Source: a virus (taxonomy: Duplodnaviria > Caudoviricetes). Taken from it: 52,490 bases of DNA. Location of the stretch: IMG/VR virus record IMGVR_UViG_3300036785_000427, positions 1-52,490 of that record, one strand, 5' to 3'. Both the position numbers and the translations under genes were made by a program. The notes under the pieces are model-generated. The model had not been told where the DNA came from, ran no database searches, and was given only the letters and a program-made list of their open reading frames with translations. Shown here piece after piece: positions 1 to 52,490 of the stretch (the stretch's first letter is position 1; every line of letters starts with the position of its first letter).

Positions 1-1
1 G

Positions 2-100
2 GCAATGGTAGCTCTCAAGCGGATCGCCCTTAGAAACAGCACTCCCAACGCTGGGAAGTGGGCAGCACAGATGGCAATGGAGCTAGAAAAATGCATGTAA
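2..100 (+). CDS. C-terminal fragment of an upstream gene cut by window edge
   Basis: Frame 2 is open from the edge (AMVALKRIALRNSTPNAGKWAAQMAMELEKCM*) and its stop overlaps the next start. Confidence 0.5.
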   Translation, partial: AMVALKRIALRNSTPNAGKWAAQMAMELEKCM

Positions 101-786
101 TCATTCTAGCTGCCGGTAAAAGTAAACGGTTTCAGGAAGAAGGATATACGATTCCTAAGCCATGTTTAAATATAGAATGGCGTGGGAGAATAGCATGGAT
201 GGTATATCATGTATTTTTTACAATTCCAGTCGAGTTTAGTTCAATAACAATCGCAATTCCACCAGGAACTACAAATGATCCAAAAGATATACATTTTAGT
301 GTTTCAGATACCAAAGGTCCAGCAGAAACCGCTATGCAAGTCATTAATAAGGTAGAACCAGATTCTTGTTTAATATTAGATAGTGATATATTAAATTTCA
401 CAAATGATCTGCGTGTGCTCACTAATACTACTGACATTGGAGTATTAGTGAACTCCAGTGCTAATCCAGCTTTTTCTTATGTAGATAGCTTAAACAATTT
501 CACTAGTATCCGAGAAAAGCAGCGTATTTCACCTTATGCTGTTCGTGGAGCATATTTTGTTTCAAAAAAGGCAATGAAAAAATTCCGATTTGCTTTAGAA
601 AATGTAGTGAAAAGCCAGCGAGAGCCATTTATCAGTCATGCTATTGATTTGATGGATTGTACCAAGTACGCATTGGAAACTACATATGATCCTATAGACT
701 GGGGTACCCCGCGTGATATAAAACTAAGTGGAGCAAAAATCGTAACCGAAAAGGGGGAAGAAAATGTACGTGATCCACGCAGCTAA
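91..786 (+). CDS. Sugar-phosphate nucleotidyltransferase (NTP_transferase / GT-A fold)
   Basis: N-terminal VIILAAGKSKRF..GY..PKP motif, TKGPAETA, ILDSD, DWGTP; ATG at 91 with upstream GGAG. Confidence 0.85.
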   Translation: MHVIILAAGKSKRFQEEGYTIPKPCLNIEWRGRIAWMVYHVFFTIPVEFSSITIAIPPGTTNDPKDIHFSVSDTKGPAETAMQVINKVEPDSCLILDSDILNFTNDLRVLTNTTDIGVLVNSSANPAFSYVDSLNNFTSIREKQRISPYAVRGAYFVSKKAMKKFRFALENVVKSQREPFISHAIDLMDCTKYALETTYDPIDWGTPRDIKLSGAKIVTEKGEENVRDPRS

Positions 787-1780
787 TGTTCGAGACGCCC
801 TTCCCAAAGCATTACGATATATTCTACATACGGGAGAAAAAGAAAAGACCAGAAATGGTGATGCTTGGGTCTGTCAAATACCAGTCACCATCCGTTATGA
901 ATTTCCTAAACAACATGTCTTAATAAATCATATAAGAGACGCCAATCCATTCTTCCATTTAATGGAAGCCATGTGGATGCTTGCCGGTAGGGACGATGGG
1001 GAATTTCTTGATTTTTATGTCAAGGACTTCAGCAAGTTATATGGAAATTATGGTAGAATCATGGACGCATATGGCTATAGATGGAAATATGGTCTGGGCC
1101 ATGGTAATCAACTGACTGAGATTATTCAACAATTGCGGAGAACTCCCAATACCCGGCAAGCTGTTCTCCAAATGTGGGGAGCTGGTAGAGAAGATCTTTT
1201 TACAGAAACAGCAAAGCCATGTAATCTCGTCGTTACATTCCGTATCCAGAATAATGGATTACAGATGACTGTATTTAATAGATCAAATGATTTAATTTGG
1301 GGATGTTGTGGTGCAAATGCAGTGCATTTTCCAATTATGCAGGAATATGTGGCAAGTATGCTTGGAATAGGAGTAGGAGTGTATTGGCAGATTTCAACTA
1401 ATCTGCATCTCTATATAGATCATCTAAGCATGCTGCAAAAGCGCATCCGACCAAGTGAAGATCTATATGTTGCTTTGAGAAACACATTTGACTATGAAGG
1501 AACACAATCTTTGATTGAATATCCTGAAACATTTGATGAAGAATTACAAGAAACTATGGCGTGGGTAGATAAGATACATGGTAATGGAGAGATCTATAGT
1601 GGAAATATTTCTAATTCGTTTCTTGGGCAAGTGGTTCTTCCGATGGCTCAAGCTCATTATCTATATAAGAAAAAGGAAATTGCGGGAGCTCTTGAAGTAA
1701 TGGAAAAAGTTATTGCAGAAGATTGGCGAAAAGCTGGAACAGAATGGATAAAAAGGAGATCGTATGATAAATCGCAATGA
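764..1780 (+). CDS. Thymidylate synthase family enzyme, probable dUMP hydroxymethylase
   Basis: TRNG, RDANPFFHLMEAMWMLAGR, AYGYRW, TRQAVLQMW, catalytic PCN, NRSNDLIWG..GAN (Asn = dUMP specificity), NLHLY; resembles YuA/M6-type enzymes. Confidence 0.85.
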   Translation: MYVIHAANVRDALPKALRYILHTGEKEKTRNGDAWVCQIPVTIRYEFPKQHVLINHIRDANPFFHLMEAMWMLAGRDDGEFLDFYVKDFSKLYGNYGRIMDAYGYRWKYGLGHGNQLTEIIQQLRRTPNTRQAVLQMWGAGREDLFTETAKPCNLVVTFRIQNNGLQMTVFNRSNDLIWGCCGANAVHFPIMQEYVASMLGIGVGVYWQISTNLHLYIDHLSMLQKRIRPSEDLYVALRNTFDYEGTQSLIEYPETFDEELQETMAWVDKIHGNGEIYSGNISNSFLGQVVLPMAQAHYLYKKKEIAGALEVMEKVIAEDWRKAGTEWIKRRSYDKSQ

Positions 1781-2282
1781 CATACACAGTTCACGATATC
1801 TAGCCGGTTGTGTCAAGCGATACTCGACTTGGCCTATGTTGAAAGAACAAACGGTCGGTCATCATTGCTGGCGCGTCGCTTGTATATTTATAGAAGTGTT
1901 TGGACTTCCTCGTGCAGAAGTACTCTATTATTGTCTACATCACGATAGTGGTGAACTATATGCGGGAGACATTCCATTTGGTGTTAAGAAATCCGTACCA
2001 GGACTGAAAGAGTCAATGGACAAGGCAGAATCCATCGGCCTAAAGCATCTCGAGATTAAACTTCCAGAACTAGCAAATGAAGAACTAATAAAAGTCAAAA
2101 TATGCGATCTTTTAGAAATGCATGAAACAGGAGAACACGAGTTGAACATGGGGAACAAATATGCGTTCCCAATAATACAGGATGCACTGCGGACAGCACA
2201 GCAGTTAGCGAAGGAATCATACATGTCAGACCATGTCAACGATTGGCTCAGCAAAAGAGGGAGTTCTATATATGTCCGCTAA
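1764..2282 (+). CDS. HD-domain 5'-deoxynucleotidase (YfbR-like)
   Basis: VKRY...QTVGHH, LHHDSGELYAGDIP, VKICDLLE motifs. Confidence 0.85.
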   Translation: MINRNDIHSSRYLAGCVKRYSTWPMLKEQTVGHHCWRVACIFIEVFGLPRAEVLYYCLHHDSGELYAGDIPFGVKKSVPGLKESMDKAESIGLKHLEIKLPELANEELIKVKICDLLEMHETGEHELNMGNKYAFPIIQDALRTAQQLAKESYMSDHVNDWLSKRGSSIYVR

Positions 2283-2730
2283 TGAAAAACAGGTGGGAGG
2301 AAAACACTATAAATCCGGATATGAGCATTGGGATCTCGCTATAGCTATTCCACTTGGTTATTTGGAAGGAACTACGACCAAATACATTTCCAGATGGCGC
2401 AAGAAAGGTGGTATGCAAGACTTAGAGAAGGCTCTACATTACTTGGACAAGTTGATAGAGGTTACGTTCTATAATGTTAACCGTGTGCTTGGACGATTAG
2501 AAATTAAGGTAGAAGTAAATCGATTCGCGCACATAAACAATCTATCAATTTTAGAAGAAGAATATATTTTCATGCTCTGTACTTACGAAACACGAATTGA
2601 TCTTGAAACTGCTAGACTTACACTTCTGGATATGATAGAAGGGGAAGAACTTAGGAGAAATAGCTTGATAAGACCAGAACCAAATTATCCAGGAACCCCT
2701 GAAGATGGAGGTCATCACGCCCAAGAATAG
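2272..2730 (+). CDS. DUF3310 family protein (T7 gp1.7-like nucleotide kinase)
   Basis: QVGGKHYK...GYLEG..KYISRWRKKGG..DLEKA.HYL; ATG 2272 follows GAGGGAG. Confidence 0.8.
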   Translation: MSANEKQVGGKHYKSGYEHWDLAIAIPLGYLEGTTTKYISRWRKKGGMQDLEKALHYLDKLIEVTFYNVNRVLGRLEIKVEVNRFAHINNLSILEEEYIFMLCTYETRIDLETARLTLLDMIEGEELRRNSLIRPEPNYPGTPEDGGHHAQE

Positions 2731-2759
2731 GGGGGTGGGTACAGCCCTAGCTGGCCATA

Positions 2760-2792
2760 TGTTAAGCGGCTTACGCAGGGTCCTGAGTGGCA
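2760..2792. repeat. 33-bp intergenic repeat, copy 1 (palindromic core TAAGC-G-GCTTA)
   Basis: TGTTAAGCGGCTTACGCA is identical to 9227-9244; the following 15 nt match at 11 positions. Confidence 0.85.
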
Positions 2793-2817
2793 GGGAACGA
2801 TCATCTAGGGTGCACAA

Positions 2818-4839
2818 ATGGTAGCGCGCAAACAGCCAGTTTTTGATCAATTCCTTCTGCCTTATCAGCACCTAGAAAGCAGTTGGAAACTGCCGGTTGA
2901 GCTGCCAGATCTCTCCCAAGAGACAGAAATCGCAATTGATACTGAAACTTTTGATCCTGGCTTAAAGGAAAATAAAGGACCTGGGTTTTTTAAATGTGAT
3001 AAGAATAATCCTCGTACAGGATATGTCTGCGGTATATCATGTGCATGGAGAGACAAGGCAATCTATATTCCACTATGGCATCACCATAAAGCTTATTTTG
3101 ATCGCAGTCTAGTACAACGATGGCTCAAGTCTTTAGCAGCACAAAATCACACCCGTTTTATATTCCATAACTTTCAGTATGACTGGGGATGGCTTCAAGC
3201 CATATTCGAAGTTCCACCACCAGCTTTGATAGATGATGTTCAGGCAATGTCATCTATGATAAATGAAAATCTTCCTTCATTTTCACTAGACAATCTTTGT
3301 AAGTGGAAAGGACTTCCTGGCAAAGATGAACGATTATTGAAAGAATATGCAGGTTCTTATAGAGTAAAAGAGAATGAAGTCAAATCGTTTATGTACGAAT
3401 ACCCGGCTGAATATGTTGGTCCTTACGCAGAACAAGATGCTATGAGTACACTGCAACTTGCTCATGTTATGCGTCCATTACTTACAGAAGAGAATTTGGA
3501 TGCTGCATATCAAACTGAACGAGACTTGATGCCAATAACTCTAAAAATGAAACAAAGAGGAATACGAGTAGATAAACGCAAAGCAGAAGGAGTGTCAGGC
3601 AGAATTAAAGAACAGCGTGATAACATGCTGTATGATCTTAGCAGTTCAACAGGAGAAAGAGTCACAATAAAAGATATAAGATCTAATCATTGGTTAAAAC
3701 ATCAATTTGATAAACGGGACTTAGTCTATCCTAAAACTTCACCAACTGAAAACTACTCGGAAGGTCAGGCAAGCTTTGAAAAAGGATTCATGGCAAATCA
3801 CCAACATTGGTTCCCCCGTACAGTGCATAAGATTAAAAGCTTAACAGATTTGGCTGACAGGTTCTTGGAAAAATTTATCTTAGATTATGCTCATAAGAGT
3901 AGAGTATTTCCTACAGTTAACCAATTTCGAAATGAAGGTGGAGGTGCACGTAGTCATAGATTCAGCTACAGTGATCCACCACTCCAACAAATGCCTAGCC
4001 GGGATGATGAAACCGCACCTCTTATTCGTTCATGCTTTTTACCAGAAGACGGTGAACTGTGGTGCAGCATCGATTATCAACAACAAGAATATAGGCTCAT
4101 TGTATTCGTAGCAGAGCTACTAAGAGCACGTGGAGCAAAACGTGCTGCTGATATGTATAGAAATGATCCTAAAACAGATTTCCATAACTATGTTATGAAC
4201 ATAACTAAGATACCGCGCAGACGCGCTAAGGACGTAAATTTTGCAAAGAGTTATGGAGCTGGAGTAGCGAAGTTTGCCTTAATGACTGGTATGAGTGAGG
4301 AAGAAGCTAAAAAGACTATAGATCAATATGATGAAGAATTGCCGTTTGTCCGTGAAGCATCTAGTCATTACGCTAGATATGCAGCTAAAAACGGGTACAT
4401 TAAACTGATAGATGGAGCACGAAACCACTTTAATCTTTGGGAACCAATGTATCGTGATTTTGCTAGAGAATGGGAATTTAAACATGCGAACAGAAACATA
4501 GACACACTGCCATGTTCTGAAGAAGAAGTAAACCGTCGTAAGGATGATCCTAAGCATCCTTGGTATGGGGAAAAGATGAAAAGAGCCTATACTCATAAAG
4601 CATTTAACAGAATGATCCAAGGGAGTGCAGCTCGACAGACAAAGAAAGCAATGGTAGAAATCTATAAAGCTGGATTCCAACCCATATTACAAGTCCATGA
4701 TGAACTATGCTTTAGCATTAAGAATAATGATGAAGCAAGAGCTTGTGCTAAGATAATGGAGGATTGTTGTCCTGTTATTACTCTGCCCATGTTAACAGAT
4801 ATTAAGATTGGACCAAATTGGGGTCAGTTGAAAAAATAA
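2818..4839 (+). CDS. Family A DNA polymerase with 3'-5' exonuclease domain
   Basis: Exo motifs IDTET, FHNFQYD, YAEQDA; pol motifs SIDYQQQEYR, RRRAKDVNFAKSYG, IQGSAA, QVHDEL. Confidence 0.96.
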   Translation: MVARKQPVFDQFLLPYQHLESSWKLPVELPDLSQETEIAIDTETFDPGLKENKGPGFFKCDKNNPRTGYVCGISCAWRDKAIYIPLWHHHKAYFDRSLVQRWLKSLAAQNHTRFIFHNFQYDWGWLQAIFEVPPPALIDDVQAMSSMINENLPSFSLDNLCKWKGLPGKDERLLKEYAGSYRVKENEVKSFMYEYPAEYVGPYAEQDAMSTLQLAHVMRPLLTEENLDAAYQTERDLMPITLKMKQRGIRVDKRKAEGVSGRIKEQRDNMLYDLSSSTGERVTIKDIRSNHWLKHQFDKRDLVYPKTSPTENYSEGQASFEKGFMANHQHWFPRTVHKIKSLTDLADRFLEKFILDYAHKSRVFPTVNQFRNEGGGARSHRFSYSDPPLQQMPSRDDETAPLIRSCFLPEDGELWCSIDYQQQEYRLIVFVAELLRARGAKRAADMYRNDPKTDFHNYVMNITKIPRRRAKDVNFAKSYGAGVAKFALMTGMSEEEAKKTIDQYDEELPFVREASSHYARYAAKNGYIKLIDGARNHFNLWEPMYRDFAREWEFKHANRNIDTLPCSEEEVNRRKDDPKHPWYGEKMKRAYTHKAFNRMIQGSAARQTKKAMVEIYKAGFQPILQVHDELCFSIKNNDEARACAKIMEDCCPVITLPMLTDIKIGPNWGQLKK

Positions 4840-4847
4840 TTTTCTTT

Positions 4848-4886
4848 CATGGGTTGCCTTCTTTCATTTGCCGTGTTATGTAAAAT
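4848..4886 (+). promoter_or_regulatory. Putative promoter (CATGG.TT ... GTG.TA motif, copy 1)
   Basis: TTGCCT-N17-TATGTA with extended TG; resembles 6444-6480 and 8312-8348. Confidence 0.55.
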
Positions 4887-4910
4887 ATTCAACAGAAGGG
4901 AGAAAATTCT

Positions 4911-5306
4911 ATGTCTACACCAGTTGTTCCTACCCCTGTTCCCGCTGGTGCGAAACCAGCAGCAGTGAAAAAGGAGCCCGCAGCTCCCAAGACTCCAAAG
5001 CCCAAGAAGGAAGGGGCCGTTGCACGTCCTCGTCTTCCCAAGTATCCTGATGAACACGTTATCACCGTGTTCAAGGAGAATGCGAAGGCGCGTGGAGCAG
5101 CAGATCGTTTCAAGCGGTATCACACCGGCATGACGGTTAAGCAGTATGTCGAAAAGATTACTGCAGATTTCCAGCGCACAGAAGGCCAGACTTTTGCTGA
5201 TATGCGTTGGGATGAAGACCACAAGTTCATCCACATTGGTCCCACGGTGGTTCCTGTCCCGGTGGCTTCACCCGCTCCTGCAACTCCGGCTCAGGCTTCT
5301 GCCTAA
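4911..5306 (+). CDS. Small basic Pro/Ala/Lys-rich protein, possible DNA-binding protein
   Basis: Strong RBS (AAGGGAG), own putative promoter and terminator, K/P/A-rich N-tail plus compact domain. Confidence 0.7.
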   Translation: MSTPVVPTPVPAGAKPAAVKKEPAAPKTPKPKKEGAVARPRLPKYPDEHVITVFKENAKARGAADRFKRYHTGMTVKQYVEKITADFQRTEGQTFADMRWDEDHKFIHIGPTVVPVPVASPAPATPAQASA

Positions 5307-5323
5307 GATACCAGGACTACTTT

Positions 5324-5352
5324 AGACCCCGCTTCGGCGGGGTCTCCTTTTA
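5324..5352 (+). terminator. Rho-independent terminator
   Basis: AGACCCCGC-TTCG-GCGGGGTCT 9-bp stem with UUCG loop followed by CCTTTTA. Confidence 0.8.
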
Positions 5353-5356
5353 TCTT

Positions 5357-6043
5357 ATGAATCTAATAGTTTTAGATACTGAAACATCTGATTTAGATCC
5401 AGACAAAGGAGCTAGTCTATTAGAACTGGCTTGGATCAAATTAGAACACAATGGTCAGTTATGGGAACAGATTTCTACGGCCGAAAATTATATCATATAT
5501 GATGGTCCTATTTCTCCACATGCTCAAGCTCTTCACCATATCCGTTCTGACATGCTTACTAAGGAAAAGGGAGCTATTTTTAGACACGAAGCAATTACAA
5601 ATCTAATCAATCACATAAGATCAGATACATTCATAGTTGCGCATAATTCCGCATTTGATTCAAAATTTATTCCAGAAATTACTGCACCATGGATCTGTAC
5701 TTTTAGAGCCGCAAAACACATCTGGCCCCATGCCCCCGGCTACTCTAATCAAGTTCTACGTTATTGGCTAAAAATTGATCCATGTGTGCAGGATAGATAC
5801 CCACATCAAGCTCTATACGATGTCACTACAACTGTCAGTATTCTGCTAAAAATGCTAGAGCAATATTCTCCAGAGCAATTATTGCACTTTTCTAGAACAC
5901 CGGTCCGATTAAAGAATATTGGATTTGGAAAACACCGGGGATCATCATTCGACCAGATTCCTCGTGACTATTTATTATGGTTACGATCACAAACTGGTTT
6001 GGATGAAGATCTTAGGCACACACTAGATTCTATCTTAAAATGA
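5357..6043 (+). CDS. DEDDh 3'-5' exonuclease (exodeoxyribonuclease X-like)
   Basis: VLDTETS, VAHNSAFD, WICT, HQALYDV; C-terminal FGKHRG..F..IP.DYL.WL module. Confidence 0.9.
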   Translation: MNLIVLDTETSDLDPDKGASLLELAWIKLEHNGQLWEQISTAENYIIYDGPISPHAQALHHIRSDMLTKEKGAIFRHEAITNLINHIRSDTFIVAHNSAFDSKFIPEITAPWICTFRAAKHIWPHAPGYSNQVLRYWLKIDPCVQDRYPHQALYDVTTTVSILLKMLEQYSPEQLLHFSRTPVRLKNIGFGKHRGSSFDQIPRDYLLWLRSQTGLDEDLRHTLDSILK

Positions 6044-6462
6044 AAGACGGTGGTTTAAGATCTATATTTCGAATTAAACTTGCAGGATACCAGTGGACAT
6101 CTGTAGAAACCGCTGGCACAATTAGCGGAGTCCCAGATTCAGAATTCTGCACTCCTCATGGAATTCAAGGTTGGGTTGAATTCAAGCAGACTAAAGTATT
6201 CTATGTAGAGATTAACCCGTTCCAGGTTGCATGGCTCATGCGCCGTTGCCGGATGGGTGGAAATGCTTGGATTGCTGTGCGACGCACGCCAACAGCTAAG
6301 AAATACGATGGAGCTGATGAACTGTGGTTGATGCGTGGTGATCAGGCTCAAGCTTTATTTGATAGTGGATTAAGAAATACCTCTGCATGGTGTTGGGATG
6401 GAGGGGAAAGCAACTGGAATTTTCAAGAGATTCATAATATATTGCATGGGTTGGCTTCTTAA
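6040..6462 (+). CDS. PD-(D/E)XK nuclease (VRR-NUC / Holliday junction resolvase-like)
   Basis: SGVPD...GWVEFK...PFQVAWL....GG.AWI. Confidence 0.8.
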   Translation: MKDGGLRSIFRIKLAGYQWTSVETAGTISGVPDSEFCTPHGIQGWVEFKQTKVFYVEINPFQVAWLMRRCRMGGNAWIAVRRTPTAKKYDGADELWLMRGDQAQALFDSGLRNTSAWCWDGGESNWNFQEIHNILHGLAS

Positions 6463-6480
6463 GCTAGACTGTGTTATATT
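6444..6480 (+). promoter_or_regulatory. Putative promoter (copy 2)
   Basis: TTGGCT-N18-TATATT with extended TG, upstream of AAGGAGG RBS. Confidence 0.55.
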
Positions 6481-6502
6481 TTACAGGTAAAAGGAGGATA
6501 AA

Positions 6503-6760
6503 ATGAATCCTAATGATCTAATGGAATTATTGTTCATTGCTGCCAATGCAAGAACAGAAGAAGAAAAAGCTCGCGTTGCATGGCGTACAAATGATTATAT
6601 ATGGACAAATACACCACACACATTTTCTATAGGATTTTGCAGAACCTTCAATAATCTTTGCCAGGATCAAAAATGGCCTTGGATTAACGATCTCTGGTCT
6701 AAAGAAGAAATAAAATTAATGAAAGAAGAAATGAAAAAGACATATGGATCCGCACTATAA
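6503..6760 (+). CDS. Hypothetical protein
   Basis: ORF with strong AAGGAGG RBS, overlapping the helicase start. Confidence 0.7.
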   Translation: MNPNDLMELLFIAANARTEEEKARVAWRTNDYIWTNTPHTFSIGFCRTFNNLCQDQKWPWINDLWSKEEIKLMKEEMKKTYGSAL

Positions 6761-8303
6761 GCACCAAGAAACTGCTGCAAAACTATTGTGGGACAATGAT
6801 GTCTTTGCTCTTATTATGGAACAAGGAACCGGTAAGTCACGGCCAGTGTTAGATGATTGGATGGCACGAACTTATAACTATCAGAAATATGGTGTTGATC
6901 CAGATCCAGCAAACAGAAACCTTGATGGATCAGATTATCACATAATGGATGCTATAGCAATGGATCTTGTTATCCTTGCTCCAAAAGGCTGTTATATGAA
7001 TTGGATAGGTACGGAAGAAGAACCTGGGGAACTCACCAAATGGATTCCGTCTGATAAGTTAAAGGATATTCATATTGGTGCATGGAGAAGTGGAGCTAAC
7101 AAGACACAACGGCAAGCCTTGAATAATTTGCTTCATGCTTATAGTCCACGGTTCTTAGCGATGAACGTAGAGGCCCTTAACCGGGATGGTGAGGCTCGGG
7201 AATATCTTCTTAAATTTATTGATGGACATAATGTTATAGGAGTTATTGATGAGTCCACAACAATCTGCCATGAGAATGCAGCACGGACTAAATTTATCTT
7301 AGATACATTATCAGAAAAATTCAGAGTTCGTCGCATTCTTACCGGATTGGTAGCACCGGAAAGTCCTATGGATCTTTATACTCAATACTGTTATTTAGAT
7401 TGGAGGATTATAGGGCAGAAATCATTCTGGGGATTTAAGAACCGATATGCGATTCTACAACAGATAGATTTCCGTCGTACTTCCCAGCGACTTGAAGATA
7501 GTGCAAATAAGAAGTTTTATAGGAGACCTTCTGTTGTAGTTGCCTATCGCAATATAGAAGAACTTAATCAGAAGATAATGAAATCTAGTTACAGGGTCCT
7601 TAAAGAGGATGTACTAGATCTCCTACCTAAGATCTATCAATTTTGGGATATTGATCTTACTGAAGAACAGGAACCTGTTTATAATCAGATGCGTGATGTT
7701 GCCATGGCTCAATTGGCCAGTGGTGACTTCACAACAGCAACTATGAAATTAGATCAGCTAGGAAAGCTTCAGCATATTCTATGTGGGCATGTCCGAAAAG
7801 AAACTGGTGAAATCGAAGATATTCCAGAAAATCGAACCGATGCTGTTGTGGAAATACTTCATAATCATGCTGGTAAGGCTATCATCTGGGCTCCTTATCC
7901 TCGTGCATTAAGAAAAATTCGGGACCGACTTCAAGATGAATTCGGTCCCGACAGTACGGTAGGCTTCTGGGGAGAAACTAAACTAGAAGAGCGCTTAGAG
8001 GCACGATCACGTATTCAGAATGATGATACTTGTAGATTCATTGTAAGTAACCAGAGTGTTGGTAAGTTCGGAAATACCTGGACCGCCTGTAATCTGGTCA
8101 TTTACTATGCGAACTCTTTCGATAACGAGGACAGACAACAGAGCGAAGATCGGGCACATAGAATTGGCCAGACTAGATCTGTAACATATATCGATCTTCG
8201 AGCTAAAGGAACAATTGATGAAAAATTAATTCAAACACTCCGAAAGAAGATAAATATCAGTTCTACTCTAGTAGGAGATGCGTTTAGATCCTGGTTAATA
8301 TAA
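6744..8303 (+). CDS. SNF2-family (SF2) helicase
   Basis: Walker A MEQGTGKS, VIDEST, LTG...ESP.DLY.Q, QSEDRAHRIGQ. Confidence 0.93.
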   Translation: MDPHYKHQETAAKLLWDNDVFALIMEQGTGKSRPVLDDWMARTYNYQKYGVDPDPANRNLDGSDYHIMDAIAMDLVILAPKGCYMNWIGTEEEPGELTKWIPSDKLKDIHIGAWRSGANKTQRQALNNLLHAYSPRFLAMNVEALNRDGEAREYLLKFIDGHNVIGVIDESTTICHENAARTKFILDTLSEKFRVRRILTGLVAPESPMDLYTQYCYLDWRIIGQKSFWGFKNRYAILQQIDFRRTSQRLEDSANKKFYRRPSVVVAYRNIEELNQKIMKSSYRVLKEDVLDLLPKIYQFWDIDLTEEQEPVYNQMRDVAMAQLASGDFTTATMKLDQLGKLQHILCGHVRKETGEIEDIPENRTDAVVEILHNHAGKAIIWAPYPRALRKIRDRLQDEFGPDSTVGFWGETKLEERLEARSRIQNDDTCRFIVSNQSVGKFGNTWTACNLVIYYANSFDNEDRQQSEDRAHRIGQTRSVTYIDLRAKGTIDEKLIQTLRKKINISSTLVGDAFRSWLI

Positions 8304-8311
8304 AAAAGAAA

Positions 8312-8348
8312 GCATGGATTTTTATGGTGTGGTACACTGTGGTAGCAT
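8312..8348 (+). promoter_or_regulatory. Putative extended -10 promoter (copy 3)
   Basis: GCATGG.TT...G.TA.ACTGTG.TA...T aligns without gaps to 6444-6480. Confidence 0.45.
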
Positions 8349-8370
8349 AGTAATAGAGTGAGTATAAGTC

Positions 8371-8586
8371 ATGGTAAGTTTAGACACATGGCCGTATCGT
8401 AGATACGGTCGCAAACATGGGACCGAACCAAGAGAACCTAGTAAGATCATGAAGATCATACGTTTAAGAGATATAGAAAATATGCGCTGGCGACAAATAG
8501 GAGAACAGATGGGAATGAGCCATCAAGGCCCATATCTACTCTATAAACGATGGCGAGACTGGGCGTACAGTTCCCAAGGAGAATAA
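8371..8586 (+). CDS. Small helix-turn-helix protein
   Basis: IIRLRDIENMRWRQIGEQMGMSHQGPYLLYKRW fits an HTH pattern. Confidence 0.65.
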   Translation: MVSLDTWPYRRYGRKHGTEPREPSKIMKIIRLRDIENMRWRQIGEQMGMSHQGPYLLYKRWRDWAYSSQGE

Positions 8587-8588
8587 TT

Positions 8589-9050
8589 ATGGAACCGCGC
8601 GAATTTGTAGACAAAGAGTTACAGATAATTGGAATAATGTTCAAGACACAAAAAGAAATTTATCCCATGGTAGTTTTGATAAAGGACAATGAACGATTTC
8701 AAATACCATTTTCTTATAAGAATGCTGCTCACAAAGAAATTGTGAGCCAAGGAATAAAAGATCTTGTTAAGAAATCAGAACCGGACGTTGTTGTCTTTAT
8801 GGCAGAAGCATGGTCGAAAATTATTAAGGATAAATTAGATCGGATACCACTTGGGATTTCTCCCAATGATCCCGATAAACATGAAATTTTAATTGTCCAG
8901 ATAGAATTTCAGTCAGGAGAAAAATTTTCGGCTGAGGCTCAAATTATTAGGGAAGGACAAGAAACTCATCTAGCCCCATTCATGTATGCTGATTCGAGTA
9001 TGAGTATGGGGGGATTTATGGACTTTTTCCCTATAAAACGGGTGAATTAA
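8589..9050 (+). CDS. Hypothetical protein
   Basis: ATG 8589 after AAGGAG; last gene of the + arm. Confidence 0.7.
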   Translation: MEPREFVDKELQIIGIMFKTQKEIYPMVVLIKDNERFQIPFSYKNAAHKEIVSQGIKDLVKKSEPDVVVFMAEAWSKIIKDKLDRIPLGISPNDPDKHEILIVQIEFQSGEKFSAEAQIIREGQETHLAPFMYADSSMSMGGFMDFFPIKRVN

Positions 9051-9054
9051 GCTT

Positions 9055-9400
9055 GTGTATCGGTGATTTGGAACCCTGAGCGACTGGAACCATGGGCGGT
9101 AGCATGTCAACCAGTATGGTAAGGACCACTCTCCTCGATGCATCTGGTGCGGATAGTTCCAGTAAGTCCTGGAACTATCCCTCCCATATGGCGTATTTTG
9201 GGGGGCACTTAGGTAGCGGCCCCCTCTGTTAAGCGGCTTACGCACGGTGCTTTGTGGCACTGAATTCCGTCCTACCGGGCATTTTGCCCCGGTTTGCCAT
9301 TGAAGGCGCGGGAACGACAGAATTTGGTGACTGATACGGAGGTTTCTGCACCCACAGAAACCTAGATCCAGATTGCATGTAAGATGGATTTAACAACCGG
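9055..9400. ncRNA. Candidate structured non-coding region at the convergence of the two arms
   Basis: Perfect 12-bp stem 9151-9180, perfect 9-bp stem 9340-9363, several shorter hairpins, possible long-range pairing 9057-9064/9330-9337. Confidence 0.35.
9227..9259. repeat. 33-bp intergenic repeat, copy 2
   Basis: Matches 2760-2792 (18 bp exact core). Confidence 0.85.
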
Positions 9401-9458
9401 CTAGTTTGGAGTGAAGTTACACGAGGTTTAATTGAGTAGATACCATGGATAGGCATGA

Positions 9459-11759
9459 CTATACATCTCTATCCAAATTTGCATCGATCCAATCCTGGAC
9501 CTGCTTCAACATCACATCAGCATCTGATTTTAACTCAGCCTCTTCACGATTAATCGGACCGTAATGCTGGCGTAGTTTCCGCAGCACAATCGCACAGGTC
9601 TCACAGGCAAATGCCGGTTGCTTCTTGCACATGTCCTGAAACTTTGCGCCATTGCCAGAACCATAGTTCTGCCAGTCCGAGCTAGAGCACGATACATCTT
9701 CGCTAAAGTAATCCATAAAACCTTGTGGATTGTCGGTCGAGGAAGCAGCAGAAAACGCATTGAACAGTTCATCGAATTTCGAGGAGCATGAGTGTGCATT
9801 GTATGAGGTCTGAAACAACCCAGCTTCGGCGGTATCAGAAGAGACATTGTCTGCTGATTGATCCCTGCCGCAGCAGTGCTGACCGGAACTTTCGCGCATC
9901 CCCAGACCCATCAACAGTGCCCACAGATGCCGAAGTGTGTCAGCCCCGTCTCTAGTATTGTCCATGTTTGCATCACGGTATTGCGTGTAATACCATTGGA
10001 GCACGTCCTTCTCAGAGTTACCTGAGTTCTTCTTAGCCATCTCGACCGCAGGTCCGTAACCCATCTGCCATTGCCGATACGTGTTGGCCCAAGCGAGAGC
10101 AAAGCCTTTGACATAACCATCTGGAGCTAAACCGCGATCACGCCAACTGTAGCCTGAAATCCTAGATTGGATCGCTATTTTAGCGATTACTTCCTGCTGC
10201 TGTGATGTCAGCGGAGCCGGTAATCCCGGCGGAATGTAGGGTGGCATATGAGTATCGAGTGCATTCCAAGTCTGCTCGCCTACGACACCATCAGCATCCA
10301 AACCACGCGAACGTTGATAGTCGTACACTGCTTCCTCTGTCAAGGAGCCAAAGTCGCCGTCCGCGGTAAGATTACAACCCTCCAACTCTATATTCAGATC
10401 GCTCTGTAATTCGACCACGTATGGCCCTTCGTCGCCAATACCGAGCACCGGTTTAGATCCTGATGTGGGAGGCTCTGTCGGAGGCCTGTCAGGCGGATTA
10501 ATCGGGGGGCGATCCGGCGGCTGCTCTGGTGGCGTGCCAATCGCCTGCCCAGAAACTGACTCGGCAATCGATTGGCAGATAGCATCAAAATTGTTGCGAT
10601 AAAGATCTGCATCCGCACTACTATCTACAAAACAGGTTTCAATTAAGATTGCTGGCTCATTGGTATTGTTGAGGAAAAACAGGTCAGTACGCTTCTTTGG
10701 ACCGCGGTCTAGAAAATGACCACTATCAGCAATAGCACTGGACACATCTGCTGCCAAAGTCTGCTGAGTAACATACAGACATTCAACACCCATCGGCTTG
10801 CTAGTGGTCTGGTAAGCATTGAAATGAACACTCACATCGAGATCACGTGTACGTGCATTGTGATAATTCACAATTGTATTGAGATTTGTGCTTTGGTCAT
10901 GTGAGGTGTTATCGTGAAATGTTTCAACACCAACGCCGATGTGCCGCAGCATTGCTGCAGTCTGCTCGACAACTCGCCGCGCCTCGTTTACTTCATCAAG
11001 ATAGCCGCTCGCTCCGCGGATATACTTGCCGTGACCACTGCTGATTACGATCTTCATGGGTGCTCCAATGCTCGACTGATAAGGCAAAACATCTTCCACA
11101 TTCACGTACTCCCCATATTCGGAGTAGGTGACACCTACGTTGCCAAGTCCGGCAACCTGCTCAGCCATCTTGTTGGCCCAGCTCCAACCAACTCCATGCC
11201 CGTCGAGATCAAATGCAACAAACCAGATCGGAAGGTTTGGCTTGTCGCAGTCCTTCCTGAGCAGATCCAGGAGCGCGACCGACTGCATGCCACGTTCGAC
11301 TATTATCCCAATCACGTTGGGGTGAGAGACGTAACGCAGCGCGTTGTTTAGTGACAGCAGCACCGGATTTTTGGCGATAATCAGGAACCCGCTGTTCTCC
11401 ACCTCCTCCATCACGTAGTCAAAATAGGCATCATAGCTGTCTGGATTGTCCAGCTCTATTATCGTATGCCCTTGCGCGCGCCGTAGTGCATACTGACGAT
11501 CCAGGTTCCGCCGCCAGCCCGCACCGCGCGGATCAATTCGACCCTCATTATACTGACCAGACACGTCGTCATCCGGCAGGTAGGGTTCGTAGATCGGACC
11601 GTCATCCTCGTAGTTCTCGTGGAACAGGTTGCAGTAGGCAATATTGTCTCCGCTCCCTACGCGCGGATCATCGTAAGGCACCTCGGTTATCCGAGCATCG
11701 TCGTCCGCAATGTCTTCGAGATCCGCGCCAATAAGGTAGCTGAGCGCTTTCTGTGGCAT
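9459..11759 (-). CDS. Multidomain endolysin: GH114-like domain + Amidase_3 + PG-binding + lysozyme-like domain
   Basis: IAYCNLF / IELDNPDSY (GH114-like, tentative); ISSGHG, SVHFNA, ILIET (Zn amidase); ADGDFGSLTEEAVYDYQRSRGLDADGVVG (PG_binding_1); RESSG...AGLFQTS (lysozyme-like). Confidence 0.88.
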   Translation of the reverse strand: MPQKALSYLIGADLEDIADDDARITEVPYDDPRVGSGDNIAYCNLFHENYEDDGPIYEPYLPDDDVSGQYNEGRIDPRGAGWRRNLDRQYALRRAQGHTIIELDNPDSYDAYFDYVMEEVENSGFLIIAKNPVLLSLNNALRYVSHPNVIGIIVERGMQSVALLDLLRKDCDKPNLPIWFVAFDLDGHGVGWSWANKMAEQVAGLGNVGVTYSEYGEYVNVEDVLPYQSSIGAPMKIVISSGHGKYIRGASGYLDEVNEARRVVEQTAAMLRHIGVGVETFHDNTSHDQSTNLNTIVNYHNARTRDLDVSVHFNAYQTTSKPMGVECLYVTQQTLAADVSSAIADSGHFLDRGPKKRTDLFFLNNTNEPAILIETCFVDSSADADLYRNNFDAICQSIAESVSGQAIGTPPEQPPDRPPINPPDRPPTEPPTSGSKPVLGIGDEGPYVVELQSDLNIELEGCNLTADGDFGSLTEEAVYDYQRSRGLDADGVVGEQTWNALDTHMPPYIPPGLPAPLTSQQQEVIAKIAIQSRISGYSWRDRGLAPDGYVKGFALAWANTYRQWQMGYGPAVEMAKKNSGNSEKDVLQWYYTQYRDANMDNTRDGADTLRHLWALLMGLGMRESSGQHCCGRDQSADNVSSDTAEAGLFQTSYNAHSCSSKFDELFNAFSAASSTDNPQGFMDYFSEDVSCSSSDWQNYGSGNGAKFQDMCKKQPAFACETCAIVLRKLRQHYGPINREEAELKSDADVMLKQVQDWIDANLDRDV

Positions 11760-11760
11760 T

Positions 11761-12138
11761 TCACCGCTGCCGTCTGCCAGACGGTGTAGGGACGGGAAAA
11801 CCAGGAATCACAACCCATCCGGTACCAGGGAGCCAAACCGGGATAAAGAGCGGCGGCTTGCTTGGGTCTGGTGGAATGTCTGGAACGATTGGCCCACCGC
11901 CAATCATGGGAGGATAACCACCGGGAGCAGACGGCTCGAACGGCGGAGTACCGGGTGGCAAGGCGATAGGAAACTGCGGTTCGCCACCAGGAGGTGCTGT
12001 AGAAACATCTGGGGGAATAATCGGACCGCCGCCAACACCAAGACCAGTGATCGTGAGATCACCGGTTATGGTAACGGGAACAGATATGCCATCTGGACCA
12101 GTTGTAGAGCCAACAATCGTTACTGCTATTGCCGTCAT
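11761..12138 (-). CDS. Proline/glycine-rich hypothetical protein
   Basis: AAGGAG RBS; two GGGPI(I/V)P repeats; abuts the endolysin start. Confidence 0.7.
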   Translation of the reverse strand: MTAIAVTIVGSTTGPDGISVPVTITGDLTITGLGVGGGPIIPPDVSTAPPGGEPQFPIALPPGTPPFEPSAPGGYPPMIGGGPIVPDIPPDPSKPPLFIPVWLPGTGWVVIPGFPVPTPSGRRQR

Positions 12139-12163
12139 GACATTTCTCCTTTGTGTAAAGTCT

Positions 12164-12376
12164 TCATCGAAAGTTATCTAGGATGCAGTTGGACAACACT
12201 TGATCCGTAATCAGATCGGCAGCAACGTATCGTGCGAAATTGGATGAGCGCGCATTGGTGGTATTATTAAATAGATTCCACATCAACACGATCAGACATA
12301 GGTTCAAGATCACAAGCGACATTTCCAGCGGCCTTGTCCTGCCAATGGCAACAGCAATGCCGCTGAATATTGTCAT
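12164..12376 (-). CDS. Single-TM holin-like protein (paralog B)
   Basis: Hydrophobic PLEMSLVILNLCLIVLMW; ATGA overlap with upstream paralog; lies upstream of endolysin. Confidence 0.55.
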   Translation of the reverse strand: MTIFSGIAVAIGRTRPLEMSLVILNLCLIVLMWNLFNNTTNARSSNFARYVAADLITDQVLSNCILDNFR

Positions 12377-12615
12377 GGCTGTTTCGGCGGTATAATGCAA
12401 CGAGCCAAGAGCTGGGATGTCTCTTTCTGGTGCGTGAAATATAGCTCAAGATCGTGATTGCGCACCTCGATTTGTTTAGTCGTAAACCACCAGATCAGCG
12501 CAATCAGAGCAATATTCATAATTGAAAGCGCCAGTGAGAGTGGCTGCTCCTTCATGATCGTCATGAAGGTCCCAGCAGCCTTCGCGCCTTCTTCCAGTGC
12601 CCCAGGATTCATCAC
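12373..12615 (-). CDS. Single-TM holin-like protein (paralog A)
   Basis: Hydrophobic PLSLALSIMNIALIALIWW; position in lysis cassette. Confidence 0.6.
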   Translation of the reverse strand: MMNPGALEEGAKAAGTFMTIMKEQPLSLALSIMNIALIALIWWFTTKQIEVRNHDLELYFTHQKETSQLLARCIIPPKQP

Positions 12616-12830
12616 AATTTCCTTATTCTTATTCTCCGTGCTTCTGTTAGAAGAGCCTTTGCAACCGCAGTGGCCTCCTCAATACTTAAGAAAATACTTT
12701 GAAGAGGTTGATTTAATTGAAGTACGATCAAACCATTAGGATGATGTGTTATCGTTGCTTGCAGCTCCTCCGGCTTCTCCTCCTTCTTCCGCCTTAAAAG
12801 CGATAAAAGTTGGTCTATCTTCCTGGACAA
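12612..12830 (-). CDS. Hypothetical protein
   Basis: TTG start after GAGGAGG; stop overlaps next start. Confidence 0.5.
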   Translation of the reverse strand: MSRKIDQLLSLLRRKKEEKPEELQATITHHPNGLIVLQLNQPLQSIFLSIEEATAVAKALLTEARRIRIRKL

Positions 12831-12942
12831 TTTCTACCTCCTCCTCTTGAGGCGTATTGATTAGCCGGGAAACTACATAGGTCGGGTTCTCTTGTGATTC
12901 TGGTTCATTACTAATATAAATAGGCTCTACCCTCTCCATCAA
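12736..12942 (-). CDS. Acidic hypothetical protein
   Basis: Start overlaps the upstream stop; 95-nt overlap with the next ORF. Confidence 0.4.
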   Translation of the reverse strand: MMERVEPIYISNEPESQENPTYVVSRLINTPQEEEVEIVQEDRPTFIAFKAEEGGEAGGAASNDNTSS

Positions 12943-13463
12943 TATGTTCCTCCATCCAAACCAGTAACTTCAAATCCACTGATTGTTACGTTTGCACTGC
13001 CGTCAAAACTTGCCGGAGTCTGTGTAATTGTCGTTCCACCAGTAGCACCGATAGCGATAGTGCGTGCTGTCGCCAACTTAATCACACTAAGTGGAACAGT
13101 ATTGCCATCACCGGCCAGCGTTGCATCATGTGAAACGGCTGAGATTCCGCCACCAGGAGCTGCACTCCAACTCACATTGCCAGCACCATCAGTAGTTAGA
13201 ATATTGGTTGATGCACCTCCTGTTAAATGAAAACTTCCTCCAGAACCAGGAGAAAAAGTTTTCGCCCCTGTGACAGTCTGTGCACCGGCAATTTCTACTT
13301 GCCGAGTAGCACTAACGAGTGTCAATACCGCTGTTGGAGAAGTACCAACATAAAGACTAGCAGGTCCACCACCCGGATCTTGGAACGCTAGTTCACCAAC
13401 AGCTAATGTTGCCGGAACTCCGGTAGTACCAACACGCCGCTTGATCTGAATAGTGGCAGTCAT
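12939..13463 (-). CDS. Fibre-associated structural protein
   Basis: N-terminal TIQIKR..G..P..LAVGELA docking-type motif; C-terminal LDGGTY. Confidence 0.7.
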   Translation of the reverse strand: MTATIQIKRRVGTTGVPATLAVGELAFQDPGGGPASLYVGTSPTAVLTLVSATRQVEIAGAQTVTGAKTFSPGSGGSFHLTGGASTNILTTDGAGNVSWSAAPGGGISAVSHDATLAGDGNTVPLSVIKLATARTIAIGATGGTTITQTPASFDGSANVTISGFEVTGLDGGTY

Positions 13464-13469
13464 AACATA

Positions 13470-13781
13470 TTAATCCTTACTAACTTTTTCTACTGGATAC
13501 CACTCAATTGTCGGTATGGCGCGTCTCTGTTTCTTAACCTCCCACTCCTGTTCGAGCACTTTGCCATTCCAACGCAGACGACCTGTCAGATTAAAATACG
13601 ACTTCTCAACTTCCGGATCATGTTGCTTAATTACCTCGGCAAGTTTGACCTTTTGTTCATCAGTTAAGTTCTCACGTCCTTCAATGGTGCTGTCACTACC
13701 CCATGTGAATGGTAAACCTCCAAGGCCAGCTGCAATGATTTCGTCACCAAAGGTAGGGCCAAATAGAATTTTCTTTTCCAT
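13470..13781 (-). CDS. Putative tail fibre assembly protein
   Basis: Small ORF immediately downstream of a fibre gene. Confidence 0.45.
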   Translation of the reverse strand: MEKKILFGPTFGDEIIAAGLGGLPFTWGSDSTIEGRENLTDEQKVKLAEVIKQHDPEVEKSYFNLTGRLRWNGKVLEQEWEVKKQRRAIPTIEWYPVEKVSKD

Positions 13782-13784
13782 TAT

Positions 13785-14867
13785 CTAACCTCGTGTCATA
13801 ACAGACAAAGTCACCCGACCTGCACCACTAGCAATAGTTCCAAACCAAAAGGCAGTCCCAGTCGCTGTAATGAAACCATAAAGACTCGCCGTATGCCAAC
13901 CTTCAGTTAAAACACTTCCGCCGAATACACTGAACGGCATGTCTCCATTTGCGACGTTGTCAGAAGACGCTTGATTAGCCGTTTGAAGTATCACCCCATC
14001 CATATACATCGTGGTGTTTATGTTAGTTACAGCAGATGCCTGACATGAACCACTAGCACCATAAGACACATGATCACTGGCCCAACACAAGAAGCTTGTA
14101 TCAATTTCAGCATTGATCTTGACAAAAGTATTACTTGTAGTTGAGCGATCAGCAGTCAGGTTAGATTGCGCAAGTTTTGGACTCCTATTAAACCACGAAA
14201 GAACACCGCGCGTTCTTAGACTATCCTGAAAGACTCCAGCAGCACCAGTCTGAATCATTCCAATAAGCGAGCGTGTGTTATCACCAGTAAGGATTTCAAT
14301 ACCTTCATTTCCAGCCGTCGCACTCGGTGCATGTGTAGCAGCGGTTCGAAAATCTGCTGTAACTACACCAGCATTACTGAACGCGAAAACCCAATAAGTC
14401 GTATTTGCAACAAGACTTTGAGCAGCCACGCCATTGACAAAGACATTGGTATTACCGAGACCAACGATGCCAGCCGTTGGAATTGAATATATTGTACCAT
14501 TGATCTTGATTTGATTGCCATAATACGGAACAAATTGCAATGCTGTCGTGCTAACGAAACTTAGTAATCCATTATGTGTTGAGGATGCTCCAGCTCTTGG
14601 TTGAAACCATTGTGCAGGATTAAATGCTGCTGCTGATATTGCCGTACTCGCAATATAAAGAATTCCCTGATAATTGACTGCTGCTCCAGCAACATAACTC
14701 GTATTAGTTGAAAACATCGGCACGCCAAGTAGATCGCGTGCCACGTTGCTCGAGTCAAAAACACCAAGCTGATTATCACCCATATTGACATATGGTTCAC
14801 CATACTGTCTTCCAGATGGGCGACTACCGGGGGTGACAGAACGAAGAACTTGAATAGCGGCGACCAT
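13785..14867 (-). CDS. Tail fibre / receptor-binding protein
   Basis: N-terminal IQVLRS..PG.RP...GEP motif, short carbohydrate-binding-like module (Y..G..V.YQG.LY.A...FNPAQW), beta-rich C-terminus. Confidence 0.7.
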   Translation of the reverse strand: MVAAIQVLRSVTPGSRPSGRQYGEPYVNMGDNQLGVFDSSNVARDLLGVPMFSTNTSYVAGAAVNYQGILYIASTAISAAAFNPAQWFQPRAGASSTHNGLLSFVSTTALQFVPYYGNQIKINGTIYSIPTAGIVGLGNTNVFVNGVAAQSLVANTTYWVFAFSNAGVVTADFRTAATHAPSATAGNEGIEILTGDNTRSLIGMIQTGAAGVFQDSLRTRGVLSWFNRSPKLAQSNLTADRSTTSNTFVKINAEIDTSFLCWASDHVSYGASGSCQASAVTNINTTMYMDGVILQTANQASSDNVANGDMPFSVFGGSVLTEGWHTASLYGFITATGTAFWFGTIASGAGRVTLSVMTRG

Positions 14868-15415
14868 TAGTAGGTTCCTACATCAATGCGATTAGTATTG
14901 ACCCAAGCCGCATTATTCCGGCCATAGGTAGTCCCATCAGAAGGGGCATCTGCTATAGAAATTATGGTGCCTGTTCTATTATCTACATACTCTTTCGTAG
15001 CTGCTCCAAGAGCTGCGGTTGGGTCTGCAGACAGAACCAATAGTCCTGTCATTGTCCCACCAGCTTTGGCAACGTAATTAGAAAAATTCCCATTCACAGT
15101 TATGATACTATTATCAACATATTGTTTCGTTGCTGCATCAAAAGCATTAACGGGAACTGCTCCCAAAGTCAAAAGTCCAGTTAATGTTCCTCCAGTAGTA
15201 GGAAGATATTTGGTTAGATCTAAAAGAACTCCATTAGTATAAAGACCTAGAAGATTTACGGTTCCTGGACCTTTATTCCCACCGGCAGGAGTTCCAACTA
15301 TAACTCCATTAGGATATTGAATATAACCAGCGTATTGGTTCCATGGTCCTGGAGCAGTAAGTGGACCGCCTGCTCCTGAACCTAGAATAGTTTCAAGTGG
15401 GGCTGCTTCAGCCAT
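14867..15415 (-). CDS. Fibre shaft protein with foldon-like motif
   Basis: Two GGT(L/M)TG.L.L...P.....AATK.YVD repeats; ADAPSDGTTYGRNNAAW resembles the T4 fibritin foldon; ends IDVGTY. Confidence 0.75.
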   Translation of the reverse strand: MAEAAPLETILGSGAGGPLTAPGPWNQYAGYIQYPNGVIVGTPAGGNKGPGTVNLLGLYTNGVLLDLTKYLPTTGGTLTGLLTLGAVPVNAFDAATKQYVDNSIITVNGNFSNYVAKAGGTMTGLLVLSADPTAALGAATKEYVDNRTGTIISIADAPSDGTTYGRNNAAWVNTNRIDVGTY

Positions 15416-15416
15416 C

Positions 15417-15722
15417 TTAAACCCATTGGACAGCGGTGAACTTATGATTTGGACTGCTAGATGCAACACTCACCGGAGTAGTCGTGTTCGGAATTACAGT
15501 GTACGATTGACCGGGTTGAAGAGCTATGGTCGTACCATTAGCTTGGACAGTTGCAGGACCTACTTGATTAACGTAGAGTACTTCTGCGGTTGCAATTCCT
15601 TGATCTGCTGCCAAGAAAGGATTAACAATGTATCCTCCTGTTTGATTAGAGGCGATAGCGCTGACAGCAATGCCAGCGGTAGAAGAGGTTATGTTCGTAA
15701 GACCAGCTTGAGGAGTGCTCAT
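15417..15722 (-). CDS. Small virion protein; free-standing copy of a domain repeated in baseplate and neck proteins
   Basis: AGGAG RBS; GG.I.NP...DQG...AE.L...LQPGQ...HKF motif. Confidence 0.75.
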   Translation of the reverse strand: MSTPQAGLTNITSSTAGIAVSAIASNQTGGYIVNPFLAADQGIATAEVLYVNQVGPATVQANGTTIALQPGQSYTVIPNTTTPVSVASSSPNHKFTAVQWV

Positions 15723-15732
15723 GAGATTCTCC

Positions 15733-17208
15733 TTATGAAGACCATCCAGGAGGATAGACTATACCAGCTTCAGCATTAAATATTGAACCAACTGATACGT
15801 CGTAACTGACACCACCTGCAGATTGAACTATAAACTCTGGAGCACCAATTGTTGTTGGAGGTCCATTGACAGCAATATTTCCAGGTGCATTTCCTACACT
15901 TATGACACCACCATCTGTTGCCCACATAACAGACTGACAAGCAACATTGTTCAACCATGTCCAAGTTAAGGGTTTCCTGTCTGATGCAAAATCACTTATT
16001 CCAGCTATTGCAAAAGTCCCACTTTGATCTGCTTCAAATATACTTCCACCTCCTGTTGTAGATGTAAATTTACAGACACCATGAAGTAGTACTTGTCCTC
16101 CAATTGCAGCAGATATAGATGAAGTTTCTCCACTAGTAGGAGAACTGAAATTACATCCATAGATTTCTAGATAACCACCCAAAGAAGCAGCATTCTGTGC
16201 GTATGATTGAAAAGTAAATCCGTGCACCAGCAGATTGCCGCCTGCTTCAGACATGAAACAAATGCCAAGATAAGAACCAGGAACATAGGAAGCATCTGCT
16301 GTTGATGTGCAATTAATGACAACATTCTGCGGATTAGCGTCATTACCTTGATATTCAATTGAAGCAATATATTGACTTTGATGTGAAAATCCACTCGTAT
16401 AAGTACCATCAGCAACCACGATTTTATAACTTTGTGAAGAGACATAACGTAAAGCAATCGTATTAGCCGCACCTTGAAGTGTCTTAAATGCGGCAGCCGC
16501 AGTGTTGGCAAGTCCAGTATTACTTTCAATACCAGTTGTCATATTAACAACACTTGTAGAATCCGATCTTACATAGAATATATATTGTGGTGGTCCTTGT
16601 ACAACGTTCATAATTGTTGATGAAAAATTTGTTCCATTCCAAATAAATATATACTCCAAATTAGCATAAACATCACCTGAAACAAAATCCGACCCATCCG
16701 TACGCTTACAAAGAGATGCTGGTAGTCCATTCAAAGCCATATCAGTCGCGGCAGTATTGGCATTCGCCACTTTAATAACGAAAACCATCCCTATAGCCAA
16801 GCTCGAAGGCACAGGATTTGTTACTGCTATGATATGATTAGGCGTTCCTGTATCAGTACCAACGTATATAAGAGATGTGTTAGCCGCTGGTGCGACGGTT
16901 TGAACGAAAGCTCTTAGAGTACCAGCAGTAATAAGATTTGCGAAGATATCACCAGCATTCCAAGCTCTAGCCGTTGTTCCTTCTTGTGCTCGCACAATAG
17001 TAGCAACATCACCGGTTATATTCGTGACATGCACTATTTCATTAATAGTCTTTGTTGCTTGATCATAAAAAGTACAGACAAAAAAATCTGTACCAGTTGG
17101 TAGCGGAAATAGGACACCTGTTCCTGCTGCCAGTGCAACAGATGTCGCCGCAGCGGTAATGCTCCCAGAGATTGTGGTGGATGCATTATTACTGAAGAGG
17201 ATAGTCAT
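15733..17208 (-). CDS. Tail fibre/spike with probable beta-helix C-terminal domain
   Basis: N-terminal baseplate-attachment motif (FSNNASTT...EIVHVT...RAQEGT.A.AW.AGD); AFKTLQGA...VADGTY typical of beta-helix start. Confidence 0.75.
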   Translation of the reverse strand: MTILFSNNASTTISGSITAAATSVALAAGTGVLFPLPTGTDFFVCTFYDQATKTINEIVHVTNITGDVATIVRAQEGTTARAWNAGDIFANLITAGTLRAFVQTVAPAANTSLIYVGTDTGTPNHIIAVTNPVPSSLAIGMVFVIKVANANTAATDMALNGLPASLCKRTDGSDFVSGDVYANLEYIFIWNGTNFSSTIMNVVQGPPQYIFYVRSDSTSVVNMTTGIESNTGLANTAAAAFKTLQGAANTIALRYVSSQSYKIVVADGTYTSGFSHQSQYIASIEYQGNDANPQNVVINCTSTADASYVPGSYLGICFMSEAGGNLLVHGFTFQSYAQNAASLGGYLEIYGCNFSSPTSGETSSISAAIGGQVLLHGVCKFTSTTGGGSIFEADQSGTFAIAGISDFASDRKPLTWTWLNNVACQSVMWATDGGVISVGNAPGNIAVNGPPTTIGAPEFIVQSAGGVSYDVSVGSIFNAEAGIVYPPGWSS

Positions 17209-17217
17209 GTTATCTCC

Positions 17218-18786
17218 TTATCCAATGTAGCAGGTAAAATTCCACTGGTACGGAACTTCTAAAACACCTAGATCTAATGCCTGTTTGAAAATATACATAA
17301 AGGGTAATGGAGGATATTTTACATAGCTAGTTTCGAGATCATTTATGTAAATTCCTGCTGGAGGTACAATTCCTGTCGGCATAGGTGTAATATCAGTACC
17401 TATATCCCAAGGAGGAACTTTTTCAAAACCCGGTTCAAATCCATTACATCCAAATTTATTTGGCAATGACCCTCCTGTTACGGTTCGTTCTCCTAAAACA
17501 AAGCGGATAGTGACATTTCTATATGTTCCTAATGTAACACTTATTTGTCGTGTATCAGCAATAAAAACATCTCCAAGCTCGACAATTTGATTAACAGGCT
17601 GTCTCCCTGTCATAGGATCTATTGCATAATCTGTAGATGTCCCATCTTTATTATACAGAAACCGCCACACACGGCGTTTCAAAAATTCCGTTGAAAAGTA
17701 ATTTCCATCTGCCTTAAAGAAATGCCAAGTTATTATCCGACGGTAAATATCATCATTAGTCAAATAAACATTGAAAGGACCATAAAGACCTATCTCATTT
17801 AAGCCAAATTCAGCTTCTATTGCAGCAGCTCTTATCTGTAAATAGGTAGGTTGGATTGTGGTTAATGGTGGATCATTTCCCTGTGGTGCATTCCATAAAA
17901 TCTTATCACCTTGCTGGATAGTAAGTCCACTTATTCCAGGGAGACCAGATGGTGCAGTTTCTGGTATTGCTGGATTAGCAGTGACTGCATTCCAATAATA
18001 ACCGTTAAAGGGAAAAGTATCCGTTGGAGTTAGATTAGGAGTATTGGCTGCAACGTGCCAGTTCCCTTCAAACGAAACTAAAGCATTAAAATCCCACATT
18101 GGGACAAGCCAGTTACATCCATACGTGTTCAAAGGTCCCATCAAACTCGGCACACCACTTCCTAAGGAGGGCCGAGTTATTCCATACAAACCGCGAGCAA
18201 CCCAATCTAAAAGTTTATCAGATACTATTGGACCAGTATAAATTGGAAGATTAAGAGCATTGAATGTATCAACGAAATTCTGTTGCTGTATATTTTGAGA
18301 ATCTACAAAACCTTGACAATCATCATCGTCAGTATATTGTTGGTATAAGTATGACGGAATTACCGTCGTTAATCCTGTCACACTTCCCGGTGGAAATGCT
18401 TGTGTTCCAACTTCTGCAGCTACTCCGGGAGTATCAGAACCCGGCTGACCGGGAACAATAGTCGGAGGATATTGGACTACTAATGTCGTAGTAAAAAAGG
18501 CTGTGAATTGGTGACCGGCAGAAGCAGCACTCACCCAAACATTTACTTCTGGAGGAACAAGAAATGTTTGACCAGGAACAATTTCAACAGTCCCAGGTAT
18601 AGCTTGAGGTAAAGTTGGTCCAAATAGACTAACAAATAAAGATTCAGCAATCCCAAGTCCTTGATCATTACTATCTTTTGGATTAGTAATAACCCCACCA
18701 CGGACACCAATTGTATTATCAGCAACTTGAACTGAAACACCAGCTTCTTCAACTACAGATGTAAATCCAGGCTGAAGAACAATCAT
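17218..18786 (-). CDS. Baseplate wedge protein (gpI/gp48-like position) with N-terminal accessory domain
   Basis: Follows baseplate J; PSYLYQQY.DD, LLDWVARGLYG..RP, DDIYRRIITW. Confidence 0.7.
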   Translation of the reverse strand: MIVLQPGFTSVVEEAGVSVQVADNTIGVRGGVITNPKDSNDQGLGIAESLFVSLFGPTLPQAIPGTVEIVPGQTFLVPPEVNVWVSAASAGHQFTAFFTTTLVVQYPPTIVPGQPGSDTPGVAAEVGTQAFPPGSVTGLTTVIPSYLYQQYTDDDDCQGFVDSQNIQQQNFVDTFNALNLPIYTGPIVSDKLLDWVARGLYGITRPSLGSGVPSLMGPLNTYGCNWLVPMWDFNALVSFEGNWHVAANTPNLTPTDTFPFNGYYWNAVTANPAIPETAPSGLPGISGLTIQQGDKILWNAPQGNDPPLTTIQPTYLQIRAAAIEAEFGLNEIGLYGPFNVYLTNDDIYRRIITWHFFKADGNYFSTEFLKRRVWRFLYNKDGTSTDYAIDPMTGRQPVNQIVELGDVFIADTRQISVTLGTYRNVTIRFVLGERTVTGGSLPNKFGCNGFEPGFEKVPPWDIGTDITPMPTGIVPPAGIYINDLETSYVKYPPLPFMYIFKQALDLGVLEVPYQWNFTCYIG

Positions 18787-20228
18787 TACGGTCCACCCTT
18801 CAATACCTGGACCGTACCATTTTCTGTATAGAAATAACTATATGGATCACCAAAAATAACCTGTGTTCCGAGAACTGGAGTCACGCCAATCCCATTTATA
18901 GTGATCACCCACTCTATATCTATAATATATTCTCCTATTAGAACTGTAGAAACTGCATCTAGAAAAACTTTATTCAGAACATTTAGATTGATCGGAGTTG
19001 TTCCTGCGGGTAATGAGTTAATATAGTCAACAATCTCTGGAACTGCTGCTTGAGCAATGGCGTCTGGTGATACAAAATTTGGTGAATCTGTTCGCCACGT
19101 TAGGACAATAGCAACTTGTTCTTGTGGTGGAATAACATATGGAATAAGATATGAATCTGGAAAATCAGCTATCGTGATATATGCATTAATTGGATTAGGA
19201 GTTATTGTTCCTCCATACGCATATGGTCCCCATGGTGTGCCATCGACATTGATTGTAAATACCTTATCTTTATTAGGATCAGAGTTATCAAGTCTAGTCA
19301 CTGTAACTTGTTGACCATTGATAAGACTCATTCCAACCACATCCACAATCGTTATAATATCCCCAGTCGAAAGATTATGATTATTGGCCGTGGTAATTCT
19401 TATAGGATTTGTATTAGTCATTCCATCAATTCGAATCGTGGCCCCAGAAAGACCAGGAACATAAAAATCTGATTGCCAGATGGCATAGGCAACTTGATAA
19501 GGATCACCTCCACCAACAATCACAACATATTGGTCACCCTCTGTTTGGACAGAAATCAGCCGGTTTTGAACACCAGGAATATTTCCCACTAATGTTTTCA
19601 GATATCTTCCCATTCCTGTAGACGCCGCAAGTCCCGCCGTAAAACATCTTTCACGAAAAATACTGATAGGTTCACCAGACATTGACGGGATACCGGCAAC
19701 AGGATTGGTGACAGTTAAGGGAATGCGAGCTGGGACAGAAGTTAGCATTTGAACAACTGTATTCGGTAAAACTTCCCATGAACCTGACACTGTAGCTAAG
19801 GCATAGATAGGAAGAGTATTCCCATCAAGACCACAAATCCCACCAGATTGACAAGTATACTGGTAAGTTCCATCACCAACAACAAATCCTTGAGCAAGAA
19901 CATAACCTGGAGGACCATTAAAAATTACATAGACTGAAGTATTTGTGATTGGTTGATGATCTACTCCATAGAGTATTCCAAGTTGGTTCAGTAGAAAAGC
20001 ATTCGCACCATACGGTGTAACCGAATTAACTAGATCTACAAGAAAACTATCACTCTCAACCAATGCAAATGTATCAGTGCTTGAAATATCCTCGATTAAA
20101 GAACCCGGCAGATTCGCAGTGTAGTCAGGATTGGTTGCTGCTACAAGCGCAATCAGCGCTGCCCGCAAATCTGCCGGAGCTGCCGGTTGAAGTCCTTGAT
20201 CAGTCATCACAAGTGGGAGAATAGCCAT
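18786..20228 (-). CDS. Baseplate J/gp47-like wedge protein
   Basis: N-terminal G.QP..P..LR..L, YTANLPGSLIEDI, DLVNSVTP; synteny. Confidence 0.8.
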   Translation of the reverse strand: MAILPLVMTDQGLQPAAPADLRAALIALVAATNPDYTANLPGSLIEDISSTDTFALVESDSFLVDLVNSVTPYGANAFLLNQLGILYGVDHQPITNTSVYVIFNGPPGYVLAQGFVVGDGTYQYTCQSGGICGLDGNTLPIYALATVSGSWEVLPNTVVQMLTSVPARIPLTVTNPVAGIPSMSGEPISIFRERCFTAGLAASTGMGRYLKTLVGNIPGVQNRLISVQTEGDQYVVIVGGGDPYQVAYAIWQSDFYVPGLSGATIRIDGMTNTNPIRITTANNHNLSTGDIITIVDVVGMSLINGQQVTVTRLDNSDPNKDKVFTINVDGTPWGPYAYGGTITPNPINAYITIADFPDSYLIPYVIPPQEQVAIVLTWRTDSPNFVSPDAIAQAAVPEIVDYINSLPAGTTPINLNVLNKVFLDAVSTVLIGEYIIDIEWVITINGIGVTPVLGTQVIFGDPYSYFYTENGTVQVLKGGP

Positions 20229-20645
20229 CTAGATTGGTTGCTCCGTAGGAAAGTCTGGTGCAACACGTACACCGATTCTAGCTCCATAATTTGTTAAGAC
20301 ATTGAGATAGTATCTAGGAGCAGGAGCTCCACCTTGTCCTGATGCGTAACTATCAGCGGTGCCTTGTTCTACCGGCAATGGAGTTAAGATCAATGATGCA
20401 AAATGGCCAGAAAATTGCTGCTGTGTTCGAGCCAGATAGAAATTAGGAAAAATCTGTGTCACGACAGACTCATGAGCTGGTATACCATAGTTAGCAAAAA
20501 AAGGGCTCTCACCCAAGTTTAATTTGCAAACTTGTGCAAGGTCTGTTAACCAGACTGAATCATTAAATCCATTGTAGTCGGTCGTAACGACCCACCATGT
20601 CTTCTTACCAGAACGAACGTCCTGAGTTCTACCGTAAGTTCTCAT
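20229..20645 (-). CDS. Baseplate/sheath initiator (gp25/W-like position)
   Basis: MRTYGR...LAQVCKLNLGESPFFANYGIP; lies between spike and J. Confidence 0.65.
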   Translation of the reverse strand: MRTYGRTQDVRSGKKTWWVVTTDYNGFNDSVWLTDLAQVCKLNLGESPFFANYGIPAHESVVTQIFPNFYLARTQQQFSGHFASLILTPLPVEQGTADSYASGQGGAPAPRYYLNVLTNYGARIGVRVAPDFPTEQPI

Positions 20646-21853
20646 CAGCCGATCTTTGCATACACGTTTGTACTTGGACCTTTTTGCGTCTGAACCAAAG
20701 CGAATTGGTCTTTTTGAGGATCACCACCTAAATAAACCTTTCCATCTTTAGGATTAATTATGATCACTTTCTGTCCACCTCCACCTGCACCTCCACCTGC
20801 ACCTCCACCTCCTAATGCACCACCTATCGCACTCCCTATCGCACCACCTATCGCACCTCCTGTTGAACCTCCTACTGCACCACCTATCGCACCTCCTATT
20901 GATCCTCCTAATCCACCACCACCCCCTCCACCACCCCCTCCACCAGCACCACCTCCACCAGCACCACCTTGTTGTTCCTTATCTTTAAGTTGGACATGTA
21001 TAGTTTGACTAGAATTAACAACTATGTCTTTATTCTTTGAACTTACAGTAATGTAATGATCATCATCCTTACTCTTCATCGTACACGTTCCGTCTTTATC
21101 AAAACTAATTTCTGTCTTATCCTTCTGTCCACCACCTCCTCCTAATGCGCCTCCTACTGCACTTATTACACCTCCTGCTGTACCTCCTACTGCACCTCCT
21201 ATTGCACCTATTATGCCTCCTAATGCACCACCACCTCCAGCCAATGGGGAAATAATAGGCCCTCCATTAGCTAAGATAGGTGACCTACGTTGCATTATCT
21301 GCAGATATAATCTTGCGGCTGGACTTGTACCACCTCCACCACCACTCCCGTTGCCACCACCACTCCCGTTGCCACCACCACTCCCGTTTTGACCACTCTG
21401 TTGTTCTTGCTGGTCCTCCATTACTTGAACTTTCCAGCCATTAGGACCACCAGTCTCGTGATGCTGGTCATAATCACGCGAGGGAGCATTCATATTACTA
21501 AGAGGCTGGTAAGTAAGAGTAGAAAGATTTCCACGTGGATAAAAGTTAGTTCTTCCTCCTGCAAAAGCTGTATTTCCTCCAAGGTAATAATTGCCGGGAA
21601 CAGCCATTCCCATATCACCAGCCTGAGTAGGTTCTCGACCAAATCTTGAAAATGACTGTGTCATTTTCATTACTGGTGGAGTAAAGATACTATTTGAAGT
21701 TTCAAATGCCATATGAGCAAAGTCTTTTTCCATTTTTTGAACGTGAGCCGGTATAGACTTTGCTTGCTGTTCCTGCTGATTATTACCTCTTCGACTATGC
21801 CACTTGTTCAGTGCATACTGGAACGGATTTTTATGTGCATCATATCTGCCCAT
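20645..21853 (-). CDS. Baseplate central spike protein with glycine-rich insertions
   Basis: OB-fold-like N-terminus (EPTQAGD.G, GNLSTL.Y.P), GPNG, C-terminal beta strands; synteny. Confidence 0.65.
   Translation of the reverse strand: MGRYDAHKNPFQYALNKWHSRRGNNQQEQQAKSIPAHVQKMEKDFAHMAFETSNSIFTPPVMKMTQSFSRFGREPTQAGDMGMAVPGNYYLGGNTAFAGGRTNFYPRGNLSTLTYQPLSNMNAPSRDYDQHHETGGPNGWKVQVMEDQQEQQSGQNGSGGGNGSGGGNGSGGGGGTSPAARLYLQIMQRRSPILANGGPIISPLAGGGGALGGIIGAIGGAVGGTAGGVISAVGGALGGGGGQKDKTEISFDKDGTCTMKSKDDDHYITVSSKNKDIVVNSSQTIHVQLKDKEQQGGAGGGGAGGGGGGGGGGGLGGSIGGAIGGAVGGSTGGAIGGAIGSAIGGALGGGGAGGGAGGGGQKVIIINPKDGKVYLGGDPQKDQFALVQTQKGPSTNVYAKIG
20775..21390 (-). repeat. Glycine-rich coding tandem repeats (GGA[I/V/L])n, (GGGNGS)n, poly-Gly
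   Basis: 12-bp GCACCACCTATC-type and 18-bp CCACCACTCCCGTTGCCA repeats on + strand. Confidence 0.85.
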
Positions 21854-21860
21854 TACATCC

Positions 21861-22382
21861 TCATGGATTTATTTCAAAAGCACCATTCCGGTACACCATT
21901 GTAGATCTTGTAAAGATCGTATCTACCATATTCAACAATCGACTAACTTTGCCTAGAACAACAACCATCCCTGGATCATGAGACATTGGAAATGAGAACA
22001 TAAGGTCATTAATGTGTAATGACCTAAACTTTCCATTATATGTAGGAGGTTGAAATCCTTCTAAGGTATAATCTATTATCGTACCGGGCTTAGTACCTGA
22101 TACAGAAATTGGAACTGGCCATAGACTTGGGTCTACAAGTTGCACGACTATAGAATTTAAGAAAGGATCATACACCGCACTTTGGACATTACGTGCAGGC
22201 GGACTAGAGAAAAGAGGGACAGTAATGATCCATGCTCCATCATGTTTTCTATAAATATTGATATAGTATCGTTGAGCTGAAACATTCCAAGTTATTCTAA
22301 CATCATGATCTACTCCATCCAATGTCGCAGGAATTGTAGGAGTTATTATATTTGAAGGAAGGAAAGGAATTATCGTGGTCAT
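21861..22382 (-). CDS. Small baseplate protein with inserted beta-domain
   Basis: TLDG......TWN...QRYYINIY motif; synteny. Confidence 0.65.
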   Translation of the reverse strand: MTTIIPFLPSNIITPTIPATLDGVDHDVRITWNVSAQRYYINIYRKHDGAWIITVPLFSSPPARNVQSAVYDPFLNSIVVQLVDPSLWPVPISVSGTKPGTIIDYTLEGFQPPTYNGKFRSLHINDLMFSFPMSHDPGMVVVLGKVSRLLNMVDTIFTRSTMVYRNGAFEINP

Positions 22383-23155
22383 TACGAAATACCACTGTAT
22401 GGAAAGTTTGAAGGATTAATATAAACCGGATAATTAGACATTGCTGGTGTTGATGGAGCTAATATAACAGAAGGAGTTCCAGCAGTAAGTCCTCCTACTA
22501 CTCTAACTGTTCTGGCTTGGGGGGCTTGTCCAGACTGCAATCCAGGACTAGTCCCAGACACACTCCCATCTGTCGGTAGTCCATTGGTTATTTTCTGTAG
22601 AAACTGATTCTGTGCACCTTGAAGTTCTGCAAGAGATACAAGTGGCTTTTCAAAATCAAATCTCCAAGCATTTTGTGGCAAAGAATTATTTCCTCGAGAA
22701 TTATCTGTTAACGCTACCATAATCAAATTATCGTACATATAAGCCGGAGTAGCGACAGTGTATGTACCTCCATCATTATTATGTTGATCAAGAGTTGCTT
22801 TCAATGCCGTGAACACACTCTGCTTAATTTGCCATGCATTTGGAGTTCGCATAGGTGCATCCATAATCACTGACAACGTAAGAGGTTCTCTGATCACAGC
22901 ATTAGCAGCAACACTTTGATTGGCAAACGGATACTTTCCTATTGTTTGAGAGACAAGATTCCCACCCGGTAAGATATTGAATGCTCCAAAAGCATCATCC
23001 AATTTGCCAATATCAAACGGCAGACCAAGATTATTGGTTTCTCCAGTTGCAAACAGACTTAGCATTGGTAACATACCGCCAGGAATCTGGCCAGCAACTC
23101 CACCAGTCAAAATAATTGGACAAACTTGATAAGATAGTTGAGCCTCAAAGGCCAT
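22382..23155 (-). CDS. Baseplate hub / tail tube initiator-like protein
   Basis: YPFANQSVAANAVI, LDQHNN.GGTY.VATPAY.Y, W.FDFEKPL; follows tape measure. Confidence 0.65.
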   Translation of the reverse strand: MAFEAQLSYQVCPIILTGGVAGQIPGGMLPMLSLFATGETNNLGLPFDIGKLDDAFGAFNILPGGNLVSQTIGKYPFANQSVAANAVIREPLTLSVIMDAPMRTPNAWQIKQSVFTALKATLDQHNNDGGTYTVATPAYMYDNLIMVALTDNSRGNNSLPQNAWRFDFEKPLVSLAELQGAQNQFLQKITNGLPTDGSVSGTSPGLQSGQAPQARTVRVVGGLTAGTPSVILAPSTPAMSNYPVYINPSNFPYSGIS

Positions 23156-25089
23156 TATCCCATTCCTGTTGCTGTTACATATGGATTAGAACCTGGAGTA
23201 TTACGTATTACTATTGAAGCTGTGCGATTAGATTGCCAATTGTTAGCATCTAATGGGCCTCCTCCTTTACCACCACCTCCTCCACCTCCTCCCGCACCTG
23301 TTCCATAGAATCCAAAAAGACCAGCCCATGTGGATCTTCCTTCTGGACTTGGAACCATTCCACCAGTTGCTCTTCCCCATGCACCAAGTTTATCAGCACC
23401 ACCTCCTGCTCCTGTCCCACCTACAAACATAGAACCTAGAGAATTTCCACCCATGAGAGAAAGATTACCCCCTGTTCCACCACCCATGAGAGAAAGATTA
23501 CCCCCTGTTCTACCACCCATGAGGGCAAGATTACCTCCCATTCCACTATTCATAAGGGAAAGATTACCTCCTCTCCCACCACCAGTAAGAGCAAGATTAT
23601 TACCTCCCACCCCACCACCAGTAAGAGCAAGATTATTACCTCCCACCATACCTCCAGTAAATTGCGATCTACCACCAACAGCCATATTAGAAAATTGATT
23701 AGTTCCTCCTATAGATCCTTGTGGACCTGGAGTAATCTGTAAAGGACGTATAGACGGAGATATTCTAGGAAACAGTCCTGGAATCGTTGGAGTTCCTGCT
23801 CCACCAGGAACTACTATAGGACCTGCTCCAGGAACTGGTGTCCCAGGAATTATAATATTTTGACCAGGAGTTGCTGGAACTCCTGGTGCACCAGGAGGCC
23901 CTCCTGCTGGTTGATTATTTCCTGTAAGTCCAGATATTCCTCTCCACAACATTCCTGCCGGGGTATATTTCCAAATAGTTTTCATAACATTCCATACTTT
24001 CCCCATAATATCCCCAACCCTTCTAGTAACTTCAACAAATCCAACTAAAGCATCTTTAAATTCCTTAAGCAAAGGAACCCATCCTTCGACAGTTTTACTG
24101 AATTTTTTCAGATCTTTTTCAAGCTGATTGCTTGCTAGATATTTACTTAATCGATTCAACCATGTTGTTAATTGCTTTACCATCCTTTCTACTATAGGCA
24201 TATTCATTAATGTTCTAACTAATTTCACAAGACTATTACTCAATTCACTAAGCGGTTTAGCAAGATCAGCTAATTTTTCACCAAATATACTTTCTATAGT
24301 AGTCTTAGCAGCCTTGAATTGCAGCTCTAAATCAGCCCATCCCTTTTGGGCTTTTTCGCTTAATTGCATCTCCTTTCCTTGTTGCTTTATCTTTTCTTCA
24401 AAATCTTTTAGTTCTTTGCGACTCATTGTTTTGAGTCGCATCATGTCCATATCGCTTAATCCTAAAGCACTACCGCCAAAAGCTCTTCCTACTGCCAATT
24501 CTGTACCGGGCGTTGCACCCTTTATCTTATCCTGTAATCTTTCTAAAATTTTAGGGAGAATATCCTCCGGCTTCATTTTAGTGCCAAATGGGATTCCTAA
24601 CGCCATGAGCGATCTTAATTGCTCTGGAGCTCCTCCTAATCCAGCTCGAATATTTTCAAGAGCACCTTGCGGAGAATCAAGAAATCCCCTACCAAATGTC
24701 GTTGCAGCTTGAGTTCTGCCGTAGTCACCTCCTAACCCTAACACCATCTTCCGTCTTTGTAGAATAGATGAAGCAAGTCTTTCTATACCAAACAATCCTC
24801 CCCCAAGACCTAGCATTGCTCCAATGCCACCGATAAGAGTAGACCATTTTATGAAATGTGTTGTGATACTTGCAACCGTAGTAGAAAGTGACTTAGTGGT
24901 TGACCACAAAGCTTTCATAGTAGAGGTAAGAGCATTAGATGCTGAAGTAGCTTTTTGGATATTTGCAGTAACTTGACTAAATTGTTGATTTAAACCTTTT
25001 ATTTGGGATGAAAAAGCATTGAATCTAGCAACAAATTGCTTGAACTGTGTATCATCTACTTTTACAGTAAGAGTAACTGATTTAGCCAT
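23155..25089 (-). CDS. Tape measure-like protein 2
   Basis: ~390-aa helical core with Gly-rich hydrophobic segment, Gly/Pro-rich linker, C-terminal IVIRNTPGSN. Confidence 0.7.
   Translation of the reverse strand: MAKSVTLTVKVDDTQFKQFVARFNAFSSQIKGLNQQFSQVTANIQKATSASNALTSTMKALWSTTKSLSTTVASITTHFIKWSTLIGGIGAMLGLGGGLFGIERLASSILQRRKMVLGLGGDYGRTQAATTFGRGFLDSPQGALENIRAGLGGAPEQLRSLMALGIPFGTKMKPEDILPKILERLQDKIKGATPGTELAVGRAFGGSALGLSDMDMMRLKTMSRKELKDFEEKIKQQGKEMQLSEKAQKGWADLELQFKAAKTTIESIFGEKLADLAKPLSELSNSLVKLVRTLMNMPIVERMVKQLTTWLNRLSKYLASNQLEKDLKKFSKTVEGWVPLLKEFKDALVGFVEVTRRVGDIMGKVWNVMKTIWKYTPAGMLWRGISGLTGNNQPAGGPPGAPGVPATPGQNIIIPGTPVPGAGPIVVPGGAGTPTIPGLFPRISPSIRPLQITPGPQGSIGGTNQFSNMAVGGRSQFTGGMVGGNNLALTGGGVGGNNLALTGGGRGGNLSLMNSGMGGNLALMGGRTGGNLSLMGGGTGGNLSLMGGNSLGSMFVGGTGAGGGADKLGAWGRATGGMVPSPEGRSTWAGLFGFYGTGAGGGGGGGGKGGGPLDANNWQSNRTASIVIRNTPGSNPYVTATGMG
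23440..23650 (-). repeat. 33-36 bp coding tandem repeat (GGN(N)L[AS]L[MT]GG..)
   Basis: About six imperfect copies, e.g. GAGAGAAAGATTACCCCCTGTTC repeated. Confidence 0.85.
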
Positions 25090-25091
25090 TG

Positions 25092-26498
25092 TTACTGACT
25101 TTGTACAGGGTCATTATTTGGATTCTGTACAACACTAGAATCTTGCACAGCATTTGATGTAGTACTTGGATCATCTGTACCGCCACCACCACTCCCGGGT
25201 TGTGCAAGACATTCAAAATTACTACTCCAACCAACACCATCCGGATTACGAAAATCACCAATGTGAAGAACTCTATATATTATGAATGTACCACTAAAAG
25301 AAGTATTTGTCTTCTGTTCAGGAGCAGTAGCTCCTGGAATTATAGCATTAGGTGTGAGACCTATAAGAGTTGGAGGTAATGTCACAGCCATCCCACAATG
25401 TAAATCCCCACGTAGAACAGTCTTAATACTTATCATATTGATATCTATCCACGTTGGCTGCCCAATAAGATCTACAGGAGCAATTACTCCTGCTCCTATA
25501 GAAGATGTGTCATCCCATACGTTGATAGTATTCGTATGTGCACTAAATTGAACACCGTGGTAATTCTTAATGCCATTGATAGACTGACTTAGTTTATTGA
25601 TATAACCAGCATATTGCTGAAGATTTTGATACATTCCAGCATCTTGGTATGGAAGTTTCAATGCACTTGAAATATTGACATTTGAAGCACCACTTGGAAA
25701 AGCTTTAGATAATGTGTCTTGAATAGCTCCTGATAGTGAATTATTCGGCAGTAAATTATGAATAAGATTTAACGGTGCCTGTAATCCATCAATACCACCA
25801 CCGAACAATGAACTAGCTAATCCACCAGCAAAAGTTGTTGCAGATCCAATAGCACCACTCCCTAATTGTCCAATATCTCCTATATCTGTGGGTGATACTA
25901 CAGGAGTATCTAATCCAAGAGGTGCTACTGCTCCACGTGCATATGGTCTACGATCAATAGATCGAAACCCAGTTCTCCTAACATGCATTCGCTGGCCACC
26001 ACCTCCCCCATTACCACCACCTCCGCCTTCTCCACCACCTCCACCCCCTCCACCCCCTCCACCCCCTCCACCACCATTACCTCCTCCACCCTCATCACCA
26101 CTGGAACTTGCTCCTGCAGGAACAAATGTCATGCCTATTGACATTTCAGTCCCAATCCAATTCCCCCAAGCCTTGATAATTTGTGCCTGCATCAATAAAC
26201 CAGCTTTAGGAGCTTGAGCAGTAGCAATCGGTAATCCTGGTCTCATCCCTCCTGTTATTATGATTGGTAATCCTATCAAGTACCCTGTATCTTTAATTTG
26301 TTGAAAAGTTACCCCATGAATAGTTAAAGTAGAATCTGAACTAGGAAGATTTGGTCTTAATTCTTCTATCTGAAATTCAACTTGCTGTGCCCCAGGATCA
26401 TAATGACCATTAAATTCTGTACCCCATTGTGCACCTCCATCATATCGAGGAGGAAATGATCCTGGTGCTCCTGCTATTACAATAGAGTAATATCTCAC
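25092..26498 (-). CDS. Baseplate hub protein (gp27/gp44-like)
   Basis: MRYY.I.I, GGM..GLP.A, AWGNWIGTE, DLIGQPTW, V.HIGDFR.PDG..W. Confidence 0.7.
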   Translation of the reverse strand: MRYYSIVIAGAPGSFPPRYDGGAQWGTEFNGHYDPGAQQVEFQIEELRPNLPSSDSTLTIHGVTFQQIKDTGYLIGLPIIITGGMRPGLPIATAQAPKAGLLMQAQIIKAWGNWIGTEMSIGMTFVPAGASSSGDEGGGGNGGGGGGGGGGGGGGGEGGGGGNGGGGGQRMHVRRTGFRSIDRRPYARGAVAPLGLDTPVVSPTDIGDIGQLGSGAIGSATTFAGGLASSLFGGGIDGLQAPLNLIHNLLPNNSLSGAIQDTLSKAFPSGASNVNISSALKLPYQDAGMYQNLQQYAGYINKLSQSINGIKNYHGVQFSAHTNTINVWDDTSSIGAGVIAPVDLIGQPTWIDINMISIKTVLRGDLHCGMAVTLPPTLIGLTPNAIIPGATAPEQKTNTSFSGTFIIYRVLHIGDFRNPDGVGWSSNFECLAQPGSGGGGTDDPSTTSNAVQDSSVVQNPNNDPVQSQ

Positions 26499-29400
26499 GG
26501 GCCACCTTCAGAACCTACGGAGCTATCTCCACCATCTCCACCCCCACTATCTCCTCCTCCACCACCTCCTCCACCATCATCTCCCTTACCTCCCCCACCT
26601 CCACCATCTCCACCCTTGTCTCCTCCATCTCCACCCTTTTCCTTATCTCCTCTTACCTTAATTTCTGGTAGTTCGGTAATCCCGGTATCCCCTCTACCAC
26701 CACCACCACCACGATCTCCCCCTGGACCAGTACCAGCCCCTTGGGCTCCAAGTTTACCTCTACTATCTGAACCTTGATATTCAACTGGTTTCTCTTTCCC
26801 ATCACCATGGGATGCTTCTGACGGACGACTATCCTCTCTCATATTAACATCCTGGTCAGAATGATTTCTTACGTTGAATGGTATCTGATTTTGTTGATCT
26901 TGGTCTAAATAATGAATAGGCTCTTGTGCCTGCATATGCGGCGGAGTATCCGGAGGTGTAGGCTGATTCCCTCGTGATGGAGGCCCAGGAGGAACCTTCG
27001 TATCCGGAGGTGTAGGAAATCCTTGCGTTGTTCCTGGTATGGGAGGTCCCCACGGAACAACCCAGTCTGGTAGTTTTGCTGGAGGTACTCCAGGAATTAG
27101 TGGAGGCGGTTTACCAAGAGGAATATTAGGAGGTATGGGTACAAATGTCCATCCAGGTGGAAATGGTGAACCAGGAAACCCAGGAGGAGGTATACCAGGA
27201 GGAAGTCGAGGAGGAAAAGGACCAGTAGGAGGAGTAGTAGGGGGAGGAGCACCAGGAGTAGGTATTCCTAATTTTGCATTAGTCTGAGGGCCAGCTACTC
27301 CATCAACAGTTAATTTATTATCAGATTGATATTTCTTTAAGGCATCTTCTGTCTCTTTTCCAAAGTCTCCATCAACTTTAACAGGATATCCAGCCTTTTT
27401 TAATGCTTCCTGGAGTTTTTTGACGTCTTCACCCTTATCATTTTTCTTCAATGGTCTTTGTTTGGGTGTTTCTTTTCCTTCTCCAGGTTTACTACCTCCT
27501 TGACCTCCATTATATTGTTTTGTCTTTTGATTATATTTTTTCCTCCACCATTCTATAAATTGTTCATTTGTTATATTATCAACTCCTCCCATTTTAGCTA
27601 ATTCATCAGCAGGTATATTCTTATAGACAGTTGCCTTACCCCAAGCTTCATTAGATGGATACCCATGAGTCCCAGGTTCTGCTTCAGCTAGAGCAGTCCA
27701 AGCTGGTCTATTTGGCTCAGCCTTATGTTTAGCGTATCCAGCCATACCTCTCTGATGAACCATATACATGTCAAAGGCAGTTGGTTCTTGTCCAGTCTTT
27801 TCCTTATATTTTTCCATTTCTGCTTTTAGTTTTTTAGCTCCAATCTTCATATTTTCTCCAGGATCAAAAATATTCTTCCCTCCTAATTGTTGAAATTCTT
27901 TATCTGATAACTGTAACAACCCCTTATACTTTCCAGTTGAATCGTTTGGATTTCCTCCGCTTTCTATTCCAACAAATGTCCTCAACATTTCTTCACTGAG
28001 ACCAGACTCTTCTGCAGCGGCTTTAATAGCTCGATCAACTTCTGGTTTAAATTGAGAACTTCCTCCAGCAGGAGTAGAAGTAGGACCAGTTCCAGGTTTG
28101 TGAGTTCCTGCCGTTCGTGCAGGTTGCCCACCTCTCGGTAGATTCTTTTTGTCCCATCCAAACTCTTTAACAGGATCCTTAACTACTTGTTGCCAACCTT
28201 TAGTGCCTCTAATAGGTGGTCCACTCCAACGTTCAAAATGCAAATGTTCAACACCATTAGCCGTTCCACTTTTTCCTATTTGTTGACCACCCTTAACACG
28301 ATCACCAATATTTCCAATACGTTCAGACAGATGCATAAAGGTAGAATACGTACCATCATCATGCTTAATAGTAGTTATCTTCGTACCAAAATTATCTGAA
28401 CCAAAACTATCGATTGTACCATCTAATGGAGAATAAACAGGGCTCCCTTTTGGAGCCATAATATCAATACCTTGATGTTGCCCTGCTCCTCTACTACTAC
28501 CACTTCCTACACCTCCTCCTAATGACGTTCCAGTAATAGGATCATAAAGTACTGGTTTATTAGGATCAGCAGGAGGAGTAACAGGAGGAGTAACAGGAGG
28601 AGGCTGGCCTTCAGGAGTACCAGGAGGAGCTTCTCTTCCAGGCATAGGTGCCCGTCGTCCTGGTCTTGAACCAGGAATAGGGCTTGGAGTACCAGGAATT
28701 CTAGGTGGAGCAGGGACTGGAGGAGGAGCTGGACGACCACCGGGGACTGGTTGTCCTACTGTTTTTCCTGCTGCTACCATATCACGTTGAAGTGCAGTCA
28801 ATCCTCCAGGATAAGCACTATCGATTAAAGATCTTGCAGTTCCTCCTAAAAGCCCTGCTTTTTGATCTATCATTTGAGAAATCGTAGTTTTACCACTCAA
28901 GAGATCAGCCTTCTCTTGAGGTGTCATCTTATCAATATAACTTTGAGCTTGTGTTCTATATCGTTCTGGAAGTTTCTTTAATACAGAACTAAGTGCTTGA
29001 TCTGGAGTAACTGTAGAAACAGGTGGAGCAGGTGGAGCAGGTGGAGCAGGTGGAGCAGTAGGCCCTATCGGAACACGTCGTCCTGGCACAGTGCCAGGAA
29101 TCCTAGGAGCAGCAGAAGGCCTAGGAGTAAATGGCGGATATAAAGCTTTAAGTTCTTCACCTTTCAAATGAGTCAATTTTAAGCTGCTGAGAGCATTGTT
29201 TTGTGTTATCCATTTCTGTATTTCTGGTGGATAATCTTTCATCATTTGTTGATTAGTAATTGGATCCATAGTAGGAACAGGTTTTCCATTTACATCCTTA
29301 AAATAAAATGATGAATGAAATCCCAAGTCAGCAGCATCAGTAGTAAAGAGACGTTCTTTAGGGATAAATGATGTTGCAAAAGTACCAGCAGAATCAAGAT

Positions 29401-31882
29401 GTCCACCAAGAACTACATTTGCTTTAGTATCAGCTAATTGTTTATAAAAATTTTGGAAACTAGGGACGATACCACCTGGAGAATCTAAAATCGTATAAGT
29501 ATTTTGCGGTGCATTTATTTTGACATCATAATAACTTTGATTAGGAAGAGAGGGTGGACGAGGCATATGTAAAGAATGTATCTGTTCTGCTGGATTAAAC
29601 GCAGCCGGATCATATGCTGGCTGAGCACTGGGATCAATAATATCTTTAGTAGGAAACTCCTGATGAGGAATAGAGGGTTGTTGCGAAGGAATTGGTCCTC
29701 GATGCCACGGTCTCTGAAGTGGGTCACCACGCTGAGGTATTCCAGTTGGTCTAGGTTGCTGAGAAGGCAATGGTCCTCGATGCCACGGTCTCTGAAGCTG
29801 ACCTTGTACACCAGCACGCTGAGGTATCCTAGATGGAGCAGGAGGAGCAAATCTACCCTGTGGTGTTGGTCTAGGCTGTGGTGAAGGTCTAGTTGGCCCA
29901 GTTGGATGAGTTGGTACACCTGATGGTAATCCCGGTATAGTTGATGGAGGTCCTCCTGGTATTCTAGGAGGAACTGGCGCAGCACCAGGAGCTCTAGGAA
30001 TTCCAGGAGCACCAGTACCTGGAGGAGCACCAGGAACACCGGGACCTATACCAGGAATACCACTAGGAGGAGGGGGAGGAGCAGTAGGGTCAGTAGGATT
30101 TACTACTATAGGACCTATTTCAACACCACCTGTAGATGGAGGAGCACCAGTAGTTCCAGGAAATCCAGGAGAACCAGGAATACCTGGAGTCTTAGGAGCA
30201 CTAGGAACACCAGTACCAGGAACACTAGGAGCGCCAGATCTTCCTGGCATTCCAGGAGTACGAGGGGGAGCAGGAGAAGGAGCAGGAGAAGGAGTAGGGG
30301 AAGGAGTAGGGGAAGGAGCACCAGGAGGTCCAGGACGGCTTCCTGGACCTAAACCACCTCCTGGACCTAAACGACCTCCTGGACCTAAACGACCTCCAGG
30401 TCCTACACGACCTCCAGGTCCTACACGACCTCCAGGTCCTACACGACCTTCCAACCCTGTACGACCTCCAAGTCTCCTATTAAAAATACCAGGAACATCA
30501 GAAACATCTGGAGAAACAGAAACACTAGGAGGAAAATCTTCCCCAGTTCTAGTAGGTGCTCCTGATGGGGCTGATATCCGCGGACTAGGACCAGTAATTC
30601 CTGGTACTCTAGGAGAAGGTCGGATTACTGGCTGGCCAGCTTGAGCTCTACCAGCTTGGACTTGGGCATCAGAAAGTTCCTTTGCAGAAGCTGCAGAGAT
30701 AAAATCAAATTGCTTTCCAAACCAGATTACTGTATCTCTTGCGTCTATTAAAATCTTAATTATACTCTTTATTTCTTTTATAGAGTCATTTATCCCTTCT
30801 ATAGGCTTTTCAGATTTTAACCACTCTCCAAGTGCAGTTAAATTAGTCTCAATTGAACTAATCATTTTTTGTGAAAAAGGCAATTCTAAAAATGTCTTCA
30901 CAAATTTTATAATCGCCTTACTTAATTCAGTAAGTGCTTTCACAAAGTTTGAATTAGGATCAGCCAATTTTTCAGCAATAATATTTGTGATCTGGATTCC
31001 TGCCTTTTTAACTTGGATAACAAACTCTTTCCAGCCCTCAATAGCCTTTCCTGATATTTCAAACATTCCCTTATGTTTTTCATAAAGCTTTGCTTTCTCC
31101 CTCAAATCTTCTTCACTTATATTCTTTAGACCAATCAAAAACTGCGGGCTGAAAAGCGCAGTCAAACCAAACTTTTCAGCCATAAATAACTCTGTTCCCT
31201 GTTTCTGAGATTTCATAAACTTTTGCGCAGCTAACATCATTTCAACAGCTAAATCAGCAGAATTTTTTATATTTTGAACTCCCAAAATCTGCATAGCAAG
31301 ATATTGCCGGGATGTTCTATTTGCTTGAGCTCGCATCACATTAGGCAATATATTAGGATCATCTGGCAATCCAGCAAATGTAGTACGAAGTGCTCGAACA
31401 CCACCTACTGTAGATAGAGTCCCAGACGCAAGAAGCCAGTCCTGGAGCATAGAATCCCCAAGACCGACCATCGCATCCCACAACCATTTTGCTAATCCAG
31501 CCCCACCAATGACTAGATTAAATGCAGTTTTTGCTGTAAAAACAACACCGGCTATCGCAAAACCAACAGGACCAAATCTCGCAGCTAAGGCTTCAAAAGA
31601 CATACTCTTCATAAATGCTTTGCCGAAACTTCCCATCGAATTAAGTATTCGATCGATTTCTCGCTGGAAAGTTCTAGAAAGCTTCGCAAATAATTGAGCA
31701 GTGTGCTTGAGTTTGGTCGCAACTCCAGATTGAGCAACCTGAGCTTTTGCTAACTGTACATGAGGAACATTTTGATAAACTTGTTGTGCTTGAACCTGAA
31801 ATTTCTGCACATTTGCCATAAACGTGTTCATGGCATTCAAAAAATCTGGCGATATTGGGATTACAATCTGGGGATCAGCCAT
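26495..31882 (-). CDS. Tape measure-like protein 1 with ClpP-like, M23 peptidase, lysozyme-like and PG-binding domains
   Basis: Follows tail chaperone; helical N-terminus; DSPGG..SA..LGFH; HQGID...HLHFE; IESGGNP..GLLQ; VDGDFGKETEDALKKYQ; Pro-rich linkers. Confidence 0.8.
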   Translation of the reverse strand: MADPQIVIPISPDFLNAMNTFMANVQKFQVQAQQVYQNVPHVQLAKAQVAQSGVATKLKHTAQLFAKLSRTFQREIDRILNSMGSFGKAFMKSMSFEALAARFGPVGFAIAGVVFTAKTAFNLVIGGAGLAKWLWDAMVGLGDSMLQDWLLASGTLSTVGGVRALRTTFAGLPDDPNILPNVMRAQANRTSRQYLAMQILGVQNIKNSADLAVEMMLAAQKFMKSQKQGTELFMAEKFGLTALFSPQFLIGLKNISEEDLREKAKLYEKHKGMFEISGKAIEGWKEFVIQVKKAGIQITNIIAEKLADPNSNFVKALTELSKAIIKFVKTFLELPFSQKMISSIETNLTALGEWLKSEKPIEGINDSIKEIKSIIKILIDARDTVIWFGKQFDFISAASAKELSDAQVQAGRAQAGQPVIRPSPRVPGITGPSPRISAPSGAPTRTGEDFPPSVSVSPDVSDVPGIFNRRLGGRTGLEGRVGPGGRVGPGGRVGPGGRLGPGGRLGPGGGLGPGSRPGPPGAPSPTPSPTPSPAPSPAPPRTPGMPGRSGAPSVPGTGVPSAPKTPGIPGSPGFPGTTGAPPSTGGVEIGPIVVNPTDPTAPPPPPSGIPGIGPGVPGAPPGTGAPGIPRAPGAAPVPPRIPGGPPSTIPGLPSGVPTHPTGPTRPSPQPRPTPQGRFAPPAPSRIPQRAGVQGQLQRPWHRGPLPSQQPRPTGIPQRGDPLQRPWHRGPIPSQQPSIPHQEFPTKDIIDPSAQPAYDPAAFNPAEQIHSLHMPRPPSLPNQSYYDVKINAPQNTYTILDSPGGIVPSFQNFYKQLADTKANVVLGGHLDSAGTFATSFIPKERLFTTDAADLGFHSSFYFKDVNGKPVPTMDPITNQQMMKDYPPEIQKWITQNNALSSLKLTHLKGEELKALYPPFTPRPSAAPRIPGTVPGRRVPIGPTAPPAPPAPPAPPVSTVTPDQALSSVLKKLPERYRTQAQSYIDKMTPQEKADLLSGKTTISQMIDQKAGLLGGTARSLIDSAYPGGLTALQRDMVAAGKTVGQPVPGGRPAPPPVPAPPRIPGTPSPIPGSRPGRRAPMPGREAPPGTPEGQPPPVTPPVTPPADPNKPVLYDPITGTSLGGGVGSGSSRGAGQHQGIDIMAPKGSPVYSPLDGTIDSFGSDNFGTKITTIKHDDGTYSTFMHLSERIGNIGDRVKGGQQIGKSGTANGVEHLHFERWSGPPIRGTKGWQQVVKDPVKEFGWDKKNLPRGGQPARTAGTHKPGTGPTSTPAGGSSQFKPEVDRAIKAAAEESGLSEEMLRTFVGIESGGNPNDSTGKYKGLLQLSDKEFQQLGGKNIFDPGENMKIGAKKLKAEMEKYKEKTGQEPTAFDMYMVHQRGMAGYAKHKAEPNRPAWTALAEAEPGTHGYPSNEAWGKATVYKNIPADELAKMGGVDNITNEQFIEWWRKKYNQKTKQYNGGQGGSKPGEGKETPKQRPLKKNDKGEDVKKLQEALKKAGYPVKVDGDFGKETEDALKKYQSDNKLTVDGVAGPQTNAKLGIPTPGAPPPTTPPTGPFPPRLPPGIPPPGFPGSPFPPGWTFVPIPPNIPLGKPPPLIPGVPPAKLPDWVVPWGPPIPGTTQGFPTPPDTKVPPGPPSRGNQPTPPDTPPHMQAQEPIHYLDQDQQNQIPFNVRNHSDQDVNMREDSRPSEASHGDGKEKPVEYQGSDSRGKLGAQGAGTGPGGDRGGGGGRGDTGITELPEIKVRGDKEKGGDGGDKGGDGGGGGGKGDDGGGGGGGGDSGGGDGGDSSVGSEGGP
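30342..30467 (-). repeat. 18-bp coding tandem repeat (GR[V/L]GPG) about 7 copies
   Basis: CCTGGACCTAAACGACCT / CCAGGTCCTACACGACCT units. Confidence 0.9.
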
Positions 31883-32185
31883 CTAAGCCTTCCACATTGC
31901 AATCATATATCGCTGCTGCCACTGGAGTCGAGTTCCATGTGGCCAAGCTAATTCAAACTGATCAAAAAAGTCGCTAAACCCTTCGTCGGTCAACCAAGAC
32001 ATACAAGATTGAACTATTGATTCACTACCATTGGCTTCTCGCCAATACTCTCTTCCACTGTCGAGGTCGGCAAGGAACGCATATATTCCGTAACATTCAA
32101 TAAGGTAGTTTGCGCGTTCCAAAGAGTGTTCAAGCCTTCCGTCGCCACCGCCAACTCCGCCTTTAAGTGAATTGACGAGGCGCAT
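31883..32185 (-). CDS. Possible tail chaperone extension (gpT-like) in -1 frame
   Basis: Overlaps the chaperone in -1 frame and ends directly at the tape measure start; true start unknown. Confidence 0.45.
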   Translation of the reverse strand: MRLVNSLKGGVGGGDGRLEHSLERANYLIECYGIYAFLADLDSGREYWREANGSESIVQSCMSWLTDEGFSDFFDQFELAWPHGTRLQWQQRYMIAMWKA

Positions 32186-32586
32186 GTAAAATATACGATG
32201 CAGTTTTCCACCTCCGCTGCTGCATCATCAGACAGTATTCCACGTTTCTTGGACACATCAAATGGCATAGAATCCCAACCATTTTCTGTTGGAGCAATGA
32301 CATTTGTCAACCGGTAGATCTCTGCCATTAGTGACTGCTGAGTGCGTTCCCAGACTCCAAGAGTCTTGGCTTCTTGTTTAAGCAATAGAGCCGCTACTCG
32401 CGGCCCTGTAACTGGTCCTAGTCCATTTGTGTAGACGGCGGTAAAAGCTCTCGAGATAACAAGAAAATTGTCCTCAAACACTTCCCTACCTATGGGAACT
32501 GAGTGGACATGAGCCGGACCGTTTTCTGTATCTACACTAAGAACCAGGTTAAGTTTTCTATTTAACTTTACCTGTCCATCAGCCAT
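32014..32586 (-). CDS. Tail assembly chaperone
   Basis: Between tube and tape measure; GGGAG RBS. Confidence 0.7.
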   Translation of the reverse strand: MADGQVKLNRKLNLVLSVDTENGPAHVHSVPIGREVFEDNFLVISRAFTAVYTNGLGPVTGPRVAALLLKQEAKTLGVWERTQQSLMAEIYRLTNVIAPTENGWDSMPFDVSKKRGILSDDAAAEVENCIVYFTCASSIHLKAELAVATEGLNTLWNAQTTLLNVTEYMRSLPTSTVEESIGEKPMVVNQ

Positions 32587-32600
32587 ATATTACTCCCTGG

Positions 32601-33041
32601 TTAAGTTCCGAAGAATCCTGTGTTGACATTGTAATAGCCACGAGCTGTGACTACCATTGCTGCTTCCATTCCTGCAAATGCCATTTCTCGGACACTTTCC
32701 AGTGCCACGTTATTAATAATGTATGGATTCAATACGTCTGTATCTGGTATAATAGAAGTAAGCCCAATAAGAGTTGTATCCTCAAATTGGAGCTTGTAAA
32801 GAGACGCAAGCACAGAACTGCGCACAATCGACATCGTGATTGACGCAGCAAGATATGGTGCTGGACTACTGACCAAGCTGACCATTGCCGGAAGCAGGTC
32901 TGTTGCATTTCCTTCCAACGCGAGGCGAATACCCTCCGTTGTAAGAAAATTGCTTGTGACATTTAGTTCAGGAAAGTCAGCAAAAATTACCGAGGCCCGG
33001 AGCCGATTCAGGACGCCGGGAGGAGTGAACTGAAAGGCCAT
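32601..33041 (-). CDS. Tail tube protein
   Basis: 146 aa, directly after sheath; G.LNRLRASV, V.SPAPY, RGYY.VN. Confidence 0.75.
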   Translation of the reverse strand: MAFQFTPPGVLNRLRASVIFADFPELNVTSNFLTTEGIRLALEGNATDLLPAMVSLVSSPAPYLAASITMSIVRSSVLASLYKLQFEDTTLIGLTSIIPDTDVLNPYIINNVALESVREMAFAGMEAAMVVTARGYYNVNTGFFGT

Positions 33042-33052
33042 GGGCTAACCTC

Positions 33053-34684
33053 CTAGAGTGAAACAAGGTCGGTTGCAACCACATTCACAAGGATATGAAT
33101 GAAGCCACGCGCAGGGATGAACAGGGTTGACAACCCGTCATATTCTCCAATCTTATAATCTCCCGGGTTGGCCAGAGTATAGTTTAAGAACGGAACGGCA
33201 TTGACATTGCACTTTCCAGCAAACTGGCCTCCATTAATAGCCGCAGAAAGATCTGGACCATCGTAACCTGTCATTTCGATCTTTCCCAGAACCATGCCAA
33301 AGGTTGAAGCACTCTGCATAGTGTGGAAAAGAACAGTTTCTAGGTAGTTGATTCCATCCTGATTATAGTACAACGGTGCAAGTGGATTGTTGGAACCATT
33401 AATGATAGCATTGCTGAGATTCAGGTTAACCTCAATCTGGATCCAATCGATTGTATACCACCAGTTGAAGTAGTCATGCCCATCGAGCGTAACTCCTTCA
33501 TAAACCATGGTGAAACTGATACCACCCTCTGCTCCGGTAGAAACATAGTTCGTGTTTGCAGACTTAAAGTTTCGAAGCAACGGACCATGATTCTTTTGCG
33601 GGTACTCCGTCACTCCAAAGAGGAACTTAAACGCCATTGGTGAAACACGATTCGTGTTTGATGGTCGATAGGCCAAGGCATTATAGAACATCGCTGCCAG
33701 AGTAAATTCACCACCTGGATCAATAAAATTTTGAATTAACCATTCTGCTGGAACAGTACCTTCAGCAGGAGCAAAGATTAAGGTCGGATCCTGCAAAGCA
33801 GGTGCTTCAACCATTTGGATCACATCCTTGAAGGATGATCCAGTGCCTTTGGTTCCACCAGAACCCAATTGACCTGGGAAGAATAGATTCATATATGATT
33901 GCAAAGGCCATTCTTTACTATTTCCATCGGCTACAGTCAGCCAGAAATACTCCATCGTATTAGATGGAGCCTCATACTGTTTCAACAGATTTGTGAGTGG
34001 GAGAGGGAGAGCAGCAGTACCAAGAATACTTGGATCACAACCAAATTTACGTGGAAACAGGAATGCATAGATAGTTAATGGATTATTGGCCAGCCAATTT
34101 GCAAGAGCTGCGACGTTATTGGCTGGATTTGCATCCCAACCAAGTTCCAGAACCCACACTCCAACTTCATTTCCTTGGCCAAAGAAAGAATTTGCCATCT
34201 GCTGCAATTCAATAGTATTATGAAGTGTCACTGTTCCCATCGGTGCAGTAGCCGTTCCCGGGCTAACAGCAACAGGATACGTAAATACGTCCGCACTTAT
34301 AAGAGTAGCATTGTAGAGACCATTATAACCCGGACCAATAGGAGTGAACCCGGACATAACAACTGGGAATAAATCTCCAGTCTTAACTCCTGGAATAGCT
34401 GTTGGACAGGTAACAGTCACTACTCCTGCTGCCCATACTACAGAAGTGACTGCCAACGGAACATGGAGTAGTGGAGGTCCCGCCGGATTGTCAACCGTAG
34501 GCACAAACAAATCTGACAATTGTGTCAGTAAGTTCGTGTCACCAACATTCGTGGTGGTCGCCCCAAAGGACAAGAAGCATCCGGTCCGCTGATAGTTGAT
34601 AGGGGTTGGAGCCTCAATGATTGAAACGTGGACCGTTACAATCGCATTCGGATCCGTACTAAATTGAGTCTGAACACCAGTCAT
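33053..34684 (-). CDS. Tail sheath protein
   Basis: 543 aa; NYV.TGAEGG, FNWWY.IDW.Q, NAIINGSN....LYYNQDGI. Confidence 0.85.
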   Translation of the reverse strand: MTGVQTQFSTDPNAIVTVHVSIIEAPTPINYQRTGCFLSFGATTTNVGDTNLLTQLSDLFVPTVDNPAGPPLLHVPLAVTSVVWAAGVVTVTCPTAIPGVKTGDLFPVVMSGFTPIGPGYNGLYNATLISADVFTYPVAVSPGTATAPMGTVTLHNTIELQQMANSFFGQGNEVGVWVLELGWDANPANNVAALANWLANNPLTIYAFLFPRKFGCDPSILGTAALPLPLTNLLKQYEAPSNTMEYFWLTVADGNSKEWPLQSYMNLFFPGQLGSGGTKGTGSSFKDVIQMVEAPALQDPTLIFAPAEGTVPAEWLIQNFIDPGGEFTLAAMFYNALAYRPSNTNRVSPMAFKFLFGVTEYPQKNHGPLLRNFKSANTNYVSTGAEGGISFTMVYEGVTLDGHDYFNWWYTIDWIQIEVNLNLSNAIINGSNNPLAPLYYNQDGINYLETVLFHTMQSASTFGMVLGKIEMTGYDGPDLSAAINGGQFAGKCNVNAVPFLNYTLANPGDYKIGEYDGLSTLFIPARGFIHILVNVVATDLVSL

Positions 34685-34714
34685 GGTTCACATTCCTCTG
34701 TAAGAAACTAGAAC

Positions 34715-34981
34715 TTACTTGGATTTCTTGTTGCGTTTATGATGAGGTACTGACTCAGATTCAGCCTCTTCCCCATTCCCAGGATTTCCAGAATTTTCCT
34801 CAGCTTCAGCCGCAGGCATTAACTCCTGTGCCATCTGAATCGTTGCTGTAAACGGAACAGTTTTGTTCGGCACATCTCCAGCACCAACAGCAGATAAAAC
34901 AGTCACTCCTCCTGGTTTCTGCGCTTTAGCAAGAATAGGATATTCAGCCGTGTAGACTGGCAGATATGTTGTCTGTGGCAT
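34715..34981 (-). CDS. Hypothetical protein
   Basis: Fills the gap between neck gene and sheath on the operon strand. Confidence 0.5.
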   Translation of the reverse strand: MPQTTYLPVYTAEYPILAKAQKPGGVTVLSAVGAGDVPNKTVPFTATIQMAQELMPAAEAEENSGNPGNGEEAESESVPHHKRNKKSK

Positions 34982-36314
34982 GGGGCGTCACCTGTGATGG
35001 AGGGTCTGTGAACCAAGATGGATCGTAAAACTGAACTCTGGCATGAAGAATAAACTGTCTAGCAATATCCCTAGAAACAGTTTGTAGATAATTAACCTCA
35101 TACTCTATTGATTTATATTGAGAAATTGTCTTTGTTTCTGATGAAGTCTGCTTCTCATCATAAGGAACAGGACTATTGGCAAATCCAAGAGTCATCCAGT
35201 CTCGAGAATAATTTTCTACACAAATCATAAAGTCACTAACATCTTCAGCATCTAATCCATACAAATGGATCTTAACTTTATCCCTACATAGATAAGCAGT
35301 CTGTGTCCTAGAACCCATATATGGGATCATCGCCAATGGTTTTGTCTCTTCAATATGCACAGCACCGAACGGGGGAGGTAGATTATCATCTACTAGATAA
35401 GATGGATATAGAGGAAATGGACAATTAAAAGTAGGATAAGGAGGGACATAATTCGCCAGACTAAGCCAAATAGGTAAAGAATTAGAAGGAATAACAGTGG
35501 GCTCAAATTGACTAGGATCACTAATTATCTGAGTTGCATGAGTTGATTTAACTGCTACCCCCTGATAGTGATAAAGATCAGCTTGCTCATACAACCGACC
35601 ACGACTACTGAAAGCAAATAATAGACTTCCATACGTTCCAATATACAGATTATTTGGACCTATTATATTGAATGCCTGTATTTCTGACAACGAAGTAAAT
35701 ACAATCTCATTAGAATCTACGGTTGCATCTTCGCGTTGTTCACTAACTGATGCATAATGAAAAGAGCCTTGAACCTCCATATCAGTTGGTAAAGTAACAG
35801 ATGGTAATGAAGCATACAAGATACACGAAAATTTATGACCATCACTAGGAGAAGTAACCCATGCTCCATTTGAATTATTAGCCGGAATATCTACACTTTC
35901 TCCTGGCTGAAGTACATTTGTCGTAGAAGTTACATAGGAATAGGAAGGACCAGTAAAATCATAAAATAATGGTTCTGCCACACTAAGCCCTTGATCTGCT
36001 GCTAGAAGAGGATTAATTATCTTACCTCCTACAATCCTGTTTGCACCCCAGAAACTACCAGGAGAAACCTGAGTAGCAGCACCACCATCATCTGTTATTA
36101 TAGCCATTCCTTGCATTGGTTGGATACCAGGAGTAGTAATCGGATTCGCACTTGAAGGCACTTTTATCCAATAAACCATGCCGTCGAGAGGAAAAACATA
36201 ACGCTGATAAAGTGAAAAAGCGATTATCTGGTCCATCGACAGGGTCTTAACCCCTGCCGCAAGCGCTGCACCAAGAGGAGGTTTAGAATTAAGGGCGTCT
36301 GTTACAGAAGCCAT
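34944..36314 (-). CDS. Neck / tail completion protein with inserted accessory domain
   Basis: TAATG-coupled start; Y.RYVFPLDG.VYW, GSFHY, SNSLPIWL, YPSYLV..NL.PP; synteny. Confidence 0.65.
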   Translation of the reverse strand: MASVTDALNSKPPLGAALAAGVKTLSMDQIIAFSLYQRYVFPLDGMVYWIKVPSSANPITTPGIQPMQGMAIITDDGGAATQVSPGSFWGANRIVGGKIINPLLAADQGLSVAEPLFYDFTGPSYSYVTSTTNVLQPGESVDIPANNSNGAWVTSPSDGHKFSCILYASLPSVTLPTDMEVQGSFHYASVSEQREDATVDSNEIVFTSLSEIQAFNIIGPNNLYIGTYGSLLFAFSSRGRLYEQADLYHYQGVAVKSTHATQIISDPSQFEPTVIPSNSLPIWLSLANYVPPYPTFNCPFPLYPSYLVDDNLPPPFGAVHIEETKPLAMIPYMGSRTQTAYLCRDKVKIHLYGLDAEDVSDFMICVENYSRDWMTLGFANSPVPYDEKQTSSETKTISQYKSIEYEVNYLQTVSRDIARQFILHARVQFYDPSWFTDPPSQVTPHATDNISASLHG

Positions 36315-36724
36315 TAATACGATCCACCATCCATAGCATGGGTCCAAGAAGCATTTATACGAGAGTACGTGAAACCATCAGACGGAGCATCGGCAATACC
36401 ACCACCTCCACCAACATGAGTATCCACATAACTCTTATTTGCCGCGTCACCAGAATTAGTAGGAGTAGGCAAGTTCTTAACGATAAATGAATTAGCATTT
36501 TTCGCAATTCCAGAAACATTGGGATTTATAGTCAAAGCGTTTAACGAAGCTGAATAGATAAACAGTACTCCATCAGTATTTCTAGTAACTTGTTGGCCAT
36601 TACTCCAAGGTGGAACTGGAGAATACGTCGGCAAACTTATTCCGCTACCAGCGATAACGGATACACTATCAACAAGAACACCAGAGCCAGAGGTGACCAA
36701 TCTAGGAGCTGCATTCATTACCAA
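36314..36724 (-). CDS. Collar/whisker-like fibre protein with foldon-like motif
   Basis: NLPTPTNSGDAANKSYVD; IADAPSDGFTYSRINASW; ends MDGGSY. Confidence 0.7.
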   Translation of the reverse strand: MVMNAAPRLVTSGSGVLVDSVSVIAGSGISLPTYSPVPPWSNGQQVTRNTDGVLFIYSASLNALTINPNVSGIAKNANSFIVKNLPTPTNSGDAANKSYVDTHVGGGGGIADAPSDGFTYSRINASWTHAMDGGSY

Positions 36725-36999
36725 TTAGTACCAATCTGAGTCCAAACCCCAGGATTAGTGTAAAGATACAGACCATTGTTCGCAGGATTTAACCACTGCC
36801 ATCCTAATTGCGGACTAGAAGGAGGACTATTCCCATACCAAGCACCACCTTGAACTGGATAAGATGGTATAGATTCAGGGGGTGGAGAAGAAACAAAAGG
36901 GAAAAATGTAGGAGGAGAAACAATCACAGGTGCAGGAGGAACATAGTTCTTTGCATAATAGTCTTGAGGCAACTGCCTCATATATGGTAGAATAGCCAT
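36718..36999 (-). CDS. Pro-rich small structural protein
   Basis: PPSSPQLGWQWLNP....LYLY...G.W fibre-docking-type motif. Confidence 0.6.
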   Translation of the reverse strand: MAILPYMRQLPQDYYAKNYVPPAPVIVSPPTFFPFVSSPPPESIPSYPVQGGAWYGNSPPSSPQLGWQWLNPANNGLYLYTNPGVWTQIGTNW

Positions 37000-37125
37000 C
37001 TACTTCCCACCAGAAGGATTAGAACATGCACCAGGAGATTCAGGTTTCGAAGGTTTAGGAAGAGGCTTCCCTTTGCCTTTAGGCTCACCGGGTTTATTGA
37101 TAGGAGAACAGGGTTCAGTAGACAT
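37000..37125 (-). CDS. 41-aa Pro/Lys-rich peptide (not in ORF track)
   Basis: MSTEPCSPINKPGEPKGKGKPLPKPSKPESPGACSNPSGGK; GAAGGA RBS; stop abuts next ATG. Confidence 0.55.
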   Translation of the reverse strand: MSTEPCSPINKPGEPKGKGKPLPKPSKPESPGACSNPSGGK

Positions 37126-37126
37126 G

Positions 37127-37267
37127 CTATTTTCCTTCAGTTACAGAAGATTCCCAACCTCCTGTAAAATAACCAGTCCAGGCTAATATCAACAATGCAA
37201 GAACAATAATAATAAATCCTCCAAGAGCGAGGCGTTCCATCAAACCTAAATTAGCCCACTTAGTCAA
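37127..37267 (-). CDS. 46-aa single-TM membrane protein (not in ORF track)
   Basis: TTG start overlapping upstream TGA with GGGAG RBS; LALGGFIIIVLALLILAW. Confidence 0.55.
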   Translation of the reverse strand: MTKWANLGLMERLALGGFIIIVLALLILAWTGYFTGGWESSVTEGK

Positions 37268-37425
37268 TGGAATACTCTCCCTAAGCCACCTAGCAGTTCA
37301 CTAGCAATCCAGAAGGCAATAGCAGCCCATCCAAAATTCCAACGTCCAGAACTCTCCATAATACATGCGGCGATAACAGCAAAGACAAATGCAAAAACTA
37401 AGAGAATTAGGCCAACATTCTGCAT
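37264..37425 (-). CDS. 53-aa two-TM membrane protein (not in ORF track)
   Basis: MQNVGLILLVFAFVFAVIAAC...WNFGWAAIAFWIASELLGG; starts directly after upstream TAA. Confidence 0.65.
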   Translation of the reverse strand: MQNVGLILLVFAFVFAVIAACIMESSGRWNFGWAAIAFWIASELLGGLGRVFH

Positions 37426-37920
37426 TTAAGGCTCCATCCATGCTTTAAAGCTTCGTTGATAAAGTGACGTGTCTATAAAGCTTGGGCGAGGAGCTCTTTG
37501 AGCATATGGATTTCGAAATAGATGAGAAACACCTTTTTGTGCAGCTAAAGTCGGAACTCCACGTATAAGACCATCAAATCTTCGCCCAGATAAACTTCGC
37601 CTGAATTTTCCTTCTAATGGAACAGGGTTCCACACCACATCCCAAGCTCCACCACTCATTCCAGATTTTAAACCATCCACAAAAACTCCTTCAAAATTAT
37701 CAACAATGTGGTCTTCCTCCAAACCATAAAATGTTTCTACAATCTTGTATTTTTTCTCCAATTCAGTTGCGATTTGTCCTGTAGTTTTACCATATCCATA
37801 AGATAATTGTGGTGTCGATAACTTCTTAGGTCGTCTCTTCTTTAGTGAACCCAGCATCGGAGATGCTTGAGAATACCGAACAGCGTATGGAATATCTTCG
37901 AAACCAAGTTGCAGTTTCAT
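37426..37920 (-). CDS. Neck / tail completion protein
   Basis: ATGA-coupled; LE.KY.I, GVPT.AA..G, RPSFIDT.LY..SF.AW. Confidence 0.65.
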   Translation of the reverse strand: MKLQLGFEDIPYAVRYSQASPMLGSLKKRRPKKLSTPQLSYGYGKTTGQIATELEKKYKIVETFYGLEEDHIVDNFEGVFVDGLKSGMSGGAWDVVWNPVPLEGKFRRSLSGRRFDGLIRGVPTLAAQKGVSHLFRNPYAQRAPRPSFIDTSLYQRSFKAWMEP

Positions 37921-38372
37921 ATTGTGAGACCCCAGATTGGTCCCCATTGACCAGCAAACATTAGATATGTACGTCCCCAAGGAGTTTTAATTAATTGTAG
38001 ACCCAACAATGTTAGATTTTCTAATTGCTTGATAACCGTGATTCCTTCACCAGTACCTTGATCATGTGCCTGAGTTAAGAATCCCGGTACAAAACTATTG
38101 ATGCCAAGTTTATTCCTTAAATCAGTCCAATACGTAGAATTTGGATTATCCTGAGCAATTTCAACTAATATTGCTCCACCAAGATTATAGACCGCCATTG
38201 CATAGATAGATAATGTGGTAGACTGACTTGGTACTGATTGTAATCCTAAATAGGCCAGATTCAAAGCTTCATTATAAGCCACTTCAATCGTAGTAGAGTC
38301 AGGCATAGACCCATCAGGCACGCCCATGATAGCCTGAACCCAAGTGGTGAAATCATCTAAAGTAGGATCCAT
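37917..38372 (-). CDS. Head-tail adaptor protein
   Basis: Y..AVYNL, KTPWGR.YL; position downstream of capsid. Confidence 0.7.
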   Translation of the reverse strand: MDPTLDDFTTWVQAIMGVPDGSMPDSTTIEVAYNEALNLAYLGLQSVPSQSTTLSIYAMAVYNLGGAILVEIAQDNPNSTYWTDLRNKLGINSFVPGFLTQAHDQGTGEGITVIKQLENLTLLGLQLIKTPWGRTYLMFAGQWGPIWGLTI

Positions 38373-38914
38373 TACCCACGACGTCCACGCCGACCTTGAT
38401 TTGACGGTGGTCCACTTTGAGATCTTGTAACACGAATTCCTTCAGCAGCATGGTCTAAATCTTCAGCGTAACCACCTCTAGGTTCTTCTTCAGAAAAACT
38501 CATTTCTAACTGACGCAATGGTGCACCAATCTGTTCTTCAATTTGAGAGTTCACAGCAAGTGCTGCTTCTTGTCGAACACGTTGGCCAAAAGCTTTCAAT
38601 GCATCATCTTTCTTTTGCATTCCCCTACGAAGTTTCTCTGACGAAATTGGTTTCCCAACAGAATAAATTAACCCATTGAATGGACTACTACGATTCTCAC
38701 TTAGATCATCCACAGAAACAATCCCATACATTCGATGCTGATCTATAATAGCATCAATTTCTGGAGGACTTAAATCAACATTTACACCATTAGGAGCAAC
38801 ACGAATTTGCCCACCAATTGGGATTGTTTGCGTCACGATACCAGTTCTTTCTGGTGTACGATACGCAAACATCTGAATCTGTTTAGATACATTCCCAACA
38901 TACAGTTCTGGCAT
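38372..38914 (-). CDS. Hypothetical virion morphogenesis protein
   Basis: GGAGG RBS before ATG 38914; immediately downstream of capsid. Confidence 0.7.
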   Translation of the reverse strand: MPELYVGNVSKQIQMFAYRTPERTGIVTQTIPIGGQIRVAPNGVNVDLSPPEIDAIIDQHRMYGIVSVDDLSENRSSPFNGLIYSVGKPISSEKLRRGMQKKDDALKAFGQRVRQEAALAVNSQIEEQIGAPLRQLEMSFSEEEPRGGYAEDLDHAAEGIRVTRSQSGPPSNQGRRGRRG

Positions 38915-38928
38915 ACAATCCTCCAATA

Positions 38929-38995
38929 ATTCTGCGCCGGACGCTTACAGTCGTCCCCATAGTTTGAAGCACGGCAGTTCGTGCTGGCGCAGAAT
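38929..38995 (-). promoter_or_regulatory. Three-way-junction RNA structure after capsid gene
   Basis: Perfect stems ATTCTGCGCC/GGCGCAGAAT, GGACG/CGTCC, AGCACG/CGTGCT. Confidence 0.65.
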
Positions 38996-39002
38996 CGCCG
39001 GC

Positions 39003-40025
39003 TTACTGATACTGCATCGTCACGATTGTAATCGCTTCTGGGCGGACACCCCATCCAGAAGTAACCCGCTGCTCGGCAAGCACGTCGATTGCACCGCCGG
39101 CGAGAGGCACCGGGATTTCTTTCGGTGCTGCCATGTCACAAAGCTGAAGCGTACAGGCTTCCATTGAAGGAGTCAGCTTCGCAAATTCGTTAGTGTTGAT
39201 GCGTGAACCTTTTGGCTGCTCAACCTCCGGCATAACGATGACAATTGCGTCATTACCACCCGCACCCTTGCCGATCAGAGTATCGTCATAAGCCCAGATG
39301 ATCTCATCATCGTTCATTTCCAAAACATCTTTGATCACGCCAGCCGTGGAAGTGCTGCCTGCACCAACACGCTGATAGCTGGTGAGTTGCACGATGTTCT
39401 GATATTCCATGGCACCGAGTGTCCGTTGTGGTCCAACGAACACAAACTTACGACCAATGCCAAGTTGATTAGTCCTGGTCTTAATTGCACTTACCTGTGC
39501 GATCAGGAAAAATGCCATCTGGCCGTTGTCATAAGTGACAACCGTTGTATTTCCAGCACTGTCTGCCGGTAGAGTGACTGCTGTCGCGCCACTGGTATTG
39601 ACCAAGCCTTCGCCATTGATAGGATTAAACCCATACAACAGAGCATTCCTAATAAGCTGGAATGCAGCTTGCCGCATACCGAGACGATGTGCATCAACAA
39701 TGCTAAGACCCCATCGGGACATCGCCGCAGTGTCGTGGTGATCATATTCTGCACGAACCCGTATCAGATATGTCGGAGCACTGATTTGCGACAGTGAGAA
39801 GTTGACTCCTGGCAACTGATTATAAGAAGACTGACCAGCAGCCATACGAGTACGAAGATCGACACGCTTGATGTAAGCGTAGAGATCTCCATCTGACAAT
39901 CTGATCAAAGGAGCTCCCGAAGCTAGAAGCTCAAATGCACCAGATGCCTGAGAATACGGCATCAAGGTATCAGGCATCATGTAAGAAGGATGGACCTGAA
40001 CGAATGCCGGAGCAATCGAAGCCAT
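39003..40025 (-). CDS. Major capsid protein
   Basis: 340 aa after decoration gene, AGGAG RBS; R.A.L.G.....GEGL.N, R.TSGWGVRPEA. Confidence 0.85.
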   Translation of the reverse strand: MASIAPAFVQVHPSYMMPDTLMPYSQASGAFELLASGAPLIRLSDGDLYAYIKRVDLRTRMAAGQSSYNQLPGVNFSLSQISAPTYLIRVRAEYDHHDTAAMSRWGLSIVDAHRLGMRQAAFQLIRNALLYGFNPINGEGLVNTSGATAVTLPADSAGNTTVVTYDNGQMAFFLIAQVSAIKTRTNQLGIGRKFVFVGPQRTLGAMEYQNIVQLTSYQRVGAGSTSTAGVIKDVLEMNDDEIIWAYDDTLIGKGAGGNDAIVIVMPEVEQPKGSRINTNEFAKLTPSMEACTLQLCDMAAPKEIPVPLAGGAIDVLAEQRVTSGWGVRPEAITIVTMQYQ

Positions 40026-40086
40026 GTTTATACTCCTATGCTAGATATGGTAGGCCAGAGTTGGCCCCGGCCTCTTCAGGTTAAGA

Positions 40087-40692
40087 TTACAGCAGACAAA
40101 CCGCTGCTGCTCCGTTGTAGTTCCACGTCGTAAAGAAAGTTGTACCACTGTAGGATGGAACCATGCATCCAGCAGCTTTGATCGCTAGAATCCTAACATT
40201 CAACGCTGTAGTAGCAAAGGCAATGATCTTCTGGTTGACAAAGTCCCAGGAGACCTGAGCAGTGATTAATCCACCTTCCAGTGTGATCAGAGTAGGGTCG
40301 ATTGCCAGTGCAACACGAGCACCAGAACCAAGCCGATAGAAATTCACCATACCACCCTTATCAACTGTCGGAACAGGCGATTGAGGTGAATTATATGCGG
40401 CATAGTTCTGGTCAAAAACGCTGAACCCGGTAAGATTCGCGTAAGCTGCGGCACGAGCAATGATACTACCAAGAGCAACATCAGCTCGTGTCACAGGTGG
40501 ACGTTCCTGTGGAACATTCTCTGAAATTGCTACTCCACCAAACATTGGAAGAGTTTCTGTCTGTGCCAACCATCCTCCAGCAAGTGCGAAGCGTGCCGCC
40601 GGATCCGGATAAGCAGTGCCAACAATGAGTCCATCAGACTCGATGTTGAACATTCCAGGCGCATTAGTCTGGACATACGGATTTAGTTGCAT
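40087..40692 (-). CDS. Head decoration/cement protein
   Basis: Between scaffold and capsid; PMFGGVAISE, FYRLGSGARV. Confidence 0.7.
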   Translation of the reverse strand: MQLNPYVQTNAPGMFNIESDGLIVGTAYPDPAARFALAGGWLAQTETLPMFGGVAISENVPQERPPVTRADVALGSIIARAAAYANLTGFSVFDQNYAAYNSPQSPVPTVDKGGMVNFYRLGSGARVALAIDPTLITLEGGLITAQVSWDFVNQKIIAFATTALNVRILAIKAAGCMVPSYSGTTFFTTWNYNGAAAVCLL

Positions 40693-40725
40693 AACTGACT
40701 AGCTCCTTTCTACAAAGCGAGCGGG

Positions 40726-41706
40726 TTACTGGGATGCCAGAGTGCGGAAAGAAGCCACTCTCCGACCAGGACGACCCATCTGTTTAACAAAAGATTCTCT
40801 ACCGTAGAACACGATAGAACGAACACCAGTTGATGGGTCGATCTTCGTAACTGCACGCAACTCTCCTGCTTCCAGATCTACAGGATTAGAAGCTGCAGAA
40901 GCAGCGTCTGAATAGACTTGACTCTCAGCAATTGCAAAAGCCTCATCCGGCAATTGAGAGAATTTTACGTTCTTCCAAACTGTAGAATAGGACTTCAGCT
41001 TCGTAGCCAAACGGCGGCGATAATCGGCAAGGACCTCACCTTCCAGTGGCCGGGGAGCACGCTGCCCAAATCCGGAGAACACAGTATCCGCTCTTGCCTG
41101 TGCATCTGCAAAAGCAGCATGCTCTTCATCAGACTTCGGCTTCAACATGGATTCTAGACGCTTGATGACGGTTGCCTGATTTGCAATCTGACTCCTCAGA
41201 TCGGCAGCATCGGCCTTCATGACGGCATCATCCTTCTTTTTGTCATCGTCGTCGTCATCATCATCCTTGACCTTCTTAGGCGGAGGAAAAGCGTCGTCCT
41301 TTTTGTCATCATCATCGTCAGCTTTGGCCTTCTTAGGCGGAGGAAAAGCGTCAGATTTCTCCTTCCCGTGCTTGATTTCAAGCTCACCGTCGTCAGTTTT
41401 GGTTCCCTTCACCGGGGGCGGAGGCTCTGTTGCATCAGTTTTCGATGCTCTCTTAGCATCATCTTTGATCTTAGTCTTGGGAGCTGTGATACCATCACCT
41501 TTCTTGAGTCCCTTGTCATCGTCGTCGTCGTCGGACTTAGCCGACGAAACCTTGTCACTCCGATCCGACTTTTTATCGTCATCGTCGTCTCCTTTGATGA
41601 TGTGTTTCTCACCAACTTCAAGAGCATCCATCCGCTTGGTGAGAGCATCCATCTTTGAAATAGCGTCGGCCAGCATGGTATCGACGCTCACTGCATCTGC
41701 TGCCAT
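40726..41706 (-). CDS. Capsid scaffolding protein
   Basis: Asp/Lys-rich low-complexity centre with duplicated DAFPPPKK; RMDA; Q.RAD...G..AP.PL.GE. Confidence 0.7.
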   Translation of the reverse strand: MAADAVSVDTMLADAISKMDALTKRMDALEVGEKHIIKGDDDDDKKSDRSDKVSSAKSDDDDDDKGLKKGDGITAPKTKIKDDAKRASKTDATEPPPPVKGTKTDDGELEIKHGKEKSDAFPPPKKAKADDDDDKKDDAFPPPKKVKDDDDDDDDKKKDDAVMKADAADLRSQIANQATVIKRLESMLKPKSDEEHAAFADAQARADTVFSGFGQRAPRPLEGEVLADYRRRLATKLKSYSTVWKNVKFSQLPDEAFAIAESQVYSDAASAASNPVDLEAGELRAVTKIDPSTGVRSIVFYGRESFVKQMGRPGRRVASFRTLASQ

Positions 41707-41754
41707 TGGAATCCTCCTTGGTTGACAGCTACTATTTGCGCGACACCGCGCCGT

Positions 41755-42879
41755 TCAACGTACCATTAGATCTCTTCTAGTCATAAATTTGTCGAGTCTT
41801 TCAGCAAATTTACTAAGACCATCAGCTAATCCAACTAGTCCTGGTGGAATGCCTTGCATAGGTGGAGCAGGAAGACCACCAGCTCCTTGTGGAGGTAATG
41901 ATGGTGCAGGTAGTTCACCACCTTCATTATCCGGTTTAGCAGTCACAACCTTTTCACTAGGTTCACCAATAGCAGCAGAATCATTATCTATCCGGATACC
42001 ACTAGCGTCACCACCTTTATCCCAAACGCCTTTTTCACAAATTGCTAAGTGATCAACAAAGCTTGGCTTACCTTCAACAAGAAGATTATCTCCATTCTCT
42101 AACTCAATATTATAATTGACCTTAGTATCTCGAAAAACCACACTAGGAGAAGTTGATAGTTGGATGCTATGAATCGCGCCTATTGCCATCTTATCATAAA
42201 TCTTTGCGATACCCCAAACTTCATCTCCTTTAATATAAGGAATGAACATTGTCCCAACTACACGTTTAGAGAATTCATCAGAATTAAGTATCTGTGTAGT
42301 TGGATGATCCAATATAATTGGAATTCCACTGCATCGGCGTAAAAATTCAGGAGTAAGATATATGGTGTCACGACGATAGACCCATTCGTTTAGTTTAGGT
42401 CGATAACTGAACCCCGTACCACTGATCCGCAGATCAACTAGACAAACATTTTCAATGAATTGAGGAGAAACAAGTTCTTCATCTCGAATTGCCTCTGCTA
42501 TTTCTAATTCATTCATCCCTTTCATCTTACGTAAAGCAATATCACAACCGGGATGCAAGCCTAAACTAGATGCATGATCTGGATTTATCCATACAAACGC
42601 ATCATGCTCATGATTAAGGACAGGGCGAAACTCGTCAGGACAATTATGAATAAAAGTAGAAAAATCCACTCCATCCTTGACCCTACGACTAAGTAATGGA
42701 CCAACATGTCCAGAATTATATCCAGTTTCTTCTAAACACTCTCGAATCGCGCAACCTTCTATAGTCTCACCGTCTTTTTGCACACCACCAGGGAAGGCCC
42801 ATCCCAACCCATCTGTACGGCGGCAAAGTAGGATACGACCATTTTGCGACTTAAACAGAATTCCGGCAGCTACCGTCAT
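41755..42879 (-). CDS. NUDIX hydrolase fused to DUF2213-like head maturation protease
   Basis: Nudix box GG.....ET...CAIRECLEETG; G.PIILDHP, STSPSV, VDHLAICEKGVWD. Confidence 0.8.
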   Translation of the reverse strand: MTVAAGILFKSQNGRILLCRRTDGLGWAFPGGVQKDGETIEGCAIRECLEETGYNSGHVGPLLSRRVKDGVDFSTFIHNCPDEFRPVLNHEHDAFVWINPDHASSLGLHPGCDIALRKMKGMNELEIAEAIRDEELVSPQFIENVCLVDLRISGTGFSYRPKLNEWVYRRDTIYLTPEFLRRCSGIPIILDHPTTQILNSDEFSKRVVGTMFIPYIKGDEVWGIAKIYDKMAIGAIHSIQLSTSPSVVFRDTKVNYNIELENGDNLLVEGKPSFVDHLAICEKGVWDKGGDASGIRIDNDSAAIGEPSEKVVTAKPDNEGGELPAPSLPPQGAGGLPAPPMQGIPPGLVGLADGLSKFAERLDKFMTRRDLMVR

Positions 42880-43205
42880 CCACCAGGATCCTTTGGATGA
42901 GGATTGCTAGGTTGGAGATTATCTTTCTTCTTCGGTTTCACGCTTATTGGTTGTCTTTGTGCTTTTCGATGTTCAAAAGCATCTATACGTGAAATCAATG
43001 CATCACATGAATCAACTAATTTCTTAACAGGTTCTGCTTGCGCAGCAGTAAATCCCATATGCTGATTATCATCATCTCGATTTGAATCAACTCCAGTAAT
43101 CTTACCTTTATTCTTCGAAGCGTAGAAAACTCTCTCCCCTGTTTCAGGACCATACTGCTTTTCCATAGCAGATTTAATTTTTCCACCCTTTTCAGTCAAT
43201 GGCAT
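42876..43205 (-). CDS. Small basic head-module protein
   Basis: MPLTEKG.KI..AM..QYG...GE.VFYAS.N.G.I.GV; GAGG RBS. Confidence 0.7.
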   Translation of the reverse strand: MPLTEKGGKIKSAMEKQYGPETGERVFYASKNKGKITGVDSNRDDDNQHMGFTAAQAEPVKKLVDSCDALISRIDAFEHRKAQRQPISVKPKKKDNLQPSNPHPKDPGG

Positions 43206-43226
43206 TTTTAACCTCTAGGGAAACTA

Positions 43227-43559
43227 TCATTCCGTACCAGCCAACGGAGGTGGAGTTTCCGCAAAGAACGCTGTAACCTTCGGGTCGTTCGCCTGCAACA
43301 CATTCGAGTTGAAGAAGTTCTGCTCCTGTTTTGTCAGCTTAGGCCATAGCTGCATTAGCTCTGAATCATTTACCTCCACCAACACATTACCAGTATTCTG
43401 ACTGGTATAGATCAAGAACAGATAAAGCGTAGTATCACCCGGCTTTACAGAGTAACCTAAGACCTTTTCCCACCACTGCTGATTTTGTGTCTTCGCCGCC
43501 TCTTTCGCCGTGGCCGGGAAGTATTGCGTGACTCCTGCAGGAGGTGCTGTCATGTTCAC
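43227..43559 (-). CDS. Hypothetical protein
   Basis: GTGA-coupled ORF in the head operon. Confidence 0.6.
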   Translation of the reverse strand: MNMTAPPAGVTQYFPATAKEAAKTQNQQWWEKVLGYSVKPGDTTLYLFLIYTSQNTGNVLVEVNDSELMQLWPKLTKQEQNFFNSNVLQANDPKVTAFFAETPPPLAGTE

Positions 43560-43732
43560 TTTTTTCTATTTTTTCTCTGTTTTAGATAGTTTTGAGTAAT
43601 CTCTTCCCAACTTTCCTCTTGTTCTTCAACACTCAACAGCTTTTTCGCCAAAGAAACCAAATCTCGCTCAGAAACTTTATATCTTCTTCGTAAATAAGTC
43701 AAAGATTTAGCAATTTCACTGTTTAGAGGCAT
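43556..43732 (-). CDS. 58-aa hypothetical protein (not in ORF track)
   Basis: MPLNSEIAKSLTYLRRRYKVSERDLVSLAKK...; bridges portal stop and next start. Confidence 0.55.
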   Translation of the reverse strand: MPLNSEIAKSLTYLRRRYKVSERDLVSLAKKLLSVEEQEESWEEITQNYLKQRKNRKK

Positions 43733-45233
43733 TTTTAATATGTTCTATCAGTTTAACTACAGAAGAATCAGCACGCGACATTTTTACTTTCGGAAGATCT
43801 GCCTTAGGATCATCAGGCTCCATACCCATTTCTTGTTGTTTTTCACGCTGCGCTTGATCTTTCTTTAGCTGTTCCAATAATGTCTTATAATCAAGATTCA
43901 ATGGGCTGGAGTACAGAAGCTTGTTATTTGTGATTGCATCAGCAATCCATTGAATTAACCGGCCCTTATTCTCTGGATCGAAGCTAAATTCCAAAATTTG
44001 ATAAATGGCAATTGCAGCCTTCATCTTTGTATCATCAACTTTAATCTGATCAGAATCTGGTTCACGCAAATATGACGGCCAAATAGCCTGATAACTGTTC
44101 ATCCAATCATAAAATGCTTCTTTATACGATGTGTCAGTATACAGTTCAGGAAATTTCTTCTTCAATGACTTAAAGAATGTTGGAGTCCAGGCTCGGTGCA
44201 TAACTATACGATCTAAGAATCGGTATACTGGGTCCATGGTCTCCCGAAGTCGATCCATGTATCGTGCTACCGATTTCGCATCCTCCGAACCTTCTCCAAA
44301 CCCCTCAGCAAACGATTCCTGGGTAAGGAGTTTAACCGGCATATCGACTGCATTTGCGATGTTTTCAAGAATATTTCGTCTAGCTAGTACGTGTGGACCT
44401 TCCAAATTTTGCATATTTAGAGATTCAATATCTTCTTCAGGGGTGATATTGATCACATTTCCCGTTTCTGCCTCTTTTATAACAGAACGCTTGAAGGCCA
44501 TCGCCCAAGCCATGATATTATCAACGAAATTACCGGGTTGTTTTGTCTTTGCGACAAGGACACCGACCTTAGTCTCAACCAAATCATCAGCAATTAGACT
44601 TTTGATGTAAGATTTTAGAGGATAAAAAGCTCGTTGGTATGCACTTCGACCAACAAACCCAAATGCTGATGTCGTGTATCCCAAATATATCGGTTTTTCA
44701 TTGGTTACAGTCACAGTTCTCGAAGGATGGTACGCCAATCCACTAACTGCAATCTGCGTATACTTCAAAAAGTCCATTGCATTAGGATTTTGGTTCAAAA
44801 CAAGACTACCAGCCGTATTAAGTGGATCAAGAATATTGAAACTAATGTTAAGTTCAGGTAAATCCCAATAATCAATGACTTGATTACTCTTCATTCCATC
44901 AACCAAGAGGGCAACTGACGCAATACCATATATTCTGCTAAGAGTAAGCAAATTATGAACAAGAAAATCACCAGTAATATTCTTCCATTCTTCATTAAAA
45001 GCATCAACACAGTGTTCACCAGGACTATCTGGAACTTTGATAGTCCGTTTTTGTGAAAGTGCAAGGCTGACTGGTCCTTCAGTTATCCGTGCGCCCAAAG
45101 GATGGTACAAATAGATCTCTTTACAAGTCTGATAGCTCACCACATCTCCCGGAACAATGTCCGGAGCTACCAGAAGCTCCTGCAAAGCATTGCCAGGAGT
45201 AGTATCTACTGTGCTTGACGGAATAGAAGTCAT
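43716..45233 (-). CDS. Portal protein (DUF1073-like)
   Basis: 505 aa; IYLYHPLG, SRIYG, YHPSR, GRSAYQR, IANAVDMP..LL...G.GEG.ED. Confidence 0.85.
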   Translation of the reverse strand: MTSIPSSTVDTTPGNALQELLVAPDIVPGDVVSYQTCKEIYLYHPLGARITEGPVSLALSQKRTIKVPDSPGEHCVDAFNEEWKNITGDFLVHNLLTLSRIYGIASVALLVDGMKSNQVIDYWDLPELNISFNILDPLNTAGSLVLNQNPNAMDFLKYTQIAVSGLAYHPSRTVTVTNEKPIYLGYTTSAFGFVGRSAYQRAFYPLKSYIKSLIADDLVETKVGVLVAKTKQPGNFVDNIMAWAMAFKRSVIKEAETGNVINITPEEDIESLNMQNLEGPHVLARRNILENIANAVDMPVKLLTQESFAEGFGEGSEDAKSVARYMDRLRETMDPVYRFLDRIVMHRAWTPTFFKSLKKKFPELYTDTSYKEAFYDWMNSYQAIWPSYLREPDSDQIKVDDTKMKAAIAIYQILEFSFDPENKGRLIQWIADAITNNKLLYSSPLNLDYKTLLEQLKKDQAQREKQQEMGMEPDDPKADLPKVKMSRADSSVVKLIEHIKNASKQ

Positions 45234-45580
45234 CTTGGTGCGATCAAGTTTGGTTTGATTTTGATCGTGCCTGTGAGTGGTGTTCCAACAGTACCATCAG
45301 CCAATGTTACTTGTGCTTCATGGTAATAACTTGATCCCGCTAATCCTACTGTATCAGCAGAAAGTAAATGAACGGTAAATTGCCCATATCCCAATGTAAT
45401 TTGTGCCGTATCTGATGTTTTGGTCACTATAACCGCATCTGTATTCGTTGCCCAATCTTGGGTTGCCATTTCCCACAACACATGACCACCAGTCAAACTC
45501 ACCATCGCGCCGTCTTGATCAACAACTGTAACAACTATTTGAGGTGTATCTCCGGCGAACATTTCAAAATTTTTGGCCAT
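45230..45580 (-). CDS. BppU-N-like adaptor protein
   Basis: GDT..I.V.V.D.DG..V.LTG...G.F.V.L...DT..L....YYHEAQV...G. Confidence 0.65.
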   Translation of the reverse strand: MAKNFEMFAGDTPQIVVTVVDQDGAMVSLTGGHVLWEMATQDWATNTDAVIVTKTSDTAQITLGYGQFTVHLLSADTVGLAGSSYYHEAQVTLADGTVGTPLTGTIKIKPNLIAPR

Positions 45581-48500
45581 CAGGCAGCTTTTTTCAGTCT
45601 AGCTGTTTGATTTAACTTCAAGGTATGATTAAGATTAACTGCCCTATTTATCACACCAGAACAATTGATAGTTCTAACAATTGTTCCAGTCAATGACACT
45701 TTTTGATTCAAGCAACAACCAACAAAACTTACTTTTTGAACAACAACCCCATTAAGATATACTCCACCATAATGATTTCTACTTGCACCAGAGCCAAAGA
45801 CAAACGAACTATATGCATCTAGCACACCGATTCCAGAAGTTTGATCAACACCTATACCATGGATTTGTGAAGAATTAGTGACTAGAGCACCACTTGCACG
45901 CCAAGAAGAAACCGATACACCACTAATCTGCACCGCTCCAGTAGAAAGTATACCAGAGCCAATTGATTTTGTTATAGCTTGTCCAGCTATAATAGCTGGA
46001 CGAGGAACCATTGCCCCACTGTTTGCCTGAAGAGAGAGACCGACACCAGCTACATTAGAATTCTGTGCTATCAATATTCCGGTGGAGATACTACGACTGA
46101 AACCCACACCAGCAATCATGGCCGATGCTGCTACCACTGAGCCAACAGCCGGAGTATTACTGACAGCAGAAGCTACAATCGAAGAATTCGCAGCGGCCAG
46201 TGCAGCCGTAGCAAGAGCCCGACTCGTGCCCGCGCCACTCGCTGTCGCAACCTGTGCTACAAGAGCACCAGTTCCAGTTGTGACTATTACGGCATTTGCT
46301 ACTCCAGCAACAACCGACGATTGTGCTGTCAGCACTCCACTGTTCGCCGCAAGCCCAGAACCGACACCAGCTACAACAGCAGCCTGAGATATCAGCGCTC
46401 CGGTTCCAACACCACGACTAATACCAGAGCCAGCGATCAAGGCTGGTGACACCACCACCGAACCAATAGCAGAACTACTACTAACAGACGAAGCTACGAT
46501 CAAGGAATTTGTTGTCGTCAATACAGCAGTGCCAAGAGCTTTGCTTAAGCCTGCGCCACTCGTCGTCGCAGTCTGCGCTGCAAGAGTGCCAGTTCCAGTT
46601 GTAAATATTATCGCATTCGCCACTCCAGCAATAACAGACGACTGCGAAATTAATACTCCACTGTTCGCCGCAAGTACAGAAGCAACACCAGCGAGAGAAC
46701 TTGACTGTGATGCTAATGCACCAGTCGCAACGCTACTTCCTATGCCAGTAGAAATAAGAGCAGATACTCCTGCCGCTGGTGTGCCAGTAACGACGCTACT
46801 TCCTTTAGCAGAAGAAACAAGAGCAGATACTCCTGCTGCGAGAATACCAGTGCCGACACTACTTCCTACACCAGAAGAAGTAAGAGCAGATACTCCTGCC
46901 GCGAAAGTGCCAGTGCCGACGCTACCTCCTACACCAGAAGAAGTAAGAGCAGATACTCCTGCCGCGAGAGTGCCGGTACCAGCAGCAACATTGCCAGCTA
47001 TACCAGAAGAAGTAAGAACAGATGCTCCTGCTGTGAGAATACCAGTGCCGACGCTACTTCCTACACCAGAGGAAGCAAGAGTAGATACTCCTACAGTCAG
47101 TGTACCAGTTACGATCCAACTGCCTGTGCCAGAAGAAACGAGAGCAGACACTCCTGCCGCTGGCGTTCCAGTAACGATACTACTTCCTTTGGCAGAAGAA
47201 GTAAGAACAGACGAACCTGCCAGAAGTGCACCTGTGCCGACACTACTACTCACAGCCGAAGCTGAAATCGCAACGCTACCAGCAGTCGCAACACCAGAAC
47301 CAAGAGATATTGAAACACCAGTCGAAGCAGCAATAGAGGACTGAGCTGAAAGTACACCTGTTCCTGTCGTAGTTACTGGTGCAGAGCCCCAATAATTAAG
47401 CTGGTTTGAGTCAAGACCTGCACGGTTAAATCCTACTATAGTATCATATATTCCTGTCTCACGAACATTACCGTTGAAATAGACTCCTCCGATCCCTCCC
47501 AAAGTGACAACACCGGCATACATAGAATTGGTACCAAAATTCTGTGAACTATTATCAGTGCCATCAAGCATAATAGCACCAGAACCACCATTATAAATCA
47601 CATTTATTCTATGATATACTCCATCTGTAGCTGTGTAGGTTATACTGGTTCCAGCATTCACAAGCAGCTGGTTAGGATTCGATCCTCCATAGTTAAATAT
47701 CACGGACACAGAACCAGCAGAATCTCCAATGAGATCACTTTGCAAACCATCATTTATATACTCAGCTACGATACTCTCTGCCTCCGGCTGATTGGAGATG
47801 GTAACCCCAGCTTGCATGAGCTGGGCGGAGCTGCGCGTAAATTGCACAGCAGGCTTGTTGTTTCCTCCGTTCAGCAGCAATACTGGCTGATTCGCAGCCG
47901 TGCTTTGGATCATATCCGCAACGCTGGCAGTCTGATCGTAAATTTTTACAACGAACGCAGTTCCTCCATGCGTTGCTATGAATGACGTTACTGCCGCCTG
48001 ATCAAGATCACCACTAGAAATTAGTCCAATGTCAGTTTCAACATTATCACCGCTCGCGCGTACCCTGATCACTTTTATATTGTTAGCAATAGACATAGGA
48101 CTGCCTGCACGCAATCCCCACCATGTCTTAGGTCGCGGCGAAATATCCATCGGCCCGAAATAAGAACTACTGGTAATAAATGCTAGCGAGTTAGCATTCA
48201 GTGCACTTGCATTTGCCGCAGTGAGCACCAATCCATAACAGGACACCTCCAACATGTAACCACCAAACGCATATGTCCCACCAGTCCCGCCTCCTTCATT
48301 CCCGATGAGATTTATTCCAGTGGTAGACGTGTTAGAGACAGATATTACCTCCTCTCCTGCCATAACAAATGTGTGAGATACAGAACCATCATAAGCTGCC
48401 GCTACCGATGTCCATAAATCAGGCGGAACAACAAGTGTGGAACTACCCAATATAGCAATGAAATTTATAACATTCTGAACAGTGTTGACATTGTTGATAC

Positions 48501-49707
48501 GAAACATAAACGCGCCAGATACCGCATTTGAAACAATCGTGCCATAATTTCCACTCAAATGCGGATTGACAACAGCGACTAAACTCCTTGGCAGGCTCGC
48601 TGGCAGCGCCGAAGCCATTGTGAGATAATGCGGCACTGTTCGATCAAAATAAATTGAGGGGACCAAAGTCGCAGTGGAAAATAGAGGTTGATTTCCAACA
48701 GTAGATTGTGAAGCAGTATACCCGTTACCAGTCTGATCATACAAAGTTACAACATACAAGGAGCTTCCTGAGGCAAATGTTGCAATCGCAGCAGTGTCCA
48801 AACCGCCTGCGGGTAAAGTTGCAAAATCTTGCTCTACATTATCGGAGCTGCGGCGTAGACGCACCGCGTTAGTTCCTCTCACAGCAGAGCTATATGCACG
48901 CAGACCCCACCAAGCAGTCGCGCCTGATACAATATCTCCAGGGCCAGTGTACAAAACCGCGCCAGTGACGGTGCCACTTCCAACAACTGTGGACGCAGTA
49001 GCAGCGAGGGCACCAACTGTTGATTGAGAAGAACTGATGCTATTGCTGACAAGTGTAGCAGCCTGAGACACAGGAGTACCGGTCCCAGAAGAGGTAGTAG
49101 CTACGAAATCAGAAGTAGTGATCGCACCAGCAGACTCGACATAGAACACCGCGTCACTAGTGTTACTGCCAGAAGTAGCAACGATACTCCATTCACACTG
49201 GACAAACAAGTACTCATTGTTAAATGTGAGCGTCGAGCCAGGAGTCCAGGTAACGGTCGAGGTGGCCGATGCCGTGGTTGAAAGCACAGCGGTCGTCGTG
49301 CCAGTAAGGACCGCAGTCGTTAGTTCGGTATTACCGGATGCACCGTTATTAGTTGTAGACTTCCAAATCCGGCATTTGATAGCACCAGTCTGGCTCGACA
49401 CTGCCGATACTGCACGAACGCGAAATGCAAACGACCAATTGGTATTTGCGAACGTGCCAGTAAACGGATTCTCTGAGCGCCAACACGTTGCTGGCGTTAA
49501 CGATGGAGTGGCAAGAGCATCAGTCGCAGCAAAAGTAGTAGAAGCCTTCTTAAACCCGACATTCTGGGCCGAGAAATTTGGACTAGCGAGCTTGGCGACA
49601 GTCCAGCCAGTCGCGGTTATTGCTCCAACCGGAGCAGTGCCACCGTCCTGCAAGGACAGAGCACCACTACTGGTAACATCTTTGAAGTAGAGTGTCTTAA
49701 CCGCCAT
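45580..49707 (-). CDS. Large fibre protein: two ConA/LamG-like domains plus 21-residue repeat shaft
   Basis: Duplicated WWGLRA...R.R.S.DN.E.D...YDQ domains; Ser/Gly/Ala/Val/Thr repeats. Confidence 0.75.
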   Translation of the reverse strand: MAVKTLYFKDVTSSGALSLQDGGTAPVGAITATGWTVAKLASPNFSAQNVGFKKASTTFAATDALATPSLTPATCWRSENPFTGTFANTNWSFAFRVRAVSAVSSQTGAIKCRIWKSTTNNGASGNTELTTAVLTGTTTAVLSTTASATSTVTWTPGSTLTFNNEYLFVQCEWSIVATSGSNTSDAVFYVESAGAITTSDFVATTSSGTGTPVSQAATLVSNSISSSQSTVGALAATASTVVGSGTVTGAVLYTGPGDIVSGATAWWGLRAYSSAVRGTNAVRLRRSSDNVEQDFATLPAGGLDTAAIATFASGSSLYVVTLYDQTGNGYTASQSTVGNQPLFSTATLVPSIYFDRTVPHYLTMASALPASLPRSLVAVVNPHLSGNYGTIVSNAVSGAFMFRINNVNTVQNVINFIAILGSSTLVVPPDLWTSVAAAYDGSVSHTFVMAGEEVISVSNTSTTGINLIGNEGGGTGGTYAFGGYMLEVSCYGLVLTAANASALNANSLAFITSSSYFGPMDISPRPKTWWGLRAGSPMSIANNIKVIRVRASGDNVETDIGLISSGDLDQAAVTSFIATHGGTAFVVKIYDQTASVADMIQSTAANQPVLLLNGGNNKPAVQFTRSSAQLMQAGVTISNQPEAESIVAEYINDGLQSDLIGDSAGSVSVIFNYGGSNPNQLLVNAGTSITYTATDGVYHRINVIYNGGSGAIMLDGTDNSSQNFGTNSMYAGVVTLGGIGGVYFNGNVRETGIYDTIVGFNRAGLDSNQLNYWGSAPVTTTGTGVLSAQSSIAASTGVSISLGSGVATAGSVAISASAVSSSVGTGALLAGSSVLTSSAKGSSIVTGTPAAGVSALVSSGTGSWIVTGTLTVGVSTLASSGVGSSVGTGILTAGASVLTSSGIAGNVAAGTGTLAAGVSALTSSGVGGSVGTGTFAAGVSALTSSGVGSSVGTGILAAGVSALVSSAKGSSVVTGTPAAGVSALISTGIGSSVATGALASQSSSLAGVASVLAANSGVLISQSSVIAGVANAIIFTTGTGTLAAQTATTSGAGLSKALGTAVLTTTNSLIVASSVSSSSAIGSVVVSPALIAGSGISRGVGTGALISQAAVVAGVGSGLAANSGVLTAQSSVVAGVANAVIVTTGTGALVAQVATASGAGTSRALATAALAAANSSIVASAVSNTPAVGSVVAASAMIAGVGFSRSISTGILIAQNSNVAGVGLSLQANSGAMVPRPAIIAGQAITKSIGSGILSTGAVQISGVSVSSWRASGALVTNSSQIHGIGVDQTSGIGVLDAYSSFVFGSGASRNHYGGVYLNGVVVQKVSFVGCCLNQKVSLTGTIVRTINCSGVINRAVNLNHTLKLNQTARLKKAA
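45790..47370 (-). repeat. ~63-bp coding repeat array (about 25 imperfect 21-aa units)
   Basis: e.g. SSVGTGILAAGVSALVSSAKG; near-identical DNA units at 46750-47220. Confidence 0.85.
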
Positions 49708-49958
49708 TACTCACGCCATTCAAAGCGGTATGTACAAGAGGGCTTATCCATGATTTGGTTAGGATGCGATGGCCAGACGTTACAGCCGTTGAGATAGTAT
49801 GGATGGACACCATAACCAGAACAATGTCCGTGACCGCCTATTATACGATAAAGTGGACAGGCCTCAGGAACAACGGCCGGACCTTCTTCACCATTAAATG
49901 GATCACCACTACAACATTCACCACAGCGACAACATTCTCCTGAACGAATCCAGGTCAT
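49707..49958 (-). CDS. Cysteine-cluster protein (CxxCxxCC / YkgJ-like)
   Basis: CCRCGECC...CP...C...C..WP...C; coupled on both sides. Confidence 0.7.
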   Translation of the reverse strand: MTWIRSGECCRCGECCSGDPFNGEEGPAVVPEACPLYRIIGGHGHCSGYGVHPYYLNGCNVWPSHPNQIMDKPSCTYRFEWRE

Positions 49959-50332
49959 GGAGGAGCGCTGTAGGTCAACGACGATACGTGAACAGTTTGA
50001 CCGGCAGATATAACAACAGAGTTCAACTGAATATCACCACCACCACCAGTCGCGGTTACCGAGCAAAGAACAACGGGTGTGGCACCACCTTGTCGTAATT
50101 CAGCCTTTGTAATCGTACCACCGACCGCATTGGTATCATCAGTAATCGCATTGGCGGTTGATGTTCCAGTCGCTGCCGCACCGAAAGACGGATTCCCAAA
50201 TGTACATGTCGCCACCGTAACACTCGCTGCTGTTTGGAATACGAGCTTACCGGGTGGCGTGTTAATATCAATCTGACCACAGACGTAGCCAGCAATGCCA
50301 TTCCGAATTGCAGTAGGATGCGTAACCGCCAT
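49955..50332 (-). CDS. Small beta-rich virion structural protein
   Basis: AGGAG RBS; RN...GKL...PSFGAA..G...GGGDIQLNS..I.AGQTV.VSS.TY. Confidence 0.7.
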   Translation of the reverse strand: MAVTHPTAIRNGIAGYVCGQIDINTPPGKLVFQTAASVTVATCTFGNPSFGAAATGTSTANAITDDTNAVGGTITKAELRQGGATPVVLCSVTATGGGGDIQLNSVVISAGQTVHVSSLTYSAPP

Positions 50333-50341
50333 GATAAGCTC

Positions 50342-50554
50342 CTATCTAACTTCACCCTGTCCAGAAACATATGCAGATCGTTCACTTTCATATTGTTCAA
50401 TCAACTTTACCAAATTTTCAGCTAACCAGCGATCTAATAGATTTGATAGTGCTGTACCATCTTCACAATTATAACGTAGACCAGGAATATACATACCGAT
50501 CAACCGATCACCATCATGAAACTCAAGTTCTTGTAAAGGCTCAAAGATTCTCAT
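50342..50554 (-). CDS. Hypothetical protein
   Basis: ATGA-coupled start at 50554. Confidence 0.6.
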   Translation of the reverse strand: MRIFEPLQELEFHDGDRLIGMYIPGLRYNCEDGTALSNLLDRWLAENLVKLIEQYESERSAYVSGQGEVR

Positions 50555-50889
50555 GCTGTCACCGTCAGAGAAATCCCAGTGGGACAACTCTGGACATAAA
50601 GACCATTCGCAAATGCTTGTGAACCAGAAACAGGCCACACTGATCTAGGAAAAGTTGGAGCAGTTGTTCCTGGAGTTAGAGCAACTCCCGGCCTTGGTTC
50701 AAACAGAAAGACTAATGCAGATATCGTGGCCGCAAACAAATTACGACCTCCAGGTCCATCTGTAATACGAACCTGAGCATCTTTATCAGTAATCGTCGGA
50801 GCAACAGCGACTGTAAGAGCAGTCATTGTTCCGGCTGCTGCTACAAGAGATGTTCCAACCTTGGTATTGTCAACAGTATAAGTCGCCAT
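50551..50889 (-). CDS. Small beta-rich hypothetical (structural) protein
   Basis: TAATG-coupled; C-terminal F.NGLYV motif. Confidence 0.65.
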   Translation of the reverse strand: MATYTVDNTKVGTSLVAAAGTMTALTVAVAPTITDKDAQVRITDGPGGRNLFAATISALVFLFEPRPGVALTPGTTAPTFPRSVWPVSGSQAFANGLYVQSCPTGISLTVTA

Positions 50890-51485
50890 TATTCTGCCTT
50901 CGCAGGTTCTGTGAAGGTGAAATCAATAGGATCCGTATAAACTGTTCCTTCATGTACTTGGACAGGAATTGGATCTGGAGTAACCAACGGTGGTCTCACT
51001 ACCGTTGTCACTTCTGTATCAGAAACCAAGGTCGTAGGTTTATCAACTCCACCAAACGAGATCACTGAATCAGCCCCAAATCCTGTACCAATGCAAGAAA
51101 GGGTAAAATCAGAGTCACCAGAAACAGCAGTGTCTGGAGAGAGTGATGTTAAAGCTGGAGGTGCAGGAGGTGTGTCATGCTCAATTTCAAAACTACTTCC
51201 TGGAGGAATATCCTTAACCACAAGATTTGAAAAACGCGATCTACCACCAGACATAAGATTGCTATCAATACTCACATGAGAGGTTGCTATATGCAGATTG
51301 AATAATGTATTTTCTTGAAGCACAATATCATTATCATTTTGATCTTTTCCAATGACCTGATTAACCAAACAAAGATAATCATTCCCATATTGAGTTGGAA
51401 CAGACTTCAGTGTAATAGAAGTCAACATCTCATTTGCTGCGATGCTTGTCCCACGAGAAGTTTCATCTATCATTACCGTGGTCAT
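50889..51485 (-). CDS. IPT/TIG (Ig-like) domain protein
   Basis: P.LTSLSPDTAV.G...FTL...GTGF...SVI.FGG....TT.VSDTE; TAATG-coupled to terminase. Confidence 0.75.
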   Translation of the reverse strand: MTTVMIDETSRGTSIAANEMLTSITLKSVPTQYGNDYLCLVNQVIGKDQNDNDIVLQENTLFNLHIATSHVSIDSNLMSGGRSRFSNLVVKDIPPGSSFEIEHDTPPAPPALTSLSPDTAVSGDSDFTLSCIGTGFGADSVISFGGVDKPTTLVSDTEVTTVVRPPLVTPDPIPVQVHEGTVYTDPIDFTFTEPAKAE

Positions 51486-52489
51486 TAATATCCCTCCCAA
51501 TTTCCTAACGAGATTGCTATTCCATATGTAAAGGCATCAAGTAGATCATCCGCACGTTCTTCAATGTCACCTACACGAAATCCAAGCACCTGACCTAAAA
51601 GATGGTTCTTAGCCACCTGCTTATAAGATATGACTCTATCAAAAGCAGTTTCAAGAAACTTAACCTTCTTTTGGAAGACATAGCCGGATACGTTGATAGC
51701 TCTCTCTGCCTTGCCGAGTTGTGTCAGTTTCTGTGGTAGCTCACTCACAAGAAAATTACGACGACGAGCTTGTTGAAGAAGAATAGAACCAGAAGCCTTA
51801 TCTTCAATGAAGCAACCCTTACTGCCCAATCGAGCCCCACACTTCTTTGCATACTCCTCCAGATTATTATATGCAACCGGAAGCCAAAGCTCTAACATCC
51901 CACCTTCAATTTGAAAGTATTCATAATCAACAACCTTGAGCCACTTTTGATCACCTAATGATTCATAAGCCCAATAGACAATGCCGGTTCCATCATTTTC
52001 TTTGCCAGTTTTAACCGCAGTATCAATCGTGGCGAATACATACATACATCGTTCTGGGAAGGGTTCTGGTTTCCCTTCCGTTAACATATTATCTAAACTA
52101 AAGAATGCTTGTCCTGCCCAATCTACGAACTCAGCTAGATACTCTTGCGCGTAGACTAAGGGGGCGTTGTCTCGTTCAAGTTTTTCCAGTTCATCGGCTG
52201 GGAGGAACGGATTGCTATGTGACGGAGCGTGATATTCTTTGAATCCGTACTCTGGCAAATTGCAGATGCGCCAGAAAAGATTATCCTCGTTGATACCATT
52301 AGTATTTGACGCAATGATAGCTGCCCCACGGAAGTCAAGAAGGGTAGGTCGTATAGCTTTTTCCCAGACAGAGATTGCATTGGGTTTCGTGAATGCGGCT
52401 TCATCTATGATAACAAGATGATAAAACCTAGATCGACCTGCCTTCTCATCCTCAAGGGTCCATATTTCAATACGACCACCAGACGATGT
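51485..52489 (-). CDS. terL: Terminase large subunit (5' end outside window)
   Basis: Frame open to window edge: GRSRFYHLVIIDEAAF (Walker B), QEYLAEF, nuclease IDTA, IEDKASG, DDLLDA. Confidence 0.95.
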   Translation of the reverse strand, partial: TSSGGRIEIWTLEDEKAGRSRFYHLVIIDEAAFTKPNAISVWEKAIRPTLLDFRGAAIIASNTNGINEDNLFWRICNLPEYGFKEYHAPSHSNPFLPADELEKLERDNAPLVYAQEYLAEFVDWAGQAFFSLDNMLTEGKPEPFPERCMYVFATIDTAVKTGKENDGTGIVYWAYESLGDQKWLKVVDYEYFQIEGGMLELWLPVAYNNLEEYAKKCGARLGSKGCFIEDKASGSILLQQARRRNFLVSELPQKLTQLGKAERAINVSGYVFQKKVKFLETAFDRVISYKQVAKNHLLGQVLGFRVGDIEERADDLLDAFTYGIAISLGNWEGY

Positions 52490-52490
52490 C

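Follow-up and report, generated by a model that had tools for sequence, protein, structure and literature searches.

Downstream half of a probable thymidine-hypermodification module with its own putative sugar-activating enzyme in an uncultured contractile-tailed phage

Introduction

The left end of an uncultured phage genome raises the question of why an enzyme of the thymidylate synthase (TS) family and a putative sugar-activating nucleotidyltransferase (NTase) should be encoded directly before a family A DNA polymerase (PolA). The original prediction was that thymine is replaced by 5-hydroxymethyl-dU (hmdU) bearing a sugar made by the phage's own pathway, a chemistry resembling base J. The analysis described here supports that proposal on sequence evidence. 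The window, that is, the whole 52,490-nt stretch that was analysed, is an entire IMG/VR record with an estimated completeness of 68%, and its tail module is of the contractile type. The region is probably the downstream half of a module of about ten genes. To our knowledge, sugar-decorated hmdU in place of thymine has so far not been demonstrated chemically in any phage; if made, it would shield phage DNA from host nucleases.

The gene cluster and its limits

Four overlapping genes had been noted before the polymerase, and this arrangement was confirmed as five ORFs, all on the + strand (58/91-786, 764-1780, 1764-2282, 2233-2730, and 2818-4839), with families assigned by Pfam/PHROG, profile, and fold. 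Successive genes from the NTase to DUF3310 overlap by 23, 17, and 50 nt, and a spacer of 87 nt separates DUF3310 from PolA. The left end of the record cuts the cluster inside a kinase gene. Since positions 2-100 encode the C-terminal 32 residues of that gene, with a translation identical to the C-terminal end of the kinase ORF in the closest relative (L003, NTase 97% identical and likewise cut inside the kinase gene), the cluster extends beyond the record's left edge. The features are as follows.

2-100, +: 3' end of the kinase gene, APH/choline-kinase fold, 32 codons and stop, truncated by the record (translation matches the L003 kinase C-terminus)
91-786, +: sugar-1-phosphate nucleotidyltransferase with an NDP-sugar pyrophosphorylase fold; its translation is coupled to that of the kinase gene (profile, fold)
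764-1780, +: TS-family enzyme, predicted dUMP hydroxymethylase (Pfam, PHROG, residues, tree, blastp)
1764-2282, +: HD-domain hydrolase, YfbR-like 5'-deoxynucleotidase family (Pfam, PHROG)
2233-2730, +: DUF3310 protein, probable start 2272 (Pfam, PHROG, start conservation)
2818-4839, +: family A DNA polymerase with 3'-5' exonuclease, phiJL001/YuA type (Pfam, clade HMM)
4911-5306, +: 131-aa conserved protein with an Ala/Pro/Lys-rich N-terminus, final gene of the co-directional unit (synteny)
5324-5345, +: terminator-like hairpin, 9-bp stem with 7 G-C pairs, then a T run (sequence)

The 131-aa protein matched no family in Pfam or PHROG, and its gene also follows PolA in relatives. The hairpin is the first terminator-like one 3' of the cluster on the + strand.

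The TS homolog and the genes that follow it

The TS homolog (Pfam Thymidylat_synt, 4.6e-23) is the sole TS-family protein in the window. It contains KPC, RSND, and GAN motifs and keeps C146, R166, S167, and D169; the catalytic Cys and the Asn of RSND...GAN were thus correctly anticipated, the Asn occupying the column of E. coli N177, where T4 gp42, RB69 gp48, and MilA have Asp. By the residue rules that separate dUMP-type enzymes, dCMP hydroxymethylases, and 5hodCMP synthases, in the part of PMC13326640 that sets them out, the Asn at N177 and the Asp at D169 place the protein outside both the dCMP hydroxymethylases and the 5hodCMP synthases. In the proposed phylogeny it joins the PhiJL001/YuA and SPO1/ViI-like enzymes (UFboot 94, SH-aLRT 91), and E. 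coli ThyA, T4 gp42, and RB69 gp48 are placed apart. Identities by blastp are 39.5% to PhiJL001 gp24 (8.6e-80), 38% to YuA gp17, 35.6% to SPO1 gp29 (1e-36), and 21% to E. coli ThyA. A C-terminal extension is shared with SPO1 gp29, YuA, and PhiJL001, and the W80/W83 region and C-terminus of ThyA are lacking. Residues and grouping together uphold the predicted dUMP type, and the enzyme is a predicted dUMP hydroxymethylase making 5-hydroxymethyl-dUMP (hmdUMP). Its product could nevertheless differ, because the L143 position, three residues ahead of the catalytic Cys, is non-acidic and the [FY]SDDG motif seen in the four reference dUMP enzymes has given way to other residues. The five reference hydroxymethylases all carry an acidic residue there: T4 gp42, SPO1 gp29, YuA, PhiJL001, and the ViI-like enzyme have Asp. 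RB69 has Glu. The window has Ala, and the 14 clade sequences compared vary between A, P, S, I, G, Q, and D.

The HD hydrolase (Pfam YfbR-like HD match, 6.6e-08) has orthologs after the TS gene in YuA (gp18) and PhiJL001 (gp25) and is a candidate remover of canonical dTMP/dTTP. The DUF3310 protein (Pfam, 2.8e-06) has orthologs in YuA gp20 and PhiJL001 gp26; its Met at 2272 is invariant in 10/10 orthologs, and a start there would cut the overlap with the HD gene to 11 nt. Its alignment to the C-terminal part of the T7 gp1.7 nucleotide kinase covers 26 columns only (hhalign probability 3.4%), and no hmdUMP kinase was identified in this analysis, which counts against the preferred explanation. PolA matches Pfam DNA_pol_A at 2.1e-43, and its clade HMM matches YuA gp21 at 3.4e-94 and PhiJL001 gp28 at 1.2e-88.

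The kinase and the nucleotidyltransferase

The predicted NTase start, ATG 91, is a near-invariant Met of the family and overlaps the kinase stop at 98-100. The window's NTase scores only 0.0031 against Pfam NTP_transf_3 (18.2 bits, under the 27-bit cut-off), and its identity rests instead on an ortholog that clears the cut-off at 34.4 bits, on a 24-sequence profile that matches solved sugar-1-phosphate nucleotidylyltransferases at 2e-6 (four of its five PDB matches), and on the modelled fold (pLDDT 90.9), which matches NDP-sugar pyrophosphorylases (E 6e-11 to 3e-9, TM 0.64-0.72). The best 50 structural matches listed are all sugar-1-phosphate nucleotidylyltransferases. Of 1.84 billion representative clusters, 13 matched at E<=1e-30, which makes the subfamily rare.

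The kinase has no significant sequence match in Pfam or the PDB, and in its full-length orthologs Lys is invariant and both HGDxxxxN and a Mg-binding Asp occur. VIA-align scores its structure model (pLDDT 82.2) at Z 10.9 against APH and choline/ethanolamine kinases and at 9.5 against methylthioribose kinase; by group, the values are Z 10.1-10.9 for choline/ethanolamine kinases versus 8.3-9.5 for sugar kinases. The modelled fold appears equally near to both groups, which counts against a sugar substrate. The kinase profile matches RB69 gp52 (HMM 2.9e-6; hhalign probability 89.5%), and gp52 is the kinase half of an AfhE-type enzyme.

That the NTase activates a sugar, as first proposed, is sustained by its fold, by its invariable coupling to the APH-fold kinase, and by a 630-aa NTase-HAD-APH triple fusion in a distant relative (L006), encoded beside capsid genes and large glycan glycosyltransferases on a giant-virus contig. 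In two further loci (L021 and L022), a transaldolase/FSA gene sits between kinase and NTase.

Upstream genes in related loci

The set kinase-NTase-TS-HD-DUF3310 is kept in 18 related viral loci, and the kinase gene precedes and overlaps that of the NTase in 18/18, several of which are near-duplicates (about 10 distinct kinase sequences). The window itself encodes no glycosyltransferase; the DNA-acting transferase was expected to its left, and relatives bear this out. A glycosyltransferase gene, TAGT_b, lies just upstream of the kinase in all 15 loci extending there, and a second, TAGT_a, is present in all 13 that reach further left. HMUDK_hel occurs in 11/11 loci extending to it, and a small HAD phosphatase with a UvrD helicase in 9/9. 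Family matches in relatives are 3.8e-31 for HMUDK_hel and 9.5e-15 and 5.4e-15 for TAGT, with phrog_842 matched among the upstream genes at 8.5e-29 and 6.4e-38. One TS homolog and exactly two TAGTs are encoded by each of the complete relatives, G001 (completeness 100%) and G002 (97%), and in every relative the genes are set between the replication helicase and the polymerase. The upstream search that the original prediction had advised therefore yields the kinase end at 2-100 in the window and kinase and TAGT genes in related loci, from which the same upstream genes would be expected in this particular phage.

The amino-acid route to modified thymidine was also sought. M6/YuA, ViI, PaMx11, and phiW-14 combine hmdU with a P-loop 5-hmdU DNA kinase and an amino-acid:DNA transferase, as described in part of PMC8989533. 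Neither family (PF18748, PF18724) is present in the window, G001, or G002, and the YuA positive control was matched. Searches of five relatives, including two complete ones, gave neither dCMP deaminase nor arabinose-5-P isomerase, a point against the preferred explanation. Tet_JBP matched neither the window nor G001 or G002, but the control of that search was silent as well, so that this negative carries no weight.

A backbone of HMUDK_hel, TS, HD, DUF3310, and PolA is combined with a TAGT in PhiJL001 and, in YuA, with the amino-acid route, and with the backbone the same and the cargo different, the cassette upstream of the TS gene appears to be the variable part that determines what is attached. 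In SPO1, whose DNA is not known to be glycosylated, the hydroxymethylase gene is likewise followed by a small HAD gene; the HAD protein may thus be a nucleotide phosphatase.

A proposed pathway

It is most likely that hmdU is made before replication and then glycosylated on DNA with a phage-made NDP-sugar, and this explanation as a whole is regarded as probable. In the pre-replicative supply, the TS homolog would convert dUMP to hmdUMP, the phiJL001-type PolA would incorporate the hmdU nucleotide after phosphorylation, and the HD hydrolase would possibly trim the canonical thymidine nucleotide pool. For donor supply, the APH-fold kinase and NTase would produce an NDP-sugar from a sugar or sugar phosphate, probably joined by the small HAD phosphatase of relatives, in the kinase, phosphatase, pyrophosphorylase order followed by AfhE/AfhF for UDP-arabinose. 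After replication, the two TAGT GT-A enzymes, beside whose genes HMUDK_hel is encoded, would glycosylate the hydroxymethyl group of hmdU in DNA, adding a first and then probably a second sugar to give base-J-like mono- or di-glycosylated hmdU.

Alternative explanations

An elaborate hypermodification of the SP-15/Carin-5 kind is unlikely, and is the alternative that survives best. The APH-fold kinase, alone or with HMUDK_hel, would then act on hmdU in DNA, standing in for the P-loop 5-hmdU DNA kinase without being its ortholog; HMUDK_hel, which bears a Cys, would replace the phosphate by a linker, and further phospho- or glycosyl groups would come from the NTase and TAGTs. The clade lacks the P-loop DNA kinase and has an APH-fold kinase. 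HMUDK_hel and the amino-acid:DNA transferase are paralogs (PF18724 gives a weak match to PhiJL001 gp19, 7.8e-4), and one Cys is invariant in 6 clade HMUDK_hel proteins, PhiJL001 gp19, YuA gp14, and the YuA amino-acid:DNA transferase gp10. From gene order, we take M6 gp55 to be the equivalent of YuA gp14, a HMUDK_hel homolog. Thymidines with a linker, phosphate, and several sugars are known in Carin-5, YerA41, and SP-15, according to the relevant portion of PMC12686479; however, part of PMC8989533 reports M6 gp55 to be dispensable in vitro. Further points against this reading are the overlap of kinase and NTase genes in every locus, the remote homology of the kinase to the sugar-phosphate kinase half of the RB69 AfhE-type enzyme, the L006 fusion, which is consistent with a soluble NDP-sugar pathway, and PhiJL001, which has HMUDK_hel and TAGT with neither kind of kinase nearby.

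A little less credible again is a TS homolog that forms dTMP as an ordinary thymidylate synthase does, or has another product, with the kinase, NTase, and glycosyltransferase genes directed at something other than thymidine in DNA, for example host or virion glycans. The non-acidic L143 position (Ile in one clade member) and replaced [FY]SDDG motif would fit, as would the capsid and glycan glycosyltransferase neighbours of the L006 fusion and the finding, in the part of the survey bioRxiv 10.1101/2023.12.21.572611 that addresses this, that ~65% of glycosyltransferase-bearing viral contigs do not place the gene beside a base-modification enzyme. The ThyA regions missing from the enzyme, its SPO1/YuA/PhiJL001 extension and grouping, the membership of TAGT and HMUDK_hel in DNA-modification families, and the constant position between replication helicase and polymerase all argue otherwise.

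It is very improbable that kinase and NTase form a LicA/LicC-like pair converting an alcohol (choline, ethanolamine, or similar) to a CDP-derivative while the TAGTs use host UDP-sugars: the kinase's best structural matches include choline/ethanolamine kinases, LicA (Z 10.1) being one of them, one database source names an NTase homolog 'choline kinase' (others MobA), and PhiJL001 has TAGT without kinase or NTase, but the listed NTase structural and PDB matches, the transaldolase/FSA insertions, the kinase's remote homology to the RB69 sugar pathway, and the cluster's lack of any candidate phospho-alcohol transferase all oppose it.

Comparison with known systems

The preferred reading, glycosylation of hmdU with a phage-made sugar, has a pathway parallel in the arabinosyl-5-hydroxycytosine of RB69/DLP3/HY126, for which part of PMC13326640 describes a TS-homolog 5hodCMP synthase, the NTase+kinase AfhE, the HAD phosphatase AfhF, and DNA arabinosyltransferases. 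In both, a TS-family enzyme makes the acceptor base as a mononucleotide (here predicted), a kinase, HAD phosphatase, and NDP-sugar pyrophosphorylase are phage-encoded, and several DNA glycosyltransferases are present, with genes adjoining the polymerase. The logic is parallel and homology only remote (kinase to RB69 gp52). The base here is uracil-type (Asn at N177, Asp at D169) rather than cytosine-type; kinase and NTase are separate genes in reverse order; NTase and HAD are only weakly homologous to gp53 and gp51 (probability 34% for gp53, 20% for gp51); arabinose-5-P isomerase was not found in the five relatives; and TAGT-family glycosyltransferases and a family A polymerase occur, whereas RB69 has polymerase B.

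YuA shares the backbone order HMUDK_hel, TS homolog, YfbR-like HD, DUF3310, PolA. M6/YuA differ in their P-loop kinase and amino-acid:DNA transferase, where the clade's variable cassette holds two TAGTs, kinase, NTase, and HAD protein, and in being siphoviruses. PhiJL001 (Keylargovirus), a phage of Alphaproteobacteria, provides the closest cultured relative of the TS homolog and the order HMUDK_hel (gp19), TAGT (gp22, 'glucosyl transferase'), TS (gp24), HD, DUF3310, PolA (gp28). It has one TAGT instead of two, Nmad5 (gp23) in place of kinase and NTase, and a dCMP deaminase, which the clade relatives lack. Because it has no sugar-activation genes, PhiJL001 presumably uses a host UDP-sugar; no report on its DNA chemistry was found in the literature.

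Glycosyltransferases associated with phage 5mYOX/TET act on 5hmC, according to parts of PMC8256090 and bioRxiv 10.1101/2023.12.21.572611, the latter also placing GT-A matches beside ThyS and APH phosphotransferase genes. They belong to the same GT-A/TAGT family and add sugar to a hydroxymethyl pyrimidine in DNA; the acceptor here is predicted to arise before replication, from dUMP by the TS homolog. The same preprint, in part, describes phage GT-A enzymes as structurally resembling JGT.

The predicted product class equals that of base J, O-glycosylated 5-hydroxymethyluracil in DNA. Base J of kinetoplastids is made by the thymidine hydroxylase JBP and the glucosyltransferase JGT. Here, hmU would be formed on the nucleotide, not through oxidation of T already in DNA, and replacement would probably be genome-wide and protective, whereas base J is a sparse regulatory mark.

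Gene Organization at the Left End of the Genome

The phage record, which is 52,490 bases long, classed as linear and estimated to be 68% complete, opens with a plus-strand gene cluster for which the synthesis of glycosylated 5-hydroxymethyldeoxyuridine (hmdU) is, on balance, the favored reading. The main uncertainties of this reading are the product of the thymidylate synthase (TS) homolog, the sugar, and the transferase genes, which for this phage we infer from its relatives. The five-gene cluster described in the original prediction was confirmed, its open reading frames (ORFs) lying consecutively on the plus strand and its families being named by both Pfam and PHROGs.

Features of the left end of the window
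2-100, plus strand: kinase gene 3' end (32 residues and stop), in a frame different from that of the nucleotidyltransferase gene
91-786, plus strand: sugar-1-phosphate nucleotidyltransferase (NTase); the ORF opens at GTG 58, with a near-invariant family Met at 91
764-1780, plus strand: TS homolog (Pfam 4.6e-23; phrog_5131 1.4e-89)
1764-2282, plus strand: YfbR-like HD hydrolase (Pfam 6.6e-08)
2233-2730, plus strand: DUF3310 protein (Pfam 2.8e-06)
2818-4839, plus strand: family A polymerase (PolA) with a proofreading domain (Pfam 2.1e-43)
4911-5306, directly after PolA: 131-aa conserved protein with an Ala/Pro/Lys-rich N-terminus and no family
5324-5345, plus strand: terminator-like hairpin after the 131-aa gene, the first on this strand downstream of the cluster

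Bases 2-100 encode the same residues as the C-terminal end of a kinase-like ORF in the closest relative (contig L003, with a 97% identical NTase), and the kinase stop overlaps the NTase ATG at 91; these bases thus represent a kinase C-terminus, and the record breaks off inside the cluster. An exact 40-mer from the first bases of the window was absent from metagenome contigs, so that the missing left flank was not recovered, and a megablast search with window positions 1-8000 gave no match among 50,697 phage records. No terminator-like hairpin was found on the plus strand before 5324. In the DUF3310 gene, the Met at 2272 is invariant (10 of 10 orthologs). In relatives whose loci continue beyond PolA, the 131-aa protein keeps its position after the polymerase; it may bind DNA. 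Elsewhere in the window, replication genes are followed by a structural module on the minus strand; genes beyond the cluster include those for an RNase T-like exonuclease, an SNF2 helicase, lysis, tail sheath, baseplate, portal, and capsid proteins, and a terminase gene that is truncated by the right end.

A Conserved Cassette in Related Phages

Viral contigs were scanned with the NTase and then with an alignment of 24 homologous sequences, yielding 18 loci that form one clade, the genes of which were mapped by blastp against a reference set. The clade consists of uncultured contractile-tailed phages, and its gene set represents a variation on known systems for phage DNA hypermodification, not a new kind of system. 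The common gene order is UvrD helicase, HAD-like protein (125-143 aa), HMUDK_hel, two DNA glycosyltransferases (TAGTs), kinase, NTase, TS homolog, HD protein, DUF3310 protein, PolA, the 131-aa protein, exonuclease, p140, and SNF2. Among the loci that extend far enough, the kinase is present in 18 of 18, the second TAGT in 13 of 13, HMUDK_hel in 11 of 11, and the HAD protein and helicase in nine of nine, several of the 18 loci being near-duplicates (the kinase is represented by about 10 distinct sequences and the NTase by 14). The two complete relatives, of 77,961 bases (100%) and 75,158 bases (97%), each carry one TS homolog and two TAGTs. Searches of five relatives, including the two complete ones, yielded neither a SIS isomerase nor a dCMP deaminase. 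In one member (L021:4896-5549), a 217-aa ORF without a Pfam family lies between the helicase and HAD genes.

A DNA-acting transferase had been predicted to lie to the left of the window. A kinase-proximal TAGT is indeed found in all 15 related loci that reach far enough, which upholds the prediction for the clade; for the phage under study the gene is predicted by comparison. No TAGT (PF20691) occurs in the 52,490-base window, as would be expected from the position at which the record is cut inside the cluster. In the relative L005, Pfam identifies HMUDK_hel (3.8e-31) and the two TAGTs (9.5e-15 and 5.4e-15), and both of the latter belong to phrog_842 (beta-glucosyl-HMC-alpha-glucosyltransferase; 8.5e-29 and 6.4e-38), a family whose name derives from the T-even enzyme responsible for adding a second glucose.

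The Thymidylate Synthase Homolog

The window TS protein scores 82.2 bits against PF00303 (cut-off 24.3), and the KPC, RSND, and GAN motifs quoted in the original prediction are present in it. It was aligned with three clade members and seven reference enzymes (E. coli ThyA, T4 gp42, RB69 gp48, SPO1 gp29, YuA gp17, a ViI-like enzyme, and PhiJL001 gp24), SPO1 gp29 being annotated in its record as a dUMP hydroxymethylase. C146, R166, and S167 are invariant in these 11 sequences, and the window protein also keeps D169. The prediction that Asn occupies the dUMP-specificity position was borne out: at N177, Asn is found in the window, in 14 of 14 clade sequences, and in the SPO1, YuA, PhiJL001, and ViI-like enzymes, and Asp in T4 gp42, RB69 gp48, and MilA. 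Sections 24 and 28 of PMC13326640 describe N177D as the mark of dCMP enzymes and D169N as that of 5-hydroxy-dCMP synthases. A dCMP hydroxymethylase of the T4 gp42 type is rejected by the Asn, instead of Asp, at N177. A 5-hydroxy-dCMP synthase of the RB69 gp48 type is likewise rejected, as gp48 has Asn and Asp at the two positions where the window has Asp169 and Asn177; the combination of the retained D169 with Asn at N177 thus indicates a uracil-type enzyme.

The phylogenetic comparison proposed in the original prediction was carried out with 18 rows, and grouped the clade with the PhiJL001/YuA and SPO1/ViI-like enzymes, leaving E. coli ThyA, T4 gp42, and RB69 gp48 outside (support 94/91, with long outgroup branches). 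A C-terminal extension of approximately 100 residues is common to the window, SPO1, YuA, and PhiJL001 enzymes, and the window protein lacks both the W80/W83 region and the C-terminus of ThyA.

Less straightforward is the L143 position, three residues before the catalytic Cys, at which, according to PMC13326640, the residue correlates with the product, a non-hydrophobic and typically acidic residue accompanying hydroxymethylation instead of methylation. The four reference dUMP enzymes and gp42 all carry Asp here and gp48 carries Glu; the window has Ala, and the 14 clade sequences show A, P, S, I, G, Q, or D, with Ile in one member. The window enzyme therefore lacks the acidic residue expected of a dUMP hydroxymethylase; the residue is small and not bulky in most clade members, so that water may still gain access. 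The [FY]SDDG motif of the reference enzymes is also replaced. Judged from alignment and tree together, the window TS homolog is probably a dUMP hydroxymethylase of a distinct subfamily.

The neighboring HD and DUF3310 proteins belong to a backbone that the clade has in common with YuA and PhiJL001. Against solved structures, the HD protein gave one match (0.073) and the DUF3310 protein none. The possibility that the latter is an hmdUMP kinase resembling T7 gp1.7, a nucleotide kinase by record annotation, was rejected: the homology is limited to the small DUF3310 module, hhalign gives a probability of 3.4% over 26 columns aligned to gp1.7 residues 150-175, and the PHROG 'nucleotide kinase' profiles match the DUF3310 part only.

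Proposed Enzymes for Sugar Activation

The sugar-activating role first proposed for the NTase is supported by its fold, by profile matches, and by its coupling to the kinase. The Pfam match to MobA-like NTP transferases is below the cut-off (E 0.0031), and that to phrog_3980 (2.1e-18) covers the first 245 of 495 profile positions. The structural model (pLDDT 90.9) matches 4evw, GlmU, RmlA, and GalU at E 6e-11 to 3e-9 (TM 0.64-0.72), and the family profile retrieves 5z09, 2ggo, and 4evw from among solved structures. With the LAAGxSxRF and PKP motifs near-invariant in the family, the protein has both the fold and the nucleotide-binding motifs of an NDP-sugar pyrophosphorylase. The subfamily is rare: among 1.84 billion, 13 representative clusters reach E<=1e-30 and 72 reach E<=1e-10. 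A tblastn search of 50,697 phage records gave one weak match (7e-4) and no cultured phage with a close homolog.

The kinase of the relatives has an invariant Lys, an HGDxxxxN motif, and then an Asp; in L005 its Pfam match to APH is weak (0.063). The model (pLDDT 82.2; VIA-align) finds its best structural matches exclusively among small-molecule kinases with the APH/choline-kinase fold: APH and choline/ethanolamine kinases score highest (Z 10.9), followed by methylthioribose kinase (9.5) and by maltokinase, glucosamine kinase, and N-acetylhexosamine 1-kinase (8.3-9.0). Foldseek gave no match to the model at E<=1e-3, and the kinase profile matched only protein-kinase catalytic loops among solved structures (E 0.33-0.69). 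Going by the model, fold alone does not suffice to name the substrate.

The kinase matches RB69 gp52 (HMM 2.9e-6; hhalign probability 89.5% over 53 columns), and the NTase is compared with RB69 gp53 at an hhalign probability of 34%. According to PMC13326640, gp52 is the kinase half of an AfhE-type enzyme and gp53 the NTase half that makes NDP-arabinose. AfhE-type enzymes (RB69 gp52:53, HY126 AfhE) are fused with the NTase first, whereas the clade has separate overlapping genes with the kinase first in all 18 loci. Fused NTase-kinase forms (500-800 aa) are confined to distant relatives such as L006, a giant-virus-like contig with P8 minor capsid and Pox_P4B core proteins, in which a 630-aa protein (L006:5358-7250) combines NTP_transferase, HAD (Hydrolase_3), and APH domains in one chain and adjoins multi-domain glycosyltransferases of 893 and 1510 aa. 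In L021, a transaldolase/fructose-6-phosphate aldolase gene (9285-10031; PF00923, 7.1e-35) lies between the kinase and NTase genes, and the near-identical L022 has the same kinase-NTase spacing; this insertion hints at a sugar drawn from a central-metabolism sugar phosphate. The gene overlap, the gp52 match, the L006 fusion, and the aldolase insertion together argue that kinase and NTase belong to the same soluble pathway.

All four HAD motifs are present in the small HAD protein, which matches phrog_1238. Its profile found nothing at E<=1 among solved structures, and direct comparisons with RB69 gp51 and SPO1 gp30.2 were weak. A role as a sugar phosphatase like AfhF, the HAD phosphatase of the RB69/HY126 arabinosyl-5-hydroxycytosine pathway, is plausible; the protein could instead be a nucleotide phosphatase. 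RB69 gp51 (L031:27708-28094) and SPO1 gp30.2 (L030:30566-30970, with a DFDG motif) are both named 'phosphoheptose isomerase', the annotation of phrog_1238. That name looks mistaken for both proteins, and RB69 gp51 is described as an AfhF-like HAD-type phosphatase in PMC13326640.

Comparison with Known Hypermodification Systems

The genes upstream of the TS homolog differ among three otherwise similar arrangements: YuA carries an amino-acid:DNA transferase (ADDT), a PLP enzyme, a radical SAM enzyme, and a P-loop kinase; PhiJL001 carries one TAGT and Nmad5; and the clade carries two TAGTs, the kinase, NTase, and HAD protein. The comparison suggests that the genes just upstream of TS form a variable cassette that sets what is attached. 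To our knowledge, characterized thymidine hypermodifications are amino-acid-derived groups attached via a DNA kinase, and the phage DNA glycosylations characterized so far modify cytosine derivatives (5hmC, 5hoC). An M6/ViI-type kinase/ADDT pathway was rejected, since neither the P-loop 5-hmdU DNA kinase (PF18748) nor ADDT (PF18724) is found in the window or in the two complete relatives, with YuA positive as a control for both; a protein search with YuA gp13 was also negative. Tet_JBP (PF12851) gave no match in the same three sequences, and the control genomes were silent too.

In PhiJL001 (AY576273, 12271-19256), the order is HMUDK_hel, TAGT, Nmad5, TS, HD, DUF3310, and PolA, with no P-loop hmdU kinase, and the record annotates a glucosyl transferase beside an SPO1-like hydroxymethylase. 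By gene content, this phage is a candidate for glycosylated hmdU in its simplest form and, being cultured, offers that form for a chemical check.

HMUDK_hel, a homolog of YuA gp14, is a member of the common backbone, and is related to ADDT in a PF18724-based comparison. The Cys of its NCLCEF motif is invariant in six clade proteins, PhiJL001 gp19, and YuA gp14, and aligns with a Cys of the YuA ADDT. This 'helical domain' family may be an enzyme in its own right. By gene order, M6 gp55 is presumably the counterpart of YuA gp14. According to PMC8989533, M6 gp55 is dispensable in vitro.

Proteins bearing the aligned Cys
L005:2158-3051 and orthologs: clade
L026:5198-6064: PhiJL001
L027:6305-7291 and 2462-3337: YuA

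A full-text literature search did not find directly glycosylated phage 5-hmdU or this gene set defined. A TS route to hmdU combined with DNA glycosyltransferases (GTs) and a private NDP-sugar supply was encountered in that search only as bulk gene-neighborhood statistics, not as a chemically defined base. A GT survey (bioRxiv 10.1101/2023.12.21.572611) gives the percentages of contigs in which GT-A genes neighbor ThyS, a second GT, or an APH phosphotransferase, and its supplementary tables may list clade members. The glycosylated thymidines of SP-15, Carin-5, and YerA41 have a pentyl-type linker and phosphate (PMC12686479).

Proposed Pathway

In the proposed pathway, the TS homolog would hydroxymethylate dUMP, and the PhiJL001-type polymerase would incorporate hmdUTP. 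An NDP-sugar would come from the combined action of the kinase, the NTase, and probably the HAD phosphatase, and the two TAGTs would transfer it to hmdU in the DNA; the second TAGT might extend the sugar added by the first. The glycosylated-thymidine interpretation of the original prediction is in this way backed by the comparative evidence.

A broader proposal, which we regard as tentative and somewhat doubtful as a whole, treats the clade and the simpler PhiJL001 jointly as having a phage base J, in which T is replaced by 5-hydroxymethyl-dU bearing one or two sugars. The clade donor would be a phage-specific NDP-sugar instead of a host UDP-hexose, possibly of a pentose such as arabinose, made from a central-metabolism sugar phosphate by a split kinase/HAD phosphatase/pyrophosphorylase route, with HMUDK_hel as a required partner of the DNA glycosyltransferases.

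The proposed pathway, if true, would represent a third combination, joining the TS route to hmdU with DNA glycosyltransferases and a private NDP-sugar supply, and a glycosylated thymidine built in pre- and post-replication steps. It would also yield new enzymes with which 5hmU in DNA could be labelled, open a new substrate class to studies of modification-dependent restriction and CRISPR evasion, and supply a function test for the HMUDK_hel family.

Other Features of the Window

Two exact plus-strand copies of TGTTAAGCGGCTTACGCA (0.02 expected by chance) occur at 2760-2777, 41 nt before the PolA start, and at 9227-9244, after the last plus-strand early gene. Both are preceded by a G-rich stretch. 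Of the loci retrieved, only that of the close relative L003 also has the sequence, which may serve as a promoter or regulatory site.

On the minus strand, an ORF at 41755-42879 encodes a NUDIX domain fused to a DUF2213/head-maturation-protease-like region and aligns with phrog_6216 over positions 1-293, and the adjacent ORF (40726-41706) aligns with positions 336-544 of the 545 in that family; what is one protein in other phages may thus be split in two here. A 1795-aa virion-type protein (26495-31882, minus strand), encoded between the baseplate hub and tail genes, has metallo-endopeptidase-, transglycosylase-, and endolysin-type PHROG matches over residues 1126-1549. Finally, a 766-aa endolysin-like protein (9459-11759, minus strand) combines Amidase_3 and PG_binding_1 with a 240-residue C-terminal domain of phrog_33367.

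Follow-up and report, generated by a model that had tools for sequence, protein, structure and literature searches.

Two tape-measure-like paralogs with the baseplate hub gene between them in an uncultivated lineage of contractile-tailed phages

Tape measures of the closest described phages

As a rule, a tape measure is regarded as a single gene with a single protein product, which acts simultaneously as ruler, plug and membrane channel, and sometimes as a lysin. In phage T5, the tape measure pb2 is reportedly equipped with a peptidoglycan hydrolase of the M23 type as well as with hydrophobic segments for membrane insertion.

According to the accessible part of the description of cyanophage Pam3, the tail genes of this phage follow the order sheath, tube, tape measure, tube initiator gp17, plug gp18, hub gp19, spike gp20, sheath initiator and wedge, and its single tape measure of 588 aa, in a tail of 840 Å, is described as a six-fold helical bundle (PMC9942802). 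The tape measure of phiTE, likewise the product of one gene, is presented in the accessible part of the corresponding report as having six-fold symmetry along the tube and three-fold symmetry within the hub, a mismatch which its authors explain by proteolytic cleavage (PMC11972413).

Distant relatives of the locus analysed here, namely Pantoea phage PdC23, the Yersinia vB_YenM phages and two contigs, also encode one tape measure, which is 506–606 aa long; the PdC23 and vB_YenM proteins match phrog_7694 with E-values of 1.6e-126 and 3.7e-183. The gene order in this outgroup is chaperone, tape measure, initiator-position gene, plug-like gene, hub and spike, and the loci L001, L002, L018 and L019 each have one copy, with the hub after the plug-like gene. 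A C-terminal transglycosylase is present in at least four of the five single tape measures that were examined: Pfam recognised it as SLT in L019, it matches phrog_873/7182 in L001 and L002, and L020 has it likewise; in the cut copy of L018 Pfam detected none.

The window, i.e. the whole stretch of 52,490 nt that was analysed (IMG/VR record IMGVR_UViG_3300036785_000427), comes from an uncultivated group of contractile-tailed phages. No isolate of this clade was found among 50,697 phage records, and a search of 185,579 species genomes yielded only two distant prophage-like matches.

The two copies and their neighbours

A preliminary description of the window had proposed two paralogous tape-measure-like genes on either side of the hub gene, and BLASTP, hhalign and the fold of the hub bear this out, the coordinates and sizes being exact (Table 1). 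Judged by sequence comparison, the 644-aa and the 1795-aa proteins are true paralogs, that is, diverged copies of a tape measure with the hub gene between them. BLASTP aligned residues 82–322 of the small copy with residues 121–359 of the big one (68 of 245 positions identical, E 2e-19), while hhalign, run with a 24-member small-type and an 8-member big-type alignment, returned a probability of 99.96 and an E-value of 9.1e-39 over 345 aligned columns, spanning residues 1–357 and 1–392 of the small and the big copy, respectively. The cores are homologous, as had been suggested, but the shared part amounts to ~350 rather than ~400 aa and starts at residue 1. Both proteins match phrog_7694 (E 2.3e-34 for the small and 1.4e-11 for the big copy), and the matches to named tape-measure PHROGs are weak (E 0.004–0.007). 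At E ≤ 0.001 the family comprises 1353 representatives; 42 of the 150 matches listed are at least 850 aa long.

Table 1. Features of the tail module in the window
Feature	Coordinates	Strand	Basis
Tail assembly chaperone, 190 aa	32014..32586	-	phrog_11810 E 9.8e-43; between tube gene and tape-measure position
Overlapping ORF, -1 frame relative to chaperone	31883..32185	-	ORF list; frame offset from coordinates
Big tape-measure paralog, 1795 aa, 188.5 kDa	26495..31882	-	Single open frame; canonical tape-measure position after chaperone
Big paralog core, residues 1-392	30707..31882	-	hhalign E 9.1e-39; BLASTP E 2e-19
Predicted Peptidase M23 domain, residues 1135-1219	28226..28480	-	Pfam PF01551, 66.8 bits vs cut-off 28.7
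Predicted SLT lytic transglycosylase domain, residues 1285-1363	27794..28030	-	Pfam PF01464, 26.3 bits vs cut-off 21.3
Predicted PG_binding_1 domain, residues 1484-1538	27269..27433	-	Pfam PF01471, 66.4 bits vs cut-off 23
Big-type C-proximal motif, residues 1669-1680	26843..26878	-	Regex hydrophobic-x-V-x-N-H/R-S-D-x-D-V
Baseplate hub (gp27/gpD fold), 468 aa	25092..26498	-	phrog_196 E 1e-13; AF2 model; Foldseek vs PDB
Small tape-measure paralog, 644 aa, 66.7 kDa	23155..25089	-	Closer kin of PdC23/vB_YenM single tape measure
Small paralog core, residues 1-357	24019..25089	-	hhalign; AF2 secondary structure; hydropathy
Gly-rich low-complexity region of small paralog, residues ~387-610	23260..23931	-	P+G fraction 0.3-0.47; 33/36-nt tandem repeats at 23447-23660
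Small-type C-terminal motif NWQ-x-NRTA-x-L-V-V-R-N-V-P-G-S-N ..., residues 612-644	23158..23256	-	Near-invariant alignment columns
257-aa protein, tube-initiator position	22382..23155	-	phrog_7750 E 3.3e-54; synteny
173-aa protein, N-terminus weakly like Pam3 gp18 plug	21861..22382	-	Pfam PF22479 E 0.0044, below cut-off; phrog_8737; position
402-aa protein, spike position	20645..21853	-	tblastn match to PdC23 gene annotated 'puncturing protein'

The late (I/V)RN motif that had been ascribed to both proteins is literally present (IRN at residues 628–630 of the small copy, VRN at residues 1671–1673 of the big one), yet in two comparisons the likeness did not rise above chance. Searching with an HMM of the small-type C-terminus failed to recover a single big copy, even with the threshold relaxed to E 10, and hhalign of the two C-proximal motif alignments gave an E-value of 0.23 and a probability of 0.3. 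Within each of the two paralog families separately, the C-proximal motif is conserved.

According to its AF2 model (pTM 0.62), the product of the middle gene is a baseplate hub with the fold of T4 gp27, P2 gpD and Mu gp44. Foldseek matched the model to the hub chains of phiTE, E217, Pa193, pyocin R2, T4 gp27 and Mu gp44 with E-values from 1.6e-11 to 1e-5; the top matches are all hub or VgrG chains, with target-normalised TM scores of 0.65–0.69 for the best four. The gene contains a poly-Gly insert at approximately residues 129–241. The hub orthologs of the outgroup phages are located between the plug-like and spike genes, immediately upstream of the homolog of the 402-aa protein, and the homolog of the 257-aa protein comes after the single tape measure. 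For the 257-aa protein itself, the gene order of Pam3 alone would suggest the role of a tube initiator.

The GTG start of the hub gene overlaps the stop of the big copy by 4 nt, the small copy starts 2 nt past the hub stop, and its own stop overlaps the start of the 257-aa gene by 1 nt; as far as spacing can tell, these three junctions show the genes to be tightly coupled in translation. Directly upstream of the big copy lies the chaperone gene, with 68–83% identity in related loci. The stop of the overlapping -1 ORF abuts the start codon of the big copy, and this ORF (68–84% identity in relatives) is likely to encode the extension of a G/GT-type frameshift product, although no slippery site was identified when the sequence of the overlap was read. 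The big copy is found directly downstream of this chaperone pair with its -1 ORF, and the small copy, which comes after the hub gene, is not; in the outgroup phages, however, this place is taken by the nearest homolog of the small copy. Within the window, then, the position expected of a tape-measure gene belongs to the big copy and not to the small one, and this goes against the explanation proposed below.

Division of parts between the copies

In its AF2 model (mean pLDDT 49, with low confidence outside residues 140–235) the small copy is predicted to be helical from residue 13 to residue 386, and it has a hydrophobic Gly-rich segment at approximately residues 84–103; the core of the big copy aligns with this combination of helical region and hydrophobic segment over the 345 columns given above. 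Neither Pfam nor PHROGs revealed an enzyme domain in the small copy, the Gly-rich region of which occupies the place of the transglycosylase in the outgroup tape measures. An HMM of the small-type C-terminal motif recovered all 14 of the 14 small copies (E 1e-17 to 3e-26), and the small-type and outgroup C-termini are in register (hhalign E 0.0013). With the small copy as a query, tblastn matched PdC23 and vB_YenM with E-values of 1e-11 to 9e-18, and the matches in PdC23, RothC and RothD (E 1e-11 to 6e-13) bear the putative annotations 'tail length tape measure protein' or 'tape measure protein'; PdC23 and vB_YenM were not matched by the big copy at 1e-4. By these comparisons the small copy is nearer kin of the single tape measure than the big copy is, both in the core and at the C-terminus.

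The core of the big copy includes a hydrophobic stretch at approximately residues 96–131 (hydropathy windows at 96–113), and the ~390-aa core has 43 invariant columns among eight big copies, the N-terminal helix and the hydrophobic segment included. The domains that follow are spaced by stretches with 45–70% Pro+Gly, and these linkers and the globular enzyme domains make up more than half of the protein. The predicted M23 domain retains the metal-ligand motifs H-x3-D at residue 1136 and H-x-H at residue 1213, and the predicted SLT domain offers two candidate catalytic Glu-Ser pairs, at residues 1292 and 1307. A Gly/Asp-rich tail of ~115 aa comes after the C-proximal motif, which the regex found in eight of the nine big copies of the window and the related loci (L006 has a variant) and in 18 of 36 database representatives, nine more variants being recognised by eye.

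The enzymes change from relative to relative. Pfam detected M15_4 in L010, M23 and M15_4 in L013, and Phage_lysozyme2, SLT and M15_4 in L014, and among the 36 long database representatives M23, Phage_lysozyme2 and Amidase_2 were each found in six, M15_4 in four and SLT in three. In the big copies of L006, L009, L012 and L017 none of the named enzyme families passed the thresholds applied (PHROGs for all four, Pfam for all but L017). The suggestion that one paralog is an enzyme carrier with long tethers has held up for the big copy: three domains above the Pfam cut-offs (M23, SLT and PG_binding_1), the Pro+Gly linkers and the orthologs with other hydrolases support its reading as a carrier, on low-complexity tethers, whose complement of M23, SLT, M15, lysozyme and amidase domains varies. 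In addition, the window encodes a separate Amidase_3 and PG_binding_1 protein (9459–11759) which can serve lysis, so that the enzymes of the big copy would be free for entry. Across relatives whose loci are otherwise alike, the big copy measures 902–1795 aa, a spread which fits a cargo carrier and could also mean tails of different length.

The big copy could be the only true tape measure, a chaperone-bound ruler, with the small copy doing another job near the hub, for instance as a plug or as a membrane-inserting pore former released at ejection. This would accord with the canonical position of the big copy after the chaperone pair, with the hydrophobic segment kept in both copies and with the translational coupling of the small-copy gene to the hub gene. 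However, it is the small copy that stands closer to the single tape measure of the outgroup in core and C-terminus and that has its length (543–651 as against 506–606 aa), while the Pro/Gly linkers and enzyme domains that fill over half of the big copy are unlike a ruler helix and the length of this protein doubles among close relatives. We consider such an assignment quite unlikely.

With an assumed lumen of 35–40 Å and 1.5 Å per residue, a rough volume estimate indicates that three big and three small copies would take up 0.80–1.05 of the lumen if the small copy set the tail length in the phage of the window; the same rough estimate for Pam3 is 0.44–0.58. It is thus unlikely that this phage loads the big protein at full length in equal numbers, and the hetero-oligomeric ruler that had also been suggested would, with three copies of each protein, overfill such a tail. 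As the estimate speaks against packing several big copies of full length into a short tail, the small copy might be alone in the tube lumen, and the big one a virion-associated lysin that either resides elsewhere (hub or spike cavity, neck, head) or is represented by very few molecules, its core acting solely as an assembly handle. The variable, modular cargo agrees with this, as does the big-type C-proximal motif, which is unlike the small-type one and suggests another docking site. We nevertheless find it rather unlikely, because conservation extends over the whole core of the big copies, which is more than a handle seems to need, and the big gene adjoins the chaperone in all nine complete loci.

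Conservation and origin of the pair

A survey of relatives for the duplication had been suggested, and both copies are present in nine of nine viral contigs spanning the whole region (L006, L009, L010, L012, L013, L014, L015, L017 and L027, of which L014 and L015 are near-identical), invariably in the order big copy, hub, small copy, 257-aa, 173-aa and 402-aa genes and with the big gene beside the chaperone. A tenth contig, L016, has a cut big copy with the motif, followed by hub and small copy, and in L005, L007, L008 and L011, which end upstream of the hub, hub and then small copy are visible. In a tree of 20 cores the small (9), big (8) and single (3) sequences each fall on one side of a branch (SH-aLRT 96, 100 and 100); with three groups this tree is rooted by assumption and cannot tell whether the big and small copies are sisters. 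The same branching recurs inside the small and the big group, i.e. the window with L006, then L017, a group of L009, L010, L012 and L014, and L013 outside. The big and small cores thus have matching trees, which shows, at the level of sequence, that the tape-measure gene was duplicated a single time in the distant past.

That one copy is a redundant duplicate nearing loss, or the pair an assembly artefact of the contig, is hardly credible: all that was found in favour of it is that both genes contain tandem repeats and have expanded in low-complexity regions, whereas both ORFs are intact in nine independent contigs, the window being the tenth, the phylogenies are mirrored, the end motifs are conserved and dozens of diverged long representatives occur in public data.

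The explanation to which we give slightly better than even chances is that of a Pam3-like 'minimal' myophage tail module, the tape measure of which was duplicated once, long ago, and the copies of which split the work. The ancestral state would be the single-copy order still seen in PdC23, the vB_YenM phages and two viral contigs, the ancestral tape measure having combined a helical core, hydrophobic segment included, with a short docking motif at the C-terminus and probably with the transglycosylase that at least four of the five examined proteins retain. Tandem duplication of the block of tape measure, initiator, plug and hub, after which one hub and one pair of initiator and plug were lost, would produce exactly the order of the clade and may have been the route. 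In L020, an alphaproteobacterial prophage-like remnant, the hub lies directly upstream of the single tape measure, and hence the move of the hub may not be tied to the duplication. The small copy would have lost the enzyme and kept the canonical C-terminus, docking in the hub and setting the tail length like the ancestral protein. Meanwhile the big copy, with the core and the hydrophobic segment kept, would have become a modular hydrolase carrier on Pro/Gly-rich tethers, loaded via its tape-measure core by the same chaperone and released at contraction, when it would open the peptidoglycan for the tube. The presence of both proteins in the tail, the identity of the ruler and the stoichiometry are what we infer.

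A more specific arrangement, which we hold to be distinctly improbable, is one mixed six-chain tape measure, in which the cores would form the six-fold bundle along the tube known from Pam3 and phiTE, the canonical C-termini of just the three small-type chains would sit in the trimeric hub, and three big-type chains (or fewer, or processed ones) would carry free enzyme cargo fired first into the cell wall, so that the six-to-three mismatch would be resolved; the hub gene would lie in between for coupled synthesis and assembly. If this were true, two genes would hard-wire what proteolysis is proposed to do in single-gene phages.

Phrase matching in the literature, which missed most subscription journals, turned up no account of paralogous tape measures on either side of a hub gene. 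In this natural lineage, of which public metagenomes contain dozens of diverged members, the roles of the tape measure are apparently split between core-sharing paralogs, and the clade thereby offers a natural dissection of which parts serve what. It is also a concrete system in which to ask how many tape-measure chains there are (six along the tube as against three in the hub), and the changing hydrolase sets of the big copies form an inventory of entry enzymes, borne on a scaffold that seems to be portable.

Compared with tape measures of the T5 pb2 type, in which a single protein does everything, the window appears to assign the enzyme load, which consists of several different hydrolases, to a paralog of its own. 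PdC23 (Certevirus), vB_YenM and the Klebsiella phages Chronis, RothC and RothD (phrog_7694) share with it a homologous helical core with a hydrophobic segment, a C-terminal motif in register with that of the small copy, and like neighbours, with a chaperone upstream and a phrog_7750 protein downstream. They differ in having one gene, with the enzyme and the docking end on one protein, and in that the hub gene follows the plug-like gene instead of lying beside the tape measure.

The gene order of Pam3, as given in the accessible part of its description, equals that of the outgroup phages, with the hub three genes past the tape measure, and its tape measure, of similar length, is likened to the proteins analysed here by order and length and not by sequence (PMC9942802). 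The hub model of the window matches the Pam3 baseplate entry 7yfz in Foldseek. Pam3 differs from the clade of the window in its one tape measure, as far as that part of the description goes (PMC9942802). The hub chain of phiTE is the one which the hub model resembles most (9cuy_X, E 1.6e-11). This is a 142-kb phage otherwise unrelated to the window, but its six-to-three mismatch, as presented in the accessible part of the report (PMC11972413), could account in structural terms for the coexistence of two kinds of tape-measure chain.

Layout of the tail region and the two long tail proteins

The record is linear (52,490 nt, estimated completeness 68%), and all structural genes listed in the table belong to one minus-strand operon of the window. 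The genes of the larger tape-measure paralog (large copy), the hub and the smaller paralog (small copy) are tightly coupled: the large-gene stop and the GTG start of the hub overlap by 4 nt, the hub stop is followed after 2 nt by the small-gene start, and the small-gene stop shares 1 nt with the start of the following gene.

Features of the tail region and of other genes discussed in the text
Feature	Length (aa)	Position	Strand
1375-aa ORF	1375	45580-49707	-
Portal		43716-45233	-
phrog_6216, N-terminal half	 	41755-42879	-
phrog_6216, C-terminal half	 	40726-41706	-
Major capsid		39003-40025	-
467-aa protein	467	34944-36347	-
Sheath		33053-34684	-
Tube		32601-33041	-
Tail chaperone	190	32014-32586	-
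Overlapping -1 frame ORF	100	31883-32185	-
Large copy	1795	26495-31882	-
Hub	468	25092-26498	-
Small copy	644	23155-25089	-
Four further proteins	257, 173, 402, 138	20229-23155	-
Plug-like protein (of these four)	173	21861-22382	-
Baseplate-J-like wedge protein		18786-20228	-
522-aa protein	522	17218-18786	-
Amidase_3 and PG_binding_1 protein	766	9459-11759	-

Upstream of this group, the tail chaperone and the 100-aa ORF in the -1 frame, the stop of which abuts the ATG of the large copy, overlap by 172 nt. A clear slippery heptamer was not found in the overlap (31883-32586); since the pair is conserved in relatives, a programmed frameshift of the G/GT type is likely. Elsewhere in the window, the 1375-aa ORF located two genes upstream of the portal matches neither a PHROG nor a Pfam family. 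The N-terminal and C-terminal halves of phrog_6216 are matched by two neighbouring genes, of which the N-terminal one bears a NUDIX domain as well; since their counterpart in Pantoea phage PdC23 is a single 553-aa "nudix hydrolase", this gene may be split in the window. Cross-hits in tblastn link the C-terminal half of the plug-like protein to a segment within the sheath genes of relatives, and the 467-aa to the 522-aa protein through a common N-terminal domain.

The preliminary description had proposed that the two long proteins are paralogs with a common core of about 400 residues. BLASTP aligned them across 245 residues (E 2e-19), both match phrog_7694, and a tblastn search of the window record with the small copy recovered the large one. 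Profile-profile comparison of 24 aligned small-type proteins (alignment A1) with eight large-type proteins from the window and related loci (A2) gave a probability of 99.96 (E 9.1e-39, 345 aligned columns), the aligned span starting at residue 1 in both and ending at residue 357 of the small and 392 of the large copy. Paralogy is thereby confirmed and the shared core is real, but its length is closer to 350 residues. In its AF2 model, the small copy forms helices over residues 13-386, with confidence limited to about 140-235 (mean pLDDT 49). A complex prediction for the small core (1-386, with A1) and the large core (1-400, with A2) scored 0.00 in both runs, which were made without controls, and bears neither way on binding.

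In a quick tree computed by maximum likelihood from 20 cores (389 columns, LG+G4), with an assumed root and three groups only, the small copies (nine), the large copies (eight) and the outgroup single tape measures (three) were each set apart from the rest by one branch (SH-aLRT values of 96, 100 and 100, respectively). The branching within the small copies is the same as that within the large ones, as one old duplication followed by co-divergence would predict. Between the window and a related locus, L006, the large copies are 41% and the small copies 55% identical, the large copies being the faster evolving.

The hub gene and the duplication in relatives

The middle gene had been taken for the hub, and this assignment is supported by both its sequence and its predicted fold. 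The 468-aa protein matches phrog_196, and its AF2 model (pTM 0.62, with a 12-sequence alignment as input) finds hub chains of phiTE, E217, Pa193 and Bas63 as the best PDB matches, followed by eCIS, VgrG, pyocin R2, T4 gp27, Pam3 and Mu gp44. When solved structures were searched by sequence, the small-type profile, the hub, the 257-aa protein and residues 760-1125 of the large copy gave either no match or low-complexity and coiled-coil noise. At residues ~129-241 the hub contains a long insert of poly-Gly (pLDDT ~30 in the model); Gly-rich expansions are also found in the tail of the large copy (Gly/Asp-rich, 26495-26640) and in the small copy (11-residue repeats, 23260-23931), all of them encoded by short DNA tandem repeats. 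A duplicated hub was considered and ruled out, the hub and the 402-aa protein being unrelated (BLASTP E 0.079, on a Gly-rich stretch).

Among 50,697 phage records, the small copy matched ten, at one place each, namely five Yersinia vB_YenM phages, Klebsiella phages Chronis, RothC and RothD, and Pantoea phage PdC23 (two records), with 24-27% identity over the core; the capsid protein recovers the same phages at 58-60%. An isolate of the clade of the window was not found in these records. The annotated order in the outgroup phages is sheath, tube, chaperone, one tape measure of 546-606 aa, proteins of 237-241, 87-91 and 315-341 aa, a "puncturing protein", a small protein and baseplate J, and the tblastn map identifies the 315-341 aa protein as the ortholog of the window hub. 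This is the order described for cyanophage Pam3 (tape measure, tube initiator gp17, plug gp18, hub gp19, spike gp20), with the hub downstream of the plug (PMC9942802).

Scans of viral contigs with the hub, A1 and the large-core alignment led to 16 loci. The order chaperone, large copy, hub, small copy, followed by the initiator-position (257-aa), plug-like and spike-position (402-aa) proteins, was present in all nine loci covering the whole region (L006, L009, L010, L012, L013, L014, L015, L017 and L027, with L014 and L015 near-identical), so that the duplication, for which a survey of relatives had been proposed, is found in every complete locus. L016 begins within the large copy; in L005, L007, L008 and L011 the contig breaks off upstream of the hub, which is then followed by the small copy; L018 and L019 have a single tape measure, and in both the hub comes after the plug-like gene. 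The hub has moved to a new place and has not been doubled. As a first step, the block of tape measure, initiator, plug and hub may have been duplicated in tandem, other routes being possible; loss of the first initiator-plug pair and of the second hub would then have produced the observed order.

The scan of 185,579 species genomes gave only two matches, both in distant alphaproteobacterial MAGs. In the Rhodopila MAG (L020), a prophage-like remnant, the hub lies directly upstream of a single tape measure; besides these two genes the remnant (8546-11410) has a terminase and a head protein, its tape measure bears a domain resembling lysozyme, and neither sheath nor tube was matched nearby. A 557-aa ORF upstream of the L020 hub was rejected as a second tape measure, being unrelated to the first and without a PHROG match. 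In locus L021, a 354-aa ORF interrupts the hub gene. A small-type homolog with 57% identity (P0015) lies on a 52-kb contig labelled by NCBI as a Nitrososphaera sp. MAG; it is probably a phage contig binned with the archaeon, because the clade has peptidoglycan hydrolases.

Carboxy-terminal ends and enzyme load

A late (I/V)RN motif had also been proposed for both paralogs, and here the statistics are unfavourable. The C-terminus of the small family, N-W-Q-x-N-R-T-A-x-L-V-V-R-N-V-P-G-S-N..., is nearly invariant, and the large family has its own C-proximal motif, H-P-I-D-x-V-K-V-x-N-H/R-S-D-x-D-V, found by regular expression in eight of nine copies from the window and related loci (L006 carries a variant); among 36 long database representatives, 18 have it by regular expression, nine more have variants recognized by eye and nine lack it. 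The single tape measures of the outgroup end in V-x-I-x-N-N-T-G-G-N-A. With an HMM of the small-type end, every one of the 14 small copies is recovered (E between 1e-17 and 3e-26), but none of the large copies, even at E 10; in hhalign comparisons of the end motifs, the small type aligned with the large type at E 0.23, in the proposed register, and with the single type at E 0.0013 (probability 18). Some distant large-type variants (I-I-N-N-S-T, I-K-N-N-S-D) look intermediate. A common origin of all three end motifs is plausible. The small/single-type regular expression, which recognized no more than 17 of the 89 mid-length database representatives, is too narrow for a census.

In single tape measures, the core is followed by a transglycosylase: that of L019 is Pfam SLT, and those of PdC23, vB_YenM and L020 match endolysin or "tail injection transglycosylase" PHROGs; no transglycosylase was found by Pfam in the cut L018 copy. 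The small copy has a Gly-rich, repeat-bearing stretch at this place and no enzyme domain in Pfam or PHROGs. The large copy exceeds the Pfam cut-offs for M23 (66.8 bits), SLT (26.3 bits) and PG_binding_1 (66.4 bits), with H-x3-D, H-x-H and E-S motifs present and the domains spaced by stretches of 45-70% Pro+Gly, in agreement with the suggestion that one paralog is an enzyme carrier on tethers. Its residues ~780-910 match phrog_19619 (unknown function) and, in the ESM Atlas, only unnamed viral clusters (0.76-0.82, below a useful score).

The load varies among orthologs: M15_4 in L010, M23 and M15_4 in L013, and Phage_lysozyme2, SLT and M15_4 in L014. The large copies of L006, L009 and L012 have no Pfam family at E <= 1e-3, and these three together with that of L017 have no enzyme PHROG at 1e-4. 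A search of 1.84 billion cluster representatives with the large-core profile gave 1353 matches at E <= 0.001; the 150 listed include 42 with lengths of 853-1975 aa and 89 with lengths of 500-849 aa. Scanning of 36 long representatives identified M23, Phage_lysozyme2 and Amidase_2 in six each, M15_4 in four and SLT in three. A separate window protein with Amidase_3 and PG_binding_1 is a plausible lysis enzyme, and hence the hydrolases of the large copy are best read as predicted entry enzymes. The gene of this separate protein lies in a stretch of raised G+C content (0.53 against ~0.42), and 766 aa is large for an endolysin.

Proposed working and known tails

On balance, we lean slightly towards both being tail proteins derived from a tape measure: the small copy would keep the ancestral ruler and hub-docking role, and the large copy, loaded via the shared core, would deliver wall-degrading enzymes at contraction. 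Phrase matching in the literature did not find a conserved tape-measure paralog pair flanking the hub, with the enzyme load split from the canonical end; matches for paired tape measures were chaperone pairs, proteomic listings and unrelated fields. Single tape measures with lysin domains are already known.

In a rough estimate that assumes a lumen 35-40 Å wide and 1.5 Å per residue, three full-length large and three small copies would fill 0.80-1.05 of the lumen set by the small copy of the window, compared with 0.56-0.73 in L010 and 0.44-0.58 in Pam3, which argues against mixed loading of both paralogs in its simplest form. In Pam3, 588-aa tape-measure chains are reported to form a six-fold bundle within a tail of 840 Å (PMC9942802), and the tape measure of phiTE is reported as six-fold along the tube and three-fold in the hub, for which its authors invoke cleavage (PMC11972413). 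Such six-fold and three-fold classes as those of phiTE could be supplied by two paralogs that have the core in common and differ at their ends, although we regard this as unlikely.
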